NCBI GenBank assembly: GCA_040285855.1
Contig: JAUFOQ010000002.1
Coordinates: 3,534,001 to 3,598,000 of the forward strand
Length of the DNA stretch: 64,000 nucleotides
From: Eukaryota sp. GEM-RC1
Taxonomy: Eukaryota
Direction: 5' to 3'
In this document: piece after piece, positions 1 through 64,000 of the stretch
How positions within the stretch are numbered: position 1 is the first letter of the stretch
Layout: every line of letters starts with the position of its first letter
The notes under the pieces: generated by a model
The model's input: the letters and a program-made list of their open reading frames with translations, nothing else
Databases searched by the model: none
What the model was told of the DNA's origin: nothing
Made by a program: the position numbers and the translations under genes

Positions 1-355
1 TAGCACTGATGTTCGGGTTGTGAAGTATTTTTGTACGTATCAATGTTAAGGAAGCAAGATATTCTGTAGAAGCAGGACGTTTGATCGTAGTTGTAATAGA
101 GTGGTTCTGGCATGTATGGGCTATCAATTTTCTTATGATATAAGGAGTTCCGTCACTACTTTTTTGGGGACGAGACGCATAACACATAAAGGCACATGTT
201 TGATTTTTGCACCTGGCTTTGATCTGTTTATGTTCAGATTTCACCAACTTATAAGGAGCGTTTTCTTGTAAGCAATGAATACGTATAAGTTCTTTTATTT
301 GTGCTGCATTTGCGGAAGTGTTTACTTCAAAAGGAAGTAACTGATAGGGATCCAT
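1..355 (-). CDS. MULE/Mutator-like transposase, N-terminal part (runs off the window edge)
   Basis: Own translation from ATG at 355 is open to the window edge: ...YKLVKSEHKQIKARCKNQTCAFMCYASRPQKSSDGTPYIIRKLIAHTC. This fits the MuDR/WRKY-like Zn motif (KS...C-x4-C...HTC). Not in the ORF track because there is no stop in the window. Confidence 0.7.
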   Translation of the reverse strand, partial: MDPYQLLPFEVNTSANAAQIKELIRIHCLQENAPYKLVKSEHKQIKARCKNQTCAFMCYASRPQKSSDGTPYIIRKLIAHTCQNHSITTTIKRPASTEYLASLTLIRTKILHNPNISA

Positions 356-359
356 TTGG

Positions 360-445
360 TGAAGGGGTAGGTTTGTTCTAAGGGAAATTTGTGGGGGTAG
401 AAATGTACTTATATTTTGTCAGAGGGGTATACATGTACTTTTCCC
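360..445. mobile_element. Probable MULE terminal region/TIR
   Basis: Directly upstream of the MULE ORF. The minus strand reads GGGAAAAGTACATGTATACCCC..., a G-starting terminus typical of Mutator TIRs. The partner TIR is outside the window. Confidence 0.4.
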
Positions 446-1016
446 TAAATATATATGTATTATTTCCAATCCCTGCTTGCATGAAAGTGTACATAAAACC
501 CATCTATGGAGGTTAGTTGAAGTAATATACTGTACTAGTAAAGAACCCCTTTTAAAACAATTCTTTGTAGTTGAGTTTTATCGACTTCTGAGAAATATAA
601 TGAACCTCCTTTTGAATGACACGTTACAGTCGTGCTGATGCGTCACGTATGATTAAATTTTTGTATTAATCGTCAATTGCCGATAGCATGTGGATCCTAT
701 GTTTCTCCTTTTTATGATCTTCTTGATTTCCATTGGATGTCGAAGAAGTGCCATTTCGAAACATTTTGACTTTGAAGTGTTGTTTTAAGAAAATCCAAAA
801 TCCAATATTACAACATTTGAAAGTTTAGATTTTACAGCTTGGCTAAGGAAAAAATACGCTCAGATTATATGAATTAAAGGAGAGTTCTGCAGTAGTAATA
901 GTAAGCAAATCCCACAGATATTGGATCATCAATGGACGACAACGATGACATTTCGTTGCTATTTATGCCATGTATTTTATCAAATACTAGCTGCCAAATG
1001 CATGCTATGTTCAAGT

Positions 1017-1900
1017 CAGGGGTGTGAAAATATTTATTTAAATACAATGTATATTCTTTATTGTCTTCGATAAAAATAAATATACATTGTATTGTTATTA
1101 TTTTGACAGAAATAAATATATTGTTATTGTTGTCGAAAACAATAAATATATTTATTTATTGTCAATAAATATTGGTTAGTTTTATTTAGTTTCTATGTGT
1201 CAATAATGAGACAAGAACAGCTCCAACACTTTTTATGATATATCAAATGTTCCTCAGACTCGTCATCGTCCTAAAGGAGCTCAATAGATTGTGTCGTGAA
1301 TAAGACTCTGATTGAAGATACTTCTTTGGAGTAAGGCCTATTGCACAACCACAGAACAGTTTGGGTTTCCGTCGTATTAAGCAGGACAAATCGTCTCAAG
1401 TACAGTTTTGAAAAGTAGTGGGTAACAATTTCCTTATGTTCAGACATAAAGAAGACTCAGATAGAATTGTATCGTGCTCAGCAACCTCCAGTCGATCACT
1501 TTACACTGAATTTCTTCAAAAATAGCACAATGTATTACTGTAAAAACATACAAAATTTTTTTTGATCATGAATTATTCATTCTAAAAGTAATAGACAACA
1601 ACACTACAGTGTACATACATCTAATAATCAATATCCTCAAAGTCCAGATTGCCTAACTGGAAATTTTCACCTACCTTATCCTCATAATGTCTGCCAAGAG
1701 ATAATAAAGCACTAGATACAGAAGTCACCATACCTTTAAAGATAGCAAACACGATTCGATTTTTCCAAAGACAAAATAGGACACCAATATATTTAAATAT
1801 ATTGTAATAATATTGTTCATTGTTTCGACCAACAATAAATATATTGTCGGTATCTCACAGAACAATAAATACAATATAAATATATTTTTTCTCACCCCTG
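1017..1900. mobile_element. Non-autonomous hAT-type element (MITE)
   Basis: TIRs CAGGGGTGTGAAAA / TTTTCTCACCCCTG. Perfect 8-bp TSD GTTCAAGT (1009-1016, 1901-1908). Subterminal CAATAAATATATTG-like repeats. Confidence 0.9.
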
Positions 1901-2864
1901 GTTCAAGTCCTAGAAGATCGAATCTTCCCCGCTCCAGATATTTTCATTGAAATTCATCCCACAAAGCTACTTTGAGGAGTAACAGGACGAACACACGTCA
2001 TGAGAGATTGTTTAACTATGGGTATAATCAATTGTCTGTCAACCGTTGTGAGCAGAAAAATAGGCTATGTAACTTCTGAATGAAACGCCATGGCATTGAG
2101 TGTTTCATCAGGGTTTGGAATACAATATCGTAAGGCTCCAATACAAACAACAGTATATAGGTTCCAAGTAAACACATTTGCTTGATCGTAATGGGACAAA
2201 TACGATGTTGTATTCCCAACCCTGTAATGAACCTAAATGCATAGAATGTGGTTTTACCAGCAAACAACAAGAAGATTCTGTTGTAACTTCCGTTCTCAAT
2301 ACGTTTCAAATCAAATGCTGACGTATTTGTTGAAACGATGAAACAATGAAAGTGGAATCGCCTCAATCTTTTTAATCGGACTTGAAGATGAGTCACGCCC
2401 CCTCTTCGCCGTTTAAACCTGTAGTTACGCGCTATGCACCACCTTATCAACACAATCCTCCGCCCACTTTAAATGGCGGAACTTCTTACTTAATTCAATC
2501 TGGACACTCTCTACCGCCAGCTGTTCAACTTGTCCCAAACCTACCTACTGTCGGTACTTCACATTCACTTCACATCCAGTCCGCCCCTTGTTCCGTGTGT
2601 AAACATCCCTCAAAGTATGAAGCCAAAATTGCTGAACAAATGAGAGACGCTCATGTTCGTCTAATGTTGAAGTATTCTGCTGTTTGACATCAGTTTGAGT
2701 CAGCCTAGATCAAACCAGTGAAACATTTTTTTGCTTTTTGCGGTCTCTTTCCACTACTGATTGTTCACCATTCTTGTGTTGTTGCATAAATACATCCAAA
2801 GTAATACTTTGTATAGTCTTTATATCAGTCCAAGTATATCTCACAAACACGGACTTCACTCAAG

Positions 2865-3437
2865 ATGTCCGCTGTTCACAATGATCAGCCACTCTTCATT
2901 ACTGATGCGACTACAACTATATCTCCACAACAGAGCAACAAACATAAGCTTCTCTTCACCAAAGAAACTTACGCGATCTCAGCTGGAGACTTTAATAGCA
3001 TCACAACCTAGAGATTCAACAGAGATATGCAGATCTTTTCTAGAGACTGGTAAATGTCAACTGGATCATTGTCGATTTGCTCACACTATAACAGATCTAA
3101 GACCAACGTTAAAGTTAACAGGTTATCGGACAGCAAAATGTAGCACTTTCACGAACCTCCGTTCGTATGTTCTTTTGGTCAGCGATGTAAGTTCTGTCAT
3201 TATGATGATCAAATGCTTAAAGCCGAGCAGTTAGACACAAGTGCATCTCCATTTATGAGTAAAGTACCCTTCTCTATTGATCTACCACTGATAGATGGTC
3301 TGGAACCCTCTGCATCTATGTGTGACTTTTTGTGTGGTCTGGGAGATGTATCAGAAATACAGTTAGAAGAGAAGGTAAGGGAGAAGGAGAGACTTCCTAT
3401 TTTTAGAGAAATAACTGGATCATGGGCAAGAAATTAG
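2865..3437 (+). CDS. Tandem CCCH zinc-finger RNA-binding protein (TTP/Tis11-like), frameshifted; start uncertain
   Basis: First finger TEICRSFLETGKCQLDHCRFAH. Second finger YRTAKC..., continuing after a frameshift near 3150 as EPPFVCSFGQRCKFCH into ORF 3213-3437, which ends with the ERLPIF motif typical of this family. Confidence 0.7.
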
Positions 3438-3901
3438 GACAGTTCTTTAGTTGCAAGTACTTTAATATATTTTCTGTTTAGTGCCTATAATTAAACTTCA
3501 GACCTATACGCGCACCTATTTGGTACACCGATTTGTACGTACCGATGTCAATTGACGGTATTTAAAGTCCTAATTTTCAACCCATTTTAGATGCCTTATC
3601 GAAATTCAATTGTGGTTTTTAAATGTACATTTTGAAATTCATTGACAGGTATAATAGAAATCGGTGCAGGGATGCAAAAAAATGAAGTTATTTAAATAAA
3701 TTATTGTTCACGACGAAAATACATGTATTGTTATTGATGTGGCCAACAATAAACATATTGGTATCGCCAAATTTGACAATAAATAAATAAATATATTGTC
3801 AATATTTCTACGTAATCCAGTGACTTCAGATTTTGTCGACTATTCGAAAAATCTCCTTCATTTTCAAACACACCAAGTCAGGAGTAGGTATTGAGTATTA
3901 T

Positions 3902-5583
3902 CATAGTTGCAAAATACAAAATACAGTATTTTTTTTGTATTCTGTATTTTTTCTGTATTATGTATTGTGTTTTTTTCTGGAAAAGTGTATTATGTTTTTG
4001 TATTTTTTGTATTTTTTTATCAGCCCTAAAATCCCTTTAATTGATGAAAATGACTGAAGTAAATGAGCGAAAAACTCGACAGCGGATCGTGCTGATCAAT
4101 TATGCTATTGTTTGGTAGAATTGGGCCATGTATTATTTTAACAACTGGCAGAAATACTAGTACAATTGTCTGCTGAATTTTCTAAACGTTCCAGTACAGT
4201 ACGTCAACAGCATATGCTAGATGACTAAGAAGTGAAACACCTATCAAAGTCAAGTAACAAAAATTTAGAATCGCTTAATGATGTTCGTTCTAAAGAATTG
4301 AAAAATACCAAACCATGTGAAGTAGAAGTTGTGCAATCTAGTTTCACTACTGTCAGTGAGTGATGAAGATTCAAAACGCTGATGGGACAAACACGACACT
4401 CAGATTGATCCTGTTTTGAAGGTGTACGTGTTGTCTTTGTAGAGTATGATTTCGACTTTAGACCTTTTTACCTACAAGCGGTATATTAAGACGATTTACA
4501 ACTAATGTACGAGACAAAAAGTGTCCAAAGTCACATAGTATAACTGTATAACTCCACGTCAGTTCTTTCCGTGGATCAAATGAACATTTGAACCCTCGGT
4601 GCATTTCAGAGTTGAAAGAACAATTGGGTTGATATATATAACGAAGTCTAAGAATGCGTACCGAAGAGGTAAACCCTGATAACCCTGAAGATCAATCACG
4701 TTTACAATTGTTGGACTCAATACACTTAGTGTAATACTTGTAATTACAAGAACAAAAATACACTTAATACAGTATTCTGTATTGTTTAAGAGTTTATTTG
4801 CAACAATAAATTAATGCATACTAATTCAGAAAGTGAAAGAAGTTAAATTCTCCACATCAACACGAGAATTGTCCCTATACAACTTCGAATATATGGAACA
4901 TAAATATTTGGGAATGCTTCTATAAAGAGCGAACATAATTCGATTAATCCATACAGCGGTATTAAACACCTTGCCATTAGAACGACATAAAAGACTAAAA
5001 TCACAGAAAAACTTTAAACCGGCTGGACCAATAATACCAAAAATTGAAATTGCAAATGGAACAAATGAAAACTTAGAATATAGATTTTCATTAAGCTTCT
5101 GCAAAGCATCCGCATAATTTGAACACTTTCGCTGTTCAGCCTTTTCCAGATGACCATTCGAATCATTCAATATGGAGTCTTGGTAGACTTTTGCAAACGG
5201 GTCAACTGTAGTAAAATCAACCACAACTTGAGATGAATCCAGAAAAGGAGCAATTAAGTCACCACGCCGAGAATCAAACACGTTATTGTCACTATAATGT
5301 TTCAGAAGAGGTTCAATTTTACAACTATAATTGTAGGATTTGAACATTTCATAAGTAACGTCACGGACAGCGTTATGTAGAACAGATCGAAATTGCAAAA
5401 ATTTCTTGCAACTAACAACATGACAAAATGTGGCTGTAAATCGGTTATCGCAAAAACAGATTGAATTATTTAGCAAACCACTAGGGAATAAACCTAATCG
5501 AAGATTCTGTATTGTATTTGTATTCTGTATTTTTTGTATTCTGTATTGTATTATTTTTTTTGTCCGTGTATTTTGCAACTATG
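3902..5583. mobile_element. Nested hAT-type MITE
   Basis: 16-bp TIRs CATAGTTGCAAAATAC / GTATTTTGCAACTATG. Perfect 8-bp TSD AGTATTAT (3894-3901, 5584-5591). TGTATT subterminal repeats. Confidence 0.9.
4786..5503 (-). mobile_element. 5'-truncated RLE-type (CRE-like) non-LTR retrotransposon
   Basis: Encodes a C-x-C...H..SC knuckle, RSVLHNAVRD, RGDLI, VVVDFTTVDP, AE..K and FVPFAISIFG (restriction-like endonuclease C-terminus). Flanked by TSD ATTCTGTATTGT (4774-4785, 5504-5515). Close paralog of 7560-8275. Confidence 0.85.
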
Positions 5584-6379
5584 AGTATTATGCGAACAGT
5601 ATCTTCACCATAGGTTAGATTTATACATCAATAAACTTTGCTTTTCCAGACTTGATGTGTGCAGTCTTGGGCAAAGGGTTTCAGCAGTCAACTTAGTACG
5701 ACAAAATAGTGTTTCCGACTTGATTGGATGTACATGGCTGGAAAGTAGGATCAATGTAGCGAGACTTGGATTAATATTTTCAAATGCTCTGGTAATTGTG
5801 ATTGCTGCACTCTGTCCCACACAAAAAGTTCTTCGCTGACTGTTTCTCATTCTTACAGACATCTCGATTGCCGTTTTGACTATTAACTACAGCAGTTCAA
5901 AAGCCAAACAGTAAACAAATTGCCGTAAACAAAAAGTGTAATCTTTTGTCTAGGGTGTTTTTCCTAAAGTGAAAGTTCTTCAGAAGACTGATACACCCAC
6001 AACTTCTTTACTCCAAAATGGATGCAAAATTGAATATAACATCAAACAAATGGATGATTTTAGTGACGAAAAATGATGCCACAATATATGCAATATTATT
6101 GTTCATTGCTGGGACTCACAATAAATATACTAGTATTGTTGTTGTTTTGACCAACAATAAATATATTGTTAATATTTATTGCATTAAATAAAATAACAAT
6201 ATACCTTTTCGCATCCCTGAATCGGTGTAATCTATGAGATCACCTTTAAAAGCTAACAAGAACTAGAACAGGTTAGTGAAAAGGTGTTCCCAATGGTACG
6301 TGGTGTTGCCTATCATCGACTTTTCTGATGATAGCTCTACTCAATGCTTTCGTTTTCTTCGCACTTTTTTGGGAAATTA

Positions 6380-8275
6380 TGAGAAAATTCATTCAGAGTT
6401 AGATCATTGGCTAGCATTCAATCAAAATTAAACCAAATATTTTTTTTTAAATGTGAGTAAACATGTTTCTTTTGCAATGCTCCAGATCTGTTTTGCCGGG
6501 AAAATTAATTATTTTTTACGATCATTAGACTATTATGATTACGTTTAAGTTTTCAATGTAAGTTTTTCAATGTAAGTTTTGAGTTGAGTAGTTTCACGGC
6601 ACTGCTATTTTGAATCTATGTTAGGTCAGCTGTTTGATGATGGACAGAAGGACTATAGTTTAGATACTTAGTTATGATTTTTTGCAAGAGCAATTATTTA
6701 ACTGATTAATCATAAACCCCGTTTGTTTTAGACTATTCCCTTACTGAATCAGTTGTCAAAAGTGAAACTTTTTGAAAAATGATGATAATAATTTTAATAA
6801 TTATGGACTTTACTACCTTGTAACGCAACTTCTATTAACAAAATTTTGAACGAAATTTGTTCAGCTCTTGAAACTGCTGAAAGGAAAAAGTGAGATCGTT
6901 ATGGTGAATCAATTGCCAAGATGAATTCTAATCGACACAATCAATTCGTTTTCCATTCTGATGCTGTCTCTCTTTACGGAACGCTGGACTTTTTCGGACC
7001 AAAATTTCAAACAATCTTTCGGCAAATTGTGTAAGCAGTATGGAAAGAGTTTTAGCGAAAGTTATTGGAGAGGAAGGTTGTCATTTTCCCTCCTTAAAGC
7101 ATTGTTTATACTTTTTGATTCAATTTTTAAACCGTCTTTTTAAATCGAGACATGACTTTGAGATGATGTAGAGGTATTAGTATCTCTTTCATTAATATTG
7201 ATGATATTTACAATATTTTGGGTTCAGTCGTAGACGGCTCTTATGCTTTATTGAACTCTTTGGAGGAGTTAGTTCAAGGTTTGCCTATTGAAGTTTGGAA
7301 CAAAATTTTGCCGAAAAGTATTTCTTCTATTCCTGATCGGTCAATTGAATTTCTACCTCTTTATGTAGTTAAGTTACAGAATGCAACATTACTTGGGTTG
7401 GAAGACTTGGATTTTAGTAAAAGACCTAGAATGACTAAGATTGATAATCCCGTCTTTGCAGCTCTTATATGTGACATTCAACAATGTTCTAGCTTCATCA
7501 CTCAACAACCCAGACCTTTTGGTTTACATTTGAACAATGATGCTTGGAAGCAAAATATGCGTCTTCGATTAGGTTTATTCCCTAGTGGTTTGCTAAATAA
7601 GTCAATCTGTGTTTGCGATAACCGATCTACAGCCACATTTCGTCGTGTTGTTAGTTGCAAGAAATTTTTGCAATTTCGATCTGTTCTACATAACGCTGTC
7701 CGTGACGTTACTTATGAAATGTTCAAATCCTACAATTATAGTTGTAAAATTGAACCTCTTCTGAAACATTATAGTGACAATAATGTTTTTGATTCTCGGC
7801 GTGGTGACCTAATTGCTCCTTTCCTGGATTCAGCTCAAGTTGTGGTTGATTTTACTACAGTTGACCCGTTTGCAAAAGTCTACCAAGACTCCATTTTGAA
7901 TGATTCAAATGGTCATCTGGAAAAGGCTGAACAAAGTGTTCAAATTATGCGGATGTTTTGAAGAAGCTTAATGAAAATCTATATTCTAAGTTTTCATTTG
8001 TTCCATTTGCAATTTCAATTTTTGGTATTATTGGTCCAGCCAGTTTAAAATTTTTCAACGATTTTAGTCTTTTATGTCGTACTGATGGCAAGGTTTTTAA
8101 TAGTGCTGTATGGATTAATCGAATTATGTTTGCTCTTTACAGAAGCATTCCCAAGTATTTTAGTTCCATTTATTCGAAGTTGTATAGGGATGATTTTCGT
8201 GTTGATGTGGAGAATTTAACTTCTTTCATTTTCTGAATTAGTATGTATTAATCTATTGTTGCAAATAAACTCTTC
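6380..8275 (+). mobile_element. Rearranged/degenerate RLE-type non-LTR retrotransposon
   Basis: 6440-6535 matches the VSKHVSFAMLQ.CF.GKIN.FLRSLDY segment of ORF 63291. ORFs 7218-7961 and 7958-8236 carry the Zn-knuckle/RLE domain. The 3' end AATAAACTCTT is shared with the 4786 copy. 7030-7210 recurs at about 56185-56357. Confidence 0.8.
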
Positions 8276-8458
8276 AAGGTTGTTGATGATATTCTTTTTT
8301 TTGTAATTTATAATTTCAAGAGTTTTTTGAAACGACGTTTGCATTTTTATACAAAACAAACACAAAAGATATTGAGTATTGAGTGTACAATATGTTGAAG
8401 CAACACACACAAGTCAAAACTGCTATGGTTTCTCCGAAGTGATTCCAAACTAATCGAA

Positions 8459-9799
8459 TTACACATCAAACACACAAAATCGATGTTCAAGTCCATCTTC
8501 TTCTTCATCGTCCGTAATCACAGTGGTACATTCATCATCCATCCAACAATGTGCCACCGTGGAATCCAGCCGGAGATCATGTGCAGAAGAGGACATCTTT
8601 ATGGGAGAGTCAGAATGAAGGCTGTCAAATGAGTCAACTCCAGTAAGATTTGAACGAAATACAGTTGGTAGCAATCGGTGAATACATGTGGAGGAGCATT
8701 CATGAACTGAGTTGTGAGAGGACAGATGTTGTTGGCGTTCATCAATCACCTCTTGGTCCCTTATAGTAATTGACTCTTTATAAGGACCACAAACCATCCA
8801 AGGATGCGTCTTCAGTTCTTCTGCAGTTATCCTTGTCTTAGGGTTCTTGTCTAACATTGACAATAGTATATGTTGTAGTAAAGGGTCGATGGACAGAGGG
8901 AAAGACACATCGTCTTGGCATATTTTGCGATAGATCTTGAACACTTGCTGGTCATAGAACGGCAGACGACCGAACAACATAAAGTAGAGGGTTACACCAG
9001 CAGCCCAAACGTCAGAGGCCTTTACGGCTCTATCCACGTAGCCGGAGACAAGTTCAGGAGCAAGAAACGCAGCAGAGCCGGTTAGTGCAACAGCACTTCG
9101 TTTATTACAATAGATGTCAGTGGAAACTCCAAAATCAGATAGCTTGACGTGATCATCGGAAGTTAGTAGGAGGTTACTTGGTTTAATGTCCCGATGAATG
9201 ATGTCCAGTTCATGGAGGTATTCCATAGCATTGACTAAATCACAAAAGTAACCCCAAACAGAAGAGACAGGTAGAGGATCACCAGTTATGGACGAATCTG
9301 AAGCTAAAGCACCGCCTTGAACGTACTGTAGAACAAGATATCGTCTGTTATTTTCGTGGTCCTCAAATGTATCAAATAGGCGAACAATATTTGGGTGATT
9401 TACCTTTTTCAGTATCGAAACCTCGCGATTGTTCATTTTATCCAACAGTAGTGATTTTGAGAACAAGCTATCGTTGGAGAACATGTTGTACGCTTTAAGC
9501 ACTAGCGTTCTACCGGTATCATGACATTGTACAAGGTCAACGGTGGTGTATGAGGATCGTGACAAGTTCCTAATTATATGAAAGTTGTACACATGTGGCG
9601 CACGAGACACGGCGCAAGGTAGATTTGGAAGCTGTAGGGAATGTCCCTTCTGCTGATGTATTGATTCTTGAAAACTCTTTGGGGAAATTGGTTCCAAGTT
9701 TGTACGACTATATGCCCGTTGTGCAGATGTGGCAATACAAGGGGTAGTGCTTGGTAAATCGGGAAGCTTGCATTGGAAGAGTGGTCGGTTGTGCCTCAT
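8459..9799 (-). CDS. Ser/Thr protein kinase, CaMKK/SAK1-like
   Basis: HPNIVRL, IIHRDIKPSNLL, DFGVS, GSAAFLAPE, DVWAAGVTLY motifs. The Gly-loop is degenerate (LSRSSYTTV). Confidence 0.9.
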   Translation of the reverse strand: MRHNRPLFQCKLPDLPSTTPCIATSAQRAYSRTNLEPISPKSFQESIHQQKGHSLQLPNLPCAVSRAPHVYNFHIIRNLSRSSYTTVDLVQCHDTGRTLVLKAYNMFSNDSLFSKSLLLDKMNNREVSILKKVNHPNIVRLFDTFEDHENNRRYLVLQYVQGGALASDSSITGDPLPVSSVWGYFCDLVNAMEYLHELDIIHRDIKPSNLLLTSDDHVKLSDFGVSTDIYCNKRSAVALTGSAAFLAPELVSGYVDRAVKASDVWAAGVTLYFMLFGRLPFYDQQVFKIYRKICQDDVSFPLSIDPLLQHILLSMLDKNPKTRITAEELKTHPWMVCGPYKESITIRDQEVIDERQQHLSSHNSVHECSSTCIHRLLPTVFRSNLTGVDSFDSLHSDSPIKMSSSAHDLRLDSTVAHCWMDDECTTVITDDEEEDGLEHRFCVFDV

Positions 9800-10395
9800 A
9801 CAATCATGAATTTAAGAAGAAGAAAGAATCGGCAGATCCAAAAGAACTATTGACAATTCATTCACGTTTTCTCTTGTCCTTTGATGTAAGATACTGTACT
9901 GCAAAGGACTCACACTCAAAATGACATCTGATTCTCTTGTTTTCCGATGTGACACAATACGCAGATGCTAGTTAGGATAGTCTGAGAACGCTTAAATAAT
10001 GTCAAACGTCAAGTCTGCCGGCTTTCTAACAAAGATGGAATCCATACTGCTACTATACCACTTGTGGGGTCTCCAACTTTACGTTCACAATAGCATGTGG
10101 GTGTCATTGACCATACTTCATGCTCTGCTTAGTTCGATTTCAACTATTGTCAGAATCTGATTGATGATATGATATGGCTAAATTGGCATGTACAAAATAC
10201 ATTTGCGGTCTACGATGCAATTCCTTTTAAATCATAGTTGGACAAATGCACTTTTTTGTATTTTATGTATTTTTAAATATGTAGATACAGACTGACTAAA
10301 ATGACAACTTACCCCACATTATTGACCAAACATAAATAGAGAATTTTTACTTCTAGTTGTCTGTTTCACTTTTGATTAGACAAACAGGTTGATTT

Positions 10396-11125
10396 CAGTG
10401 ATCGTCAATATAAAACCGTAAATACGGTAACTTTTTAGACTTTTTTGGGTGCCTAATAAACATCTCTCTCTTTTTAGACAACTCCGTAAATTATTCTCGT
10501 ATTTTACGGAACAGTATAATTTACGACAACAATACTATTTTCCGTAAATAATTGCAATACGGAACCGTATTTCACCGTAAATTTACTTTTGGATTTCCAC
10601 GTTTCTACAACAAGAATTGTTATCAAACTGCTCGTTTTTTTGGAGTGAAAATTATAGTAAAAATCATATTTTTTTCTAACACTGCAATCTTCTTATTTTC
10701 GTTTTGACAAGAATTGGAACTTCGTATTGAACAATATTTTTCTGATGTTGTGAAGAATCAAAACTTTGATAGTCATCACAATGATCAGTTTTGGCATGAT
10801 ACAGAAGATTGGTGTATCCTTTACCCTTCTTAATCCAAGTGAAAACAATGGGTTGACAGTACTTACACATGTAGCAGTCATACGAGATTACAGTATGGAT
10901 CCTAGGAGAATGTAGCGGGTCTTCCAGCTTCGTTAAGAAGTTTTTGATACGCATCGTCTTGCATTGTTTACGGAAAAATTCATATTCTACGGCATTGTTT
11001 TACTGTAAATAATTTCCGTATTTTATGGGAAACTCTATTTTACGGAAAGCAATAGTTGGTACCGTACCATATTTACTGCAATTCCATAAATACACTGTTT
11101 TTATTTTACGGTTTGACGATCAGTG
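10396..11125 (-). mobile_element. hAT deletion derivative with BED zinc-finger remnant
   Basis: TIRs CAGTGATCGTCAA / TTGACGATCAGTG (1 mismatch). TSD GTTGATTT / GTTGATGT (7 of 8). Internal ORF 10676-10954 has CKYC...GYTNLLYHAKTDH (BED-finger pattern). Second copy at 29678-30285. Confidence 0.8.
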
Positions 11126-12122
11126 GTTGATGTTTCTCATTCTTCTCTGTACATAGAGTTAGTTATTTCTAATGTTTTGTACTTATCGTAGCGTCTTCAT
11201 TTCATTGCCTTTTGTACATTGTTGGGGACATAGAATCTCACCGTAATGCCCAAAAGAAATAGCCGATGAGTGAGAGTGTGACGTGACTAACGAAATACAC
11301 AGTTCTGTCTTTCGTTACGGTCTGCCAATAATACGAATCTGGTCTCCAAAGAAGCCAAGGCATCACGTCATCACGTCACGTTATCACTTCTTACAGTCGT
11401 GTGTTTCGTCTTGCTTGCGATGATACCTCCTCTATACTGTGAAAACTGTCTTTTGAGCAGGTTATATTGAATCAGAAGAAATACTCAAAATTTTTGGTTG
11501 AGTGGGTTAACGTTTGCGTTGTTTCGTTCAATGCACAGATATTTTAATTTAATTTTAGTTAAGTTGTTCGGTGATGCACAGAAGGATCATAGTTTAGATA
11601 CTTTAGTTAGTGTCTGTTAGTTATTAACTTCTGCAAATGCATTGTTTTCAATGATTGATCATAAATCCCGCATCTTTTAAAAAAGAAATACAGAGTTTCT
11701 AATGTGCCTCAGACAAAAGGCCAACCCGTCTCTTTATACTACATTGTAGTGGCCAAAGGAAATAAAACTTCTTCTCAGCATCTAAGGAAGAGCCTAAAAA
11801 GCCTTTTCTTTACAAGTACAAATGAAAGAGAAAAAGCAAACTGACAAAAAAAATGACAGGTACTGTATTATAAATAGTGAGATCTTAAAAATTATGGTGA
11901 AAATTGATATTAACAATACAAATAATATTAAATCTATTCGATTTCAGAACCACTAGTGGCTTCTTCTCTTACTGCAGATTGTTGAACAATTATTTCTTGT
12001 AACCTATATCAGAAAGTTCTACCGGGAAAACATTACGAGTGTACGACTTCTTAACATTTGTTAAAAATTAGTTTTCGCTGTTTCCAGAACCATTGATAAC
12101 GAAAGTACTTTCTAGAAAATGA

Positions 12123-15100
12123 TTAATGATTGAGCTCACGTATATGATGGCTGTTTCTATTTTTGGAATGTAACATTGAATCACAAGTAACACATAAATG
12201 ATCAAAACCACAGTATTGACATTTTAAAATTTGTTCTTCAGATGCACAAACCTCACAAAGATGAGCGTTATGAACATTTGAAAAATGACTGGCACATTCA
12301 TTAGGAATTGAGCTATACTGACATGTTGAACATTGATTCAAATGACAAAATCCACAAGTATTTAAAATATTGGTCGCATCACCACACGTATCACAAAATG
12401 GTCTACGTGTTGCCACGTGACGTTCTTTAAAACACGTGTGGAATTCTGTGAAGCAGGCGAAACAAAAAAGAAACTTATTTGAAATATTTTCAGAACACGT
12501 GTGGCAATTAAATGAAGCGTTGGAATCACAAAGAAAACAAACGATTGCAGAATCAACAGTCGTTGATTGATTGTCTGATTGCTGATTATTAATTGACGTG
12601 ATAGACTCAATCAACTCCTTCCTCTTTAAATGTAGAAATTTCAATTTGGTACGAATTAATCGATGGAGTACCATGGAAATGAATATACCAAGGAAAATTG
12701 CAGCAAATAAAGAAAGCAACTTTGAAATATTAAATTGTAGTAGAAAATCTTCTTTCAAGATTCTGTTAAAATCAGTATGATAGGTCACTAAAACACGTTC
12801 AGAAGGTTCGTAGCCATACTTAAAGGCGCTAATTGACACCTCACCTGAAGAAGAAACAACAAGACTTCCACATGATGACGTGTTGGTGACGTGACGATCA
12901 CCTAATTCCCAACAAACATCCACGTCATCAAAGAACCACGTCACGTCATCAAAGTCATCCACAGAAGAAGTGAAGGAAAAGGAGATTGTGGTGGGAGCTT
13001 TAAGAAGAGAACCAGAAGGAGGGAATACTTGAAGAGCAGGTAAAGGAGGAAGTACAAGGAAGGGGGTAGTGGAGGTGAAGGGGAAAGTTCCGTCGAAGAA
13101 ATAAGAGAAAATTTTAAATATTGATGTAGTGGCAGAGGTGATTGTGTAGGTTGATACATCGATGGTAATAGTATGGCAATTTGAAGAAAAGTTAAAATGA
13201 AAAATCTCATTCATAATTTCAATTTCTACAAAAGAAAAAACAGATCGGTCTGAATGGAGGTCAAAACAAATTGAAAATTCCAACTGTTTAAAAATTTGAG
13301 CAAATTTAATTTTAGGTTCCGGAGAGTCATAAGTTAGAAAGTCTTGACATTTTAGCGTTCTGATGCATAGGAATTTAGGACAAATGCAACTACTAAAAAT
13401 TCCAGAAATATTCAAATGTTGAAGAACTGAAGAACGTGTGTAAGAACATTGAAATGTTATATCAGAAATTTGAGGAAAAATGTAGTAAGTATTTCTACCG
13501 GAATCAAAAACTGTAGAAACTTTAAAATTCTCTTCAGTTACATAGTCAAATAATTGAAATAATTGAAAATCATTATTTCCATTAAAATTTTCGTAATGAA
13601 CGGATATATACAATATAGAGGAAAAAGAAGAAGATATTTGACAATACGACGATTCACAAATAAATTTTGAGGATTGTAGATTAGTGGCTTTTTCAAAATT
13701 AGCAACTGAACCATAGATAATAATTTCTGACGATTTTAAATTATCAGCTGAAATTACAAAAATGGACGGAAACGCGTAAACTTCTGAAGTTGTAAAAGCA
13801 AGAGAGTTCTTTACACTGGACACAAGATTATTTAAAATATTCGGAACAATGTTGGTGTGGAATCTGAACGTATCCCCACCAATGAAAAATAAATCAAAAA
13901 AACAATCAGACTCCGATTCAGAATTTGATTGAAGGGGCACAACTGCTGAAAAAGGAAGATCATGAATTTGAAATAATGAATATACTTCTAAATCTTTTGG
14001 AAAAAGCAGCGGTCCACCAACAAGAAATAAATTACTGGAATTATTGAATAAATTTAAATATTGAGGACATATATCAGTTAAAACAATAATTGAATTGATA
14101 GAGACCTCTAAAACATCATTGTAGAACACCTCAAAAGTTAAAATGGGACTAGCATTTAAAAAATTAGAAATTTCCAAAATTCTAAAAGCTGTCTTTGCAA
14201 ACAAGAACAGTTTTCGTTGAAAGATCACAACAGACAACACCACTGTATCATCATCATGATTAATCACAGTCAAAATTGATTGAGCGAGTGAGTTGCGGTC
14301 AAAAAAGCTTTCTGTTTTACCATCAATTCCAGAAGTATTCAGTGAAAATTTAAATATTGTAAAATTGGATTCGATAGGGGGAATTAACAAGTGGTGAAAG
14401 CTGGGATAATACTGACATATTTCATCAATTTCCAAATTTTCCAAATATATTTGATCCACATAACGTCGACATTCCACAATATCATCACCTTCCCTGTAGA
14501 ATCCATAGGGCAACTCAACACAATCAATCACGTCATCATTATTGACCCCTACAATTACTTTCCTTGACAAACACTGAAAGGGACAAGTACCATTCAATGG
14601 GTAAACCTTTCCATCAATTGATACCCCGGGCCAACCCCCCGGTTCAGTGACGACTGCCCTTCTGGAGACTAGTGGAGGGCATAGACGTGGAATTCCATCA
14701 GAGTAGGAGTATGACCCGATTGCTGATGGGAGACATGATTGTGATTGATGGTCAAAAACGAATCCAGAAAGGCAAGTATCATGTGATCTAACGTGAGATT
14801 CAAGAATATTTGAAAAAGAAACTGATACTAGAATTTGTTTTGGTTTTGTAGCAGAGATAAGTTCTTTTAATGGGAAAACTGTGGGATTATAAGGTAAAAA
14901 GTGAAAATAACTCCCATCTAAAGATGATTTTTGATAAATTTGAATATTTTGGAATAAGAAATTGGAGGAATTGGAAAATTGAGGATATTCTGTCAACAAT
15001 TCAGGAAATATTTCAGTGGAAAGAAATTCTGGAAATTTTTCAGGAAAGGTGAACGATAAATCAAACAAATTCAAATCGAACATCAAATGTTCAAAAGAAT

Positions 15101-15836
15101 TGACAATCTTAATTAAATTAGTAATCCACCGATCTTGATCTAAGGAAAGTAAATCACTTTTGATTGACTCAATCCCTGACCAAAATTCTGACTCAGAAAT
15201 GATTGATGATTTACAACGTGAAAATAATGTCAAAAGATTTAAAGACAATAATGATCTGAGCTCCACTTTTGATTGGCAATCGTGAAGTGATTGAAGTAAT
15301 GGAAATTGTTCAAAAAAGTAGGAAATATTCGAAATGGAGTCAAACTCATCATTTGAAATATCATACAAATTTTCATATAAATATTTGAACGATTTTAAAA
15401 ATTGTAACACTGAGTTATTGGTAGAATCAGCAACCTGTTGATTGAGTAATACATTTTGCTTCAAAATATTGGAGAGAAATTTGAAATTTTCAAGAGATGA
15501 TGACTGCCACGTAGGCAAGGCCTCATCATTTCGGAAACAGTGACCTAAAAGTCCAGGAGAGAGGTCAACACATCCCGCACTGTCATGGAAGCAGTGTAGT
15601 TGATGATTAAAGAATAGAACTCCTGAAGCAGTTGGAAGAGTAAACTTCAAGAGAGAAGATCGAAGAAGGGAAGGTGGTTGCCTGGTTGAAAGAGTTTGGC
15701 AGAAGTGAGAGTCAGAAGAAGGAGAAAGGTAGAAGACGTTGTCAGGTTCGTCATCAAAGGGAGGAAGTATATCGGATAAGAGCAGAACTATCGAGGACTG
15801 TACAAGATACAAGAATAGAACAAACACCAGAATCAT
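12123..15836 (-). CDS. Large type-I membrane protein with C-terminal B-box-like zinc fingers
   Basis: Hydrophobic N-terminal signal, Cys-rich ectodomain, one TM (LLSLFAAIFLGIFISMVL), then CFLC..C..C...CFACFTEFH and CEVC...CQYC...LCVTCDSMLH...H. Intact 1237-aa ORF. Confidence 0.75.
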   Translation of the reverse strand: MILVFVLFLYLVQSSIVLLLSDILPPFDDEPDNVFYLSPSSDSHFCQTLSTRQPPSLLRSSLLKFTLPTASGVLFFNHQLHCFHDSAGCVDLSPGLLGHCFRNDEALPTWQSSSLENFKFLSNILKQNVLLNQQVADSTNNSVLQFLKSFKYLYENLYDISNDEFDSISNISYFFEQFPLLQSLHDCQSKVELRSLLSLNLLTLFSRCKSSIISESEFWSGIESIKSDLLSLDQDRWITNLIKIVNSFEHLMFDLNLFDLSFTFPEKFPEFLSTEIFPELLTEYPQFSNSSNFLFQNIQIYQKSSLDGSYFHFLPYNPTVFPLKELISATKPKQILVSVSFSNILESHVRSHDTCLSGFVFDHQSQSCLPSAIGSYSYSDGIPRLCPPLVSRRAVVTEPGGWPGVSIDGKVYPLNGTCPFQCLSRKVIVGVNNDDVIDCVELPYGFYREGDDIVECRRYVDQIYLENLEIDEICQYYPSFHHLLIPPIESNFTIFKFSLNTSGIDGKTESFFDRNSLAQSILTVINHDDDTVVLSVVIFQRKLFLFAKTAFRILEISNFLNASPILTFEVFYNDVLEVSINSIIVLTDICPQYLNLFNNSSNLFLVGGPLLFPKDLEVYSLFQIHDLPFSAVVPLQSNSESESDCFFDLFFIGGDTFRFHTNIVPNILNNLVSSVKNSLAFTTSEVYAFPSIFVISADNLKSSEIIIYGSVANFEKATNLQSSKFICESSYCQISSSFSSILYISVHYENFNGNNDFQLFQLFDYVTEENFKVSTVFDSGRNTYYIFPQISDITFQCSYTRSSVLQHLNISGIFSSCICPKFLCIRTLKCQDFLTYDSPEPKIKFAQIFKQLEFSICFDLHSDRSVFSFVEIEIMNEIFHFNFSSNCHTITIDVSTYTITSATTSIFKIFSYFFDGTFPFTSTTPFLVLPPLPALQVFPPSGSLLKAPTTISFSFTSSVDDFDDVTWFFDDVDVCWELGDRHVTNTSSCGSLVVSSSGEVSISAFKYGYEPSERVLVTYHTDFNRILKEDFLLQFNISKLLSLFAAIFLGIFISMVLHRLIRTKLKFLHLKRKELIESITSINNQQSDNQSTTVDSAIVCFLCDSNASFNCHTCSENISNKFLFCFACFTEFHTCFKERHVATRRPFCDTCGDATNILNTCGFCHLNQCSTCQYSSIPNECASHFSNVHNAHLCEVCASEEQILKCQYCGFDHLCVTCDSMLHSKNRNSHHIRELNH

Positions 15837-16084
15837 AGTTTAGAGGAGATCCTAGGCATAATAGGATTGAGATAGTGCGATGGAGCGGAAAACAAGAAGT
15901 CTCTTGGAATTTGTTGACTTTACGACACGATGATTGATAGATAGAATCATCAGACTGGGTGATTGTTGGTGCATTGATTAGTATCACTTACTGTAAGTGT
16001 ATTCAGCACACTGATCTGTTGATAGAAAAATATAAATATCTTTTAATTACAACTGTGTAATACTTTTTAACCCAATTTTCTTTT

Positions 16085-16800
16085 ATTAAAAATGTAATAG
16101 ATCAAACAACTAATAATTGATATCATTAAAACAACACCCGTCGCTATCGAACCATACAACAGCTTTGTCCTCATAAAAGGAACTCACTGCTAATAAAGCT
16201 TTGGAGATGATTAGGGGAATTGTTTTAAAAACAGTAGAACGATCCGATTCAACCATAACATATGATCAAAACGTTTGTTCATCCTATTTTTTACGATTTT
16301 TCCGAAATCGTTTAAAAAATTCAATGCACTTTTCCTAAACGTCCATTGAGAAAGTGGTCAAAAAAAGAATGAACAAGAAATTTGATTTCAAATTTTGGTT
16401 GAATCGTATTGTTTTTACAATGTTTAAAACAATTCCTATCATGATTTCAAAAGCTCTATTAGCTCTCAGTGTTTTTTATGAAGAAAAAGCTGATGTGAGT
16501 TTTAATGGCAATGATTGTTGCTTTAATGATATTGAATTCTAGTATTTGTGTTTATTTTAATGTTTTTAATAAAGGGGATGTATGTGAAAACGTCCATAAA
16601 TTGAAACGGTAAAAGGGCATAATTCGTACTCAACATGTTTTACATGTTTTAAAGCCATCAATGGTTTTCTGTACTTATCCTGTTTGGCCTGTTCAGAAAT
16701 GTCTAAAGGGACTGTGTAATACTCGAATTGTCTTTAATGGGAGTCAGATTATTTTATTAAATAGGTACAAATATTTTAATTTCTGCTAAGTCCATGGCTA
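16085..16800 (-). mobile_element. RLE non-LTR retrotransposon 3' fragment interrupted by a second copy
   Basis: Minus-strand translation ...AKQDKY...ELCPFTVSIYGR|LGKSALNFLNDF...RMNKRFDHMLWLNR, continuous once 16347-16597 is removed. Outer limits approximate. Confidence 0.7.
16347..16587 (+). mobile_element. Short 5'-truncated RLE retrotransposon insertion
   Basis: Encodes KKFDFKFWLNRIVFTMFKTIP (RLE C-terminal tail). 10-bp TSD AAACGTCCAT (16337-16346, 16588-16597). Confidence 0.8.
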
Positions 16801-17027
16801 TTGATGTTTGGAATGATTTCAACGTGAAGCTTCAAATAAAGTACAGTACCAAAAAAGCGTCAGAAATGTAATGTTGTATACTTCTTCCCCGGGTTTATGT
16901 CCATATTCGGTTTATAACCAGAATGTATACTATTCATTTATTACAAGAAATCAATTTAAAAGCCGAAAAAACGGGTTTCACTTTACCGCAATTAAAGAAA
17001 AAATTAGTTTGTACTACACAATACTAC

Positions 17028-20000
17028 TCAGACATAGCTTGTGGACTGTTTAAACCAAGGGACTCCCCCCTTTTCTAAGGGTGAGAAAGGAGTCATTGAC
17101 AGCTCTAAATCAGCTTTTGTCTTTTGAAGGCGGTTATTTATAGCATTCTTGATTGGTGTTAGTGCCTCTGAATCATCGACATTTGATTGCTCAAATGACG
17201 TATCATAGAGCTCTGCTCGTATATGAGAGATGTTCTCCAAAAAGTCGTGACTCATGACAGACAATCGACTGTAGATTTCTGAGTTGTTTTTGGTTTGTGA
17301 TTTAGAGATTTGTTTCACTTCTGAGATTAGAGCAGTTAGTTTTGTCTGTAGATCTGTGATTTTCTCTAGTTGTTTGGAATCTCCACGAGTAATTTTCTTT
17401 TGGAGATCAGATGCCAAGGTAGACATTGTGGCTGCAAGACGTTTTTCGAACTGTTTTTTCATCAAATCTAAATCAATAGCAGCAATATTTTCATGAATTT
17501 TAGAAATTTCGGAGGTAACTTCACCTTGTGAATCAGAGAATTCAGTCTTTACAGAAGCAATATTTTGATGAATTTTAGAAATTTCGGAGTTAACTTCACC
17601 GGCAATATTTTCATGAATTTTAGAAATTTCAGACTGAACCTGTCCTTGTGAATCAGAGAATTCAGTCTTTACAGAAGCAATATTTTCATGAATTTTAGAA
17701 ATTTCAGACTGAACCTGTCCTTGTGAATCAGAGAATTCAGTCTTTACAGAAGCAATATTTTCATGAATTTTAGAAATTTCAGACTGAACCTGTCCTTGTG
17801 AATCAGAGAATTCAGTCTTTACAGAAGCAATATTTTCATGAATTTTAGAAATTTCAGACTGAACCTGTCCTTGTGAATCAGAGAATTCAATCTTTACAGA
17901 AGCAATATTTTCATGAATTTTAGAAATTTCGGAGGTAACTTCAGCTTGTGAATCAGAGAATTCAGTCTTTACAGAAGCAATATTTTCATGAATTTTAGAA
18001 ATTTCGGAGGTAACTTCAGCTTGTGAATCAGAGAATTCAGTCTTTACAGAAGCAATATTTTCATGAATTTTAGAAATTTCCGTTTGAACCTGTCCATGTG
18101 AATCATTGAATTCAGTCTTTACACCAGCAATATTTTCATGAATTTTAGAAATTTCCGTTTGAACCTGTCCTTGTGAATCATTGAATTCAGTCTTTACACC
18201 AGCAATATTTTCATGAATTTTAGAAATTTCGGATTTAACTTCACCAGCAATATTTTCATGAATTTTAGAAATTTCAGACTGAACCTGTCCTTGTGAATCA
18301 GAGAATTCAGTCTTTACAGAAGCAATATTTTCATGAATTTTAGAAATTTCAGACTGAACCTGTCCTTGTGAATCAGAGATTTCAGTCTTTACAGAAGCAA
18401 TATTTTCAAGAATTTTAGAAATTTCAGACTTAACTTCACCAGCAATATTTTCATGAATTTTAGAAATTTCAGACTTAACTTCACCTTGTGAATGAGAGAA
18501 TTCAGTCTTTACAGAAGCAATATATTCATGAATATTAGAAATTTCAGACTGAACCCGTCCTTGTGAATCAGAGAATTCAGTCTTTACAGAAGCAATATTT
18601 TCATGAATTTTAGAAATTTCAGACTGAACCTGTCCTTGTGAATCAGAGATTTCAGTCTTTACATCATCAATATTGTCATGAATTTTAGAAATTTCGGATT
18701 GAACCTGTCCCTCTCTAGAATCCATCTTATTTGACAAATTCAAAAGTGCTCTTCCAGCATAGACAACCTTCCAATCAGACTCTCATTGATCTCTTTTTGT
18801 AGGTCGCCTTCCCTTTTCAGAGATTGATTCTCTTCAGTCAATGAACTAACTTGTTCTTCCAAGTATTGAGATCTATTCATAAACTCAACCACGTGTTGGT
18901 CTAATCTGTTTTCAACCGTGATTAGACCTTCACCCAAATTACGACAATGAGCCAAGCAATTACCCAACTCAAATTTCAAAATATCTGTAAAAGTCAATAT
19001 TTTCTCAATTGACTCACGATGAACACTTTCCTTTTTCCTTTCAATCAATCGAATATCGTTAACACTTCTAATCAGCTCGCTCCTCAATGACTCATATTGA
19101 CTTACAACTTCAGCTCCTAAATACTCCAATCGCTGGTCGAACTCGGTCACGTCAGCACTAACGAGCTCAATAGAATCTACAGTTGATTGATTTGATTCCC
19201 CAACCCACTGCTCCAAATCAGTCTTGAGCTGTTCTATTTTCTCTTCTGTTGACTTCCGTTGACTGTCGATTGTCTGTTTGACTAAGTTTGATACAGAAGA
19301 GATCATTGCCTTAAACGAGATTTCCTGTTCCTGTAAAGCGACTGCCACGTTCTCCTCAACTTCCTGAACAGAACTTCCTACAGAGGAAATAGTATCATCC
19401 AATAGACTGATGTTAGAATTGATCTCATTGATGACGTCTTCGACTCGTGATTGGAATCCACCTTCCAAATCTGTAACTGACTGTTTGATTGCCTCAATCA
19501 CGTCATACTGAACAGCAATCTTCGTCCGTACGGATACCATTTCAGTATCAACCTTTCTAACCAAATTCTTTCTATAAATCTCCTCTGCACTCAACAATTG
19601 CTTAAATTCTTCCACTCTCGCCTTCATGTTGTCATCAGAAACTCTCTGTATCATTCGTAGGAAACGATCTGATGAAAGAAGAGTTGAAAGGAAGGGATTT
19701 CGACCAGAAGGAAGGTAATCAATGGGTGAGGGATCAAGGTCGTTGATTGAAATTTTTAAATTTTTGTAAATGTGGCGTGATTCTTCTTCCAAGACCATGG
19801 CCAAGTCTAGTGTCAATAACTGAGACGCACAGTTTCCATTGGACAAAACACCTCCAAAAAACACCGCTTTCCCATCTCTAACGGCCACTGACAAAGAATG
19901 ACGTGGCTGTGGAACTGATGACGTCATCGGATCAAAAAGACACTGAGTAAATCTAATTCCAGAGTGATCGTACAACCACAAATCATTTAGAATCTCCTTT

Positions 20001-20803
20001 TCACCGTTACCTCCAAATACTAGCAAATAATGCTTACCTTCAACTACAAATCTAGCTGCTGCGTGGTTGTGACGTGGCGGAGGAGCGAGGGAAACTGGAT
20101 TGATTACTCTGATTGTAGCATGGGAGGCAAATTCACTCAGATTGAATGACGATGAAACGGAAGTAAACAAAATCTCTAAAAGTTGATTGGTTTTGCCATG
20201 TTCATTATAACCCCCAAAGACAATCATCGAGTCATCAATCACGTTTAATGATGAGCCATACCTTCCAGGAACTTTCTCCAGGAGGTTTACTTCGGTCCAA
20301 GAATCAAGAGTAATGTTGTAGACCCACAAGTCACCAAAGTAAAGCATTGGCATACCAGAGGAGTTACGGGGAGTGGAGGAGGATCTGGAAGCACCACCAT
20401 AGAGGACGATACATTCACCAAAGAAGCACATGGAGTGGGAGAAACGAGCGGGAGGAGGAGCAGAGGAAGAGATTAAGCTCCATTCTAGGGTCTTGAGATT
20501 AAGACGGTGGAAGTCGTTGAGAGCGTAAGATTCATGTTCACCTCCAAAAATATAGATGTAGTGGTCGGCACAAACAACTGATTGGAAAGAACGGGGGGAG
20601 GGAGGGGTTCCATTTGTTTGGAGCAATTCAAAGGAAGGAGTTGTAGTGGAAAAGTTGAGTTTATACATATTGTTTGTTTCCTTATGAAGAGAATCGGAAC
20701 CAAAGAGAAGGTACAAGTTTCCCGCAGCATCTGATACTAGAGAGGACCCACGAAGACCTCCAGGAGAGGCAGAGGTACTCAGTTGAGTCCAAGGTGAAGA
20801 CAT
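17028..20803 (-). CDS. Kelch-repeat protein with long coiled-coil repeat tail (one gene, frameshift near 18740)
   Basis: Kelch motifs (PSPRSFQS..YIFGG, PPARFSHS..LYGG, PPPRHNH..VFGG) followed by coiled coil. ORFs 18740-20845 and 17028-18743 overlap by 4 nt at an A4 run. The likely start is MSSPWTQL at 20803. Confidence 0.8.
17480..18712 (-). repeat. Coding tandem repeat, 75-bp (25-aa) units with occasional 45-bp (15-aa) units
   Basis: About 18 copies of the SEISKIHENI core. DNA period is 75 bp (e.g. TGTCCTTGTGAATCAGAG at 17641 and 17716). Confidence 0.95.
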
Positions 20804-20856
20804 GACACGTCTGGGTTGTGAATTTGTTTGAGGGATATTCCCCAACTAAAACCATA

Positions 20857-21414
20857 ATGTCTGAAGCCAAAGAACCAACTCCAGCACCAGCACCTTCTCT
20901 TGTAAGCCAAGTGCGTCAAAACTCAAGACATCCTAAATCTGTCTTGTTTCATGTTCTGTTTAAAGTACTAGCCATAATAATGTGGTTCATGCCCATGACT
21001 CATACAGTAACCAAGTTTGCTATTGTAATTACACTGCTGGCGTTTGACTTTTGGACTGTTAAAAATGTTACCGGTCGTCTTCTAGTTGGTCTTCGATACT
21101 GGAACAAGATAAACGACGACGGATCCTCTGAATGGGTGTTTGAATCTTTAGACGACCCCTCCATCATTTCTCCATCAGATGCACGTTTCTTCTGGACTGT
21201 TCTAATCTCTTATCCTATAATCTGGGTAGCGCTGGTCTTTCTACGAGCTATTCTCTTCATTGGCTTGGACACCTATGTATCTGTGCTCTCCGTCATTGCA
21301 ATTATCTTTGGAACAACTAACGCCGTGGGGTACATCCGTTGCCGAAGAGATGCAAAGAAGAAAGTAGCTGGATATTTGGCATCTAAAGCCTTTGCCCATG
21401 CGTCCAAAGTGTAG
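20857..21414 (+). CDS. TVP23: Golgi membrane protein TVP23/FAM18
   Basis: HP..VLFHVLFK, LAFDFWTVKNVTGRLLVGLRYWN, WVFES, FFW signature. Confidence 0.92.
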   Translation: MSEAKEPTPAPAPSLVSQVRQNSRHPKSVLFHVLFKVLAIIMWFMPMTHTVTKFAIVITLLAFDFWTVKNVTGRLLVGLRYWNKINDDGSSEWVFESLDDPSIISPSDARFFWTVLISYPIIWVALVFLRAILFIGLDTYVSVLSVIAIIFGTTNAVGYIRCRRDAKKKVAGYLASKAFAHASKV

Positions 21415-21565
21415 ATAATTTGTTTAAAGTATAAAATTTATTACTGTTGAAGTGATTAAGGACGGTTCATTTGAACACAAACCTAATATTTTACAGACAC
21501 AGCATCAACATTGAATAATAAATTCTAATACACAACTTTCAAAAAACTAAAGAACAGAGTAATAT

Positions 21566-22527
21566 CTACCTCGCCTTTTTATAATATTTCATCGTGTAGA
21601 AGGTTGCTCCATTGTAAGCTGAGGACAAAATACTCAGAACTATGAACACAACGTGCATTGAACGATATTGGTAGACCAAACGAGCGGGAATCATTGTAGC
21701 AAAGGTATAAAGAACTTGTAGAAGAGCAAACAACAGCCAGTGAAGAGAGTCGGGAACTCGAGAGAAGAAGAAGTGCAGAACAGAACCAGATCGAGAACTC
21801 TTTCGAATCCAACGAAGAGAAGTCATGAGCATATCATCTTCTTTCAGACTTTTTGAAAGGATTTCAGTGGCTACAAGGTATAGTGTTTGCCATAGAAAGT
21901 ACGTAATGAAAGCAAATACATAGGACTGAAGAAAGAAAGTGTCAGGAAGGTCGTTGGGAAGCCTCCACCGCAGGCAAAACATCACCAGAGAAGGTTGTAT
22001 GTGTAGAAAGAGTGACGTGAGTTTGTCTAAATCATGGAAAACTAGAGCATTCTGCCACAGTTGGATAGCAAAAGTCAATGGCCCAACTGCATAAGCGAAA
22101 CAAACTTGGAAAAGCACCACATTGTGACGAAGTAAGACTATGAGAACAACTAACAGAAAGTTAATGAAGTAGCAAAGATCCAAACAAAACCAATGATATT
22201 TGCACTTTCTATAGGAAAAGTAACGAATAAGAACAAGTGGAATCATTGTTGCAACATAAGCCAAAGGATACCATTGAGGATATACGAGAAAAACGAATTC
22301 ACAGATAATTAAGGTACAAATACCTGCCATAAATGAGAAGGAGTTCAAGATCTCAACAGTTTTAGGATTCTTGTTAACTTTGTTGACATGGTGTTTAAGT
22401 TTTTGATAAGATCACGTCGTCGAGTTGAATGCTTATTGGTGTAGGAGAGATTACGAAGAGTGGAAGCCATGTGTTGAGGGGTGTAATGCATCTTGGAAAT
22501 GCTTCTTGAAAAGGGAAGTTCGCACAA
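21566..22527 (-). CDS. GPC1: Glycerophosphocholine acyltransferase-like (GPC1/DUF2838), frameshift near 22346
   Basis: DLCYFIN, GPLTFAIQLWQNALVFHDLDKLTSLFLHIQP, YNGATFY match the family. The upstream ORF 22345-22527 probably supplies the N-terminus. Confidence 0.75.
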
Positions 22528-22648
22528 ACAGATTACAAAAACCAGATACCGACCAAATGTACAGTTGTGTTTTCACACTAACTGCTAAGAACTACTCAGA
22601 ACTACTGAAAGTGTTACAGTTTTTACTTGCCAAAAATATGATGATATA

Positions 22649-23622
22649 CAGTCTTCCCTCGGTTTAGTGCCACCTCGGTTTAGTGCCAAATTTTCGCTTC
22701 CAAACTTTTGTCGATCGATCTTTCCTTCTCTATCGACCGTTGCTTGATCGATCTCCTGTCTATCTATATGTACAATAAACACGCTTACATTCTTTAGTCT
22801 TTGGCTTCACATTTGGAGCCCAACATTAACCTTTCTTCTCCTCACACACTTTCCTTCTGAAAATGCTGTACAAAGAGTCGTCTGTGTTATCTAGACACAC
22901 TCTACACCAAATCACTCCAAAAATGTCCCACTTCCTTTCTTCCTCTGTTCTCATCCTCTGTTTTGATATATATAAGGGTAGATTTGGGAATGTATACAAT
23001 TTGGACTCAACGGGAACATTTTCCGCGGTGACCGGACGACGGCTTTAGTAGAAACGTTTTGCTGGAGGAAGAAGGCACCAAGAACGTTGAATGAACCCAT
23101 ATACCCCCTCAGGGGTTAGAAGATCCTTCGTCTTGAAGGCAACCACATGTTCTTCCCTCTTCGTTGACGGATTTCGCATGTCTATCTCCGTTTTCATTCC
23201 TTCAAACGCTTTCTACACAACGTTCTCGTCTGATTTCTCCTTTCAATTTCTTTCTTTGGGAGGAGATTTTGTCTTCTCCAAGCTTTCTGTTTCTGGGCTG
23301 ATACTTCTTCAGTGATCTCAGATGTACTTGTTGGTCTGGTAAACTTCATTTCTAGCTCTTCGTTGTTCGCTAAAACATCATGAATGATGTCAAATTTCTC
23401 AATGTGTCATTGCCTTTTACTTGAAACCCTTTCTCTCCCATATGATTGCCAATGGTCCCCCACTAGTATCATCAGTAGATGCACGTCAGTCATAGCTTTT
23501 ATTTCACATAACAATAAACATCCATCATCGTCTGTTCACACCGCACGGAACAAACCCTCGATTTAGTGCCGACCTCGATTTAGTGCCGGTCCAAACAGCG
23601 GCACTAAACCGAGGGAAGACTG
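22649..23622. mobile_element. TA-flanked Tc1/mariner/pogo-type non-autonomous element
   Basis: Perfect 23-bp TIR CAGTCTTCCCTCGGTTTAGTGCC. TA on both sides (22647-22648, 23623-23624). Subterminal CCTCG(G/A)TTTAGTGCC repeats. Confidence 0.92.
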
Positions 23623-24435
23623 TAAATCACAAATTCAGAAAGTGTAATAAATAGACACTAATAAATTAGCACATGGTTGAACTGCCACACGTGTGGCCGT
23701 GTGTCATAGCGTTAGATTCTTTTGTTGTATGCGTTTTAATACATACCTTTTTACCTAAAGAGTCAACCGTTTATTTCAAAATTAAGAATTGTTGTGTACA
23801 ACCTTTCAAAATACGTTCAGAATACATATGCTGGGACTATTAATGTGTCTCCTATTTTCATTGTTATGACTTTGATCAAGAAAAAATATGTTCTTACAAA
23901 AAGTCCACTATATGTTGAATTTGCCACATCATGTACTTACTATCAATAAGTTATTAATGATGAATGTTCATGATTTTCATTTGATACATTCGCAATTTCG
24001 CTTGGAAAAGTATTGACCAGCATGAACGTTCTGAATTTTCGAGTTCTTCCAAGTTATAGATGTTTGAGTTGTTATCAAAAGGCTTCTATTAATTGTTATT
24101 GAATTTCTCGTACATGGCATCTGTCGTTAGTTTATGAAGAATATGCAGTATAATAATGTAGTTGCAATCTACAGTACATGTATATCAATTAGTACACCCC
24201 TGCATCACCAAATTGCATATATATAACACTGTCTGATGTTAGTGCGTCGCATCGTTCTCTCTTTCATTGATTCCAATTAACAATTTCAGAAAGTGCAATT
24301 TCTTCCGTGTAATCTGCAATAGTATTAGTGAGCCAGTTAGGTTCGATCATCAATGAATAAATCCTTTTCTGATTTTATGTTCAGCTCTGAATCTCATATG
24401 GCTCAGAAACAAGGTTAACTCCACTAAAGGAAAAA

Positions 24436-24575
24436 AAATGATTTCAGAAGCTCTATTAGCTCTTAGTGTTTTTTATGAAGAAAAAGCTGATGTGAGTTTT
24501 AATGGCAATGATTGTTGCTTTAATGATCTTGAGTTCGAGTATTTGTGTTTATCTTAGTGTTTTTGTTCTATAAAC
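24436..24575 (+). mobile_element. RLE retrotransposon extreme 3' fragment
   Basis: Near-identical to 16441-16570 (ATGATTTC..AAGCTCTATTAGCTCT...GATTGTTGCTTTAATGAT). Confidence 0.75.
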
Positions 24576-24899
24576 TGAAATTGCTAAATGATAAAACTCC
24601 GAGTAGGATTAGTCCTTACCAAACTAATTGGAATACAATTTACAATCGAGGTAGACGGTAGTAATTTCAAAGAAAAAAAAGATGAATCTGACGAGTCATG
24701 AAAACACCATCTGGATTACACTATTTCAGTAGTATTAGTAATCCATGTGTTCATAGGAAAGAACCAAATCTATAGCATAAGGATATTCGCAAGGTAAACG
24801 AGCAATGACATTCATGTCATGAGATCTGCAAACTGACCTTGACTCTTGGTGAATAAGTGAAACAATTAGTCAGAAATCATTTTCTAAAATTTGAACATT

Positions 24900-25316
24900 T
24901 TAAAAAAATACTCGAAACCCCGTGATAACAGTTGAACACTCAGGACAAATGGTCTGATTCAGCGTGACATTGACATCAGCACAAAACCAGCAAAAAACAA
25001 CATGATGGCATTGATCCAACACAACAGAGGATTCACGCCCTCCACAATGAAAACATTTAGGATGAGTAGGAAACATGGGTGATGGCGTGATTGTAGAAAA
25101 ATCCGGCATCTTCATTTTTCCCCGAACTATCTGCGCTGTTTTTGGTGTTTGTGGAGTCTCTATAACAATGCCCGGAGTACGTTCTCCTCCCAAGATAGGC
25201 TGAGATGATTCAGCAACTCTAGAAGACAACAACTGCAGCTTCCTTCTTATTGACCAAACTATATATAAATGGTAGATGAAGAAGGTAGCAAAGATAGCAT
25301 ACAATATATATGACAT
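24900..25316 (-). CDS. Small membrane-anchored RING-finger protein
   Basis: N-terminal hydrophobic segment. C-terminal CFHC...CHHVVFCWFCA...CPEC (C3HC4-like RING). Confidence 0.75.
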   Translation of the reverse strand: MSYILYAIFATFFIYHLYIVWSIRRKLQLLSSRVAESSQPILGGERTPGIVIETPQTPKTAQIVRGKMKMPDFSTITPSPMFPTHPKCFHCGGRESSVVLDQCHHVVFCWFCADVNVTLNQTICPECSTVITGFRVFF

Positions 25317-25521
25317 GTAAGAAAACAGTCATTTAATCAGGGTTTCTTAAAAAAGTTAGCATATATCTCTCATCAGAGTACTACATGTAGTTAAATGAAC
25401 GCCAGTTAAGGGAAGATTCTTGACAATCCGCAGGATTTGACAAGTGACGAATGTCCAGTCGTCAATGGTCAATGAACCAAATCTACAGTTTGGTTTGGTA
25501 ATAGTCTGTTTGACTTCCCAC

Positions 25522-26427
25522 ATGAGAACTGTAACGCTCAACACTGGTAATGAAATGCCTGCTCTTGGCTTAGGTACTTGGCAACTTGAAAAGACAATGT
25601 ATCCGAATGTGTTCAAGCTGCAATCGAAATAGGATACCGGCACATTGACACTGCAAAAGCATACGGAAATGAAGAGGAGATTGGCGATACATTAAGATCT
25701 TGCGTGACCCAAGGATTTATCAACAGAACAAATGATGTATTCGTGACAACAAAGCTTTGGAACCAGGACCATGGACCTTACGAGACAATTCGAGATTCCT
25801 ATCGGGAATCTCTGCGTCGTTTAGGTCTCGACACTGTGGATCTATATCTTGTCCATTGGCCGGTGAAGTTCCGTCCAGATCCATCTACATCTTTTCCCAC
25901 CAATGCAGACGGTAAAGTGGATGTTGTGGAGAACGATATTACTGAAACATGGGAAGGAATGTCAAGGATCTTCAAAGATGGTATTGTTAAAGCTGTTGGA
26001 GTCTCAAACTACGGCCCACAGCAGATAAGTCAGTCATTGGAAGCAGTTAATGCTGTGGTTCCTGCTATGAATCAAATCGAATGTCATCCCTACTGCCAAC
26101 GCATTCCTGTACGAAGCTGGTGCAAGAGTAAGAACATAGGAATCACCGCTTACTCGCCTCTTGGAGGAGGGAAGAACTCGTTCCAGCTTGATGAATGACA
26201 GTATTATTATGGATATTGCTAAAGCCAGAGGTAAGACGACATCCCAGACTCTTATCGCTTGGGGTCTCAACAATGAAATGGTTTCCATACCCAAGTCATC
26301 CAATCCAAGCCGAATTCAGGAGAACTTCTATTCTGACTTTATTTTGTCACAAGAGGATCTGTCAAAAATGAGAGCTCTGGACAAGAATGAGTCGACTTTG
26401 AATGTAACCTGGTCTGAACTAAAGTAG
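25522..26427 (+). CDS. Aldo-keto reductase (two frameshifts)
   Basis: MPALGLGTWQ, then after a shift at about 25590 GYRHIDTAKAYGNE, VFVTTKLW, DLYLVHWP, AVGVSNY, NQIECHPY, AYSPLG, IPKSSNPSRIQEN. Confidence 0.9.
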
Positions 26428-27155
26428 GTTATGACTCCCACTTGTATTTCAATCAAATAACACTGATGTAAGCCAAACAATTCAAGCCTTGAGTTTCAAG
26501 GGTCCTCAATGTACTGTAACTGTCAGTGGCCACCTATAATATATTTCAAAAATTTTATACGGCGAGGTGTTGTTCTTATACACATCCTATTGAGGATATT
26601 AAAGCAAAACATATCACATCTTTATACTGATAAATGTAACGTACAATGTACTGTGATAGAGATTTGTTATGCTACTAGTCGTTGTTGTAGTTTACGTGGG
26701 AAAAAACCTGGATACGATGAATAGTCACTTATTGGTGTCATGACAATCACTCAGTTTTAAGACAACATGCGTATCGCGGCATACAAATTTAACAAGTTGA
26801 TTAATTCCAAACTTCTTCGATATTGAGCTTTGTGGTATAAATGTGTTTCATTCTAACCAATACCTGGTTTCAATTTAGCAAGAAGTGGATAAAATCAAAG
26901 TCCTAAAATTGACGCCTGTCTAATCATAGAGCTCCCAAGAAATTCCAACAGATTACACACTTTTCCTTCTCTATATAAAGCTTGACCATCTGAAAAGTAA
27001 CGTGTTCGCAATCCCTCCGAAATACTCTTTTTAAGTGGTTTTCGGTGTCACAATGAAAGATAAAAGGATATTCACTGAAAGTAGGAATTTGGTACAAACG
27101 AATAGAGTACATCAATTTTCATTCAAAGTTACCCAATTTTTCAAATTTTTCAAAT

Positions 27156-29519
27156 CTACAACCTCCTGTATATTGGAAAGAACCATTCCTCGGCATGACT
27201 TACAAACCATTTAGTTCTGATAAGTGACCTTAAACCTGGCCTCGCAAAGATATTAAACAACACTAAGAACAATGCAATGGGGATCTTGACAAAGTAATGT
27301 AACATCAAGCACGGAAGGCATCTGCTTCTGGAAGAACGATAAAAGTTAATTATAATAGAGATCACAGTGAAACAGCCCCAAAACTTCCAAAAGCGGTAGT
27401 TGGGGTTTGAAAACGTCAGCACTATAAAGGATACCAAAACTCTCTTCAAAGATTCATCAGATTCAGATGAGGACATATAATAAGAATGACCAAACAAGAA
27501 GGAAATCGTGAAGAATGTAAAGCCAGTAGATACTCCAAACGTCAAAGCCACGAGACTGGAAAACAGGGAAACGACAGCTGTAACAACGAACACAGACTTG
27601 TAGCAAGAACATTCATTGTCTTGGAAGAAGTTAAATAGAGCTAAGAGAATGATAATAAAAGGGGAAATTACGTCATAGAAGAATACAAAACAATCTAATA
27701 CATTGAAAACTCCATTGAAGAAGGTGAAGAACAGACCGCGTACTGGTAAATCTATCACTCTAACTCCAGTAAGTCTAGTTGTTGTACAAACAACAGAGTC
27801 AGTCTTATAGAAAGTCTTCACTCCAAAGACACTCCACGAGCCTTTTAAAGGACTCCAAATGTGACAGAGTTTTCTGTGAATAGATTTAATAGGAGTTGAA
27901 GGAAACGTCATCGTCATTAGAGGTCCACCAGATAAACTATCTGAATTTAAAACATAGTTGGAGATCGATGATACATTCAGATTCTTATCTTTAGGTACAA
28001 TTACACATAAACTAGATCCATTACTAGAAGTAAATACTGCTTCTAAAGCTGTCTCAGCGAGAGTAAAGCTTGGGTTTTTCACATTAGAAGCACATTGAAT
28101 ATCAAAATAATTACCAGAATAATTGAAACCAATGTTCTTTGAAATTGTGGTGATAACATCAGATGCTAAGTTGTACAATTCAAGGTCGCGAACATCAATT
28201 AAAGGAAAAACTCTGTCAATGTCACTTGCTAAATCTAATGCCATAGAGGGATTTTCAACAGGTAACAGTGACTTCATAAAGTTCAAATACTGTTTCAATG
28301 ACTCAGCATCGGGCTTGGTTGAAGTCCAAACAATAGATTTCAAAGTTTCCAAAACCAATGGATGTTTGGATTGATGATACAATAAATTAAATAAATGATT
28401 TCTCATTTTTTTAAGTGATTGAATTGGAAAATCAATCTTATGATGACGTATAGTTTCCGATAGGGCATAAACAGAAGGAACAACAGAGTCATATGAGTTC
28501 ATAAGTTCAAGTACAGAGACCATAGCCATCTGTGACACGTCATCAGATCTTCCAGCTTCAACTCTTACACTAACGCTCTCTTCATTCACTACCTTCTTTG
28601 AGATTGGATCAAGAGTTCTCCTAATTATTGTTACTTTTCCCTTGTCCTCAGAGAATCCAGGAGGTAACATAGTCTTAAGGTTAGAGTTCAATGAAGGTTG
28701 TCCCAGTGAAAGACAATGGTGTTTACGAACAATACACCAATCATAGAGAACACTAGGAGGAGAATTTGAATGAGAGAAGTGGAAAGAAGTGGAAGCAGCG
28801 GTTCCTTCAAGGGGAGTAATAATCAAGTTTGAAGGAAATAACGGCTGTGAAAGGTGAATGGTGGTAGAGAGTTTGGACAAAGTACCATTACCATGTAAGA
28901 ACTGAAGATCGAAGGTGACATTGTCATTGAGAAGAAGTATACTTGGATCGAGAACAAGTATAGCATGTTTAGTAGAAGTGAGACTGTATTCCTTCAGTAG
29001 ATTAGGAATATCACAAGACCAAAGCAACTCAGTAAATTCAATATCAACAGGGGCTCTTAGGACCAGATTACTACTCAAAGTTGTAGGATACGATACAAGA
29101 ATTTTGGAGGAGGTGTCTAGTGTGTCAGTTTCAAGTTCTTCTTCGATATCACCAAAAGAAGGATCTTGCCGTTGTTGGTCAATGACTTCATTCGATTCAA
29201 AATGATCGGAATCACCTAAGGTAGTGGTATCGTGAGATCGAAGGACAAAAGCAAGGTAGATTCCCACAAGAGAAGCAATTACTGCAAGGAGAACAAGGAT
29301 CCATACAGTACTTGATTTGTCCTGTGAAGAAGACAAGGGTTGTGGATGAAGACCTACATTAGAATGGATGGATGGGACCTGCAGCAGCAAGTTTTCGAGA
29401 TCTGAATCTGAAGAGAAGTCGGAAACGTCATCTTCACTGGAATCATCTACTGGTTCGTCTTCCCATGACGTGTCAGACTCACTGTCACTTATGGAGAAGC
29501 CGTAAAGTGATAGAGTCAT
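27156..29519 (-). CDS. REJ-module/GPS-motif multi-pass membrane protein (polycystin/adhesion-GPCR-like)
   Basis: P.EG.A.ST.F.F and LPPG REJ-like motifs. GPS-like CHIWS...SWS..GV...VVCTTTRLT at 27768-27866, followed by several TM segments. Confidence 0.6.
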   Translation of the reverse strand: MTLSLYGFSISDSESDTSWEDEPVDDSSEDDVSDFSSDSDLENLLLQVPSIHSNVGLHPQPLSSSQDKSSTVWILVLLAVIASLVGIYLAFVLRSHDTTTLGDSDHFESNEVIDQQRQDPSFGDIEEELETDTLDTSSKILVSYPTTLSSNLVLRAPVDIEFTELLWSCDIPNLLKEYSLTSTKHAILVLDPSILLLNDNVTFDLQFLHGNGTLSKLSTTIHLSQPLFPSNLIITPLEGTAASTSFHFSHSNSPPSVLYDWCIVRKHHCLSLGQPSLNSNLKTMLPPGFSEDKGKVTIIRRTLDPISKKVVNEESVSVRVEAGRSDDVSQMAMVSVLELMNSYDSVVPSVYALSETIRHHKIDFPIQSLKKMRNHLFNLLYHQSKHPLVLETLKSIVWTSTKPDAESLKQYLNFMKSLLPVENPSMALDLASDIDRVFPLIDVRDLELYNLASDVITTISKNIGFNYSGNYFDIQCASNVKNPSFTLAETALEAVFTSSNGSSLCVIVPKDKNLNVSSISNYVLNSDSLSGGPLMTMTFPSTPIKSIHRKLCHIWSPLKGSWSVFGVKTFYKTDSVVCTTTRLTGVRVIDLPVRGLFFTFFNGVFNVLDCFVFFYDVISPFIIILLALFNFFQDNECSCYKSVFVVTAVVSLFSSLVALTFGVSTGFTFFTISFLFGHSYYMSSSESDESLKRVLVSFIVLTFSNPNYRFWKFWGCFTVISIIINFYRSSRSRCLPCLMLHYFVKIPIALFLVLFNIFARPGLRSLIRTKWFVSHAEEWFFPIYRRL

Positions 29520-29677
29520 TTGAAACAAACAAATTGAATTTTAGAGTCTAAAATTCAATTTCATGTACAGCACTGCAATAAGTATTGTTCGTTTTCATTA
29601 ATGCGATAAATATATTTCAATTGTCGCCCGTTACGGTAACTACTTGTACATTGCGCATTAATTCCAGTACTCTACAG

Positions 29678-30430
29678 TAGTGATCGTACAAAACCGTAAA
29701 TACGGTAACTTTTCAGACAACTCCGTAAATAATTTCCGTATTTTACGGAACGGTATATTTTACGACCACAGTATTATTTTTCGTAAAGAATTGCAATACG
29801 AAACCGTATTTCACCGTAAATTTACTGTTGGATTTCCACGTATCTACAACAAGAATTGTTATCAAAATGCTCGTTTGTTTGGAGTGAAAATCATAGTAAA
29901 AATGATACAGATTTCTAACACCACAATCCTCTTATTGTCGTTTTGGCAAGAATTGGAACATCATAATGAACAATTGTTGTTTGATGTTGTGAAGAATCAA
30001 AACTTTGATAGTCATCAAAATGATCAGTATTGGTAGGATACAGAAGATCGGTGTACCCCTTTCCCTTCTTAATCCAAGTGAAAACAATGGGTTGACAGTA
30101 CTTACACTTGTAGCAGTCAGACGAGATTACAGTATGGATCCTAGGAGAATGTAGCGGCTCTTCCAGCTTCATGAAGAAGTTTTTGATACGCATCGTGTTG
30201 CATTGTTTACGGAAAAATACATATTTTACGGAATTGTTTACCGTAAATAATTTCCGTATTTTACGGGAAACTCTATTTTACGGAAAGAAATGAAACCAAA
30301 TATTGCAAAATATTGCACGATGTATTGAAATATATTGCAATAACTTGGGTTTTACAATAAATATATTGTACTGGTGAAACAAACACAAAGCATGTATGTA
30401 TTGCAATACAATATATTATTGGGCATCCCT
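29678..30430 (-). mobile_element. Second copy of the BED-finger hAT derivative, joined to a CATCCCTG hAT end
   Basis: 29678-30285 closely matches 10396-11050. The region ends GGGCATCCCTG (30430), like the right TIR of the 3667-6219 family. Confidence 0.7.
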
Positions 30431-30809
30431 GTTTTAGACCAAAATTTGAATGCACTTTTGTTCGGAAATCAAAGTAAACAACACACTGTAAAAATTAAAC
30501 TCCCATAAAGTTTTCAAATGATTTTGGAGTTTCTTTCCATTGAATTGATTTCAAATACAAAATTGTTTTGATTGGATTTCTTCTGTTTTTTTGGTCAAAT
30601 TGCATTAATAAAACAGACTCTCGTTCAACAGAGACTATAACATAAGTACAAAAACTAGAACAAATACTTGACCTTTGAACATCGTTCTGCATGAATCAAT
30701 AAGTACTGCGTCGACTGTCGTATTTGTGTATTGCTTGATAAGTACTGCTTCGATGTGAAGAACAGAAGTGCAATCTTCAAAAACATTTCCTTCCAATATC
30801 TCGATATGA

Positions 30810-33082
30810 ATGCAAAATCCAACACTTTCTGACTTTGAAAAGGTTCAAATCATTGGCAGGGGTAGCTATGGTGCTGTATATCTCGTCCGCGAAAAGTCTT
30901 CTTGCAAACTTCTTGTTCTTAAACAAGTCACCAACATTTCTTCTGATGAATGCAAACTTGCTGAGAATGAGGTGGATGTACTCAAAAACTTTCCCATCCA
31001 AATGTCATACAATATCATGGTTTTTCATTGACCACGACAACCAACTCAACATACTTATGGATTACGCTGATGGTGGGGATCTCCATGCTCGAATCCGTGG
31101 TCGTGACGGCCATCACTTCTCAGAAAACGACATTATGTCTTGGTTTGTCCAACTTCTTTCAGGTCTCTCCCACATCCACAACAACAACATCCTCCACAGA
31201 GATCTCAAAACCCAGAACATCTTTTTTAACAAAGTCAAACATCATCAAGATTGGTGACTTTGGTATAAGTAAACAACTAGGCACTAAGACTGACTTTGCC
31301 CGCACTTATGTTGGTACTCCCTACTATCTCTCTCCTGAAATGTGTGAAGATCTACCTTACAACACTAAATCTGACGTTTGGGCTCTTGGTTGTATACTCT
31401 ACGAACTCTGCTCACTTCGCCACGCCTTCACTGCTAAGTCTATTCCTGCTCTTGTCATGAGCATTCTACGTGGGATTTACGAACCAATTCCATCCATGTA
31501 CTCCTCTCAAATCAACGACCTAATCAAAATGATGCTAGAGGTCGACCCTGCACGTCGCCCATCAGTAAATGAGCTCACTCAAGTCCCCTACGTAAGAGAA
31601 TGGTCTGAGAAGTTTGTACAGAGAAGTAGAGGAATTCAACGGGGAGATCCTGTGGTAAAGGATCGTGTTGTCTTTGAAGATGGGAAGGGAATAGAGACGT
31701 GGAAGAAGGAGAAAGAGAATCAGTTGGGAGAGTTAGAGTTGATGTTGGCTGCTCATAAGAACGGTGAGGTGACTCCTGTGAATTTTAAAAATTTTAGTCC
31801 TGCTCAGCCGAAAGTGGAAAGTGTTAGAGTTGATTTGAGAAATCATGTCACACCACCAATCAAACCCCCAAAAAGTCTGCCTAGTTCTGGTCGATCGTTA
31901 TCACATCGGAGAGTTTCACCACGGAAGCAAGAAGAAATCCAGAAAGAATGTCGTGATAAGAGGAGGCATAAAGTTAGAACAAGTTCTGACATTAAGGTCC
32001 ACGAACAAAAATTTAAAAACAAACTGAAAAATGTCAAATCTCGAATCAGTCAGTTTAAAGATAATCAAGAATCTCCAATTGATCGGCCAATCGAAATCAA
32101 AGTAAAGGATCAAAAATCACGTGTTACTCCAAAAACTGATGATAAATCAAAAGAGATGGGGGACAGTTTTAGAGCTCAGACTGATGATCAAAAACAAGAG
32201 GCAAAATCAACCGAAGTATCTAAACCGAAACCAAAAAGATCTGGTTTCCGAGACTTTATTCAGAAGAAACGTCAGCAATTGCCTGATTCGGCTGAAGTTG
32301 GGATTGAAGTGCTTACTCCTGGAAAAACACCTTCAAAAACACCGTCCACGACTCCTTCTAATCAAGTTGACGTGCCCATAGTAATCTTAGCCAAATCACC
32401 ACCACGTCACCCCTTAAAGGAGGTAGAAGAAGAAAGGAAAGAAGAAGAGATCACAGAATCAGAAAAGGAAAGTGTTCATTCTTATACGGAAAGTGAATGT
32501 GATCGGTCACAATCACATTCCCCAAGAGGAATTTCTCCCACGCCAGAGGACTTCAATCGTTGTCAGATGATTTCAACTGATTACGGCATTGATGACGTTG
32601 ATTACAGTGATCACATGTTACTTCCAGTCAATTTTGATTCCTCCCCAGGCTATGTTCCGGGATCAACTCCTCTATTTCAAACAGAGAATTTCTTGTCTTC
32701 TCCTCCACAGATTTCTTCTCGATCTGATGGACATTTAGAAGATGAGTTTGAAGAAGCAGAGATGGAACAAGTCATTGAGACAATGAAAACTATGATGAAG
32801 GACGAATTTTATACTTGTAAAGAAATTGACATGGGACCTAAAAATCTTGAAAATTTGAAAAGTGGTGATGAGAATTCATCGTTACATTCTAAAATTGATG
32901 AGTTGAGGGAATTTTGCGAGAAACAATTAACTTTGGAGTCGTTCAAGTCCGTGTATAATATTTTGAAAAATAACGAAAAATTTACTGATGCAAATTGGGA
33001 GTTGTTGGATGAAATTTTAGGAGAAAAGGTGTTTTTGCTAGGTTGTATTCAGCGAATTTTAACACTTGAAAAGCAAACGTGA
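30810..33082 (+). CDS. NIMA-related (NEK) kinase, three homopolymer frameshifts
   Basis: IGRGSYGAV, MDYADGGDL, ILHRDLKTQNIF, KIGDFGISK, VGTPYYLSPE, KSDVWALGC. C-terminal NEK1-like helical tail (IDELREFCEKQL...). Confidence 0.9.
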
Positions 33083-33345
33083 TTTTGATTGTCTGTTTCT
33101 TCATTGTTTTTCTCTATATTACTGGTGTTATTTGTTCCAGTTACTTTTGTTTCTTTTAGGATTATTACCATTTGATTCTTCTTCAAAGAAGATCTCTTTT
33201 TCTGCTGTAGTACTTACTGTAATTGTACATTTAGTTTAGTATTTTCTCGGAAATCGGTCAAAATTGCACATTTTTCAATTATTTCTTTCAAATAAACTCA
33301 AATCTTTACAAAACAAACATGAGTTGAGTGCCATTATATACATAT

Positions 33346-33684
33346 CTACAATCCTACACTATTTGTGATTAGTTCGACGTTTGTTCGAACTGGACGAACC
33401 CTTGCTAGTTTAGCTATAGTACTCTTCCTTACTGCTTCATCTATGACTGCACTGCTGAACACATTAGAACCAGTTGGACGCGGACGTGGCTTTGAGGAAT
33501 GTTTGTGGGTTTTCGTACCATCTTTGGGGGTGTGACTAACTCCAGTAGCGTGTTTGATCAAATGTTCTGGTCGAACTGATAAGAAGTCGTGCAGCAGTGC
33601 TATAGCGGGAGCATTGGAAGATTTATGTGAATTGGATGAATGTCTTGATGTTTTGTGTGGTTTAGTGCTTTTAGTTGTGGACAT
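33346..33684 (-). CDS. Small basic hypothetical protein
   Basis: Open frame from MSTTKS lying between the NEK gene and the tRNA inverted repeat. No recognisable domain. Confidence 0.4.
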   Translation of the reverse strand: MSTTKSTKPHKTSRHSSNSHKSSNAPAIALLHDFLSVRPEHLIKHATGVSHTPKDGTKTHKHSSKPRPRPTGSNVFSSAVIDEAVRKSTIAKLARVRPVRTNVELITNSVGL

Positions 33685-34412
33685 GACAAGGGTTGATTCA
33701 AAAAGCAACGCAGAGAAAAATTGAATTTCGGTTCGGGAAATTAGATGACTTGAACCATCAATAACCTTCTTTCTTTTAAACTAGTTCTAATTAGTGCTCA
33801 ATGCGTGATTAATGTTCTAGAATTGTATATAAAATGTAGAAATTCGTGTATCTACAGCTCCAATCAAAAATCAATAAGGCTGGACTTTATCAAATTGGAA
33901 CTTGACGATCAACTACGATCAATCATGATTACTGTGTTCTTGCAATGATTGAATTTAGTAGGAAAACTCTGTAAGTTGTCAGTCAATGCTATTTAAACAG
34001 AGCAAATCATCTCTTATCACATTTCGTTTTCTAAATTCAAATTTGAATTCAAATTGGACTATCAATTCAACTCCTAATATTCCACTCCTAACGCTTTGTT
34101 AGCATCAAGTATCTGGTACGAACATAACATTAATTGTATTTCATGGTTTATAAAATTTACATGATGCTATAATGCTAATACCGCATGGATTTTTAGTTTT
34201 CATCATCTGAACTTAGGAATTAATCACTTAGAGGCTTATAACAAAGCTCAACTTCTGCACATACATTGAGTTTAAGCCAAGAACATTCTGTCAACTCTGA
34301 AGGGATTCGATAAGGATTCACTTCGTGTCTGTCAGTTAGTCCATGACCCTCATTTATTGATGAAGTTTGTCCTTTAAGATGACACTGTGTTGGTTGATTT
34401 CCAAAACATGAA

Positions 34413-34484
34413 TCGGTCATAGTATAGTGGTGAGTATCCCCGCCTGTCACGCGGGAGGCCGGGGTTCGATTCCCCGTGACCGAG
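34413..34484 (+). tRNA. tRNA-Asp (GTC)
   Basis: 72 nt. Acceptor stem TCGGTCA/TGACCGA, D-loop AGTGG, anticodon loop CTGTCAC, T-loop GGTTCGATTCC, downstream T-run (Pol III terminator). Confidence 0.97.
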
Positions 34485-34662
34485 TAATATTTTTTTGTCA
34501 AAATTAACATTATATTTCTAAAACGAATATGAATTTGTAAAAACAAACAATATTACTAGCAAGACTAATTCCAAACGACTTCGTCTCTCTGTGGTAAAAG
34601 AGTACGTTTTTCAACATTAACTTTCACATTAGACTGTAACATTTGATGAGTACATGTTACTA

Positions 34663-35227
34663 CACTGGTTGGTCTAATTACTCTCATCAGCTAATTAGTC
34701 TCAGTGAGATTAATTCTAAAATTGACCTTTGAATTTTGTCAGTGAGACTATAATCCAAATAAACTCTGTCTGTATTTCTGCTATTTTTTGGTTTTCATAT
34801 GCCTTATTTTAATGGACCACCTTCATGTCTTTTCATGACCGATCTTTGCAGCGTTTGGTTTCGTTTAAGCACACATCGCTCGACCTCAAAACCCTGCTGT
34901 TAGTACCTCCGACGAAGATAATTGGGATTCTGATGGTATAACGAACTAGATAAGCTGTAGTTAGACGTGGATTCTGTTTGAGCAATTAAACATCACTCAA
35001 ATGTACCTTGTTTTTGAAGAACATAATGGAAAATATTCGGAGTGTCTATATGGGAATCATATTATCAATGTTCAATAGTTTTTCGCAATGAATAGTAATA
35101 AGCAATGGTAAAGTAGTCTTCAAATTAGTCTCATCAGATAAATAATCTCAGTGAGACTAATTCTAAAATTGATGACGAAAACTTCTTTGCAAATTAGTCT
35201 CATTGAGACTAATTAGACAAACCAGTG
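34663..35227. mobile_element. TA-flanked MITE
   Basis: TIRs CACTGGTTGGTCTAATTA / TAATTAGACAAACCAGTG, TA on both sides, internal AGTCTCA/TGAGACT repeats. A solo end of the same family lies at about 42795-42933. Confidence 0.85.
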
Positions 35228-35229
35228 TA

Positions 35230-36010
35230 GTATTTCCTTTTGCAATTTCCCTTCGACTTGGTAAAGATGCTCTAATTTTTAGAAAGTTTTCTACATAAAG
35301 AGCGAACAAGAAATTTGATTTTGAGTTTTGGTTGAATGTTATTGTCTTTACAATATTTAAAACAATTTCTTTTATGATTTCGAAAGTTCGATTAGATCTG
35401 ATTATTTTCTACAAAGAAAAAAGCTGATATGAGTTTTAATGGAAATGCATGTTGCTTTAACTTTAATGATATTGAGTTCTAGTTTTGGAATTTATCTTTA
35501 AGTTATGGTTCTGGAGTTAAGTCCATCTTTTCTTCAGCAATGGCTATTCGAAATTCTGAAACGGTTCAAAAATTAGTCAAAATGCATCCAAAAGAAGTGT
35601 TTTGTGTGTTAAACCTCAAATTTGTCAATTTTGGATTGATAATCCTATTTTCCCAACAGAAGTTGCAAATGCTATTGATAGACTTCCTAAAGGTAAAGCA
35701 GCTGGACATTCAGGCATTTCATTTGATTTGTTGAAAGCTGCTGGCAAGGCTGCTCCAGAAATTTCTGAAGATCTTTCTAATTACTTTCAACAGATGGTAT
35801 GTTTGAAAGTTATTCCTCCAATTGAATCGACTGCTGCTCGATTTATTGCTTGAGTAAAACCAGGTAACGGAATTAAGCCTGATGGAATCCGTCCAATTGA
35901 AGTCTCAGAATCAACTTCTCGTTTATCCACTTCAATTGTGTTTAATCCAGTGGTCGATAAAGCAAGTCGCTTTATGTCTCCATTTCAATGTGGAATTAAG
36001 ACAACAGAGA
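35230..36010 (+). pseudogene. RLE retrotransposon fragments: 3' tail (35230-35500) plus N-terminal RT region (35500-36005)
   Basis: KFDFEFWLNVIVFTIFKTI tail, then LPKGKAAGHSGISFDLLK...ARFIA*VKPG..DGIRPIEVSE..SRL...SPFQCGI (CRE-like RT domains 0-2). Confidence 0.75.
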
Positions 36011-36049
36011 GCTTCTGTTGTAAAGTTAATTTGACAACAAAAAATATTA

Positions 36050-36121
36050 CTCGGTCACGGGGAATCGAACCCCGGCCTCCCGCGTGACAGGCGGGGATAC
36101 TCACCACTATACTATGACCGA
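36050..36121 (-). tRNA. tRNA-Asp (GTC), identical second copy
   Basis: Exact reverse complement of 34413-34484. Confidence 0.97.
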
Positions 36122-36852
36122 TTCATGTTTTGGAAATCAACCAACACAGTGTCGTCTTAAAGGACAAACTTCATCAATAAATGAGGGTCATAATGGACTA
36201 ACTGACAGATACGAAGTGAATCCTTATCGAATCCCTTCAGAGTTGACAGAATATTCTTCGCTTAAACTCAATGTATGTGTCACACACGAATAAATAGGTG
36301 CAATTGCAGTTGAAGCTCTGTTATAAGCCGTAAAGTGATTAATTCCTAAGTTCAGATGATGAAAAACTAAAAATCCATGCGGTATTAGCATTATAGCATC
36401 ATGCAAATTTTATCAACCATGAAATACAATTAATGTTATGTTCGTTCCAGATACTTGATGCTAACAAAGCGTTAGGAGTGGAATATTAGGAGTTGAATAT
36501 TAGGAGTTGAATTGATGGTCCAATTTGATTTCAAATTTTAATTTAGAAAACGAAATGTGATAACAGATAATTTGCTCTGTTTAAAAAGCATTGACTGACA
36601 ACTTACAGAGTTTTCCTACTAAATTCAATCATTGCAACACCACAGTGATCATGATTGATCGTAGTTGATCGTCAAGTTCCAATTTGATAAAGTCTAGCCT
36701 TATTGATTTTTGATTGGAGCTGCAGATACACGAATTTCTACATTTTATATACAATTCTAGAACATTAATCACACAATAAGCTCTAATAAGAACTAATTCA
36801 AAAGAAAGAAGGACGATTCTATTGATGATCACAGTTCTAATACTAGAAAGTA

Positions 36853-37647
36853 TCACTGAATACAACAATCATGAGCTTTACCTAGTTTTACAACTGAATT
36901 TCCATTAACAACAAATAATTGAGATAGTTTCCTTAGTGGTTTTAAATGTCGGACAGTTAATTTCGTTTGTCCAATGTCTAGCTTAGTTAATGATAAACAT
37001 CCAGACAGTGGTGAAACATCAACAACTGATGTTTTAGAAATTGAAATATTCTTCAAATTTTCAAGTCTTGAGAGAGGACTTAGATCTGTAATACACGTGG
37101 ATCCTGCGTGCAAAAGTTCTAGCTTGGACAAAGACTCTAAAGGTTGTAAGGAATCAACAGGACATCCGCATATGTACAAAGACCGTAGATTTGAAGAAGA
37201 AACCAAAGGAGTGAGATCAGAAACAGCTGTTCTCCTTATGTCAAGATATTCAAGGAATGAGACATGTTGAAGAGCAGTGATGTCTGTAATGCTGGTAAAG
37301 GACAGATCCAAATAACAGAGCTTAGATAGTGACGATAATGCTGAAATGTCAGAGAAAGTATTGAAAGAGAGATGGAGTTTTTCCAGATTAATAGCGAAGC
37401 GGAGACATGAAATATCATGGGCTACACCAACACCGTTTGGAAACCCTTCACATCGAAACTGACGAAGCTTTTCAAGATGGAAATTAGTAACAAGTTCTTC
37501 AGTAGGAAGATTGAATCTGTTGTGCAACATATCATCTAGATACTCATCGATCTCAACAAGTTGTTCACCAGTCATGATGCAAAAGTCACAAGAACTACCT
37601 GTATAAAAGTGATTGAACAACAATTGATTAACTTCTTCTTCGAACAC
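36853..37647 (-). CDS. Leucine-rich-repeat protein (internalin-like 22-aa LRRs)
   Basis: Repeated LxxLxLSxTxIxDIxxL units. Start codon uncertain. Confidence 0.8.
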   Translation of the reverse strand: MFEEEVNQLLFNHFYTGSSCDFCIMTGEQLVEIDEYLDDMLHNRFNLPTEELVTNFHLEKLRQFRCEGFPNGVGVAHDISCLRFAINLEKLHLSFNTFSDISALSSLSKLCYLDLSFTSITDITALQHVSFLEYLDIRRTAVSDLTPLVSSSNLRSLYICGCPVDSLQPLESLSKLELLHAGSTCITDLSPLSRLENLKNISISKTSVVDVSPLSGCLSLTKLDIGQTKLTVRHLKPLRKLSQLFVVNGNSVVKLGKAHDCCIQ

Positions 37648-37741
37648 ATCATACCATATGGAGATACCCTGGACTGTAGATTTAAACTACAGTCACTGTT
37701 AAGAATGCTCAAGCAGTTCCTGCGTTAGTTTTCTTTGTGAT

Positions 37742-38599
37742 ATGTCTTATTCTAGCTTGACCACACACGATGACGATCTTCTCCCGAAGTTCGACAATGT
37801 TCTCTCAGTTTCAGCTGTCACTTTAGGTATCAAAAAGATTCTGACCTGGGTTGTCATTATCTTCGTTCTGTTCTGGATCTGTGGTAAGTTCCTTGCTCCC
37901 TCCGATTGGACTTCGTATGAACAATCCACCCTCAAGTTCTGTGAACCTGATAACAAACATGATTTCATCAGAGATTGTTCAGTATGGACCTTGATCATCT
38001 TTGCTTTCATCATTTTGTTCCTTATCTGGAAGCTTTGCCACTTCACAAACAAAAATGTTGCTCATCATTTGGAAACATTCAACTGGTTGTTCATCTGCTT
38101 TGCCTTGGTTATCCTATTCATTGGTTGGTGGATATTGAAAGCTACTAGAACTCTGGTTGGTGAACAACTGTCTGATTTGGGTTCTGTGCTCACTTCTCTA
38201 TGGTTTGCCTACTACTCGGTCAACAGAGTGTTAATGCATAAGAAGAATGGTGCTGAGAACGGAGGTGCCTTGTATCCCGTCTTTTGGTGCATTGTTGTCA
38301 TTGTTTTCATCTTCTTCGTGTTGAAGATCAAGGCTTGGTGGTTGATTGTCATTGTGATCTTCGTGTTCATTATCATTTCTGTTTGCTGTGAGACATATCT
38401 GCAAATGGAGAAGAATGGTGGATTCAAGCTGTTCAATATCATTTGCATCATCTTGTTCTTTGCTTTTGTATTCTGGTTACTTGGACAATTCATCTGTATT
38501 CCCAATTCTTGTCTTCAGTTCAATCTTTTGTGGAAGATTTGCATCATTATTGTCATTTTCTTTGTGTGCAAGTTGTTCAAGGAGAACCCTGTTGTCTAA
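37742..38599 (+). CDS. Multi-pass (about 7-8 TM) CREST/alkaline-ceramidase-like protein
   Basis: N-terminal KFCEP...FIR motif and 7TM layout. Metal-binding His positions appear substituted. Confidence 0.55.
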   Translation: MSYSSLTTHDDDLLPKFDNVLSVSAVTLGIKKILTWVVIIFVLFWICGKFLAPSDWTSYEQSTLKFCEPDNKHDFIRDCSVWTLIIFAFIILFLIWKLCHFTNKNVAHHLETFNWLFICFALVILFIGWWILKATRTLVGEQLSDLGSVLTSLWFAYYSVNRVLMHKKNGAENGGALYPVFWCIVVIVFIFFVLKIKAWWLIVIVIFVFIIISVCCETYLQMEKNGGFKLFNIICIILFFAFVFWLLGQFICIPNSCLQFNLLWKICIIIVIFFVCKLFKENPVV

Positions 38600-38899
38600 A
38601 TAGCGGTTGTCAATAAAGTGTTTGTGTGAAATGGATTGTGAAAACATAAAATGTAATTCCTTATAATATGTAAATTAATTTTGTAGTATTGTGATGCGAT
38701 TTTGATTCACTTTGGAGTGGTTTAATTTTGATTCGAAAAGTTTTAAAAAATAATGTAATATTAGTTCACACAACGATTTTGTATCAGTGTCATACAGTTA
38801 TTGAACTAGGATACAGTGATCTGTCTACAAATGTTCTAAATATGTAACAGAATTGGAGTGGCTGTCATCAGAATTCCATCCTGAAGAGTCGGTATCGTA

Positions 38900-41800
38900 A
38901 TTGACATGAATGGAAGTCAAAAACAACCTGTACAAAATTAAAATATTACAGTTTCAGTTTCGTTGAAAAAATACACAAATTATATATTACAAGGGTACTA
39001 AAAGGACCCAGAAAGAACTCTACAAAACAGAAATCTCTCGCTACTGTAAACTGGCCACGTATTCTCGAATCACTTTGACTTGAGAAATGATATCGTCACC
39101 CAACATATGTAAAAATTCAACAGTTGTCAATTCTTCTTCATGTAAAGTTGATAACGTCTGTCTAAATACTGAAAAATAGAAAAAGAAATTACAACAACAA
39201 AGATAAGGAAAACAATCAACATCCAATTGGTAAATGATCCAACAACTTCACTAAAATCAGATTTTAAATATTCTAAAGATTGCAAATTCAATTCATAGCA
39301 CGTAGAACTGGAAGTCAAAATTTCATCAATAATTGAATTGTATGGAACATTTTGGTTCAAAAAAACCCAGAAACATAACGATTAGTTAATGAAACGAATC
39401 CAGTTATTGCTGCATGAAGACCATGATTAGTCTCGACAACTGCCAAACTCGTGGTATCGTCATTGTAATTGGTTTGAAATAACAATGAGAGGGAGAGCTC
39501 CATGGACGTCAGCAGCCAACAGAATTTGATTGTGCAGTTGACTCAATTTTAAAACAGATCTTTCCGCTTCAATTCTGTGCAATTCACTTTCAAAGCCACT
39601 AATACTAGACCTCACAATATCAGAAGTAATTGATTTAACCAAAGCACCCCGTCTTGAGGGTAGAGAAGACAGATTTGGGTAGTTAGAAAGTAAGTTGGTA
39701 GATAAAAAGGATAATAGTAGAAACATTGAAAGAATTAATAGCAATACAATAAGAGATAGAATGTAATGCTTCGTATACTTTTCAACTAGAGCGACCTTTA
39801 GCTTTTGTTTTACGTGTGACTTTTTCTTCTCTTTTTGGGGTCGCAGAGGTTGAAAAAAGAACAGAAATGACGATGATTAAGCCAATCAGAGCAACTAAAA
39901 TGAGTGCAATTAGTTTAAAACTTTCCTGAATTGCTGTAAAATCAATGTGAATTATCCCATAGATTTCATCAAACGAATCATCTCTCATTTTTTCAATCAA
40001 ATTGCCGATATCAATTGACATTTGATCAAATTGTCTACTTGAAGTAATTGCCATAGATAGATTAAATTTCAGCTCACAATCTCCTTGTAAATCCTCCTCT
40101 TCATTTGTAAGAAAATATGGCCGATCAAGCTCAGTTGAATCTGGATCTTCAGCAACATTCCAAGTAACATTCTCAAGTCCAAACCCTGGATAAACTCCAT
40201 GGTTTAAAGCATAAAGGCCAAGCTTTGTTGAGACTGAACCCCAGTAGAGGTAGCTTGTCCAAATCTCCCTGATTGAATCAACAATAGGTAAAAGTAATTC
40301 ACAAACAGACTTAAACTCAGTATTTTCACATATTGAGTCTTGGCTAAGTTCAGTCAGAATGGATTCGAATTCAGTAATTCTAGAAAACAAGATACTGGTA
40401 TGGAAGAAATTTACTGAAACTTGAACTATTTGAAATATCTTCTAATGGTATTGAAAGCATATTGAGCGCTCACAATAGGATCATAAACTTCAAGGATCAT
40501 AAACATTGACATCCTGATTGAGTTTACTAGCGAGAGGAATGTTTTGAATAGAAAAAAGATTGAAATAACAAGTAATGAAAAGGTGACAATGAAACAGATC
40601 GCAATAAAAACTCGACAGAATCTTAATTTTGAATACGATTTCCAAAAACAAAAGGAAATAGATCAAACATAGAGTAGCAATAATTGCAATAGCAAACACA
40701 ACCATAATTGTTGATAACAATAACAGTGTGATAACATGTGTTTGTGATAACATGTTATAACAAACATGAAGAATCTTGTGATAACATTGGGTCTTTATAT
40801 GGTAAAGTTTTACAAAATAAACTACAACCAAAAAAAGGGTTTGTAGAGGTATTGGTATCTCCTTTGTTAATATTGGTGATGATCTTTATTTGTAATTGTA
40901 AATAATTTACCAACAAACGGTATTCGTGTAGGATCACTTGTTTACTATCGGAACTGTAGTTTTCAGTTAACTCAAAATCATCTTCCACAACTGAAGAAGA
41001 CTGGCCACCAAACAACACAAACAATATTACCTAATGATCAAAATAATCATTTGAAATCCGTCTTGAAGGGTATTCCTCAAAAAACCCCAAAAAAGTGAAG
41101 GAGAAGACAGAACCCGAAGACGAATCTGACTATTTGAAGAGATTGACGCTGAATAGACAATTGATCACAAGTAGACCGTGTGCGCAGAACACGTGAGGAT
41201 AACTGAGTACGGGCTTCAGTGACCACCCTCTGATGATTTACTAAAGGTACAGTAGTTTTGTTTTTGTGTGTAGTTTTTGGTGAATTTCTAAAAAAGTGCT
41301 TGATAGCAGTGTAGGTATTTCATAAACGGTAAATCACAAATCTTCTTTGTTATAACATGTGATAGTAAGTTATCACATTTTGTTTTTGTGATTATGGGAT
41401 AACGTGTGATCACAAATGGTAGTTGGTTGTTATCAACAAGCATGAACACAACAATAGTAAACTCAATAATGAACTGATCTGTAAGAGAAAGAACGTTTTC
41501 CAGTCGTTGATTGGCGATTATTTGAGCAGAATGATCAATAGCAATCATGAGCTGTTCAAAAACTCCAAGTCTTCGAGAGTCAACGACCAAATTTCGACCA
41601 ATTATGACCCTTTCCATTTGAGAAAGTCGTTCTGTGTCACGTTCTGGAGTGGAATACCAGTAATCAATATGAGGGTGCTCCAATTGAGTTCGGAAGAAAT
41701 TAGTTTCAAGAGAAGAATCGTAATCAAAGCTAACAAAATCACTGAAATACTCATGAAGGTCAAATACAGATTTAACTAATTCAAAAATGATACGTTCAAC

Positions 41801-42305
41801 ATAACGAATTTCATTTAAAAAAGTTGATTGTTCAGCGATTGCGGATAATTCTTCTGTCGTTAAATCCAGAGAATTGATTTGCATCAGAAATTCATTCCGT
41901 TGACCACTATTGACTAAATCAAAGTACTTTTTTAAATAATATTGATCGCCAAAAGTTAAAAAAAAGTTGTAAGTCTGAACTTGAGATTCTATCAATGTTA
42001 GTCATCCCTGAAGCTGCATGACGAACTTCAAAAGCTAACAAGTATTCTGCATCTGAAGAAATGTCAGTTTCAATAGAGGTAAGGAAAAATCCAGTGAATA
42101 AAAGCCCTCCAACGATAAACAAGACAACCACGCACGTCAATCGAATTTTGATTGAAATCAACTTGTTTTGATCAGATTCTTCATCAATTACTTCCATGGT
42201 AACACAATCTTTACTTCCATGTGTATTGATTTCAAAGGGAGATTCTGTTTGAGAGTCTGAAGATTCATCATCTGATTGCACTTCAACTACGTCTAGATTG
42301 GACAA
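38900..42305 (-). pseudogene. Large multi-TM protein gene broken into many ORFs (pseudogene or error-rich assembly)
   Basis: Same-strand ORFs 41919-42305, 41288-41995, 40755-41024, 40490-40831, 39782-40390, 39460-39744 and 39127-39360 abut or overlap, alternating TM and helical segments. No domain recognised. Confidence 0.5.
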
Positions 42306-42794
42306 TCCACTTCTTTTCTTTATCTTCTTTAGAGATCAGGGTAATAACTTATTATACATTTTATAAATAAATAACAATTTTATTATTCATAATCTAATTA
42401 AATTTCAGACTCCTTGAAGTTGTGATTCGTGTATCACAAAGTGTGATTGTGGTTTGTGTGATCACAATCACACTTTTGGAAAAAACTCGTGTGGTTGCCA
42501 ACTATGATTAGAAGGATCTTTGTTCACTTTGTTTTTACATTGAACACGAGTAGCAGTTGTTGTCAGAGCGAGAGATGGTTGTACTACTGTTAATGAGAAC
42601 GGACTATCCCAGATTGCCAGGGGGAGAGAAGCGTGGAGGAATTAGAAAGAGTTCTACTTCCTTTTAAGATGAGTGATGGCTTCTTGAGTTTTCAGTTCAA
42701 GATCAAATTAAAAAATTAGTCTGAATTCATAATTAGTCTGAATAGTCCTTACAGATAAGACATATGAAAAACAAGAAGTAATAGAAATGTACAC

Positions 42795-42933
42795 AGAGTT
42801 TATTTGAATTATAGTCTCACTGACACAATTTAAAGGTCAATTTTAGAATTAGTCTCACTGAGACTAAATTGCTGATGAGACTAAATTGCTGATGAGAGTA
42901 ATTAGCTGATGAGAGTAATTAGACAAACCAGTG
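42795..42933. mobile_element. Solo end of the CACTGG/TA MITE family
   Basis: Reverse complement of 34663-34770, ending ...AGACAAACCAGTG|TA. Confidence 0.7.
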
Positions 42934-43492
42934 TAGTCTTATGTACTGTATTTGTTTTCTGTATTTTTTGATACCAATTTAATTTTAACTTACCAATGTT
43001 GAAACAGGAAGCCAAAACAACACACCTTTTCAACGTAAAAACAGAATGACGACGACAAAGGAGATCAGTTTGTCCGAATGTTTTGAATCCGTTGAAGTTC
43101 AAGCAGTGTTTGAGCGCAGGTAGTGGTACTTTCTGTTCGTGTTTTAACAACGGAAAGTTAAAAGATGGACACAATCTCTCTTTGTCTCTCACTTTGACAG
43201 TCACAGATGTCTTTTGGACATGTGAAAATCAAATATCAAAGCAAGTATTAAATTGAAAAGGCAATTACGTTCGTGATTGTTGTTTAATAATTGTTCAATG
43301 ATTTTTGTCTTGTCTCACAGCGTGTATGTTAATAAATTGACAAATGCTGTTTTCCAACTTAGATTAAATACATGTTGAGGATAGATTTGGTTTTAGTGTT
43401 TTATTCAAAACTTTGTCACTTGGTAATCACAAATCACACTGTGATATGTGATTGCCAACTATGCTCTCACTGTTTACTGTACATGTATTTGT

Positions 43493-45202
43493 TTATCGTC
43501 TTCGTTGACTCTCTAAGATTGCATCTAATTCATTAAACATCTCTACCCACAGCCCAAACTCCCATACTTCCTCTGGAACTCCTGGCTCCAAAAGAGGTAA
43601 GTAATCGTCACCCAAATGAGAAAACTTCGTAAATATCAACATTCTAAAGAACATACACCGCAGTACCAACACGCGCACCGTATCATCTTCTAAAAACTGC
43701 AACAACCACGGATGAACATCAGAATTACAACAAATCTGTCTACACACATCTCCAAGAAACGCGCTAATCTGACCATCAACCTCAGCAACTACAGTACTAG
43801 CTACGTGACTAACATCATTAAGAGCTAAGAAACCCAGAGCAGGACAATGTAAAAACAAAGTAAATAAAGATCCTTCTAATGGAATAAAAGTAGACAACGA
43901 AGGAGTGCTCTTTGGAGCTAATAATAAAAGTACATGTGAATTAAATGGAGAGTTAAGCTGAGAGAAAGCTCTACTACCACACGAGTCAATTACTAATACA
44001 ATATTTCTTCTTAAAAACGGGGTAAAGTCGTCCTTATAGAGAATATCAGGATCCTTGCCTGTTTCAGTAATCCTAACCTTATCATTACTCATCAATAATC
44101 CCTCCTCGCCAGTCACGTCATCAACAGTACCATCAGCTGATACATAGACAAGAAGAACATCAACGGAGGATAGCTCTGTGCAACTGCTGGCTAGTGATTG
44201 GAGCAATGACGTGACAGAGGGTCGGTATAACAGGTACTTGGCCGTGGAGAAAGAGAAGTCCTTTGTTAGAACGTCAACGTCTTCTACTGTTTCATGGGAA
44301 TGTGAGTGTTCTAGAGCTACTGTCATTCTGTACATGTCTAGAGTTAGTTCTGAGAATCGTGGTTGAGAAGTCTTGTTGCCGGCAATGATGATGTCTGATA
44401 CTTTGAGACCGATTCGTTGGACAAGAGGCTGTGGACCAAGGATTTTGGAGATACTCATTGGTACAACTGGGGTTGGCATTGGAGGAGAATCGTGGACGGA
44501 AGGAGAGAAGTTGTTAACAAGAGAAGGACGCCGGGAGACAGAGGAACGCCAGGGAGAAGAGTCAGAAATCCAGTGAGACGTGATCCGAGTATCAACAAGG
44601 GGAGGAACGGAAGAGAAGGATGATGACGGTTGGGTGTCAGTGATGGTAATGAAGTGGACGGCGTCGACGAACAGAGAGATTTCAGAGAGGAGGGAGGTCC
44701 ATTCAGTGATATCGGCAGGGTTGAATTGGTTTAGGTAGGAATGTACAAGGTCGTTGAGTTCCTGTTGCAGATTGACTAGGACTGGTTTGGGAGTGTTGCG
44801 TAGAATACAGGTCACAATGAAGCGAGCGTAGAAGCGTAGGGATTTAACAACAGGGAGTGGATCGTTGAGTTCTAAAACTGAACCAAAATACTGTCTTGAA
44901 CGGATTGCGTCATAAAATTGAGAGCATTGTTGCAGATAGATGAATTCAGATGTGCGTAGATAGAAATGATAATACAGTTGCGCAATTTTGCTGGCAATGT
45001 CTCCGATGAGGACTCTATCAAGACAACCAGAAGCCATGAGGGATTGACGTTCATTTTGTTGCAGTTTCCATAGTTTTCGTAAAACAGAGAAACATTTACA
45101 AAAATGACCAACCCAATGTTTACGCCCAAAGCGGGGAACATCACGTAAAGAAGCAAAAAGCTGTTGGCTGTGCTCCCAAAGTGCGACAAATTCCTTATGC
45201 AT
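43493..45202 (-). CDS. SCAI: SCAI (DUF3550) family protein
   Basis: LRDVPRFG...KLWKLQQ...IGDIASKIAQLYYHFYLRTSE...FYDAIRSRQYF, LRFYARFIV, KYLLYRPS, GSLFTLFL. Confidence 0.9.
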   Translation of the reverse strand: MHKEFVALWEHSQQLFASLRDVPRFGRKHWVGHFCKCFSVLRKLWKLQQNERQSLMASGCLDRVLIGDIASKIAQLYYHFYLRTSEFIYLQQCSQFYDAIRSRQYFGSVLELNDPLPVVKSLRFYARFIVTCILRNTPKPVLVNLQQELNDLVHSYLNQFNPADITEWTSLLSEISLFVDAVHFITITDTQPSSSFSSVPPLVDTRITSHWISDSSPWRSSVSRRPSLVNNFSPSVHDSPPMPTPVVPMSISKILGPQPLVQRIGLKVSDIIIAGNKTSQPRFSELTLDMYRMTVALEHSHSHETVEDVDVLTKDFSFSTAKYLLYRPSVTSLLQSLASSCTELSSVDVLLVYVSADGTVDDVTGEEGLLMSNDKVRITETGKDPDILYKDDFTPFLRRNIVLVIDSCGSRAFSQLNSPFNSHVLLLLAPKSTPSLSTFIPLEGSLFTLFLHCPALGFLALNDVSHVASTVVAEVDGQISAFLGDVCRQICCNSDVHPWLLQFLEDDTVRVLVLRCMFFRMLIFTKFSHLGDDYLPLLEPGVPEEVWEFGLWVEMFNELDAILESQRRR

Positions 45203-45415
45203 TATAAGTTAAGGTGTGTGAAGAAGTTCTGGATCGAATTTTGGGTTTTTGCTATTCTTAGAGATTCTTAGAGATGACATCCCTAAAACATTTCCTCTTA
45301 ATCTAGTGATATTGATGCATCTGCCAATTTCACTGTGTATATTAACAATTAATTCAAAAGAATTTTCCCTAAAACGACTGTTAAATTAAATTAAAGAAAC
45401 TAATAAAAACTACTA

Positions 45416-45482
45416 CAGTCAACCCTGTCTATAGCGTCACTATATGTCCTTACGCTATATCCAGTTTTACGCTATATCCAAT
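45416..45482 (+). mobile_element. Candidate left end of a pogo/Tc1-type element upstream of Fanzor
   Basis: TA|CAGTCAACCCTGTCTATAGCG followed by two TTACGCTATATCCA subterminal repeats. No clean matching right TIR was seen. Confidence 0.5.
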
Positions 45483-46523
45483 AAACACCCTGTGCAATTC
45501 TACAAATTGAATTGAGTCTTTATATACAAAGCAAATGAAGAGAACTAGGGGTGGGCCATTCGTTCATTGCCAAAGTAGATGTAACAACCATGTCAATGAT
45601 GAGATCAGTGGTCAACACCAAAATGTGGTGATGTCAAATTTTGACCAATGAAATTGAACGAAGAGTTCAACTGAAGACATTCACGTGCTGTATCTTCACA
45701 TAAACCATATTTGTATATGGGAGGAAGGATGAATGATCATGTCTTCACATCATGATCTATGTTCGATCCACCCATCCTCTACCGTCTTCTTCTGCATGTA
45801 GGTGGGATACCTATGTCACATAGTACACATTTTATCATTTCTGCGCTGGTATTTGTTCTTACAACACGATGAACTCTTCGTCTTCGTATCTTAAGGTTAT
45901 AGTATTGGTTTAGCAGAGAGGTGATGGCGATACAAGAGAAGAAGTCTTTCAAGTCTGAGAGGTGATAAATCTAAACACCTTCGTTTTGAGAATGGTGCGC
46001 CTTCGACGTTATATCTTTACTCTGTTGACTCTATTCACAAGAGATGTTCTTAGTGCCTTCTTCCTCCAGCAAAACGTCTCTACTGAAGTCGTCGTCCGTT
46101 TTATCACTGTTAGTGATGTCAGGAATTTCAGGATGTTGAGAAAGAGATTCATGAATGTAAAGTAGGAGAGAAACGCCACCATGGAATCATCCCACAGAAT
46201 CAAAAAAGTCAAGGGGAGAAAGTCAGTCAGTCCCAAATTCCACTAGCAGGGATTGTATACTGCAGCTACCATATACAAAGACGGTGCTAAGTCAAAGTTT
46301 GAATTAAGATGATTAAGATGACCCATCGTAAATCTTATTCATTCATCTAGCGAGACCATTGGGATCATACAAACAATTCTGAGAACAACCACTCAAGAAC
46401 CTCTAGTCTACTGTACTTATTTACCAAAAGATTCTAATCATTGATGTAAAATATTTTTCTGAAAGTAACGAACCTGTAGTTGAAATCCAATAAAATCCAC
46501 AATATTTCATAAATTTCTTGAAC

Positions 46524-48322
46524 ATGACTACCACGACCTCCACGGTGACGTGTTCACTTGCCAAATTTTTTGACCCGCCAGCTCGGACAGTGATGAACAG
46601 GCAATTTCGGTACCTTCGAGACGTTGCTGTTCACTCAACTTTACTGGCCCGGGTGTTTGTGCTCCAGCACCCCCACTTAGCACGCTGGTTGACTGACCAG
46701 CGTTTCTGGTACCAGTGCTTTGGGTTCGTTGCTCACTCTGAGCCGAAAGTAAACCGCCCCTTTGAGAACGACAATGGAGTGTACACTGCACTGCATCTGT
46801 CATCAAGTCTTCCACCAGTATCCATTTGGCCGTTCCCTCCTCTTGGCCGACACAAACCGACACGCTGGTGTTACTCACAACTCTTGAGTGATAGGTCACG
46901 ACAGTTGTCTGAAGCTTTTCAACAACTGATGGCCGATGGTCCAGTCAGTTGGAAGCTGAACTTCTTCCGGACCGCTGCTGTATTCCTCGACTGCCCGACC
47001 CCTAAGGGATACGCTTCTGCTGTCGTACGTGGTGCTCAACCTGGAGCATCACTGCAGCAATGGTGGAATGCTCATCACCAGCAAACTCTGGCCACCTTTA
47101 ATCACTTAGTCGGGGATGTTGTCCTGTTCAATAATCTTTTGACAGAACGGTCTGTTGCCCTCAATGAAACGAACACCTCATTTCTGTTCACAGCTGGATT
47201 GAACCTGTTGTCTGCTCTCGAGGATGCTGCTCCAGATTGTATGCGCCGCCATGCTCTAGTTCCAATGGCCAGCTATGCTCCAGTGTTTGTATCATTCTCT
47301 CAGGAAGTGGAGAGACACTTCACAGAGTTCAACTTCTCAAGGACTCTCAAAAGTAACCCACTGAAAACGTTTAGAAAACGCCCCCGTTTCCAGACTTACA
47401 CCCTGGCCTCTGATGGTGTAAGTTTGAGGATAATTTTTCCACAAAGCCGAAAAAAACAAGGAACCGCCCTACCAAGGAGCAGTTTGAGTCAAGGAGGGCC
47501 AGTGGCTCCGAAGACTTCAAGGTTAAGTCTCGAAAGAGAAAGTGTAACCTACAGAAGAAAGTTGCTCCGTCACGATGACGTGCGAGAACAGCTGATTTCG
47601 AACCTCCTCCTGATGAAGATTGGTTATGGTGTGCAATTGATCCCAACCACAGTAACCTATGTGGTTGGTCTATTGGAACCAACACTGACTATTTATTGGA
47701 CTCTGGAATTACACTGGCACCAAAAGCCAAGGCTATCAATACTGTTATGTTTGGTGCTTTGAGCAACTCTACGTCGAACACCTATTCCGTTCAGAACATG
47801 TACATGTATCTGCTCGAGATATCGACCACTATTGTTGATCAAAATATGAGTAAGAACAGTCTAGAACGGTGTTTATTAAATGGGAACAGGCCCAACCTAC
47901 GGAGAAACAAGTTCGATTTCTTCATAAGAAAACAGAAACGATTTGATTTATTTGCTCAAAATTTGAAAAATATGGCACAAGGAAGCCAAATCAGAGTTTG
48001 GTTTGGAACAGGAGGTGCTAGCCCATCTAGGCAGCAAGTGAAGTCTCCAAGAAAGGGATTCCTTCAATATCTCAAAAGATTCTTTCCCGTTATTATGGGC
48101 GATGAATACTTCACTTCCGCAAAAACTAACTGCTGTAAAGTGAGGCATCAGTTGATATATCATGAAGTAGATGGAGTAAGAAGAGTGATTCACGCCATAT
48201 TTCGATGTCCAACATGTACTCAGGTTTGGTCAAGAGATATTTCCGCCTCCAGAAATCAACTTGAGATCGCTATAGAGGGTTACTTATTTGGAACTAGGCC
48301 TGAAGCTTTCCAACGTACTTAA
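46524..48322 (+). CDS. Fanzor1 (eukaryotic TnpB-like RNA-guided nuclease), one -1 frameshift near 47580-47590
   Basis: N-terminal TVTCSLAKF, LASDGVSL. The second frame has RuvC-I CAIDPNHSN (Asp 47639), VWFGTG...SPRKG, RuvC-II GDEYFTS (Glu 48104), Zn ligands TNCC...CPTC, and RuvC-III WSRDISASRN (Asp 48236). Confidence 0.88.
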
Positions 48323-48457
48323 TTATCTATGTATTGGCCGATGAAATTCAAGTTACCTTGAATGGAGGCCGTAATGTGGTGCTTCGGCAGAAAAGGGGTG
48401 TATATGAAGAAGCTTTCTTTGAAAGTGTAAAGTATGCATTTCTTGGAAAATCCACAG
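48323..48457 (+). ncRNA. Candidate Fanzor omegaRNA scaffold / element right end
   Basis: Directly 3' of the Fanzor stop. Perfect hairpin ATTCAAG-TTAC-CTTGAAT (48346-48363) inside GGCC/GGCC, a C(UUCG)G hairpin TGCTTCGGCA (48380-48389), and an end AAATCCACAG|TA that recurs at 51245-51255. Confidence 0.55.
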
Positions 48458-48724
48458 TAGTCTAGTTCAAGTTGTTTTTCCTCTCAATTCTCTTCTGCAA
48501 AATGTTCAAACTATTAGCTCAAAAAATGTGACATTGTATAAAAACTTGTATAAAAATCATAAAATATAATTCATGACCTTCTAGAAACATTAAATTTCTG
48601 TGCAATCAACTAGAGTATGTGTTTTTGACACTATAAAACTTCGTTATCTGAAAGGATTTGATATTATAGTGATCCCAATACTAAACTGACACAAACATCT
48701 ATTTATCTGTACAATATAGATGGA

Positions 48725-49813
48725 TTTTTTATCTGCTAAAGATTTGGTATCATCCTTGTCTCCTGAAATGTGGGAATCTTTGTTCCCTGCTCATTTGAAG
48801 GAGACTCCTTTAAAAAATATTTCATCTCTACCATCTGCTGTATGTAAGCTGCAAAATAAATTGACAAGGAGTTTGAACTCTTGGACTTTAATAATCGTAT
48901 TAGCTTGGCTAAAACTAATAGTCCCGAGTTCGCTGCTTTTTTAATCGATCTTTGTAATAGTGGACCTTCTGGATTTATTTCTCAAATTCCAAAGGTGTAT
49001 GGATTACATCTATCTGATGAAGCTTGGATGATCAATATGCGTCTTCGTTTGGCTATTTGGCCTGCAAATTTATTAAACTATTCAACGTGCTCTTGTGGAG
49101 CTAATGGTGTTTTTCGTCATTTAATTAATTGTCGTTATTTTATTCATCTCCGTGCAGTAATTCATGATGGTGTACGTGATTCTTGTTATTCCATGTTTAA
49201 AGCACATGGTTTTCACTCTAAAGTTGAACCAGTTTTGAATCATCTTTCAGAAAATGAATTTACTGATCAAAAAGAGGGGATCTACATACTCCGTGGCTTA
49301 AATCGAGTCAATCATTAATGGATTTTACTACAGTAGATGTATGTAACAAATCTTGTGTTAGTAGGATATTAGATTCTTCTTTTAATCCATTTACAGCAGC
49401 TGAAAAGCTCAAACACTCCAAGTATGACTCTCAAGTAGAAGAATTAAATAGAAACTCATATTCCAAATTTGTGTTTCAACCTTTTGCTGTTTCTCTTTTT
49501 GGATCTATTAGTCCTGCTGGTGATCAATTTTTCAAGGATTTCGAAGAATTGTGTAAAGAAAAGAAGCGTAAGTTTAGAATGGCTGAATGGAAAAACCGTA
49601 TAGTGTTTTCCATATATCGGAATATGCCTTTCTACTTCTCTAGATTAATTGAGAAATTGTACAAGTTTGGTGTGAAGGTTAATGTTGATAAACGTAATCT
49701 TTTACCGGGTGGTGATGAAGTCGTTTGGATTTAATCTTAGTATTATTTGTTTGTTTTTACAATTTCATAGTTTGTAGGAAGGTTACCTTATTGGGTGCCG
49801 AATAAACATCTTT
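48725..49813 (+). mobile_element. 5'-truncated RLE non-LTR retrotransposon
   Basis: CSC...HLINC, HDGVRD, DFTTVD, AEKLKHSKY, FQPFAVSLFG. 12-bp TSD AATATAGATGGA (48713-48724, 49814-49825). Nearly identical to 63648-64000. Confidence 0.9.
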
Positions 49814-50329
49814 AATATAGATGGACATGTAGCCTTCAGAAATGTCATCCAGTTAAAAACCGTCTATTTGGGTGGTTGAATCAACAAAAACAATCCAAAT
49901 CAAACACAAACATGTTTGATCGGATTGTCTGGTGGGATTGTTTTGATGACGTCATCAAGGTACCAACAATCATTGTTTAATTGAAAGAAGAAAGCTGAAG
50001 AAAGAAAAAATTGTAAGGACCTTGATTCCTTTTATATAAAAAACAGACTCGAACTAAGACTGTGTTCTTATTGATAATAAATTTGATTCAGATATAATGA
50101 CAAACCAATACCTACCTGAACAGAACAGAATCAGTGGAAAAAAAATCAAACTTTCAAAATTCAACAGGTTTTCAAAATGTTCAACAGCCTGAGACTCCAT
50201 CGAAAAAGAAGATAAATTAAATAACGATTAAATAACGAGGATTGATTGTAGGGTCCTCCTCATTTAAGACGATGTTTTGATTTAAGCTCATATTTATGAA
50301 TAATAAAGAGAGATAATTGAGGGGAAGTG

Positions 50330-51255
50330 AAAAGAAGTTGTCAAGATTTTAGTCAATTCTGTCAAGATTATAGCAAAAGTGATTTTAGACCTTCACATTT
50401 TAGACCTAACATCTTCCCTCATCTCCCTCGCCTTCTCTTCCGTTCTTGAAGACTTCTTTTACATCACAATGTGTTTGACTTGGGGTCTTCTTCTTTCACA
50501 CGAAGATTTTCGATCTCTTCCCCTAAAACCCTCAGAAGACTCAAAAGTACGTGCTGTATGGAGGTATTTATTCTTAGGACTTAGTCAAGAAGATACTGCC
50601 AGGATCTTCTGAGTCTCACAGTCCTCTATTAGTAGATGGGTTTCTTTCTATTTAAGATTGAAGTCCAAACGTGATCGTTGAGCTTCTGGATAGAAGTACT
50701 CAACTATACAATGCCTCATCTTTACCACATATATGAGTGTTGTCATCAACGTTGTGCAGAGACATTGTGTATACCCACATTATGATTTGTTTAATCACTT
50801 TATTTTTGTACTCCTAAACGTAAAGAATCTTATACAGCCACATAAGTCTCAATAATCCATTGCATCAAATGTTAGTTGTCTTTTACACGATCAGTCTTTG
50901 TGAGAACCATATGACGGGTGATACATCAAAATACACAAACCAAATACTGGATCAAGTCCTTGATTTTTGTATTCATCAACAGGGAATGTACCATTGTTTG
51001 TCAATCACAAGTGCAAATTCTTATCAACCTAAGGTCAAGGTAGACCCGCTGTCCTCGAGAGACTAAAATCTCAAACAACAACTATCGACGATGGCAGGCT
51101 ACAGATCAGGTCCCTAAGAAGAAGAAACGTGGAATCTTGAATCTTAAGTTAGCTCGTCCTAAAAGGCTTGCAAATGAGTGGCACAATGTGTCAAACTGTG
51201 GTGATAGTGCATAGGTGTGAGTGTAGAATTATGCATTTGAAATGAAATCCACAGT
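50330..51255 (+). mobile_element. Decayed Tc1/IS630-like element (HTH remnant) sharing the Fanzor element's right end
   Basis: SEDSKVRAVWRYLFLGLSQEDTARIF*VSQSSISRWV (about 50532-50642) is an IS630/Tc1-type HTH. The 3' end GTGTAGAATTATGCATTTGAAATGAAATCCACAGT resembles 48425-48458. Left boundary uncertain. Confidence 0.55.
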
Positions 51256-51411
51256 CATCCATTATGTTTTGTCCTCTGTATATGTCTGTAACAATACTAA
51301 AAACCAACAACATATTTGAGGGTCCCTATCTTATATAAAAACAGACATTTTTCATGTTATTCAACAGATATCTATGGGTCTTTATTGAAAAGATTACAAG
51401 CCGATATGGAT

Positions 51412-52310
51412 TAGAGTTGCCGTCGACTGGACTCGAGTCAAAAACTCTAAGTACACTCGGGCACAGACTCGAGTCGCGCCGATCGTCACACACACACAAA
51501 CCAATTGTTCTCAAGTGAAGAAGATGTTGACCTCTTTGTCAACTTCGAAAGGAGTTGGGGTATAAACATTGAGTACAGGAACCTGGAGTACGTAAATAAG
51601 AATGTTCCTTGTCAGGCTACTGAAAAATTGTACAAACTAAGAGACTGACGAGATGAAAGAGTGGGCGGAGGAATGTTAAAAGGTTGACCACTGTCTTCAG
51701 GAAAGATCAGAGGCTTCTTACATGGAGGGGAAACAATTTGATGGGCTACAACATGGAATTACGATGAGCATAAATCTGCTTGAAGGACGTAATGAAGAGA
51801 GGGGAGAATGGTTGGTTGCTCTCAGTCTTGAAGACATGAAAGCAGGGGATTTAGAGAGGGTAGATCTTGAGAAGGGTAGATCTTCTGAGCGAAATAGAAG
51901 ACTTGAAACGATAGAAGATTTCTGAGATCTCGGAAACAAACTGTAAGGAATAAAACTCTTTCGGGAAGAATCAGTGTAAACGGTACAATGAATCCAGTCT
52001 TCGGGATTGTATTAAGCTTCAATAAGTGATGAAATCAAGACCAACATTCGGATGACAAGATGTCAGTTGTACTTACTGATAATTCATTCAAGATCTCATC
52101 AGCACCAGTGAAATCGTTGGTTGAGAGAAATGGAGGATCTTCTGCTTCGACCGAAGATGCTGAAAGGCGAAAAGACGAATTGAATCGAACATGTAGAGAT
52201 GGTGTCTTCTCAGTAAATGTAGATAAGACATCCCAAAGTAAAATTAAAAAGAAAAGTTATATTGACAAGATCAACCTATACATTGTCCATGTAGAGGAGA
52301 CTGAAAAGTG
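51412..52310 (+). mobile_element. Possible decayed hAT element
   Basis: Starts TAGAGTTGCC with two GACTCGAGTC palindromes (51430, 51466). Weak hAT C-terminal-like fragments (ISSAPV..., EHVEMV). No right TIR found. Confidence 0.3.
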
Positions 52311-52888
52311 AAAAATGAAGACAATCGTCAATAAATGTCTTGACTGACATGACACTGTAGACACATCTATAAATATTAACAACCCACAAAATGGTCCATT
52401 TTTTTGCTCACATGTCGATGTTCATTGATTCGACGGCTATGAGAGGCCTGTTTTTGGTGGGAAAGTCATCCTATCAAATCAGGTGGAATTCTACAGAAGC
52501 AACTTCTGTAGATATCTTGTATCCATACAGCCTGGGTGGGACCGGGCGGCAATATGCTATTCAAAGGCATCATTGTTCAAGCAAAACCCCAAGGAAGGCA
52601 TTTTTGGTCATTGATCCAATTCAATCCAAATTTTTTATTTTTTCGAAGTCGAGGGTTTTTTATGGGAGTATGTGTGTTGTTTTTGGCAGTCAGGCCTATC
52701 ATTTTTACATGCCCAGCATGGTGATAGAACCACCAGGGCAACACACTGCTTTCCAGCCCCCAAACTTGCCTCCTTGTAAAATTCAGTGGATCGGTGGTGG
52801 TGGTTTTGGTGGTGGTGGTGAAATTTTATTGAAGTGTCGTTTTTTGCAAATTTCTGTCAGTTTTGATTGTAGACTGCAGTTCAAAATT

Positions 52889-52930
52889 GATCTTACGTCT
52901 GATGGTGATGTGGAATCCAATCCAGGTCCA
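52889..52930 (+). other. 2A-like ribosome-skipping (StopGo) peptide
   Basis: DLTSDGDVESNPG|P in ORF 52391-53023 is an exact D(V/I)ExNPG|P consensus with the typical upstream L..GD. Confidence 0.85.
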
Positions 52931-53058
52931 CAATCTAATCCCAATTCTGATCCCATCGGTACAAGATTGAGTCTTCCTTTTATTCGACTTGATGATTCGA
53001 CTTCCATTGTTCCCCCCTGTTAAAAAAAAGTCGAGTTGATAGTGATTCCAGTCCTCCA

Positions 53059-54066
53059 ATGTCCAATCTCGAAATTTTAGCAAGAGTTGCCAAAAAAGCT
53101 CAAGTTAAAGCCAAATCACGGAGAGCTCCCTTGAATATTAATGGACAACGCCTGTCTAATAGAGTTTTTCCTGCTAAGAAATCTTGTCTCAAAGCTTTGA
53201 GGAAAATTAAGCCACATGACAACAACGAAAAACAGAATTTGATTGAATTCGGATGTGCTCAAGAACACCCTAATACTTATGCTCTTCCCAAGATTATGTC
53301 TATTGACCTGGAGACAATGCATCATGATGATGAAATTCCAACAGCTATTACGGAGGAATTAAGCAAGCTTCGAGGAAAGGAATCGCTGAAGTTAAAAAAG
53401 ATGAATTCAGAAGAGCATGATCGATGGATTGCTAGCCAAAAAGTTATGTCAGTTGCATAAATTTTTGGCCGTTTTAATGAAGAAAATTTTTACGAAGAAA
53501 AATCAATTATTATCTGTGTCAACCTTTGTGCAACAAACCTACCTTCTCCAATTGAATGCAGTTTATCCCCAAGAACTGAAATCTATGTTGTGCCCAATGA
53601 GTTGGTCCTGCTCCATATATTGATAGACGTGATTCAAGATTACCAGCCAAATTTCATTACTGGTCACAATATTATTGGATTTGACTTCAAAGTTTTGGAC
53701 AAGCGTTTCCAGTTTTATCAGTTCCCATGGCCTGTTAATTTCCAAGAATCCAACCTTAATCTTTTATCTAAAAACTGGCGTGAAGTTGTTAAAAATATAC
53801 ACGGATACTTGATACTTGATACTTTATTGTTCGCAAAACGTTTTCTCACAATGAAATTTGGAAACGATTTACCATCTCTTACACGAAATCTGATACACGA
53901 ATTTTGTCTCAAACTTAAAAAGGAAGAACTTGGAAATCTTTTGCCCATTGATTGTTGGTGTGAAAGTACACTGGTCTCTCTCTTAGTTGATTACAATTAT
54001 CAACACGCCAACTTAACTTTAAAACTTTGTATGCAATTCCAGAAAGAAAAATTTATTCTTCCAACT
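53059..54066 (+). CDS. DnaQ-like 3'-5' exonuclease domain of family-B DNA polymerase type (one in-frame TAA at 53458)
   Basis: ORFs 53059-53460 and 53590-54114 are the same frame, separated only by TAA. ExoI KIMSIDLET (Asp 53305, Glu 53311), NELVLL...QPNFITGHNIIGFD (ExoII), GYLILDTL, ExoIII-position YNYQH (His for Asp). No polymerase domain follows. Confidence 0.8.
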
Positions 54067-55506
54067 TATAGGATGGTAAAGTCTACTCTTCCACGAATTT
54101 TGGAAGCATCGTGATGTCTTTGAAAACATTGTGCAGCTAGCACCTCAATTTCACGAACTTCGTCGCCATACCCTACAATGCCTGCAATTGTTTTTAACAG
54201 CAAGATTTGAACGTGGAGAAGCGTTACCTGAAATCACTGAACAAATGATTACGTCTGTAATGACTCGAATAAATTATCTTTGTGCCCAATTTTATGGTCA
54301 GCCCTATAAACGACCCAGTAGTGCAATTGATGCGGACTTAGAACGATTTGTCATGGGAGAAGCACAATTCGACAGCAACTCAATTCACAAGGGCTATCGT
54401 ATTCAGTTAGAAGCAAATGAAGGCCATAACTTTCCAATGTTTCCTCCTCAAGGCTTCTCTAGACCACCAGAATACATTGCTCCAGTGCTCTTGTGTAACA
54501 TTAACAACAACTTGAAACTCCACTTTGGAAAACATATTAATCGTTTCATTAACGTATATTTTGGAAAAAAGCAGTCTGAAGAAGAAATTTCAAATTTAAT
54601 TAAAGAGCTGCCAAGAGAAGAACGACCTGATCGTCAACAAACTTTAACTTTGTATCGTTTTGCTCTTCGACAGATTAAAGACATTTTTACTGCTGAATCT
54701 GTCGATAACTTCAACTTGTTACTTTCAAATCAATTTTGCCTAGAAAAGTTTGAAGAAGATTGGAAGGATAAAGCAGGGGAAAAAGGAATGAGACCTCACG
54801 AAAAAGACTTTTTATACGATGCCTTTATTTACCCGTATGTCGTTGAAAAATTTGAAATTTTGCAGAGATCACCTCCTTTTAAATTAAGAGTGCTTCGACC
54901 ATTTCCTCAAATTTCGGAACTCGAAAAAAAGCCTCAATTATTCATGCCGGCAGCCATAACTATGAATCGTTATGTGAAGGAGAAAGAAGAAGCGGCTTTT
55001 CACTGGTTTCCCGCTGTAACCACGGTAATCCCAGGCTACTTTCCTATTGATACTAGAACTTTGTGGAATATCGTCAGGCAAAACAAGAAAACCAAGGATC
55101 TGAAGTTAATGAACAACCAGGCTGAGGTGACCAAGTTCAAACCAAAAGACCAACATGATTTTTGGAAAATGTTTGTAAACTTCGATTTAAAAGAATTCAA
55201 AAGAAAGATTATGTGTTCAACAACATTATCCACAGTGACGGTCAAAACTGTTCAATTGAGTTAGTTAGGCGTGACTTTGCTGGTGAAAAAAGAGGTAAGG
55301 ATGATTTACAAGGAAAGATTAAAGAAGTTTATTGTAAAGACTTGAGAGCAGAAAAATTTACAACAAAAAAAGTAGTTGTCTGTGACCCTGGAAAAAGGGA
55401 TCTACTTTATTTTGGTGGAAGAAATGAAGAACAAATTCAAGAAAACAAGTGTAATTGGCTGCGACTGACACAATGCAAATGGACTGTGGTAGCAAGAAAG
55501 CAATGA
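54067..55506 (+). pseudogene. Second Fanzor1-like protein, truncated after RuvC-I
   Basis: N-terminal YRMVKSTLPRI (in the exonuclease frame), HTLQCLQLFL...LPEI, NINNNLKLHF..HINRFIN, FP....IPGYFPIDT, YVFNNIIHSDGQNCSI, RuvC-I VVCDPGKRDLLY (Asp 55384), LRLTQ. Frameshifts at T4 (54098) and an A-run near 55205. No RuvC-II or RuvC-III downstream. Confidence 0.8.
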
Positions 55507-56173
55507 TAACTCCAAGTGATCGTGCTAGAGCTCCAAAGTTCAATATCAAGGATGAAAGAACGTGCATTAGACCAATCGTCATCATCAACGTCAAGAAATA
55601 CGTTCCTGACAAGGGTCGAGTCAGAGTCATCAGGTAGAGGGAAGTAAAGAGAATGCATACATGAATGATTTCCTGTTTGTGATCATACAGTGGGTGGTAA
55701 AACTGGTGGTAATGTCTTTGAACAATGTATTTAAGCTGACCTGAACTTAGTACAATACGGAACTCAGTAACTGGAGAAATGTATTTGAAAGGCTTTAGTT
55801 CAATAACAGGAACAGTTGTAGAGGTTTCTAGAGCATCACAGCACTCATCTGAGGACTTAAGCAGACAAAGAGCTGATTCAAGATTGTGAACTTTCAAAGA
55901 GCCATAGAGCCACATTGCATCAGTGGCAGCTGTTCCATTCAACTTTACAAAAGTAGATGGTCCTGTCTTGGAAAACAGGAAGAAGATCGCTCAAATCATA
56001 GACTGGAGAATTGGAGTCTTGAGGGATAGTTTGAGGTTCTTCTGTACACAGGAGTATTAAGTAGGAGGTTGTGAGATCAGAATGGAATCTGCAAAAAATT
56101 GTTGAACATCAGAAAAAACGGCACAAAAGAAGTTGGAAAACATAAGAAACACGATTAAATGAGTAAAAATCAT
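55470..56173 (-). CDS. CDC123: CDC123/D123-like ATP-grasp protein, frameshifted; limits approximate
   Basis: FVKLNGTAATDAMW..GSLKV...LLKSSD, EFRIV...IVQRH, and in the adjacent frame VFLDV...FILDIELW match CDC123 motifs. Confidence 0.65.
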
Positions 56174-57356
56174 GCAGTTAAAGCAGTATGGAAAGAACTT
56201 TTAATGAAAGTTACTGGAGAAGAAGGATGTCGCTTTCCCTCTTTAAAACATTGTTTAGGTATTTTGATTCGATTTTAAACCGTATCTTTGAATTGAGACA
56301 TGAATTTGAGATGGTGTAGAGGTATTAGTATCTCATTTGTTAATATTGATGATATTCCTTATTTATAATTGTAAATAAAAAGGGTTTTTTAATATATGAG
56401 TAATTGTCGATTTGTTATCCTGTACTGTATCACATATCATGCACCTATGCTCTTCGTACATGGAATCACTTCTTTTGGTTAGAGTTAGATTTTGTTGCGT
56501 GGTTCATATAGTTTCTTAATGGAGTAATGCCACGTAAGTTGCAGCTTATGCATAATACCATAGTTACTAGAACGCCCTTTTGTCATCAAGTTAGTAAAAG
56601 AAAAGCAATACGTGATGATTTTCAAAATCATGTACTGTTTAAGAGTAAAATGAATACGTAAAACTATATTGGGAGCCGATAGCACACGAGTCATTTCACT
56701 AACACTGGGAAATATGTCTACTTTAGACGCCCCCCACCGCCCAATTTACAATGGTTGTCAAACAAACAGCAAATAAGGCAAAACCAAAAGTTGTTTATGG
56801 AAAAACTGAACCTACATGTCGAACTTATTCAACAATACAGTGGTTCTCAGAAAAAAGTTTTTGTATTTGAAGAAACACAAATCTGCCCAACTGAATTGGC
56901 AGATGATCCTGTCTACCCTGCCCAATTTAGTGACAATTTTGAGTTGTACTCTTATTTAAACAGTCATATTAAACTGAACCACAGTTCAGAACCATTGAAT
57001 ATAACTGACAATAACTGAGGAGACGATACTTATGTGGAAGAAATGTTTTTAAGCAGTAGAATCTGTTTGTTAAGGAAAAAATGGCAGAACCCACAAATGT
57101 GATAGCTGTGATTCAAAAACACGTGTAGAAACACGTAAACGAACATCATACTAAAAAAATAGTTCAAACAATAGTTGTCAATAAACAAATGGAATATATA
57201 GTGCAATTTAATTACAATCACAAGATTCATGATTGGGAAACCAACATCCGGCTTGGATTCGTCAACAATGCGTTTGATTGAAAAATAATCAAAAAAACAT
57301 GGCTGCGAACCCCATTGAAAATGAAGCAGGGCTTTCGTTAAGTTATTCTAATTAAA

Positions 57357-57602
57357 ATGGCCTTTGAAAAACGTGAACTAAAGAAAGATCAAAAGCACAG
57401 AAGACAAGCAATTGAGAAGCAAGAAAAAGCTGAAGAAGTGTTGGTTGGGACAGAGGAAAAGGCTACAGACGAAAGACTTAAGGGAATAGAATACGCCGAG
57501 AAGAAGGAGGTTACAGCTGAAAGAAAAGAAGAAAAGGGAGTTAAAAAGGCAGAGAAGTTGATTGGCAAAGCACAGGAGGCTGCATCGAAGCTTCAGGAGT
57601 AG
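57357..57602 (+). CDS. Small Glu/Lys-rich hydrophilic helical protein
   Basis: 81-aa ORF with ATG in AT-rich context and strong K/E/A bias. Confidence 0.5.
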   Translation: MAFEKRELKKDQKHRRQAIEKQEKAEEVLVGTEEKATDERLKGIEYAEKKEVTAERKEEKGVKKAEKLIGKAQEAASKLQE

Positions 57603-58730
57603 CGAGGAGGTAGTAGAGTAGTCTTCATGTGTAGGGAATCAAAGATACCCCTGTAGTAGGTAATTCCTAAGAAAGATATAAAAATAGATGAGAATGACTT
57701 TCATTTGTTCAGTGAAGTATCAACAAAAGATCTCGTCATAGTTTGGGAAAGAATATCGAAAGAAAGTACATGGAAGTGGAAGAGTGAATCTGATAGAAAG
57801 GATGACGTGACCACCTCGTCAAGAGAAAATTGTTTTTGTTTTCCAATACAACTAAATGAAAGAAATGTTGCCTCCACGGTTTGGTCCCAATTTATGGTAC
57901 GCACACCACTAAAAGTAACGAAGATTCCCATATTGTCTTGAACGTAGCATACTTGTCTGTGTTTCACCCGGTTAATATAACACACATCCTTTTTCAACAA
58001 TTGTCACTTCTTTCCTGCATCTTTAGATGCTGTTGACATGCTAACATTAGTACTTTGGCGCTGCATTGCTTCTCTTTCTTCATACACTTCCCCTTGTTGA
58101 TATCATTCTTTATGAGCCCATATCCTAGCCGAGTGTGTGTTTCTTGTTGTGCGTCTAGCTAATCACCCGATACAACACACAGGACATCCACCAATCATGT
58201 TTGGTGGTGGAGGGCCCAGAATGTTCTTTGGTACCCTGTCCATTCATTTCTAGAAAGCTGCCAAAAAGTTTATGTAGTTGGTGTTACACGGAAGAAATTA
58301 CAGTCGTAATTGTCCATATAATCATTGCTAAAACAACACAAATTTAATAGCTGAGGTTGTTGCACAACATGCAATTGTTTGGAGGTCAGTGTTGAGAAGC
58401 AATGGTATGTCTTGTCCTTTAAAAGACAAGACTTCTACGATTTTTGGTTGATATTCAAGGTTTCTTTCGAATTCCTTACAAAACTTTCTCAGAACCATAC
58501 AAAACGACGTTTTCTCATCTGGATTATATTCAACTACCAGTATGTACTAGTAGTACATAATTAATTAATTAATGTAATTAAAACAAAACTTGAAACGACT
58601 TGATGCGTTTTGCCTAGAAGAGTTTGCCATATATTGAATTTAAAGAGTGTGAGTGAATGGCCAACAAGTACATTTCCAAATAGGATAAAACCTGTTTATA
58701 ATAAAGAATGAACAAATGTCAAGGCAAAGG

Positions 58731-60239
58731 TTACGACATAGAACAACAAGTAATACGGCCGTTGGAAATTGTCTGAAGGCATTGTGCTGTTTCGAAATCA
58801 ATAGAATTATCCTCAAAGAGAATCCGAGTAATCGTCGAATTCACCTTTAGAGCTTCAACTAAAGCCATTGCACCTTCATATCCAATAGAGTTGCTGGTTA
58901 AGTTAATCTCAATAACGGAAGAATTTACTTTCAAAGCTTCAGCTAACGCTATAGCACCATCATCACCAATAGCATTAATGGCTAAACTGACATCAGTAAT
59001 TGATGATTTTGAATTCAAAACTTCAGCCAATGCAATGACACCTTCATCACGTATATAGTTTACATCCAAATTAATCTTCGTAATGACTGAGTTCTTGTTT
59101 AAACCCTCAGCCAAAGATATGGCACCTTCAACACCAATGGAATTATCCACAAGAAAAAGTTCAGTTATAGTAGAATTTACTTTCAACGCTTCTGCCAGCT
59201 CCAGTGCACCTTCCTTGTTGATAAAGTTACCATCAAGACGAAGTTCAGTGATGGACGAATTCACTTTTAAGGCTTCTGCAAGTGATACAGCTCCTTTTGG
59301 TCCAAAATAATGGCCTGTTAAATTAATGACAGTAATTGTGGAATTGACTTTAAACGCTTCAGCCAATACTATTGTTCCTTCAACCCCAAACAGGTTATGT
59401 GCCAGATTAACCTCAGTAAGTGAAGAGTTGGTTTTAAAAGCTTCAGCCAATGCAACAGCACCTTCATAATTAATGGAGTTAAAAGCTAGATTAATATGTG
59501 TAATATTTGAGTTAACTTTCAAAACATCTGCTAGTGATTCAGCACCTTCATTTTCAATCAAATTCCACTGAAGATTTAAATTTCTAATGGTGGAATTAAC
59601 TTTCAAAGCATCAGCAAAGACCATGATGTCGTCATCACCTAAAGAATTGGACTGTAGATTAAGCTCAACAATTGTAGAATTATCTTTCAACATCGCCACC
59701 GCTACAAGAAAAGTAGACGATTCAACATTACAAAGATGAAGTCGTTGAAGATGTGGAAAGTAAGAAGATGAAGACTTGTCAAGAAAAGTCAATTGGCGAG
59801 GGTTCCTCAATTCCATCTTTAATCCTGAAATTAAATGTAAAGAACTATGGAATTCTTCAACTTTAAAGAGATCAAACACGTGTAAGAAAAGCAATTGAAC
59901 CTCTGATTTAAAGAAGGAAGCGATTGAAGTAAGAAGAGGGAGGTCTTTAGAATCTATGTGGAACGTGTTTGTTCGGAAAAACACCTTGAAGGCTAGTAGA
60001 GTGGATTCAAAGAAATGGTGACTTACATAGCCAACTTTCGTGAAGACGTAGGGAATTTCAATTATCAAACGGCGGAGGGAATGGTCGGGAACAGAGTGAT
60101 CAACAACAAGAGAAAACTTTAGGAGACTTCTAAGCAAGTGAAAGATTATCAAACTCAACAACGACTGCTGGAAATGAACACGTCTGTGCAGGAGTGGAGT
60201 GGGTGGACCAGAGATTGGTTTCGGAGAGTTTGTCAACAT
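58731..60239 (-). CDS. RI-like/NLRC3-like 28-aa LRR protein
   Basis: About 11 repeats of GAxALAEALKVNSTITxLxLxxNxI. Confidence 0.9.
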   Translation of the reverse strand: MLTNSPKPISGPPTPLLHRRVHFQQSLLSLIIFHLLRSLLKFSLVVDHSVPDHSLRRLIIEIPYVFTKVGYVSHHFFESTLLAFKVFFRTNTFHIDSKDLPLLTSIASFFKSEVQLLFLHVFDLFKVEEFHSSLHLISGLKMELRNPRQLTFLDKSSSSYFPHLQRLHLCNVESSTFLVAVAMLKDNSTIVELNLQSNSLGDDDIMVFADALKVNSTIRNLNLQWNLIENEGAESLADVLKVNSNITHINLAFNSINYEGAVALAEAFKTNSSLTEVNLAHNLFGVEGTIVLAEAFKVNSTITVINLTGHYFGPKGAVSLAEALKVNSSITELRLDGNFINKEGALELAEALKVNSTITELFLVDNSIGVEGAISLAEGLNKNSVITKINLDVNYIRDEGVIALAEVLNSKSSITDVSLAINAIGDDGAIALAEALKVNSSVIEINLTSNSIGYEGAMALVEALKVNSTITRILFEDNSIDFETAQCLQTISNGRITCCSMS

Positions 60240-63200
60240 ATCATCTGTTGCAATGAAGTTTGAAAGAACATCTGATCTCTGACATCATTGTCATGATGTC
60301 TTCTGTCTGCCTCTTTCATATGCTTGTTCTTGAACCTACTCTCTTGAACAGACGTCTTTCCCCTTTGTCATCCCATCCTCGTTCATTACATTCCATCACA
60401 GCTCTTTGGTACAGTTTGTGTTGATCTCTATACTTTCGTTTTTTTATTGTGTTTTCAGTTGTACTTATTTTCTTGCTATCGCATTCTTACGTCTTTTCAA
60501 TATCAACTTTGTAGCTCTGTGAGTTTTCTACTTCTGACGGGACAGACAGTGGAGAAGTTTGACCTCTTTATTCCAAATCCAGAGTAATTTTGGTGATATC
60601 ATTAACATTTTGGAAATCCCTGGTTGTTTCTTTTTTAAAATGAATGATTTAGTGAATCAATTTCATTGATTTGTTATTAATTTAATTCAATTTGGGTCGT
60701 TTCCGTCCACCCAAGAAATCAATGCACATAACATAGTCTACAAAACATTATTTCCTACTACAACTGGTTACAGTGTATTTGAATACTTCTCGATCTATTT
60801 TTAAATTTTCGTTTTAATTTGCATGATGAGAGAATATTCCATCATCATAGGTTGATTAAGGACAATATGGAACCAATATCAATGAATTTGGTAATTGTTA
60901 ATACATCTAGTTCTGTTTAAAACAAGAATTGAATTAAAGTTCGGAAGTAAAACAATTTATTGTTGTTTTCATTTACGGCTACTCCCTAGGTCAATCTGAA
61001 AAGAGGGCTTGTCTATTTCTAAATAACTTCCGTTTATATTATTGACAAGATTAGTTGGGGTAATCAATCTAACTGACGGGCACTGAAAATGGACCTGTGC
61101 GATGGTGATTTGATTGTGTGCCAGTCTCTTAAGAAGCTGTTTAATCATCCTTGGATCCACTCAAGCCCAAATAGAATTGAATAAAAAATATTGAACAATT
61201 GAATTTTGTAACATCTTTGTTAAAAACTTGATTTCTTCAGTCAAAGTGGTGAAGTCGATTTTGCAATTGTGAGCCTTTTAAGAGGTGTAATTGCCTTAAG
61301 AGCAGAGAACATCAGGTCAAAATTTCGAGAACATCATTGAGGGTTAATTGGCTGAAAGACGAGTCAAGGTACAACGAATCAAAACTGATTGACCATACAA
61401 AGTAAACTATGAAATAGAAACCCCTGAGCTTAACCGTATAAGCCTCCCTCTTTGATAGGGCATCTATTACGTGGCGGGACTTATCTGAATTCCATCATCC
61501 AAATTTTAAATTAGTGTTTTCACGTCCTAAATTTTACATTTATTTAACAGCACAACTTCGGTTACGTTCATTCTTCAATGACTTCGATACCAGATTCAAG
61601 AGCATCTTCATTTCTTCTTCTTGCTTTATCCAAGTACGAATTGTTTTGATATCAGGAATCCCATAAAGTTGGCTATCTTGTTTTTGGACATTTACTGAGT
61701 GTTTACCTTCCCTAGAACTTCACGCTTTAACGCAAAACTGTAGAATCGGCGCTTTCTGGTTAACATCAAAAATGACTGGAAGACAGAAGGAGTGCAAGAA
61801 GATGTCAATTTGGTAAACAAACTACTTTTACTATATGTTACGAATAAATGGTTTTTAATAATTTGAATTTCTCGAAACTTCAATTTCCTGGGGCTTCTAT
61901 TTCATAGTGTATTTTAAATCAAGTTCTTTGATGTAGTGTACCAAATTGGAAAAACAAGTTCTCCACCTTAAGAATCATATTAGACTAGACAGCGAGACAA
62001 CTTTAAGTTTTCCCAATCTAATTTCCAGAATGAATGCGATGATTGCTTTCGACTGATTGCTTTCTTTTATAATACAACTGTTTCCAATCAGTGAAAGATA
62101 AATGGGAGAAGAGTCCTCAAATCAAAATCTAAAGAAGTCTGTGTTTCTTCGTCGAGTCATTTCAAATACAAAATTAAGTGAGAAGGTGATGAAAAGTGAA
62201 ACAGTTGAGGTCTACTTTTTCAACGTTTTTAACTAAACTCGGAAAAACGCAAAAACGACGTTTTCCATTTTTTGAAAACGCTGTGAAAAGTATAGAAGTT
62301 CCCCAAAAGTGATTTAGTTATGGATACATGAGATGATCGTCACTCAGTTTGGGTTAGTTTGGTTTAGATGTCGTGACCTAAGCAATACAGGATCCAACGT
62401 TTGTTGTAGGTTAGCTTGATGTTTCTTGTACGTAATGGATTTATTAAACGTCATCCTATATGTAAACGTCATCTTCCGCGACGAAGATCTAGATATTCAC
62501 CATCAGATGAATTTCGACGGAAGTGAACATTGAAGTGTATGTTCAGATTTTCCTGTTTATCCTTTTGAAAGTAGAAGTGCTCTTTTGGAAGACAAATCCA
62601 GACGTCATGTTAATATAATTGATCTTTGGGTTCATTAGTATTTCCTTCTTTTTAAAGATATTTACTAGTAATTATTACGACATATATCCACATTTTTGTT
62701 GAAAAACAAATTTTGCCCAACACTGATCAATAATAGTCCTAGACAAAACACCAGGTCCTTGCTTTTACTCTGATATTTTGTTAACAAAGTTTGGTTTTTT
62801 TAGAATGTATGACAAATATTTTGACATGTGGCCACATAAACCTGGTAATGCGAATCAAAGAAACTCACGCTTCCGACACGAAGCGATATCTGAAATTTTG
62901 TCGGTTCTATTCATTCAGGTCACTTTTTTGAAGTGGGTAGACTATACTTCTATCTGAAATCATGTTTGAGCTACTATTGATAGTGCCGTAAGTTCCAAAA
63001 GATTTGACCAGCAACTTAGTCTACAGTCTGACTAGTATGGGTCCTATCAGAACTTGCTTTTTCTGAAAGTAAACAGCTCTGAACTAATGAAGTGGAGTAA
63101 TAACTTGTCAAGTTAATTGAAATGAGGTTGTGTGTAGGCTATCTATTTTTGCATCGATTTATGACCATAAACCCCGTTTTTTGTGTAGAGTTTTATAGAA

Positions 63201-63290
63201 ACTAAATTAGTTTAATATAAAAAAACGGATTTATGTGCGGAGAAAGATAGGTACAAATAAATAAACACTATTAAAACAAATAATTATCAA

Positions 63291-64000
63291 ATGTTATCTT
63301 TAGATGTGAGCAAACATGTTTCCTTTGCTATGCTTCAGGTCTGTTTTTCCGGGAAAATTAATCATTTTTTACGTTCATTAGACTATTCCCTTACTGAAAC
63401 ATTTGCCAAGAAATTTAATTCTATTAGAACAAATTTTCTCTCTAACTTGGCTGAAATTGATGAGTCTAACATTCCATTTCATGCTTTTTATTCTTCTGAA
63501 TTCGCAGGAGTAGGTTTCACCCATGCAAAAATCATTAGAAAATCTGCTCTTTTAGGAGGTGTTAAGAATTTTATGTTTGAATTTTTGAAACGGTTTCCCT
63601 TGGATGGAATCAATCTGTTGAATTCCAGTAATTGCCGTTGGATTCAATCTGCTAAAGATTTGTTATCATCTTTGTCTCCTGAAATGTGGGAATCTTTGTT
63701 CCCTGCTCATTTGAAGGAGACTCCTTTAAAAATATTTCATCTCTACCATCTGCTGTATGTAAGCTGCAAAATAAATTGACAAGGAGTTTGAACTCTTGGA
63801 CTTTAATAATCGTATTAGCTTGGCTAAAACTAATAGTCCCGAGTTCGCTGCTTTTTTAATCGATCTTTGTAATAGTAGACCTTCTGGATTTATTTCTCAA
63901 ATTCCAAAGGTGTGTGGATTACATCTATCTGATGAAGCTTGGATGATCAATATGCGTCTTCGTTTGGCTATTTGGCCTGCAAATTTATTAAACTATTCAA
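63291..64000 (+). mobile_element. RLE non-LTR retrotransposon ORF fragment (post-RT region), runs off the window
   Basis: KINHFLRS...FAGVGF thumb-like region. 63648-64000 is nearly identical to 48731-49086. Confidence 0.85.

Follow-up and report, generated by a model that had tools for sequence, protein, structure and literature searches.

Within the stretch of 64,000 nucleotides of the Eukaryota sp. GEM-RC1 genome that was analysed (hereafter the window), positions 46524..48322 of the plus strand hold a copy of a Fanzor1-type gene, residing in the genome of a metamonad protist. Fanzor1 proteins are eukaryotic relatives of the RNA-guided DNA cutter TnpB. The N-terminal half (46524..47456, frame 0) encodes a helical REC-like region followed by a WED-like region which ends in S-D-G and the strand VSLRIIFPQ, and matches the profile of the family (A1) at E 1.5e-132 over profile positions 1-315. 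The S-D-G (47409..47417) is the counterpart of the TDG motif in the WED domain of Fanzor1 (PMC10711439); it lines up with the TDG of the related proteins as well as of SpuFz1, PpFz1 and GtFz1, with serine in place of the first threonine, and the VSLRIIF that follows corresponds to the adjoining beta strand. Frame 2 continues with a linker rich in lysine and arginine (47447..47575; 16 K/R of 43 residues; A1 match at E 8.7e-12), which is a candidate nuclear localisation signal. The RuvC and zinc-ribbon (TNB) half, supported by an AF2 model, Foldseek and invariant alignment columns, extends over 47579..48322 and closes with the stop codon TAA (48320-48322).

The catalytic and zinc-binding motifs of this second half are given here in the residue numbering of the piece 47579-48319. 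The RuvC-I aspartate (D21) is found at 47639-47641 in CAIDPNHSN, the strand VWFGTGG (47996-48016) lacks the canonical RuvC-II glutamate and aligns with the equally Glu-less "FGd" strand of relatives, and the alternative glutamate (E176) lies at 48104-48106 in DEYFTS, six residues before the zinc finger. There follow a T-N-C-C half-site (48125-48136), the predicted zinc ligands of the first knuckle C185/C186/H190 (48131-48148), the second knuckle CPTC with C210/C213 (48206-48217) and the RuvC-III aspartate (D220, 48236-48238) in RDISASRN. A preliminary description of this DNA had already recognised CAIDPNHSN in the second frame together with DEYFTS, CPTC and RDISASRN, and all of them were found where it had placed them. 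Among 67 aligned sequences, G143, E176, C210 and D220 are invariant, E176 thus being the same residue in 67/67, and R219, A223 and N226 are conserved to at least 90%, in agreement with the RDxxA signature of RuvC-III. The relatives themselves display DPG, an FGd strand from which the canonical Glu is missing, DExxTSxxCxxC and RDxNA.

The published Fanzor fingerprint (PMC10711439) demands DPG at RuvC-I, whereas the family reads DPN, and the published regular expression matches 0/26 family sequences. The preliminary description had regarded DPN as divergent, which proved mistaken: SpuFz1 reads IDPNKRD at the aligned position, with N385 next to D383 located at its metal site (PMC10432273), and DPN also occurs in 3/56 aligned relatives (A3). 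A strict DPG rule consequently excludes a bona fide Fanzor1. Its second remark, that the TNCC half-site is divergent, was correct. Of the expected CxxC...CxxC zinc finger, CPTC is present, but the first cysteine of the first knuckle is replaced by threonine (T183), followed by N-C-C-K-V-R-H. T-N-C-C is a real variant of the family, in which C185 or C186 plus H190 are the likely, predicted metal ligands of the first knuckle; TNCC recurs in the relative P0097.

The assignment to Fanzor1 was established by a chain of profile comparisons. Aligned with hhalign against a profile built exclusively from unnamed relatives of 560-910 aa (A4), the family profile reached a probability of 99.94% (E 1.1e-36) across 551 columns, including the N-terminal REC/WED half and the frame 0 part of the window copy. 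A4 in turn matched the Fanzor1 structures in the PDB strongly (SpuFz1 4.9e-79, PpFz1 7.5e-56, GtFz1 6.1e-55) and, more weakly, Fanzor2 (2.3e-11, C-terminus only) and ISDra2 TnpB (2e-4). At the level of profiles, this shows full-length homology of the family to Fanzor1 by a link which is transitive via A4; the family profile alone did not reach the Fanzor1 chains of the PDB. When the family alone was used in direct sequence searches, only weak C-terminal matches were obtained (LaTranC at 0.034), confined to the zinc ribbon of TnpB-like proteins, and the NCBIfam TnpB models scored 11-17 bits against it, with cut-offs of 100-425. A profile search of 1.84 billion representatives yielded 309 matches at E<=1e-3; those outside the family are proteins of 520-910 aa, and PF07282 was present in 37/38 scanned, as it was in 9/9 family members. 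The 47579..48322 half of the window copy scored 26.1 bits with this Pfam model, just below the cut-off of 26.3. Against a Fanzor1 profile devoid of any skoliomonad sequence, the frame 47579-48319 obtained 125.5 bits, a score that puts its Fanzor features far beyond chance. The nearest language-model clusters consist of Nucleocytoviricota proteins of 620-800 aa with PF26935 and PF07282 (score 0.98).

Structure prediction pointed in the same direction. The AF2 model of the 247 C-terminal residues of the window copy (47579-48319) reached a pLDDT of 88.8 and a pTM of 0.80, and Foldseek placed SpuFz1 first in the PDB (7.1e-10, TMq 0.61), followed by PpFz (2.6e-7), GtFz (3.9e-5), Fanzor2 (8.7e-5) and TnpB (6e-3); every PDB match listed among ranks 1-50 is a chain of a Fanzor, a Cas12 or TnpB. 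An initial AF2 model of the full length was of poor quality (overall pLDDT 57.3), with 75-90 across about residues 30-240, and Foldseek still put Fanzor1 at the top. In the C-terminal model of the window copy, helices are inserted into a predicted RuvC fold of the RNase H type, which is accompanied by a zinc-ribbon TNB domain. The preliminary description had staked its case on the recovery of a RuvC fold by profile or structure comparison; both were carried out, the RuvC/TNB fold was recovered, and SpuFz1 was the best match. Likewise, the full-length profile-profile homology, the fold and the invariant E176 and D220 support its call of a Fanzor1 with a D-E-D triad, the ranking as Fanzor1 being read from gradients of E-values and fold ranks in place of a labelled Fanzor1/Fanzor2/TnpB phylogeny.

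The closest counterpart among known systems is SpuFz1 of Spizellomyces punctatus (PDB 8GKH, 9CEU-9CEZ), the top structural match of the window copy's own sequence. Both share a length of about 600 aa, the order of helical REC, WED with TDG, RuvC with inserted helices, zinc ribbon and RuvC-III, the DPN at RuvC-I, the replacement of the canonical RuvC-II Glu by one in DExxTS, RD..A..N at RuvC-III and the membership in a multi-copy family including partial copies (PMC10432273). They differ in that identity amounts to only 18-20% over the aligned RuvC half, that the first knuckle is T-N-C-C-x3-H in the family instead of CxxC, that the window copy is interrupted by a frame break as well as by a nonsense codon, and that it is known without defined inverted repeats, TAM or omegaRNA. 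Giant-virus Fanzor-like "transposases" (for example Tetraselmis virus 1 A0A2P0VNN9 and proteins of the Klosneuvirus group) are the best matches among predicted structures (up to 3.6e-13, TMq 0.71), but identity is 16-20%, and the window copy adjoins host genes (SCAI, 43493-45202) in the chromosome of a cellular protist. Fanzor2 of Acanthamoeba polyphaga mimivirus (PDB 9B0L) and IS607/IS605 TnpB (ISDra2, PDB 8H1J/8EXA) share the RuvC fold, the zinc ribbon and the RuvC-III motif, and Fanzor2 also the alternative Glu. However, both are shorter, lack the Fanzor1-type N-terminal half and match far more weakly and only at the C-terminus, with a TMq of 0.40-0.44.

The reading frame of the window copy is interrupted twice. 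The family profile is matched in frame 0 as well as in frame 2, with an overlap of the two matches at 47432-47468 only; the change of frame most likely sits in the A7 run at 47450..47456, the sole run of at least seven A or T in the gene. An eighth A there would restore one continuous frame. In addition, an in-frame TGA at 47576..47578 is a nonsense codon specific to this copy, since arginine stands at this site in 6/6 annotated paralogues which cover it; five further amino-acid changes are private to the window copy. An alternative genetic code for TGA was considered and rejected, as TGA terminates 7/19 other long ORFs in the window. The preliminary description had proposed a near-intact gene of about 600 aa after restoration of one base near 47585. 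Adding one base indeed produces 599 codons, yet the position and number of lesions were misjudged: the break lies about 130 bases further upstream, and with a hop near 47585 the 43 codons 47457-47585 are read in a wrong frame that is open by chance, so that the TGA in the correct one is stepped over. The copy hence has two lesions instead of one, and the nonsense codon would be left after the repair. Going by the assembled letters, it cannot make the full protein and is likely a dead relic and no near-intact enzyme; the public annotation contains only a fragment of 116 aa at the locus (P0013). The window copy is best regarded as an ordinary pseudogene of the Fanzor1 family, and it is likely a decaying member of one which was recently amplified to multiple copies. 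The annotation of Eukaryota sp. GEM-RC1 contains no fewer than six paralogues that are almost identical to one another (98-99% of the protein), and two related genomes have larger families, this multi-copy status being seen at the protein level.

The frame break may have been inherited as a true deletion, or it may be an error of Nanopore sequencing at a homopolymer. The public gene models bridge it differently. In five of six paralogue models (P0001, P0010, P0011, P0014 and P0015, all reading SDG|PKKTR), the 29 bases 47418..47446 (GTAAGT...AAAG), which in frame 0 encode VSLRIIFPQ, are treated as an intron. If this very short spliceosomal intron were real, the paralogues would make 589 aa, and the TGA alone would break the window copy. 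A canonical GTAAGT donor and AG acceptor, an annotation pipeline which drew on RNA-seq hints and the known gain of introns by Fanzor genes (PMC10530073) are in its favour. Splicing would, however, remove the conserved strand following the TDG motif: VSLRIIFPQ aligns without gaps to this strand in 6/8 relatives from two other genomes (SLRFTF and similar), P0034 of the same genome reads through it, and SpuFz1 (TDGASVSVYLK), PpFz1 and GtFz1 have it as well. Moreover, P0012, whose gene model implies A6 and thus an A run one base shorter, needs a different donor and junction, in a 25-nt version, to keep the frame. A genuine intron is accordingly quite improbable, and the gene finder probably declared the 29 bases one in order to compensate for an A run that differs in length by one base. 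The gene of D123, examined as an intron example, gave no clear result. A further reading regards A7 as a site of programmed -1 ribosomal frameshifting or transcriptional slippage which sets the amount of full-length Fanzor, a device used by certain insertion sequences of bacteria. Read in frame 0, A AAA AAA is indeed a valid slippery heptamer, the slip yields PQSRKKTRNRPTKEQFE in gapless alignment with relatives, the break is common to all assembled copies, and folding of the next 104 bases is somewhat more favourable than that of shuffled sequences (z -2.14; 6/200 shuffles as good). Nevertheless, this fold signal is weak, frame 0 stays open well past the site, the relatives of two other genomes and P0034 use a single continuous frame, and such a mechanism is not known for Fanzor or TnpB, which together leave this reading very improbable.

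The assembly was made from Nanopore R9.4 reads with Illumina correction, and 29 fragmented BUSCOs in the gene predictions of GEM-RC1 compare with 9 in the transcriptome (PMC11316075). Furthermore, the window contains a conserved NEK-type kinase whose frame shifts precisely at a run of T6, so the A7 break may be artefactual in every copy alike. In this case, the paralogues would be intact 599-aa genes and the window copy one substitution short of intact. That the A-run break is erroneous and the skoliomonads carry a recently amplified, active lineage of 599-aa Fanzor1 proteins with the T-N-C-C/His knuckle, from which the window copy is one C-to-T away, is a possibility we hold with reserve, as somewhat doubtful. 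If both lesions were assembly errors, the locus would truly hold an intact 599-aa gene. The R9.4 assembly, the homopolymer-sited break in the kinase, the A-run length varying among copies (A7 versus the implied A6) and the unusually fragmented gene predictions would all be compatible with this. On the contrary, the TGA is a substitution rather than an indel and unique to the window copy (0/6 paralogues), mis-polishing with the reads of other copies would pull towards the family consensus, and the further private amino-acid changes are what a decaying copy would show; a double error is therefore quite improbable. Regarding the ancestry of the family, an independent acquisition from a TnpB or Fanzor2-like source merely resembling Fanzor1 could account for the restriction of family-alone searches to the TnpB-like zinc ribbon and for the unmatched fingerprint. 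Such an origin is extremely improbable in view of the homology along the entire length, the family lengths of 589-637 aa which suit Fanzor1, the DPN of SpuFz1 and the fact that both fold searches placed Fanzor1 structures ahead of Fanzor2, Cas12f and TnpB. A decaying copy of an amplified Fanzor1 family remains the preferred reading.

The surroundings were inspected for traces of a mobile element. With one copy only within the window, the inverted repeats around it were short, weak and unconvincing as terminal repeats, and a target-site duplication was not definable. Neither the family alignment searched against metagenome and viral contigs nor an exact 32-base pattern from the window searched against metagenomes found a relative or match, respectively. 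The 3' flank, the expected place of an omegaRNA scaffold (48323..48730), has a GC content of about 0.39 to roughly 48450 and of 0.25-0.30 thereafter; its fold is unexceptional (z -1.43), and it offered neither an Rfam match nor, from this single copy, a definable guide RNA. It ends at an unrelated repeat starting at 48731 (48731-49085), which recurs at 63647-64000 with 98.6% identity. Rfam matches elsewhere in the window are two tRNAs only.

By analogy with SpuFz1, an intact member of the family would bind a guide RNA transcribed at the 3' end of the transposon that carries it; a short TAM would be recognised, and DNA matching the guide would be cleaved by D21/E176/D220 of the RuvC site. The gene itself would presumably be a passenger gene of a eukaryotic DNA transposon. 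To our knowledge, Fanzors are the only known RNA-guided DNA nucleases of eukaryotes, and they are under development as compact genome editors. With the present family, the range of Fanzor1 comes to include free-living metamonads of soda lakes; the family is new for this host lineage, its proteins having been annotated only as hypothetical. Within the literature searched, no paper pairs Fanzor with metamonads, although the supplements of Fanzor papers may list metamonad hits. As the family shows, the published DPG/CxxC fingerprint overlooks real Fanzor1 proteins, and the tiny "introns" in its gene models as well as homopolymer frame breaks in the assembly should not be trusted as they are. For enzyme discovery, uninterrupted relatives such as the clusters of P0004 (18 members) and P0002 (17 members) offer a better start than the window copy.

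The Fanzor1-like copy at 46524-48322 (+) is distributed over two reading frames, with a frame-0 ORF running from the ATG at 46524 to 47762 (+) and a frame-2 ORF that stays open between 47579 and its TAA at 48320-48322 (+), as revealed by an ORF scan. The motifs claimed in the preliminary description, including a RuvC-I in the second frame, are all found in the translated frame-2 ORF on the + strand: CAIDPNHSN (Asp 47639-47641), GDEYFTS (Glu 48104-48106), T-N-C-C-K-V-R-H followed by CPTC, and SRDISASRN (Asp 48236-48238). The frame-2 ORF also contains VWFGTGG. A SCAI homologue adjoins the gene at 43493-45202 (-; Pfam 9.4e-111) and thus places it among eukaryotic host genes. A Lys/Arg-rich linker (16 of 43 residues K/R) may serve as a nuclear import signal.

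The C-terminal frame matches P0001, annotated in Eukaryota sp. GEM-RC1 as a 589-aa "hypothetical protein", with 98% identity; its identity to proteins from Eukaryota sp. TZLM1-RC and TZLM3-RCL is 44-51%. All three organisms are skoliomonad metamonads (PMC11316075). The 90% cluster of P0001 (n=8) comprises six gene models from GEM-RC1 (506-590 aa), one unrelated 56-aa sequence and P0013, a 116-aa protein exactly matching the end of the window's ORF, which is merely a remnant and the only public annotation of this locus. The 589-aa GEM-RC1 paralogues differ pairwise at just 4-10 of 589 residues, which points to a recent amplification, in a genome of which repeats make up 48% (PMC11316075). Clusters of the family in TZLM1-RC include up to 28 members. 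Additionally, a second, divergent Fanzor-like subfamily is represented in GEM-RC1 outside the window by P0034 (539 aa), and a more distant Fanzor-like family of TZLM3-RCL by the P0075 cluster (9 members); judged by sequence, several Fanzor lineages are therefore present in skoliomonads.

The Pfam domain PF07282 (Cas12f1-like TNB) was detected in 9 of 9 family members (best 2.3e-6), while the window piece, i.e., the C-terminal 247 residues encoded at 47579-48319, scored 26.1 bits, slightly below the cut-off of 26.3. Beyond this, the family by itself yielded little direct evidence: a PDB search gave a weak match to LaTranC, and NCBIfam TnpB models scored far under their cut-offs. When the family profile was run exhaustively with HMMER, 309 proteins were retrieved at E<=1e-3, and those outside the skoliomonad family were unnamed proteins of 520-910 aa with PF07282 in 37 of 38 scanned. 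Aligned with the window piece, these relatives feature DPG (in a few cases DPN) at RuvC-I, an "FGd" strand lacking Glu at RuvC-II, DExxTSxxCxxC, a second CxxC and RDxNAxxN, which is the Fanzor fingerprint described in PMC10711439; G143, E176, C210 and D220 of the piece are invariant in 67 of 67 sequences. A Fanzor1-type profile built from 32 relatives, none of them skoliomonad, aligned to the family profile over 551 columns including the N-terminal half (99.94% probability, E 1.1e-36) and matched the window's own frame with 125.5 bits. The same profile found the solved Fanzor1 structures SpuFz1 (4.9e-79), PpFz1 (7.5e-56) and GtFz1 (6.1e-55), Fanzor2 with 2.3e-11 at the C-terminus only, and ISDra2 TnpB with 2e-4. 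Hence, the Fanzor assignment of the preliminary description is borne out by homology to Fanzor1 over both halves of the protein.

In the predicted model of the window piece, calculated with a deeper alignment (pLDDT 88.8, pTM 0.80), three initial strands are followed by inserted helices, the WFG and DE strands, the hairpin of the zinc ribbon and the RuvC-III helix. Among the matches listed by Foldseek against the PDB, SpuFz1 ranked first (7.1e-10, TMq 0.61-0.62), followed by PpFz, Cas12f, GtFz, Fanzor2 (8.7e-5, TMq 0.40) and TnpB (6e-3). The RuvC fold, whose absence would have refuted the preliminary description, was thereby recovered. The best matches among predicted viral structures were "transposases" of giant viruses (Tetraselmis virus 1, 3.6e-13, TMq 0.71), in agreement with the language-model neighbours, which were Nucleocytoviricota clusters with PF26935 and PF07282.

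The DPN at RuvC-I had been regarded as divergent, which does not hold, as SpuFz1 itself reads IDPNKRD and thus shares this feature with the skoliomonad family; its N385 is located at the metal site (PMC10432273). The divergence of the TNCC half-site was confirmed. Where the textbook Fanzor first knuckle reads CxxC, the skoliomonad family has T-N-C-C-K-x-x-H, with Thr in the first-Cys column, whereas the columns of E176 and the second Cys stay in register in the alignment, so that the zinc knuckle is, at the sequence level, a real variant. The published Fanzor regular expression (DPG...E-x6-CxxC...CxxC-x4-8-D) matches 0 of 26 family sequences, while DE-x8-C[CH]KxxH-x16-20-CxxC-x6-D matches 14 of the 26, the remainder being fragments or mutated copies. 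TNCC also occurs in one distant relative, P0097. By analogy with the family, an intact copy would work as SpuFz1 does (PMC10432273), binding a guide RNA transcribed from the 3' end of the transposon, recognising a TAM and cleaving DNA via D21, E176 and D220 (numbered on the window piece). At the window copy, the 3' flank extends over at most 408 bases up to the unrelated repeat that starts at 48731, and its predicted fold is not exceptional. The literature search retrieved no paper mentioning Fanzor together with metamonad; the skoliomonad Fanzor1s are a new host lineage, mildly variant within the known family.

Alignment of both window frames with the skoliomonad family located the lesions of this copy. 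The coding frame is frame 0 as far as ...TLASDGVSLRIIFPQSRKK and frame 2 starting at PKKTRNRPTKEQFESRRASG..., and the two family matches overlap only within 47432-47468, where the sole long homopolymer of the gene, A7 at 47450-47456, is situated. With A8 in place of A7, frame 0 would extend into PQSRKKTRNRPTKEQFE, which matches TQKERKTYNRPNKAEFE of the uninterrupted relative P0004 in a gap-free alignment. The correct frame (frame 2) is further interrupted by TGA at 47576-47578, where 6 of 6 paralogue models encode Arg (APSRRRARTAD). Reading this TGA as a non-stop codon was ruled out, since TGA terminates 7 of 19 other long ORFs of the window. Besides the nonsense codon, the copy carries five private amino-acid changes and one more common to two paralogues. 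The repair by one base near 47585 suggested in the preliminary description is therefore not tenable: it moves from the wrong frame, open to 47762, to frame 2 just past the TGA and misreads 43 codons, and frame break and TGA remain as two lesions. The estimated length of about 600 aa was right, one added base giving 599 codons. The window copy is likely an ordinary pseudogene.

Five of the six paralogue models bridge the frame break by an "intron", reading SDG joined to PKKTR and omitting 47418-47446 (29 bases, GTAAGT...AAAG), which shifts frame 0 to frame 2. In frame 0, these bases encode VSLRIIFPQ, which aligns to SLRFTF, SVRITF, SAHFTF and SITFLF in 6 of 8 non-GEM-RC1 sequences of the family alignment and to KQVMFTF of the divergent P0034 of the same genome, uninterrupted there. 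The S-D-G just before these bases corresponds to the TDG motif of the Fanzor1 WED domain (PMC10711439), and the strand after TDG is found in SpuFz1 (TDGASVSVYLK), PpFz1 and GtFz1 by sequence and profile-profile alignments, so that splicing would remove a conserved element. The model P0012 reads SDGVTEKTRNR, implying an A6 run and another donor four bases downstream; unlike a real intron, the "intron" shifts to suit the frame. On these grounds, the "intron" is probably a gene-finder patch.

The break at the A-run itself may be a homopolymer assembly error or a real deletion. Several observations favour an artefact. The copies differ in the length of a homopolymer, as is typical of Nanopore errors, and run length differs among the assembled copies. 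The skoliomonad assemblies are based on Nanopore R9.4 reads corrected with Illumina data (PMC11316075); on the side of a real defect, such short-read correction should mend a base common to all copies. For GEM-RC1, 29 fragmented BUSCOs are reported in the gene predictions versus 9 in its own transcriptome, an excess missing from the other two genomes (7 vs 16 and 14 vs 14; PMC11316075). Likewise, a NEK-type protein kinase in the same window (30742-33079, +) changes frame precisely at the T6 run 31222-31227, with Pkinase (Pfam) positions 67-133 read in one frame and 130-263 in the following one, where an intron would not fit. The protein annotated for this kinase, P0195 (670 aa), has its start in the wrong frame and misses the HRDLK catalytic loop, and the nearest relatives from both other genomes (772 and 785 aa) are about 100 aa longer; the kinase break is due to an assembly error at the homopolymer or else marks a pseudogene of very recent origin. 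Two further points speak for a real defect of the Fanzor1-like gene. Independent damage occurs in other copies, P0010 having a shifted N-terminus and P0011 Asn for Asp beside the catalytic Glu. Moreover, Fanzor genes are dispensable for transposition, as is established for TnpB, so that inactive copies can continue to multiply.

A further Fanzor1-like relic, distinct from the first copy, lies at 54080-55503 (+). Its ORFs 54080-55261 (E 3.7e-15, Fanzor1-type profile positions 38-320) and 55159-55503 (3.9e-5, positions 319-390) occupy different frames, the latter with the canonical DPG RuvC-I (VVVCDPGKRD); a C-terminal nuclease half was not found downstream. Immediately upstream, ORF 53461-54111 (+) encodes a family-B DNA polymerase exonuclease domain (PF03104, 1.4e-14) and shares its frame with ORF 52996-53457, one stop lying between; possibly, this is what remains of a mobile element carrying a polymerase. 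The repeat beside the first copy (48731-49085) recurs at 63647-64000 with 98.6% identity over 355 bases. As the 63 kb copy reaches further 5' within ORF 63261-63776, the former looks 5'-truncated, as often in retroelement insertions; ORFs 48860-49731 had no Pfam match. A partial D123 (CDC123-like) ORF at 55361-55990 (-; Pfam 2.2e-10, profile positions 84-203 of 300) could not be completed at either end within its frame, which a candidate GT..AG interval of 55 bases did not restore. An aldo-keto reductase ORF (25590-26420, +; Pfam 2.9e-38, profile positions 19-196 of 291) meets a stop at about 26195 and continues, by eye, in another frame (..LMNDSIIMDIAKARGKT..); there is neither a homopolymer nor room for an intron where the frame changes. 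Two tRNA genes with identical Rfam scores, 34413-34484 (+) and 36050-36121 (-), lie about 1.6 kb apart.

Follow-up and report, generated by a model that had tools for sequence, protein, structure and literature searches.

Among described Fanzors, the closest to the locus reported here are those of the SpuFz1/PpFz1 type (Fanzor1; PDB 8GKH, 9CEU-9CEZ, 9CF0-9CF3), whose hallmarks are given in passages of PMC10711439 as a DPG motif in RuvC-I and a TDG motif in the WED domain. GtFz1 of Guillardia theta (PDB 9CER) is more distant in sequence. The source passages on this protein (PMC11423790) describe an active, non-canonical D-E-N RuvC triad, mention no fused exonuclease, and report that the substitution D606N in SpuFz1 led to higher activity. 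Two further kinds of sequence are relevant to the locus: the proofreading exonuclease of family B DNA polymerases (Pol delta, 3IAY; PF03104), with its motifs ExoI DxE, ExoII N-x3-FD and ExoIII YxxxD, and the non-LTR retrotransposons L1Tc, Ingi and CR1/L2, which carry a 2A-like motif near the front of the ORF (passages of PMC3708506).

The locus lies in a 64,000-nucleotide stretch of Eukaryota sp. GEM-RC1 (GCA_040285855.1), hereafter the window. A sequence-only reading had proposed that a 2A peptide, a PolB-type exonuclease and a Fanzor are joined there in a single polyprotein. The features are as follows.

52391..52930, + strand: upstream frame, with the 2A motif at its end and no recognisable domain
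52405..52580, no strand assigned: hairpin cluster, upstream of the 2A frame
52907..52930, + strand: canonical 2A motif DVESNPGP, with DLT just before it, as in most relatives
52931..53298, + strand: basic, Ser-rich linker; its reading frame is broken between 52996 and 53020 (C6 at 53012-53017)
53299..54042, + strand: PolB-type DEDDy 3'-5' exonuclease, from PF03104 and alignment with relatives
53299 (SIDLET), 53305/53311 (ExoI D/E), 53662 (GHNIIGFD, ExoII) and 53992 (YNYQH), + strand: exonuclease motifs
After ExoI within the exonuclease, + strand: family-specific charged helical insert, from alignment
53458 and 54004, + strand: TAA inside the exonuclease, and His codon CAC in place of the ExoIII Asp
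54043..54066, + strand: short, fixed-length junction between the final helix of the exonuclease and the first strand of the WED domain
54067..55503, + strand: Fanzor1 WED/REC region through RuvC-I, with frame breaks near 54100 and 55200
54067 (YRMVK), 55031 (PGYFPIDT), 55231 (HSDG) and 55384 (DPGKRDL, RuvC-I), + strand: Fanzor motifs
55504-55506, + strand: stop codon of the Fanzor frame; homology to the family ends near 55497
55510..55990, - strand: host D123/CDC123-like gene, outside the element, which meets the truncated Fanzor head-on

Three-frame translation placed the 2A, exonuclease and Fanzor motifs exactly where the earlier reading had put them, and the exonuclease did run into YRMVKSTLPRI in one stop-free frame that also holds ExoII and ExoIII. 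The strict 2A motif occurred once in the six frames of the window, against 3e-5 expected. Positions 53461-54111 matched Pfam DNA_pol_B_exo1 (PF03104) with an E value of 1.4e-14, and 55159-55503 matched the family profile with a probability of 99.4. The Fanzor pieces of the window copy had no informative match in a Pfam search and, in a single-sequence PDB search, found only GtFz1 (E 1.3); the family profile was needed, and the assignment comes through relatives. The window copy has the DPG motif of RuvC-I (55384) and, near 55234, an SDG variant of the WED motif, which is TDG or TNG in relatives. The upstream frame at 52391..52930 had no Pfam match and did not resemble the pre-2A regions of 20 relatives. 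The start of the linker looked, by eye, like the basic stretch that follows the 2A in P0118 and P0100.

As written, the window copy reads as a broken, 3'-truncated and non-functional member of its family, with three frame breaks, one TAA, an ExoIII Asp replaced by His, and RuvC-II and RuvC-III absent; the last two of these had already been noted as caveats, correctly. The breaks had been described as one-base shifts, each in a homopolymer. Their presence was borne out, in that tblastn of relatives on the window gave frame changes near 54100 and 55200, but the break near 53012 is placed solely by frame offset (374 nt from the post-2A codon to the ExoI Asp), and the extra base near 54098 may lie in a neighbouring GG and not in the T4 run. 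Homopolymer errors do not account for the TAA and the ExoIII His, which are substitutions at conserved positions; genuine decay is thus no less likely than sequencing error. The same type of error had been claimed for host genes, which was true of the D123/CDC123-like gene (frame change near 55650) but not of the host ORFs of 517-1238 aa in the window, which are unbroken. Two retroelement copies in the window that are 99% identical differ by one A in an A-run.

Two ways of rescuing the copy were considered and ruled out. Recoding of the TAA at 53458 is contradicted by the long host ORFs, which are open under the standard code, and by the relatives, which show I, V, C, L or M at that site. Nor do RuvC-II and RuvC-III lie further downstream: tblastn of the family C-terminus found nothing in the window, and extensions beyond 55506 run through stop codons. 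The neighbouring host gene (PF07065, E 2.2e-10; human CDC123, E 1e-4) also appears to be incomplete. Its match to the 356-residue human CDC123 goes no further than residue 233, with little space remaining before the Fanzor, so that a single deletion or mis-join is likely to have truncated both the Fanzor and the CDC123-like gene.

Relatives were found by several routes. A search for longer relatives gave one match among 2,278 candidates, P0001 (732 aa, 34% identical), which carries exonuclease and Fanzor in a single chain; as a query, P0001 retrieved 11 proteins, itself included. A phmmer search of 1.84 billion representatives gave 72 matches, four of them with PF03104 (P0014, P0015, P0020, P0077), and the family profile found 3 among 6,434 candidates. 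Further members and genome labels were added from protein cluster records, and one automatic record co-annotates PF26935 (DUF8286) with PF03104. Locus searches of viral contigs and metagenome contigs found no relatives, and the ESM Atlas offered nothing beyond leads below 0.9 to viral Fanzor-like clusters. All fused proteins whose label was checked are labelled Eukaryota sp. TZLM1-RC, TZLM3-RCL or GEM-RC1, which we take, mainly from the likeness of names, to be Skoliomonas, free-living metamonads of soda lakes. The sequences of the relatives come from gene prediction, done with AUGUSTUS in the paper describing these genomes, and such models can skip sequence, since P0092 and P0100 are without ExoI.

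A motif census of the 141 collected proteins found ExoI, ExoII, ExoIII, RuvC-I, RuvC-II and RuvC-III together in 11, eight of which also have a 2A-like motif. The motif-complete fused proteins fall into three subfamilies under two genome labels, and seven of the eight complete 2A-bearing proteins are near-copies from one subfamily. Complete predicted proteins are available under public accessions, e.g. KAL0228040.1, KAL0227463.1, KAL0226007.1, KAL0221781.1 and KAL0221217.1. The single Exo-Fanzor ORF that had been proposed is thus predicted in relatives; its size was underestimated, the predicted mature product of complete relatives being about 1,080-1,200 aa and not about 850.

The fusion is supported by the spacing at the junction. 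The distance from the ExoIII Tyr to the first REC motif is 55 residues in 33 of the 34 proteins in which both points could be located and 54 in the other (P0020 escaped the pattern), and in the window copy it is 55 codons plus 1 nt. This junction recurs under all three genome labels and in subfamilies that share about 30% identity; between seven subfamily representatives, identity is 19-45% across the exonuclease and 23-51% across the N-terminus of the Fanzor. No 2A motif lies between exonuclease and Fanzor in any of the collected proteins; the other modules are 2A-separated. In a quick tree of 43 Fanzor regions, 16 family rows (four of them fragments without settled exonuclease status) split from 27 other Fanzors with an SH-aLRT of 100. 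Short unfused matches were excluded from this tree. Fungal Fz1 is absent from its outgroup, so that nearer unfused relatives may be missing. Trees of the exonuclease alone and of the Fanzor alone (10 rows each) have both starred clades in common, and P0005 is the nearest row to the window copy in each. We are therefore nearly certain that the fusion is a real architecture of the family and not an accident of the window copy.

The opposite reading is that a Fanzor starting at its own ATG (54073) and a polymerase fragment are chance neighbours, joined by an error of assembly or of gene modelling. The three frame breaks and the stop of the window copy would fit this, as would relatives such as P0008 and P0012, whose models begin within the Fanzor. 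Against it stand the fixed junction spacing under three labels and P0013, the protein most similar to the window copy (91% identical, GEM-RC1 label), in which one frame extends from the final helix of the exonuclease past the break at 54098. The window exonuclease also has the family's helical insert after ExoI. The Met at 54073, raised earlier as a possible separate start, is not conserved, being found elsewhere only in the P0097/P0077 subfamily and in P0013. An artefact is thus largely refuted, and we consider it very improbable. Nor were the halves found to go separate ways: relatives carry both in one predicted ORF, and profiles and structure assign them to Fanzor1 and to PolB exonucleases.

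The exonuclease half of the family retains its predicted active site. The ExoI Asp and Glu and the ExoII Asp are present in all seven subfamily representatives and in the window copy (DLE and FD). The window copy fails in the Tyr-x3-Asp of ExoIII, where it has His; the Asp is kept in 34/34 relatives, so this loss is specific to the window copy. The three motifs are shared with family B polymerases, from which the Exo-Fanzor differs in its charged helical insert after ExoI and in having no polymerase domain: no Pfam match to palm, fingers or thumb follows the exonuclease, and the chain continues directly into the Fanzor.

The Fanzor half belongs with SpuFz1 and PpFz1. In a search of the PDB, the family profile matched PpFz1 (E 9e-40) and SpuFz1 (E 3e-39). 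An AlphaFold2 model of the complete relative P0130, built on a 77-row alignment (pLDDT 79.9, pTM 0.70; residues 1-126 disordered), replaced an earlier one on a shallower alignment (pLDDT 52.7). Foldseek matched the newer model to SpuFz1 (target-normalised TM 0.79, E 1.5e-26), followed by PpFz1, GtFz1 (E 8e-18) and family B polymerases (E 1e-7); in a viral library, the Fanzor-like and polymerase matches among the best 50 were separate proteins. P0130 is accordingly predicted to have the Fanzor1 fold, with WED, REC, RuvC and TNB domains. Complete relatives have the RuvC-II Glu beside a zinc finger, the zinc finger itself and RuvC-III, and so share with the SpuFz1/PpFz1 type the TDG-type WED motif, the DPG of RuvC-I and the placing of the RuvC-II Glu. 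They differ in belonging to a 2A-led polyprotein, in an N-terminal exonuclease of about 250 aa joined at the point where SpuFz1 starts, and in the RuvC-III residue, which is Asn in 33/35 family proteins and Asp in 17/18 other Fanzors. A dead RuvC is not implied by this change, since GtFz1 is active with Asn. Judging by sequence, the family appears to extend the D-E-N triad to a whole clade.

A natural exonuclease-Fanzor1 architecture appears to be undescribed in print. The earlier reading knew of none, and a full-text literature search, whose reach ended at subscription journals, Repbase and bioRxiv supplements, likewise found no natural Fanzor-exonuclease fusion. The term exonuclease is absent from the searchable parts of PMC10530073, PMC10711439, PMC10432273, PMC3627910, PMC11423790 and PMC10691335, and from the searchable supplements of PMC10530073 and PMC10432273 (which do not extend to fig. 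S1B of PMC10530073, on extra Fanzor domains). Fanzors are also not mentioned in the available portions of published 2A surveys.

That deep subfamilies keep a natural partner domain in a fixed register directs attention to the step that follows the Fanzor cut. A useful analogy is homing of the phage T4 td intron, where I-TevI cuts at a distance from the insertion site. The 3'-5' exonucleases of the polymerase (43Exo) and DexA assist there after the break (passages of PMC2988022). Because these exonucleases are phage proteins in their own right, and I-TevI is not guided by RNA, the td system serves as a working analogy and not as a group to which the Exo-Fanzor belongs. In the scheme we favour, the 2A peptide would detach the Exo-Fanzor from any frame upstream and leave it with an invariant Pro at the N-terminus. 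An omegaRNA from the right end of the element would direct the Fanzor to empty sites, much as TnpB is reported (10.1101/2023.11.20.567912) to cut vacant sites and so maintain its element. The D-E-N RuvC would then cut, like that of GtFz1. According to passages of PMC10432273, the SpuFz1 cut in the non-target strand falls after base 16-17, counted from the TAM; the TAM-side end would therefore carry a 3' tail of 16-17 nt, which would not be contiguous with the left flank of the donor. The tethered exonuclease would strip this tail, and host recombination would copy the element into the break. We rate the central proposal, that the exonuclease trims the 3' tail of the cut end so that homing copies the element, as about evenly balanced. 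End resection, which had been suggested before, does not suit the enzyme: classical resection yields 3' overhangs, which a 3'-5' exonuclease is unable to produce, and for this reason tail trimming fits better.

The fused exonuclease might instead act on RNA, trimming the 3' end of the omegaRNA precursor to guide length. DEDD enzymes include RNases, which counts in favour of such guide maturation, and the Prp43/DHX8-like helicase carried by P0089 would fit a role on RNA as well. Passages of PMC10711439 have Fanzor1 RNAs running about 15 nt beyond the element end and those of PMC11423790 report guides of up to 20 nt, so that something must trim the guide RNAs. Against this, every profile and structure match of the exonuclease is a DNA-polymerase proofreading domain (the best polymerase match of the family profile being Pol delta, E 6e-8), and unfused Fanzors in yeast form active RNPs without an exonuclease, as passages of PMC10432273 describe. 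Overall, a role in guide maturation seems unlikely.

The modules ahead of the exonuclease vary. 2A-like motifs were found in 20 of the 141 collected proteins, and in the models of the 18 relatives having both motifs the 2A is in frame with the exonuclease; a frame break offsets the two in the window copy. His occupies the Glu position of the 2A-like motif in 16 of the 20, a site important for skipping according to passages of PMC3708506. No 2A was found in the models of P0015/P0089/P0090 and P0085. The pre-2A part is tandem-repeat sequence in several models. A Ulp1/C48-like protease comes after the 2A in P0020 and P0092, with Pfam E values (0.59 and 0.0018, respectively) that miss the cut-off, and P0121 has an apparent protease tail before its 2A, as judged by eye. 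P0089 carries a DEAH helicase most like RNA helicases (E 1e-21 to DHX8/Prp43), which is 99.8% identical over 453 aa to that of P0139 on another contig; because near-identical copies lie on different contigs, the helicase may belong to an element. The models of P0089, P0139, P0015 and P0088 suggest a longer form, made up of repeats, a Cys/His-rich region, the DEAH helicase, the exonuclease and the Fanzor, and a shorter form without the middle part; P0139 looks like one subfamily nested within another. Only the models of P0010 and P0011 combine family sequence with a reverse transcriptase, likely as a result of neighbouring insertions. 2A-like motifs can now be placed on Fanzor elements, and unlike in the 2A-bearing non-LTR retrotransposons, the product downstream of the motif is a predicted DNA nuclease fusion.

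Such modularity would also suit an exonuclease that is cargo, acting apart from the Fanzor in, for example, the replication of a larger virus-like element. The upstream modules do differ between subfamilies (Ulp1-type protease, helicase), and DNA transposons are known to have unlinked DEDDh nucleases and helicases as additional components (passages of PMC3627910). The junction with the Fanzor, however, is invariant in length and 2A-free whereas the other modules vary, and the exonuclease and Fanzor domains are co-inherited; independent action of the exonuclease seems quite improbable.

The exonuclease-Fanzor family is likely to be a mobile element. It is multi-copy and dispersed, with near-identical copies and many fragments, and one subfamily has nine long copies in one genome, 90-97% identical after the 2A, on several contigs. 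These dispersed copies and fragments form the pattern of a selfish element, and neither a guide array nor a single conserved locus was seen. Both observations argue against a destructive function, in which a guided cut followed by 3' degradation would ruin a target (viruses, rival elements or empty sites) by blocking re-ligation. That helicase, exonuclease and Fanzor are aligned in one model (P0089) would suit such a function, and engineered exonuclease-Cas fusions are reportedly used to increase mutagenesis; even so, target destruction seems rather unlikely. The engineers' exonuclease-CRISPR fusions alter repair outcomes, and an Exo-Fanzor that trims ends for homing would be their evolved counterpart.

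More broadly, and as a tentative idea that we regard as doubtful, the family could represent a protist radiation of transposase-free homing elements, in which a 2A-processed polyprotein supplies an RNA-guided nuclease together with end-processing machinery (the exonuclease, joined in one subfamily by a DEAH helicase). If true, spread by guided cutting, tail trimming and gene conversion would amount to a natural RNA-programmable gene drive, and the fusion would be a ready-made Fanzor-exonuclease editor.

The ends of the element are less clear. No terminal repeats, target duplication or transposase were found around the window copy, and no omegaRNA or TAM was found for this copy, whose right end is lost. 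Terminal or tandem repeats considered as marks of the element ends were only short and at chance level, and Rfam gave no matches in 46000-57000. The hairpin cluster at 52405..52580 is possibly the left end of the element and is put forward as a candidate: its RNA z score is -4.7, none of 200 shuffles was equally stable, and it ranked best among 160 background windows. A second copy of its main hairpin is absent from the window. The perfect stem at 52490-52512 is flanked by letters like those of a Cas12a repeat handle, presumably by chance.

Other repeats and mobile sequences were also present in the window. A second, unrelated Fanzor/TnpB-like gene lies at 46524-48322 on the + strand, with its own ATG, a frame break near 47600, a canonical RuvC-III Asp, a match to PF07282 (E 1e-5) and no exonuclease upstream. 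Fragments of non-LTR retroelements related to the reverse transcriptase of P0010 occur at 6303-7616, 35516-36009, 48731-49734 and 63297-64000, two of them 99% identical. Inverted-repeat pairs of about 700 bp (4785-5504/7562-8277 and 33765-34495/36039-36812; 88-99% complementary) each enclose one retroelement fragment, in the manner of foldback-like elements. A MITE-like repeat of roughly 580 bp, with internally repeated ends, is present at 10470-11053 and 29709-30291, the two copies being about 89% identical.

Follow-up and report, generated by a model that had tools for sequence, protein, structure and literature searches.

The window, by which we mean the whole 64-kb stretch of DNA analysed here, derives from Eukaryota sp. 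GEM-RC1, most likely the same organism as Skoliomonas sp. GEMRC (Metamonada). It carries a leader open reading frame (ORF) with a 2A, or StopGo, motif, a gene for an exonuclease of the type found in family-B DNA polymerases (PolB) and part of a Fanzor-like protein (table 1). The motif DLTSDGDVESNPGP belongs to the stop-to-stop ORF 52373..53023, which in this region runs ...CRLQFKIDLTSDGDVESNPGPQSNPNS..., and occupies exactly 52889-52930; the predicted skip point follows the Gly codon (52925-52927) and precedes the Pro codon (52928-52930).

Table 1. Features of the 2A, exonuclease and Fanzor locus in the window
Feature	Position	Strand	Evidence or remark
2A / StopGo motif DLTSDGDVESNPGP, core DVESNPGP at 52907-52930	52889..52930	+	matches upstream 'motif 4' (PMC12846837)
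Upstream (leader) ORF, first in-frame ATG to NPGP	52391..52930	+	open frame; leader repeated in 7 gene models
Post-2A tail, 30 codons to TAA 53021-53023; C6 run 53012-53017 inside, A8 run after	52931..53023	+	P0013 ends identically
exoA, family-B DNA-polymerase-type 3'-5' exonuclease domain gene	53059..54105	+	PF03104 E 1.4e-14; paralogs 96-97% identical
Fanzor-like protein, N-terminal half (DUF8286 region, then WED/RuvC-I)	54104..55566	+	phmmer matches; homology to full-length relatives
RuvC-I motif VVVCDPGKRDLLYF, Asp codon 55384-55386	55372..55413	+	aligns to IDPGK/CDPGK of P0018, P0029, P0030, P0031
D123/CDC123-type gene fragment, antisense, where the Fanzor C-terminal half should be	55655..55969	-	PF07065 E 2.2e-10
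Repeated segment, candidate 3' end of element, ends ...GTAGAGGTATTAGTATCTC..TTAATATTGATGATATT	56181..56358	+	repeats elsewhere in window

The sequence DVESNPGP conforms to the core octapeptide (D/G/C/N)(V/I)ExNPGP as defined in PMC12846837, and it contains the only NPGP in the six frames of the whole 64 kb. The window's own trinucleotide frequencies lead one to expect 3.2e-5 occurrences of D[VI]ExNPGP and 1.0e-6 of GD[VI]ExNPGP per window, and about 0.016 octapeptides in the genome of 33.5 Mb (PMC11316075, Table 1). A preliminary description, made from the sequence alone, had taken the motif for a full 2A consensus that was unlikely to arise by chance; the sole NPGP, an expectation of about 3e-5 per window and the recurrence of leader plus 2A in seven gene models bear this out. 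The whole scan included roughly 250,000 windows, among which several chance octapeptides would be expected, and therefore the conservation of the motif matters. Upstream of the core, DLTSDG lies in register with motif 4 of viral StopGo sequences (WV(R/K)DLTx[acidic]G, its final G at p11, plus D at p12 and S at p15); motif 4 gives almost 100% StopGo in reticulocyte lysate (PMC12846837). The D at p12 and the S at p15 are both present, while F-K-I stands at the position of W-V-(R/K). Against an active motif, in a different 2A class the change of W to F is only partly tolerated, lowering activity 2.3-fold on average and abolishing it in two of seven peptides (PMC12338488). The supplements of the same study contain the window's 14-mer as their sole match, in Table S2 under Symbiodinium entries only (class A, untested there), and hold no strain names, accession or motif variants of the homologs; strain names, accession and window motif are equally absent from the supplements of PMC13405545.

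Upstream of the motif, 172 codons of the 2A frame are free of stops, a length with a probability of about 3e-5 from the window's stop frequency. None of 20,000 shuffles kept this frame open, and the remaining five frames have 4-12 stops each. With in-frame ATGs at 52391, 52670 and 52709, the 2A is preceded by an open stretch of at most about 180 codons and is not at the extreme N-terminus. The gene models of other copies begin at the ATG equivalent to 52670 (MCVVFG) or 52709 (MPSMV), and the window's own gene model of the leader, P0014, has 104 aa. The leader ORF matches no Pfam family and nothing in the Protein Atlas.

Motif and open upstream frame are repeated elsewhere in the genome. A 50-aa query around the motif returned three clusters among 13 candidates which, counted with their members, comprise seven leader-bearing gene models in GEM-RC1, all with F-K-I instead of W-V-(R/K). 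The core D[VI]ExNPGP is intact in five of the seven, the others having NVESNPGP (P0012) and DVESIPGP (P0011), the latter presumably inactive. Five models, here called B-type, carry the 2A in frame into a PolB-type exonuclease gene and reach its domain in three cases: P0017 (475 aa) has the order MPSMV...2A...exonuclease, with PF03104 at E 8.9e-19, and P0012 and P0010 have the same order. For the other copies, in-frame continuity is as predicted by AUGUSTUS. The B-type predictions end near residue 475, and a Fanzor presumably lies downstream of their exonuclease gene, exoB. The second copy of the window's own kind (A-type), P0013, lies on the same contig and terminates with the same residues, ...STSIVPPC. 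One and the same TAA thus closes the 2A ORF in both A-type leader models, and in three further A-type models the predicted protein starts no earlier than MSNLEIL (53059), so that the whole subfamily would have spread without an in-frame 2A; the link between 2A and exonuclease looks broken in the A-type. It had been anticipated that other copies might consistently end the 2A ORF at TAA 53021, as part of a separate element: this applies to the A-type leader models (2/2) but not to the B-type models, which run on in frame.

In the window copy, the 2A is accordingly not inside one ORF that codes on both sides, as it is in P0017, P0012 and P0010 and in the sister-species models P0175, P0026 and P0178: 30 codons follow it before TAA 53021, and the 35 nt between the end of the 2A ORF and the exonuclease ATG leave the two one base out of frame. 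The C6 run, the TAA and the A8 run are present as previously described. The C6 length had been proposed to decide whether 2A and exonuclease are in frame; it could indeed restore the frame, but is only one of 27 positions (52994-53020) at which one added base produces a 356-codon ORF, from ATG 52391 to TAA 53458. A canonical -1 frameshift heptamer at the C6 and A8 runs was discarded, as the 2A frame reads GTT CCC CCC TGT TAA with no X XXY YYZ in register. Colinearity of the B-type protein across the linker stretch makes an intron linking 2A to exonuclease unlikely. A frameshift-aware alignment of the B-type linker with the window DNA was forced by a long A-type insertion.

Could the interruption be an error of the assembly, the true DNA having one more base within 52994-53020 (e.g., C7) and the 2A being in frame in the A-type too? 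The genome is 48% repetitive and was assembled from Nanopore R9.4 reads corrected with Illumina (PMC11316075); calling homopolymers too short would be a systematic error, able to hit all copies alike, and all three frame differences from the paralogs sit at short homopolymers. Moreover, a single base at any of the 27 positions suffices to join the frames, and the frames are already joined in B-type copies and in the sister species. We nevertheless consider such an error unlikely, for the sequencing depth was 116x with Illumina and 119x with Nanopore (PMC11316075), the two A-type leader models share the same end, and three other A-type models have their N-terminus at MSNLEIL. By tblastn, the B-type linker matches the 2A frame of the window across the TAA and as far as 53053, which suggests, in preference to an error in the C run, an alternative history: a substitution of AAA to TAA plus a later 2-nt indel near 53041. 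Even a fused copy would still carry the nonsense codon at 53458 and a truncated Fanzor.

The same comparison bears on another possibility, namely that leader and 2A are the 5' part of the B-type element, placed by recombination or insertion upstream of an unrelated exoA–Fanzor lineage and never in frame with it, so that in the A-type they would form a uORF at most, with the exonuclease translated from its own ATG at 53059. The leaders of the two types are 91-96% identical whereas their exonucleases share 28% identity over 47 aa, a difference that implies either that modules were exchanged or that the leader is far more tightly constrained. The two types cease to resemble each other after ...PIGTRLSL (52975), the same TAA closes the 2A ORF in both A-type models, and the closest exoA relatives in Eukaryota sp. 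TZLM3-RCL (P0018 and P0170) have no 2A in their models. Yet a residual similarity to the B-type persists in the linker past the 2A (KK..S.S..P...LE), and the two cargos are the same kind of protein, colinear from ExoII past the exonuclease domain (hhalign probability 96%, E 4e-9). Since the 2A also precedes the exonuclease in several distant subfamilies, the association appears ancestral rather than accidental, and a chance joining of modules seems to us quite unlikely.

The cargo itself is directly recognizable, by homology, as an exonuclease followed by a Fanzor. PF03104 matches the region 53461-54111 with 54.6 bits against a curated cutoff of 23, and paralogs and homologs with 35-68 bits; the polymerase domain PF00136 was not reported by Pfam in the window protein, its paralogs or its homologs. 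PolB exonucleases are characterized by three motifs, ExoI (DxE), ExoII (Nx2-3FD) and ExoIII (Yx3D). The A-type has ExoI in the form SIDLET and ExoII in the form GHNIIGFD, while its ExoIII, DYNYQHA, has His at the Asp column in the window copy and in every paralog covering this column; the full catalytic set is consequently incomplete in the A-type, the Asp being retained in the B-type (YCINDVE) and in P0018 (YCFQDSV). The paralogs, 96-97% identical to exoA over 53059..54105, start at MSNLEIL and have Leu where the window copy has an in-frame TAA (53458-53460). For the paralog P0007, the Protein Atlas returned PolB-exonuclease clusters with a score of 0.75 (a lead only) and, by structure, a DUF8286 cluster (TM 0.26/0.42); a sequence search of the PDB gave marginal matches to ExoII of herpesvirus polymerases only (E about 0.45), and the exonuclease query at 'near' lengths gave no match. 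The DUF8286 family (PF26935) is precomputed for P0001 and was not returned by the local Pfam search.

In the Fanzor part, two frameshifts relative to the paralogs lie near 54100 and near 55200, both at short homopolymers, double stops follow at 55504-55509, and the homology to full-length Fanzor relatives ceases at 55497-55566. By comparison with these relatives, the window copy retains only RuvC-I of the split RuvC (D, E, D), having neither RuvC-II nor RuvC-III and no TNB zinc finger. The antisense D123/CDC123-type fragment beyond it matches just profile positions 84-203 of 300 in PF07065. The repeated segment at 56181-56358, which may be the 3' end of the exonuclease–Fanzor element, is 85% identical to 7033-7208, its last 64 nt being 89% identical to 40842-40905. 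A weak inverted match of 14 nt between 52369-52382 and 56337-56350 was no better than two pairs from the same comparison that were clearly due to chance, and was set aside. Pfam searches of the ORFs from 52373 to 55503 and of 37 other window ORFs of at least 110 aa found neither reverse transcriptase (RT) nor AP endonuclease (APE). The earlier view that only an exonuclease and a Fanzor follow the 2A, and no RT or endonuclease, is therefore upheld, except that the Fanzor amounts to its N-terminal half. Interrupted by an in-frame TAA (53458) and by two frameshifts, and with its Fanzor part ending after RuvC-I, the window cargo is a pseudogene, and the local 2A would yield only the leader peptide and a tail of 30 residues. 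That a 2A stands ahead of a DNA-acting cargo is thus valid for the family, in which the leader is in frame, but not for this copy, where the 2A is out of frame with a decayed cargo.

A wider search extends these results to other species. Using P0007 as a query against 1.84e9 representatives, phmmer gave 256 matches at E<=1e-3, and an [NH]PGP scan of 182 collected proteins located the 2A ahead of the exonuclease in four of the eight exonuclease-covering clusters outside GEM-RC1, from Eukaryota sp. TZLM3-RCL and TZLM1-RC. Their motif takes the form W-x-K-DLTxDGD(V/I)(E/H)xNPGP (W-K-K or W-I-K): NNWIKDLTADGDVHKNPGP in P0025/P0174/P0175, NSWKKDLTVDGDIHPNPGP in P0026, NSWKKDLTVDGDVEANPGP in P0178, and MDEDVEANPGP in P0059, a model with a truncated start. 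One model of 1192 aa reads from the 2A into an Ulp1-like protease, the exonuclease and a complete Fanzor. The other four homologous sister-species clusters have no 2A; P0018 has an N-terminus of 260 aa without NPGP, and the rest may be truncated models. The in-frame position before the exonuclease can be read directly from the predicted gene models of sibling copies (P0017, P0012, P0010) and of two other species (P0175, P0026, P0178, P0059), which supports, at the family level, the placing of the 2A in an in-frame leader of such cargo. On these models, the arrangement of a 2A followed by an exonuclease–Fanzor cargo is conserved, and we found no prior report of it in the literature searched. 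In metagenome contigs, P0017 matched 96 pattern stretches of which none was confirmed, and a degenerate DNA pattern for DLTxDGD(V/I/M)(E/Q/H/D)xNPGP gave 61 loci that tblastn with nine family proteins aligned in the motif region only, with no exonuclease–Fanzor relative among them; of ten metagenome ORFs with H at p14, Pfam recognized RING/MLLE in one and nothing in nine.

As the flanking sequence differs between subfamilies, the motif constitutes a conserved island. This has consequences for the possibility that it is a fossil without recoding activity, e.g., a remnant of an RNA virus or retroelement carried along in a conserved 5' region. The replacement of the signature W by F in all GEM-RC1 copies, the altered core in two of the seven and the reported rarity of StopGo in cellular genes (PMC12846837) would agree with such an origin. 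Against it, the motif holds its register between subfamilies with about 26-33% cargo identity and nothing in common in their flanks, the upstream frame is kept open, and only about 0.016 chance occurrences are expected in the genome. Furthermore, the core variants encountered, N at p12 and H at p14, are those reported to function, the former with >95% activity in its native context and the latter also with >95% (PMC12846837). We regard a fossil motif as very unlikely.

Fanzors are eukaryotic TnpB-like RNA-guided nucleases, for example SpuFz1 and MmeFz2. The assignment of the WED/RuvC-I region to this group derives from P0007, whose residues about 610-800 have many matches, with E values as low as 9e-21, among proteins some 650 aa long; the Cas12f1-like_TNB domain (PF07282, E<=1e-3) is present in 10 of 25 such proteins sampled and also in P0031, while on P0178 and P0029 it stays below the curated cutoff. 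The best relative, P0018 (1281 aa, E 2.8e-83), combines the exonuclease with RuvC-I/II, a CxxC zinc finger and a RuvC-III region. Like ordinary Fanzors, the full-length relatives P0018, P0178, P0029 and P0030 have the RuvC-I D, the RuvC-II E and a CxxC...C zinc finger. Unlike them, the family has an N-terminal PolB-type exonuclease and a 2A leader, joined in some members by an Ulp1-like domain, and Asn takes the place of the RuvC-III Asp: WNRN in 5/5 members of the exonuclease-linked clade vs. WNRD or WSRD in 8/8 ordinary Fanzors aligned.

These findings raise a question: What would ribosome skipping do ahead of a nuclease? In our opinion, the motif is probably a genuine 2A/StopGo in the 5' leader ORF of a multi-copy family of skoliomonad mobile elements that encode a PolB-type exonuclease fused to a Fanzor, and it likely skips in intact members. 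There the leader peptide would likely be set free at NPG|P, after which the ribosome would go on to make a Pro-initiated exonuclease–Fanzor protein. Skipping may thereby keep the nuclease apart from the product encoded upstream (about 70-250 aa), or from any translation initiated there; alternatively, it may serve to damp nuclease expression. A defined Pro N-terminus or the tuning of expression, as suggested in the preliminary description, are plausible functions too. We infer that StopGo operates in Skoliomonas and that the exonuclease–Fanzor family is a transposon; no transposase, terminal repeats or target-site duplications have been established for the family.

The nearest analogy is with APE-type non-LTR retrotransposons (L1Tc, Ingi, CR1, Crack, Rex1, L2; Heras 2006; Odon 2013; PMC3708506), in which D(V/I)ExNPGP is N-terminal in the main ORF before a DNA-acting enzyme, the elements are multi-copy with a range of motif mutations among copies, and the 2A has been proposed to turn upstream translation into a separate product. 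The 2A of their ORF2 lies 40-80 aa from the N-terminus, with a discrete upstream product proposed (PMC3708506). In contrast, the elements described here reside in metamonads, have the 2A at 63-248 aa from the ORF start and encode no RT or APE but a PolB-type exonuclease–Fanzor, sometimes with an Ulp1-like protease before it. The term 'DNA transposon' has no occurrence in the main text of PMC3708506, nor have transposon, exonuclease, Fanzor and transposase in those of PMC12338488, PMC13405545 and PMC12846837. The similarity with viral motif-4 StopGo, which comprises DLTxDG, the p12 D and the p15 S in the window, also includes the W of the sister-species homologs (W-K-K or W-I-K); the differences are F-K-I in all seven GEM-RC1 copies and the location in a cellular DNA element rather than an RNA-virus polyprotein. 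In sea-urchin NOD-like receptors, a 2A-like signal sequence near the N-terminus of a cellular protein likewise gives two alternative products (Roulston 2016; PMC4981915), but here there is no evident role as signal sequence and the cargo is a multi-copy mobile-element nuclease.

StopGo is generally regarded as a device of RNA viruses that is rare in cells, being known from non-LTR retrotransposons and a few others such as NOD-like receptors. Its conservation, across three species of free-living metamonads and several diverged element subfamilies, on a Fanzor fusion that acts on DNA widens the range of mobile elements known to use ribosome skipping. It also offers a test system for 2A before nucleases, in which the enzyme may be freed from upstream translation, a second product made or expression damped. 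The fusion of an exonuclease with a protein of the RNA-guided nuclease kind, possibly with an inactivated RuvC, is apparently natural here, while engineers build such fusions artificially; among the literature records available on Fanzor with exonuclease, 2A peptide or Metamonada, exonuclease fusions are exclusively engineered. A more tentative possibility, which we advance with some doubt, is that these elements form an undescribed class in skoliomonads, in which StopGo uncouples the upstream product from an effector composed of an Ulp1-like protease, a catalytically intact PolB-type 3'-5' exonuclease and a Fanzor with Asp replaced by Asn in RuvC-III. Such an effector would amount to an RNA-guided exonuclease of natural origin, binding DNA under the direction of a guide and degrading it instead of cutting it. 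If this were true, it would represent the first use of 2A by a mobile element acting at the DNA level and the first natural exonuclease–Fanzor fusion, expressed by ribosome skipping. At the level of the motif, the family provides a natural comparison for the tuning of 2A by upstream residues, with W vs. F at p3 and E vs. H at p14.

NPGP occurs once across the six frames of the window, within a 2A (StopGo) motif on the plus strand whose frame, that of the ORF 52373..53023, translates ...FLQISVSFDCRLQFKIDLTSDGDVESNPGPQSNPNSDPIGTRLSLPFIRLDDSTSIVPPC*. From the window's trinucleotide frequencies, the core D[VI]ExNPGP is expected by chance 3.2e-5 times per window (1.0e-6 with the preceding G), or ~0.016 times per 33.5-Mb genome. 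Upstream of the motif, 172 codons are open in its frame, with ATGs at 52391, 52670 and 52709; the probability of such an opening is ~3e-5, no shuffle out of 20,000 was open, and the other five frames contain 4-12 stops each over the same stretch. On these grounds the motif of the preliminary description is real. Since a handful of chance octapeptides is expected over ~250,000 windows, its conservation was examined.

A search among longer proteins with a 50-residue query around the motif returned 13 candidates, among them three GEM-RC1 clusters, and seven gene models of this organism, cluster members included, carry the leader, namely the upstream ORF with the 2A. Two are of the A-type, the subfamily of the window copy: P0014, the window's own model, and P0013, from the same contig; their common ending is ...STSIVPPC*. 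The five B-type models proceed past ...PIGTRLSL with in-frame SSLGTEPAHKKKTVLSESPLQFLEAEELYLFLDIESL... into a PolB-type exonuclease distinct from the A-type one (exoB); the 2A is in frame with it in P0017 (475 aa; PF03104, E 8.9e-19), P0012 and P0010, while the models P0015 and P0011 break off early. Leaders of the two types are 91-96% identical, versus just 28% identity over 47 residues for the exonucleases, which profile comparison finds colinear (probability 96%, E 4e-9). The core is intact in 5/7 leader copies, the exceptions being NVESNPGP (P0012) and DVESIPGP (P0011).

By its name, Eukaryota sp. GEM-RC1 would be Skoliomonas sp. GEMRC; the strain names TZLM3-RCL and TZLM1-RC, those of the homologs, are names of Skoliomonas, an anaerobic metamonad with a free-living habit (PMC11603281, PMC11316075). 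The genome of Skoliomonas sp. GEMRC is described as 33.5 Mb with 36.9% GC and 48% repetitive sequence, assembled from Nanopore R9.4 reads with Illumina correction (PMC11316075). Gene prediction followed repeat masking (PMC11316075), so annotated copies under-count the element family. The window ORFs are letter-for-letter identical to the GEM-RC1 cluster members P0002 and P0014.

In this assembly the frames of the 2A and of the window's exonuclease, exoA, lie one base apart. Adding one base anywhere within 52994-53020, a stretch of 27 positions, gives a 356-codon ORF from ATG 52391 to TAA 53458, while single-base insertions upstream of 52994 meet a TGA at 52993; the C6 run previously held to decide the frame is hence a candidate site, but just one among the 27. 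That the break reflects a systematic homopolymer under-call, as a Nanopore-based assembly of a repeat might suggest, appears improbable to us: in tblastn the B-type linker stays aligned with the 2A frame of the window past the TAA, to 53053 (PPC*KKVEL.. versus PAHKKKTEL..), which points instead to an AAA codon turned into TAA and an indel of 2 nt near 53041. Frameshift-aware alignment of this linker is compatible with both histories, the one-base loss and the substitution with indel. The same terminal residues recur in both A-type leader models, and three A-type exonuclease models start only at MSNLEIL. The 2A ORF ends at this TAA in the two A-type models, and the five B-type models continue in frame.

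The exoA reading continues into a region that seven paralogs, P0001-P0007, encode as a single protein (up to 802 aa); these paralogs are 94-97% identical to the window over the exonuclease and adjoining parts. In a phmmer search of 1.84e9 representatives, P0007 had 256 matches at E<=1e-3, headed by P0018 of TZLM3-RCL (1281 aa, E 2.8e-83), in which an exonuclease is combined with a complete TnpB/Fanzor-type C-terminus; many matches of ~650 aa cover only P0007 residues ~610-800, and a Cas12f1-like TNB domain is present in 10 of the 25 sampled, as also in the homolog P0031. Because P0018 spans both portions and the ~650-aa matches carry this domain, the cargo is, judged by homology, an exonuclease–Fanzor fusion. 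Homology of the window to full-length relatives ends at 55497-55566, and consequently RuvC-II, zinc finger and RuvC-III are absent. The exonuclease and Fanzor initially described after the 2A are therefore supported by PF03104 and by Fanzor homology, except that the Fanzor is truncated; Pfam analysis of the window ORFs detected neither reverse transcriptase nor AP endonuclease, as had been stated. Compared with P0001-P0007 the window copy has three lesions: an in-frame stop (TAA, 53458) at a position occupied by Leu in them, and frameshifts near 54100 and near 55200, both at short homopolymers. Given the nonsense codon and the truncated Fanzor, this copy is non-functional, whatever the history of the 2A/exoA frame. 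At the ExoIII column of the A-type exonuclease, His replaces the catalytic Asp (DYNYQHA; window 53900-53990) in the window and in all covering paralogs of P0001-P0007; B-type and sister-species homologs retain the Asp. The antisense D123/CDC123 fragment that follows may derive from capture of part of a host gene, or mark the junction of a rearrangement.

The cargo has homologs in Eukaryota sp. TZLM3-RCL and TZLM1-RC. A scan for [NH]PGP over all 182 proteins collected placed a 2A ahead of the homologous exonuclease in four of the eight non-GEM-RC1 clusters covering the exonuclease: P0025/P0174/P0175 (NNWIKDLTADGDVHKNPGP, at residues 62-248 by model), P0026 of TZLM3-RCL (NSWKKDLTVDGDIHPNPGP, then an Ulp1-like domain and the exonuclease), P0178 of TZLM3-RCL (NSWKKDLTVDGDVEANPGP, 1192-aa model) and P0059 of TZLM1-RC, whose model begins MDEDVEANPGP. 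The 2A is absent from the other four, namely the cluster of P0018, whose N-terminus of 260 aa contains no NPGP, and three with models starting near the exonuclease. In P0178, Pfam reports PF03104 (E 1.2e-8) and, below cutoff, Peptidase_C48 (E 0.0018) and TNB (E 0.0095), and the sequence has RuvC-I, RuvC-II and zinc finger. Upstream of the motif, P0175 and P0026 share 82% identity, and neither is similar there to P0178 or to the window; the proteins that carry the motif share ~26-33% identity with P0007. Among subfamilies differing in their flanks, the 2A is, on these alignments, a conserved island. Sibling and sister-species gene models have the 2A in frame with the exonuclease; the arrangement first described, a 2A before exonuclease and Fanzor, accordingly stands for the element family but not for the window copy, a broken A-type.

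In P0178 and P0026 the 2A is immediately followed by an Ulp1/C48-like protease domain (GAHWSLL ... NGFDCGVY), which precedes the exonuclease. RuvC-III reads WNRN in 5/5 members of the exonuclease-linked Fanzor clade (P0018, P0170, P0178, P0029, P0030), which retains the RuvC-I D and RuvC-II E, and WNRD or WSRD in all eight ordinary Fanzors aligned; the exonuclease of P0018 retains DxE, NxxFD and YxxxD. RuvC may be inactive in these linked Fanzors, with the chemistry supplied by the exonuclease.

How does this 2A compare with those already characterized? The core has been widened to (D/G/C/N)(V/I)ExNPGP, and upstream motif 4, reported to give almost 100% StopGo in reticulocyte lysate, is described as DLTxDG in W-V-(R/K)-D-L-T-x-acidic-G, its G being p11 and its associated residues D (p12) and S (p15) (PMC12846837). 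The window shares DLTxDG, p12 D and p15 S with motif 4 as so described, but has, like all seven GEM-RC1 copies, F-K-I in place of W-V-(R/K), whereas the sister-species 2As have W-K-K or W-I-K. The p12 = N of P0012 and the p14 = H of P0025 and P0026 are exactly the natural variants given as >95% active (PMC12846837). Among class B peptides, changing W to F reduced activity by a mean factor of 2.3 and left 5/7 active (PMC12338488); that class differs from the one of the GEM-RC1 motif, in which F may act otherwise. Table S2 of PMC12338488 contains the identical 14-mer for Symbiodinium-type entries only, without activity test there, and has no skoliomonad entry. Motif-4 2As with p14 His, rare core variants that the TZLM3-RCL elements share, also occur in metagenome contigs (WVHDLTRDGDVHKNPGP, DLTKDGDVHPNPGP, DLTIDGDIHPNPGP), at loci L005, L009, L017, L022, L026 and L027, and also L024, L028, L032, L034, L050, L051 and L053; their ORFs have no Pfam family except L051 (RING, MLLE).

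Functionally, translation would begin in the leader, and the nascent motif-4 peptide would stall the ribosome while Gly occupies its P site and Pro its A site; release of the leader, of ~63-250 aa by subfamily, would follow and the ribosome would resume, yielding Pro-initiated protease, exonuclease and Fanzor. Possible gains are a nuclease freed from any upstream-translated sequence, a second, separate product, or reduced synthesis of a hazardous enzyme. As an element the 2A is of a kind already known, and it has been found at the front of mobile-element ORFs in non-LTR retrotransposons; its distance from the N-terminus of ORF2 is 40-80 aa there, and upstream functions are suggested to be made as a discrete product (PMC3708506). 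Most retrotransposon-associated 2A-like peptides are reported to lower protein abundance (PMC13405545), which fits tuning of expression as an alternative role. In the 2A/StopGo and Fanzor papers searched we found no report of a DNA-level PolB-type exonuclease–Fanzor fusion, sometimes with an Ulp1-like protease, behind a 2A, nor of such 2A use in metamonads. The copy number, the decayed copies and the Fanzor suggest that the family is a putative transposon, for which neither element ends nor a transposase were defined.

Features of the window (positions in nt)
Feature	Position	Strand	Remarks
2A motif DLTSDGDVESNPGP	52889-52930	+	frame of stop-to-stop ORF 52373..53023
End of 2A ORF, TAA	53021-53023	+	read from sequence
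exoA, family-B DNA-polymerase-type exonuclease domain	ATG 53059	+	PF03104, E 1.4e-14; one base out of 2A frame
RuvC-I motif VVVCDPGKRDLLYF	55372-55413	+	last part of exoA-downstream protein
D123/CDC123 gene fragment	55655-55969	-	profile positions 84-203 of 300; in place of Fanzor C-terminal half
Second, stand-alone Fanzor/TnpB-like gene	46494-48322	+	split over two overlapping frames; GC 0.41-0.45 (higher-GC region)
Direct repeat	48731-49085 and 63647-64000		98.6% identity over 355 nt, 14.9 kb apart; second copy cut by window end
Inverted repeat, large, nearly perfect	33765-36812		arms 94-99% complementary
Inverted repeat, ~720 nt	4785-5504 and 7562-8277		93-97% complementary; ~2 kb between
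Long LRR ORF	58731-60284	-	leucine-rich repeats of ribonuclease-inhibitor type, 84 nt (28 aa) each; LRR_6 E 4.5e-34

After the D123/CDC123 fragment, a segment at 56181-56358 that recurs at 7033-7208 and 40842-40905 (85-89% identity; ends GTAGAGGTATTAGTATCTC..TTAATATTGATGATATT) may mark the end of an element family, or encode guide RNA used by the Fanzor. The stand-alone Fanzor has IDPN (RuvC-I), GDEYFTS (RuvC-II), CPTC and SRDISASRN (RuvC-III), with TNB at E 9.5e-6 (26.1 bits against a cutoff of 26.3), and has neither exonuclease nor 2A. The ORFs 4826-5578 (-) and 7167-7961 (+) at the smaller inverted repeat have no Pfam family, and each arm of the larger one contains a tRNA-Asp(GTC), at 34413-34484 (+) and 36050-36121 (-). 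The direct repeat brackets the entire 2A–exonuclease–Fanzor locus together with the LRR gene, which lies on the opposite strand 2.4 kb downstream.
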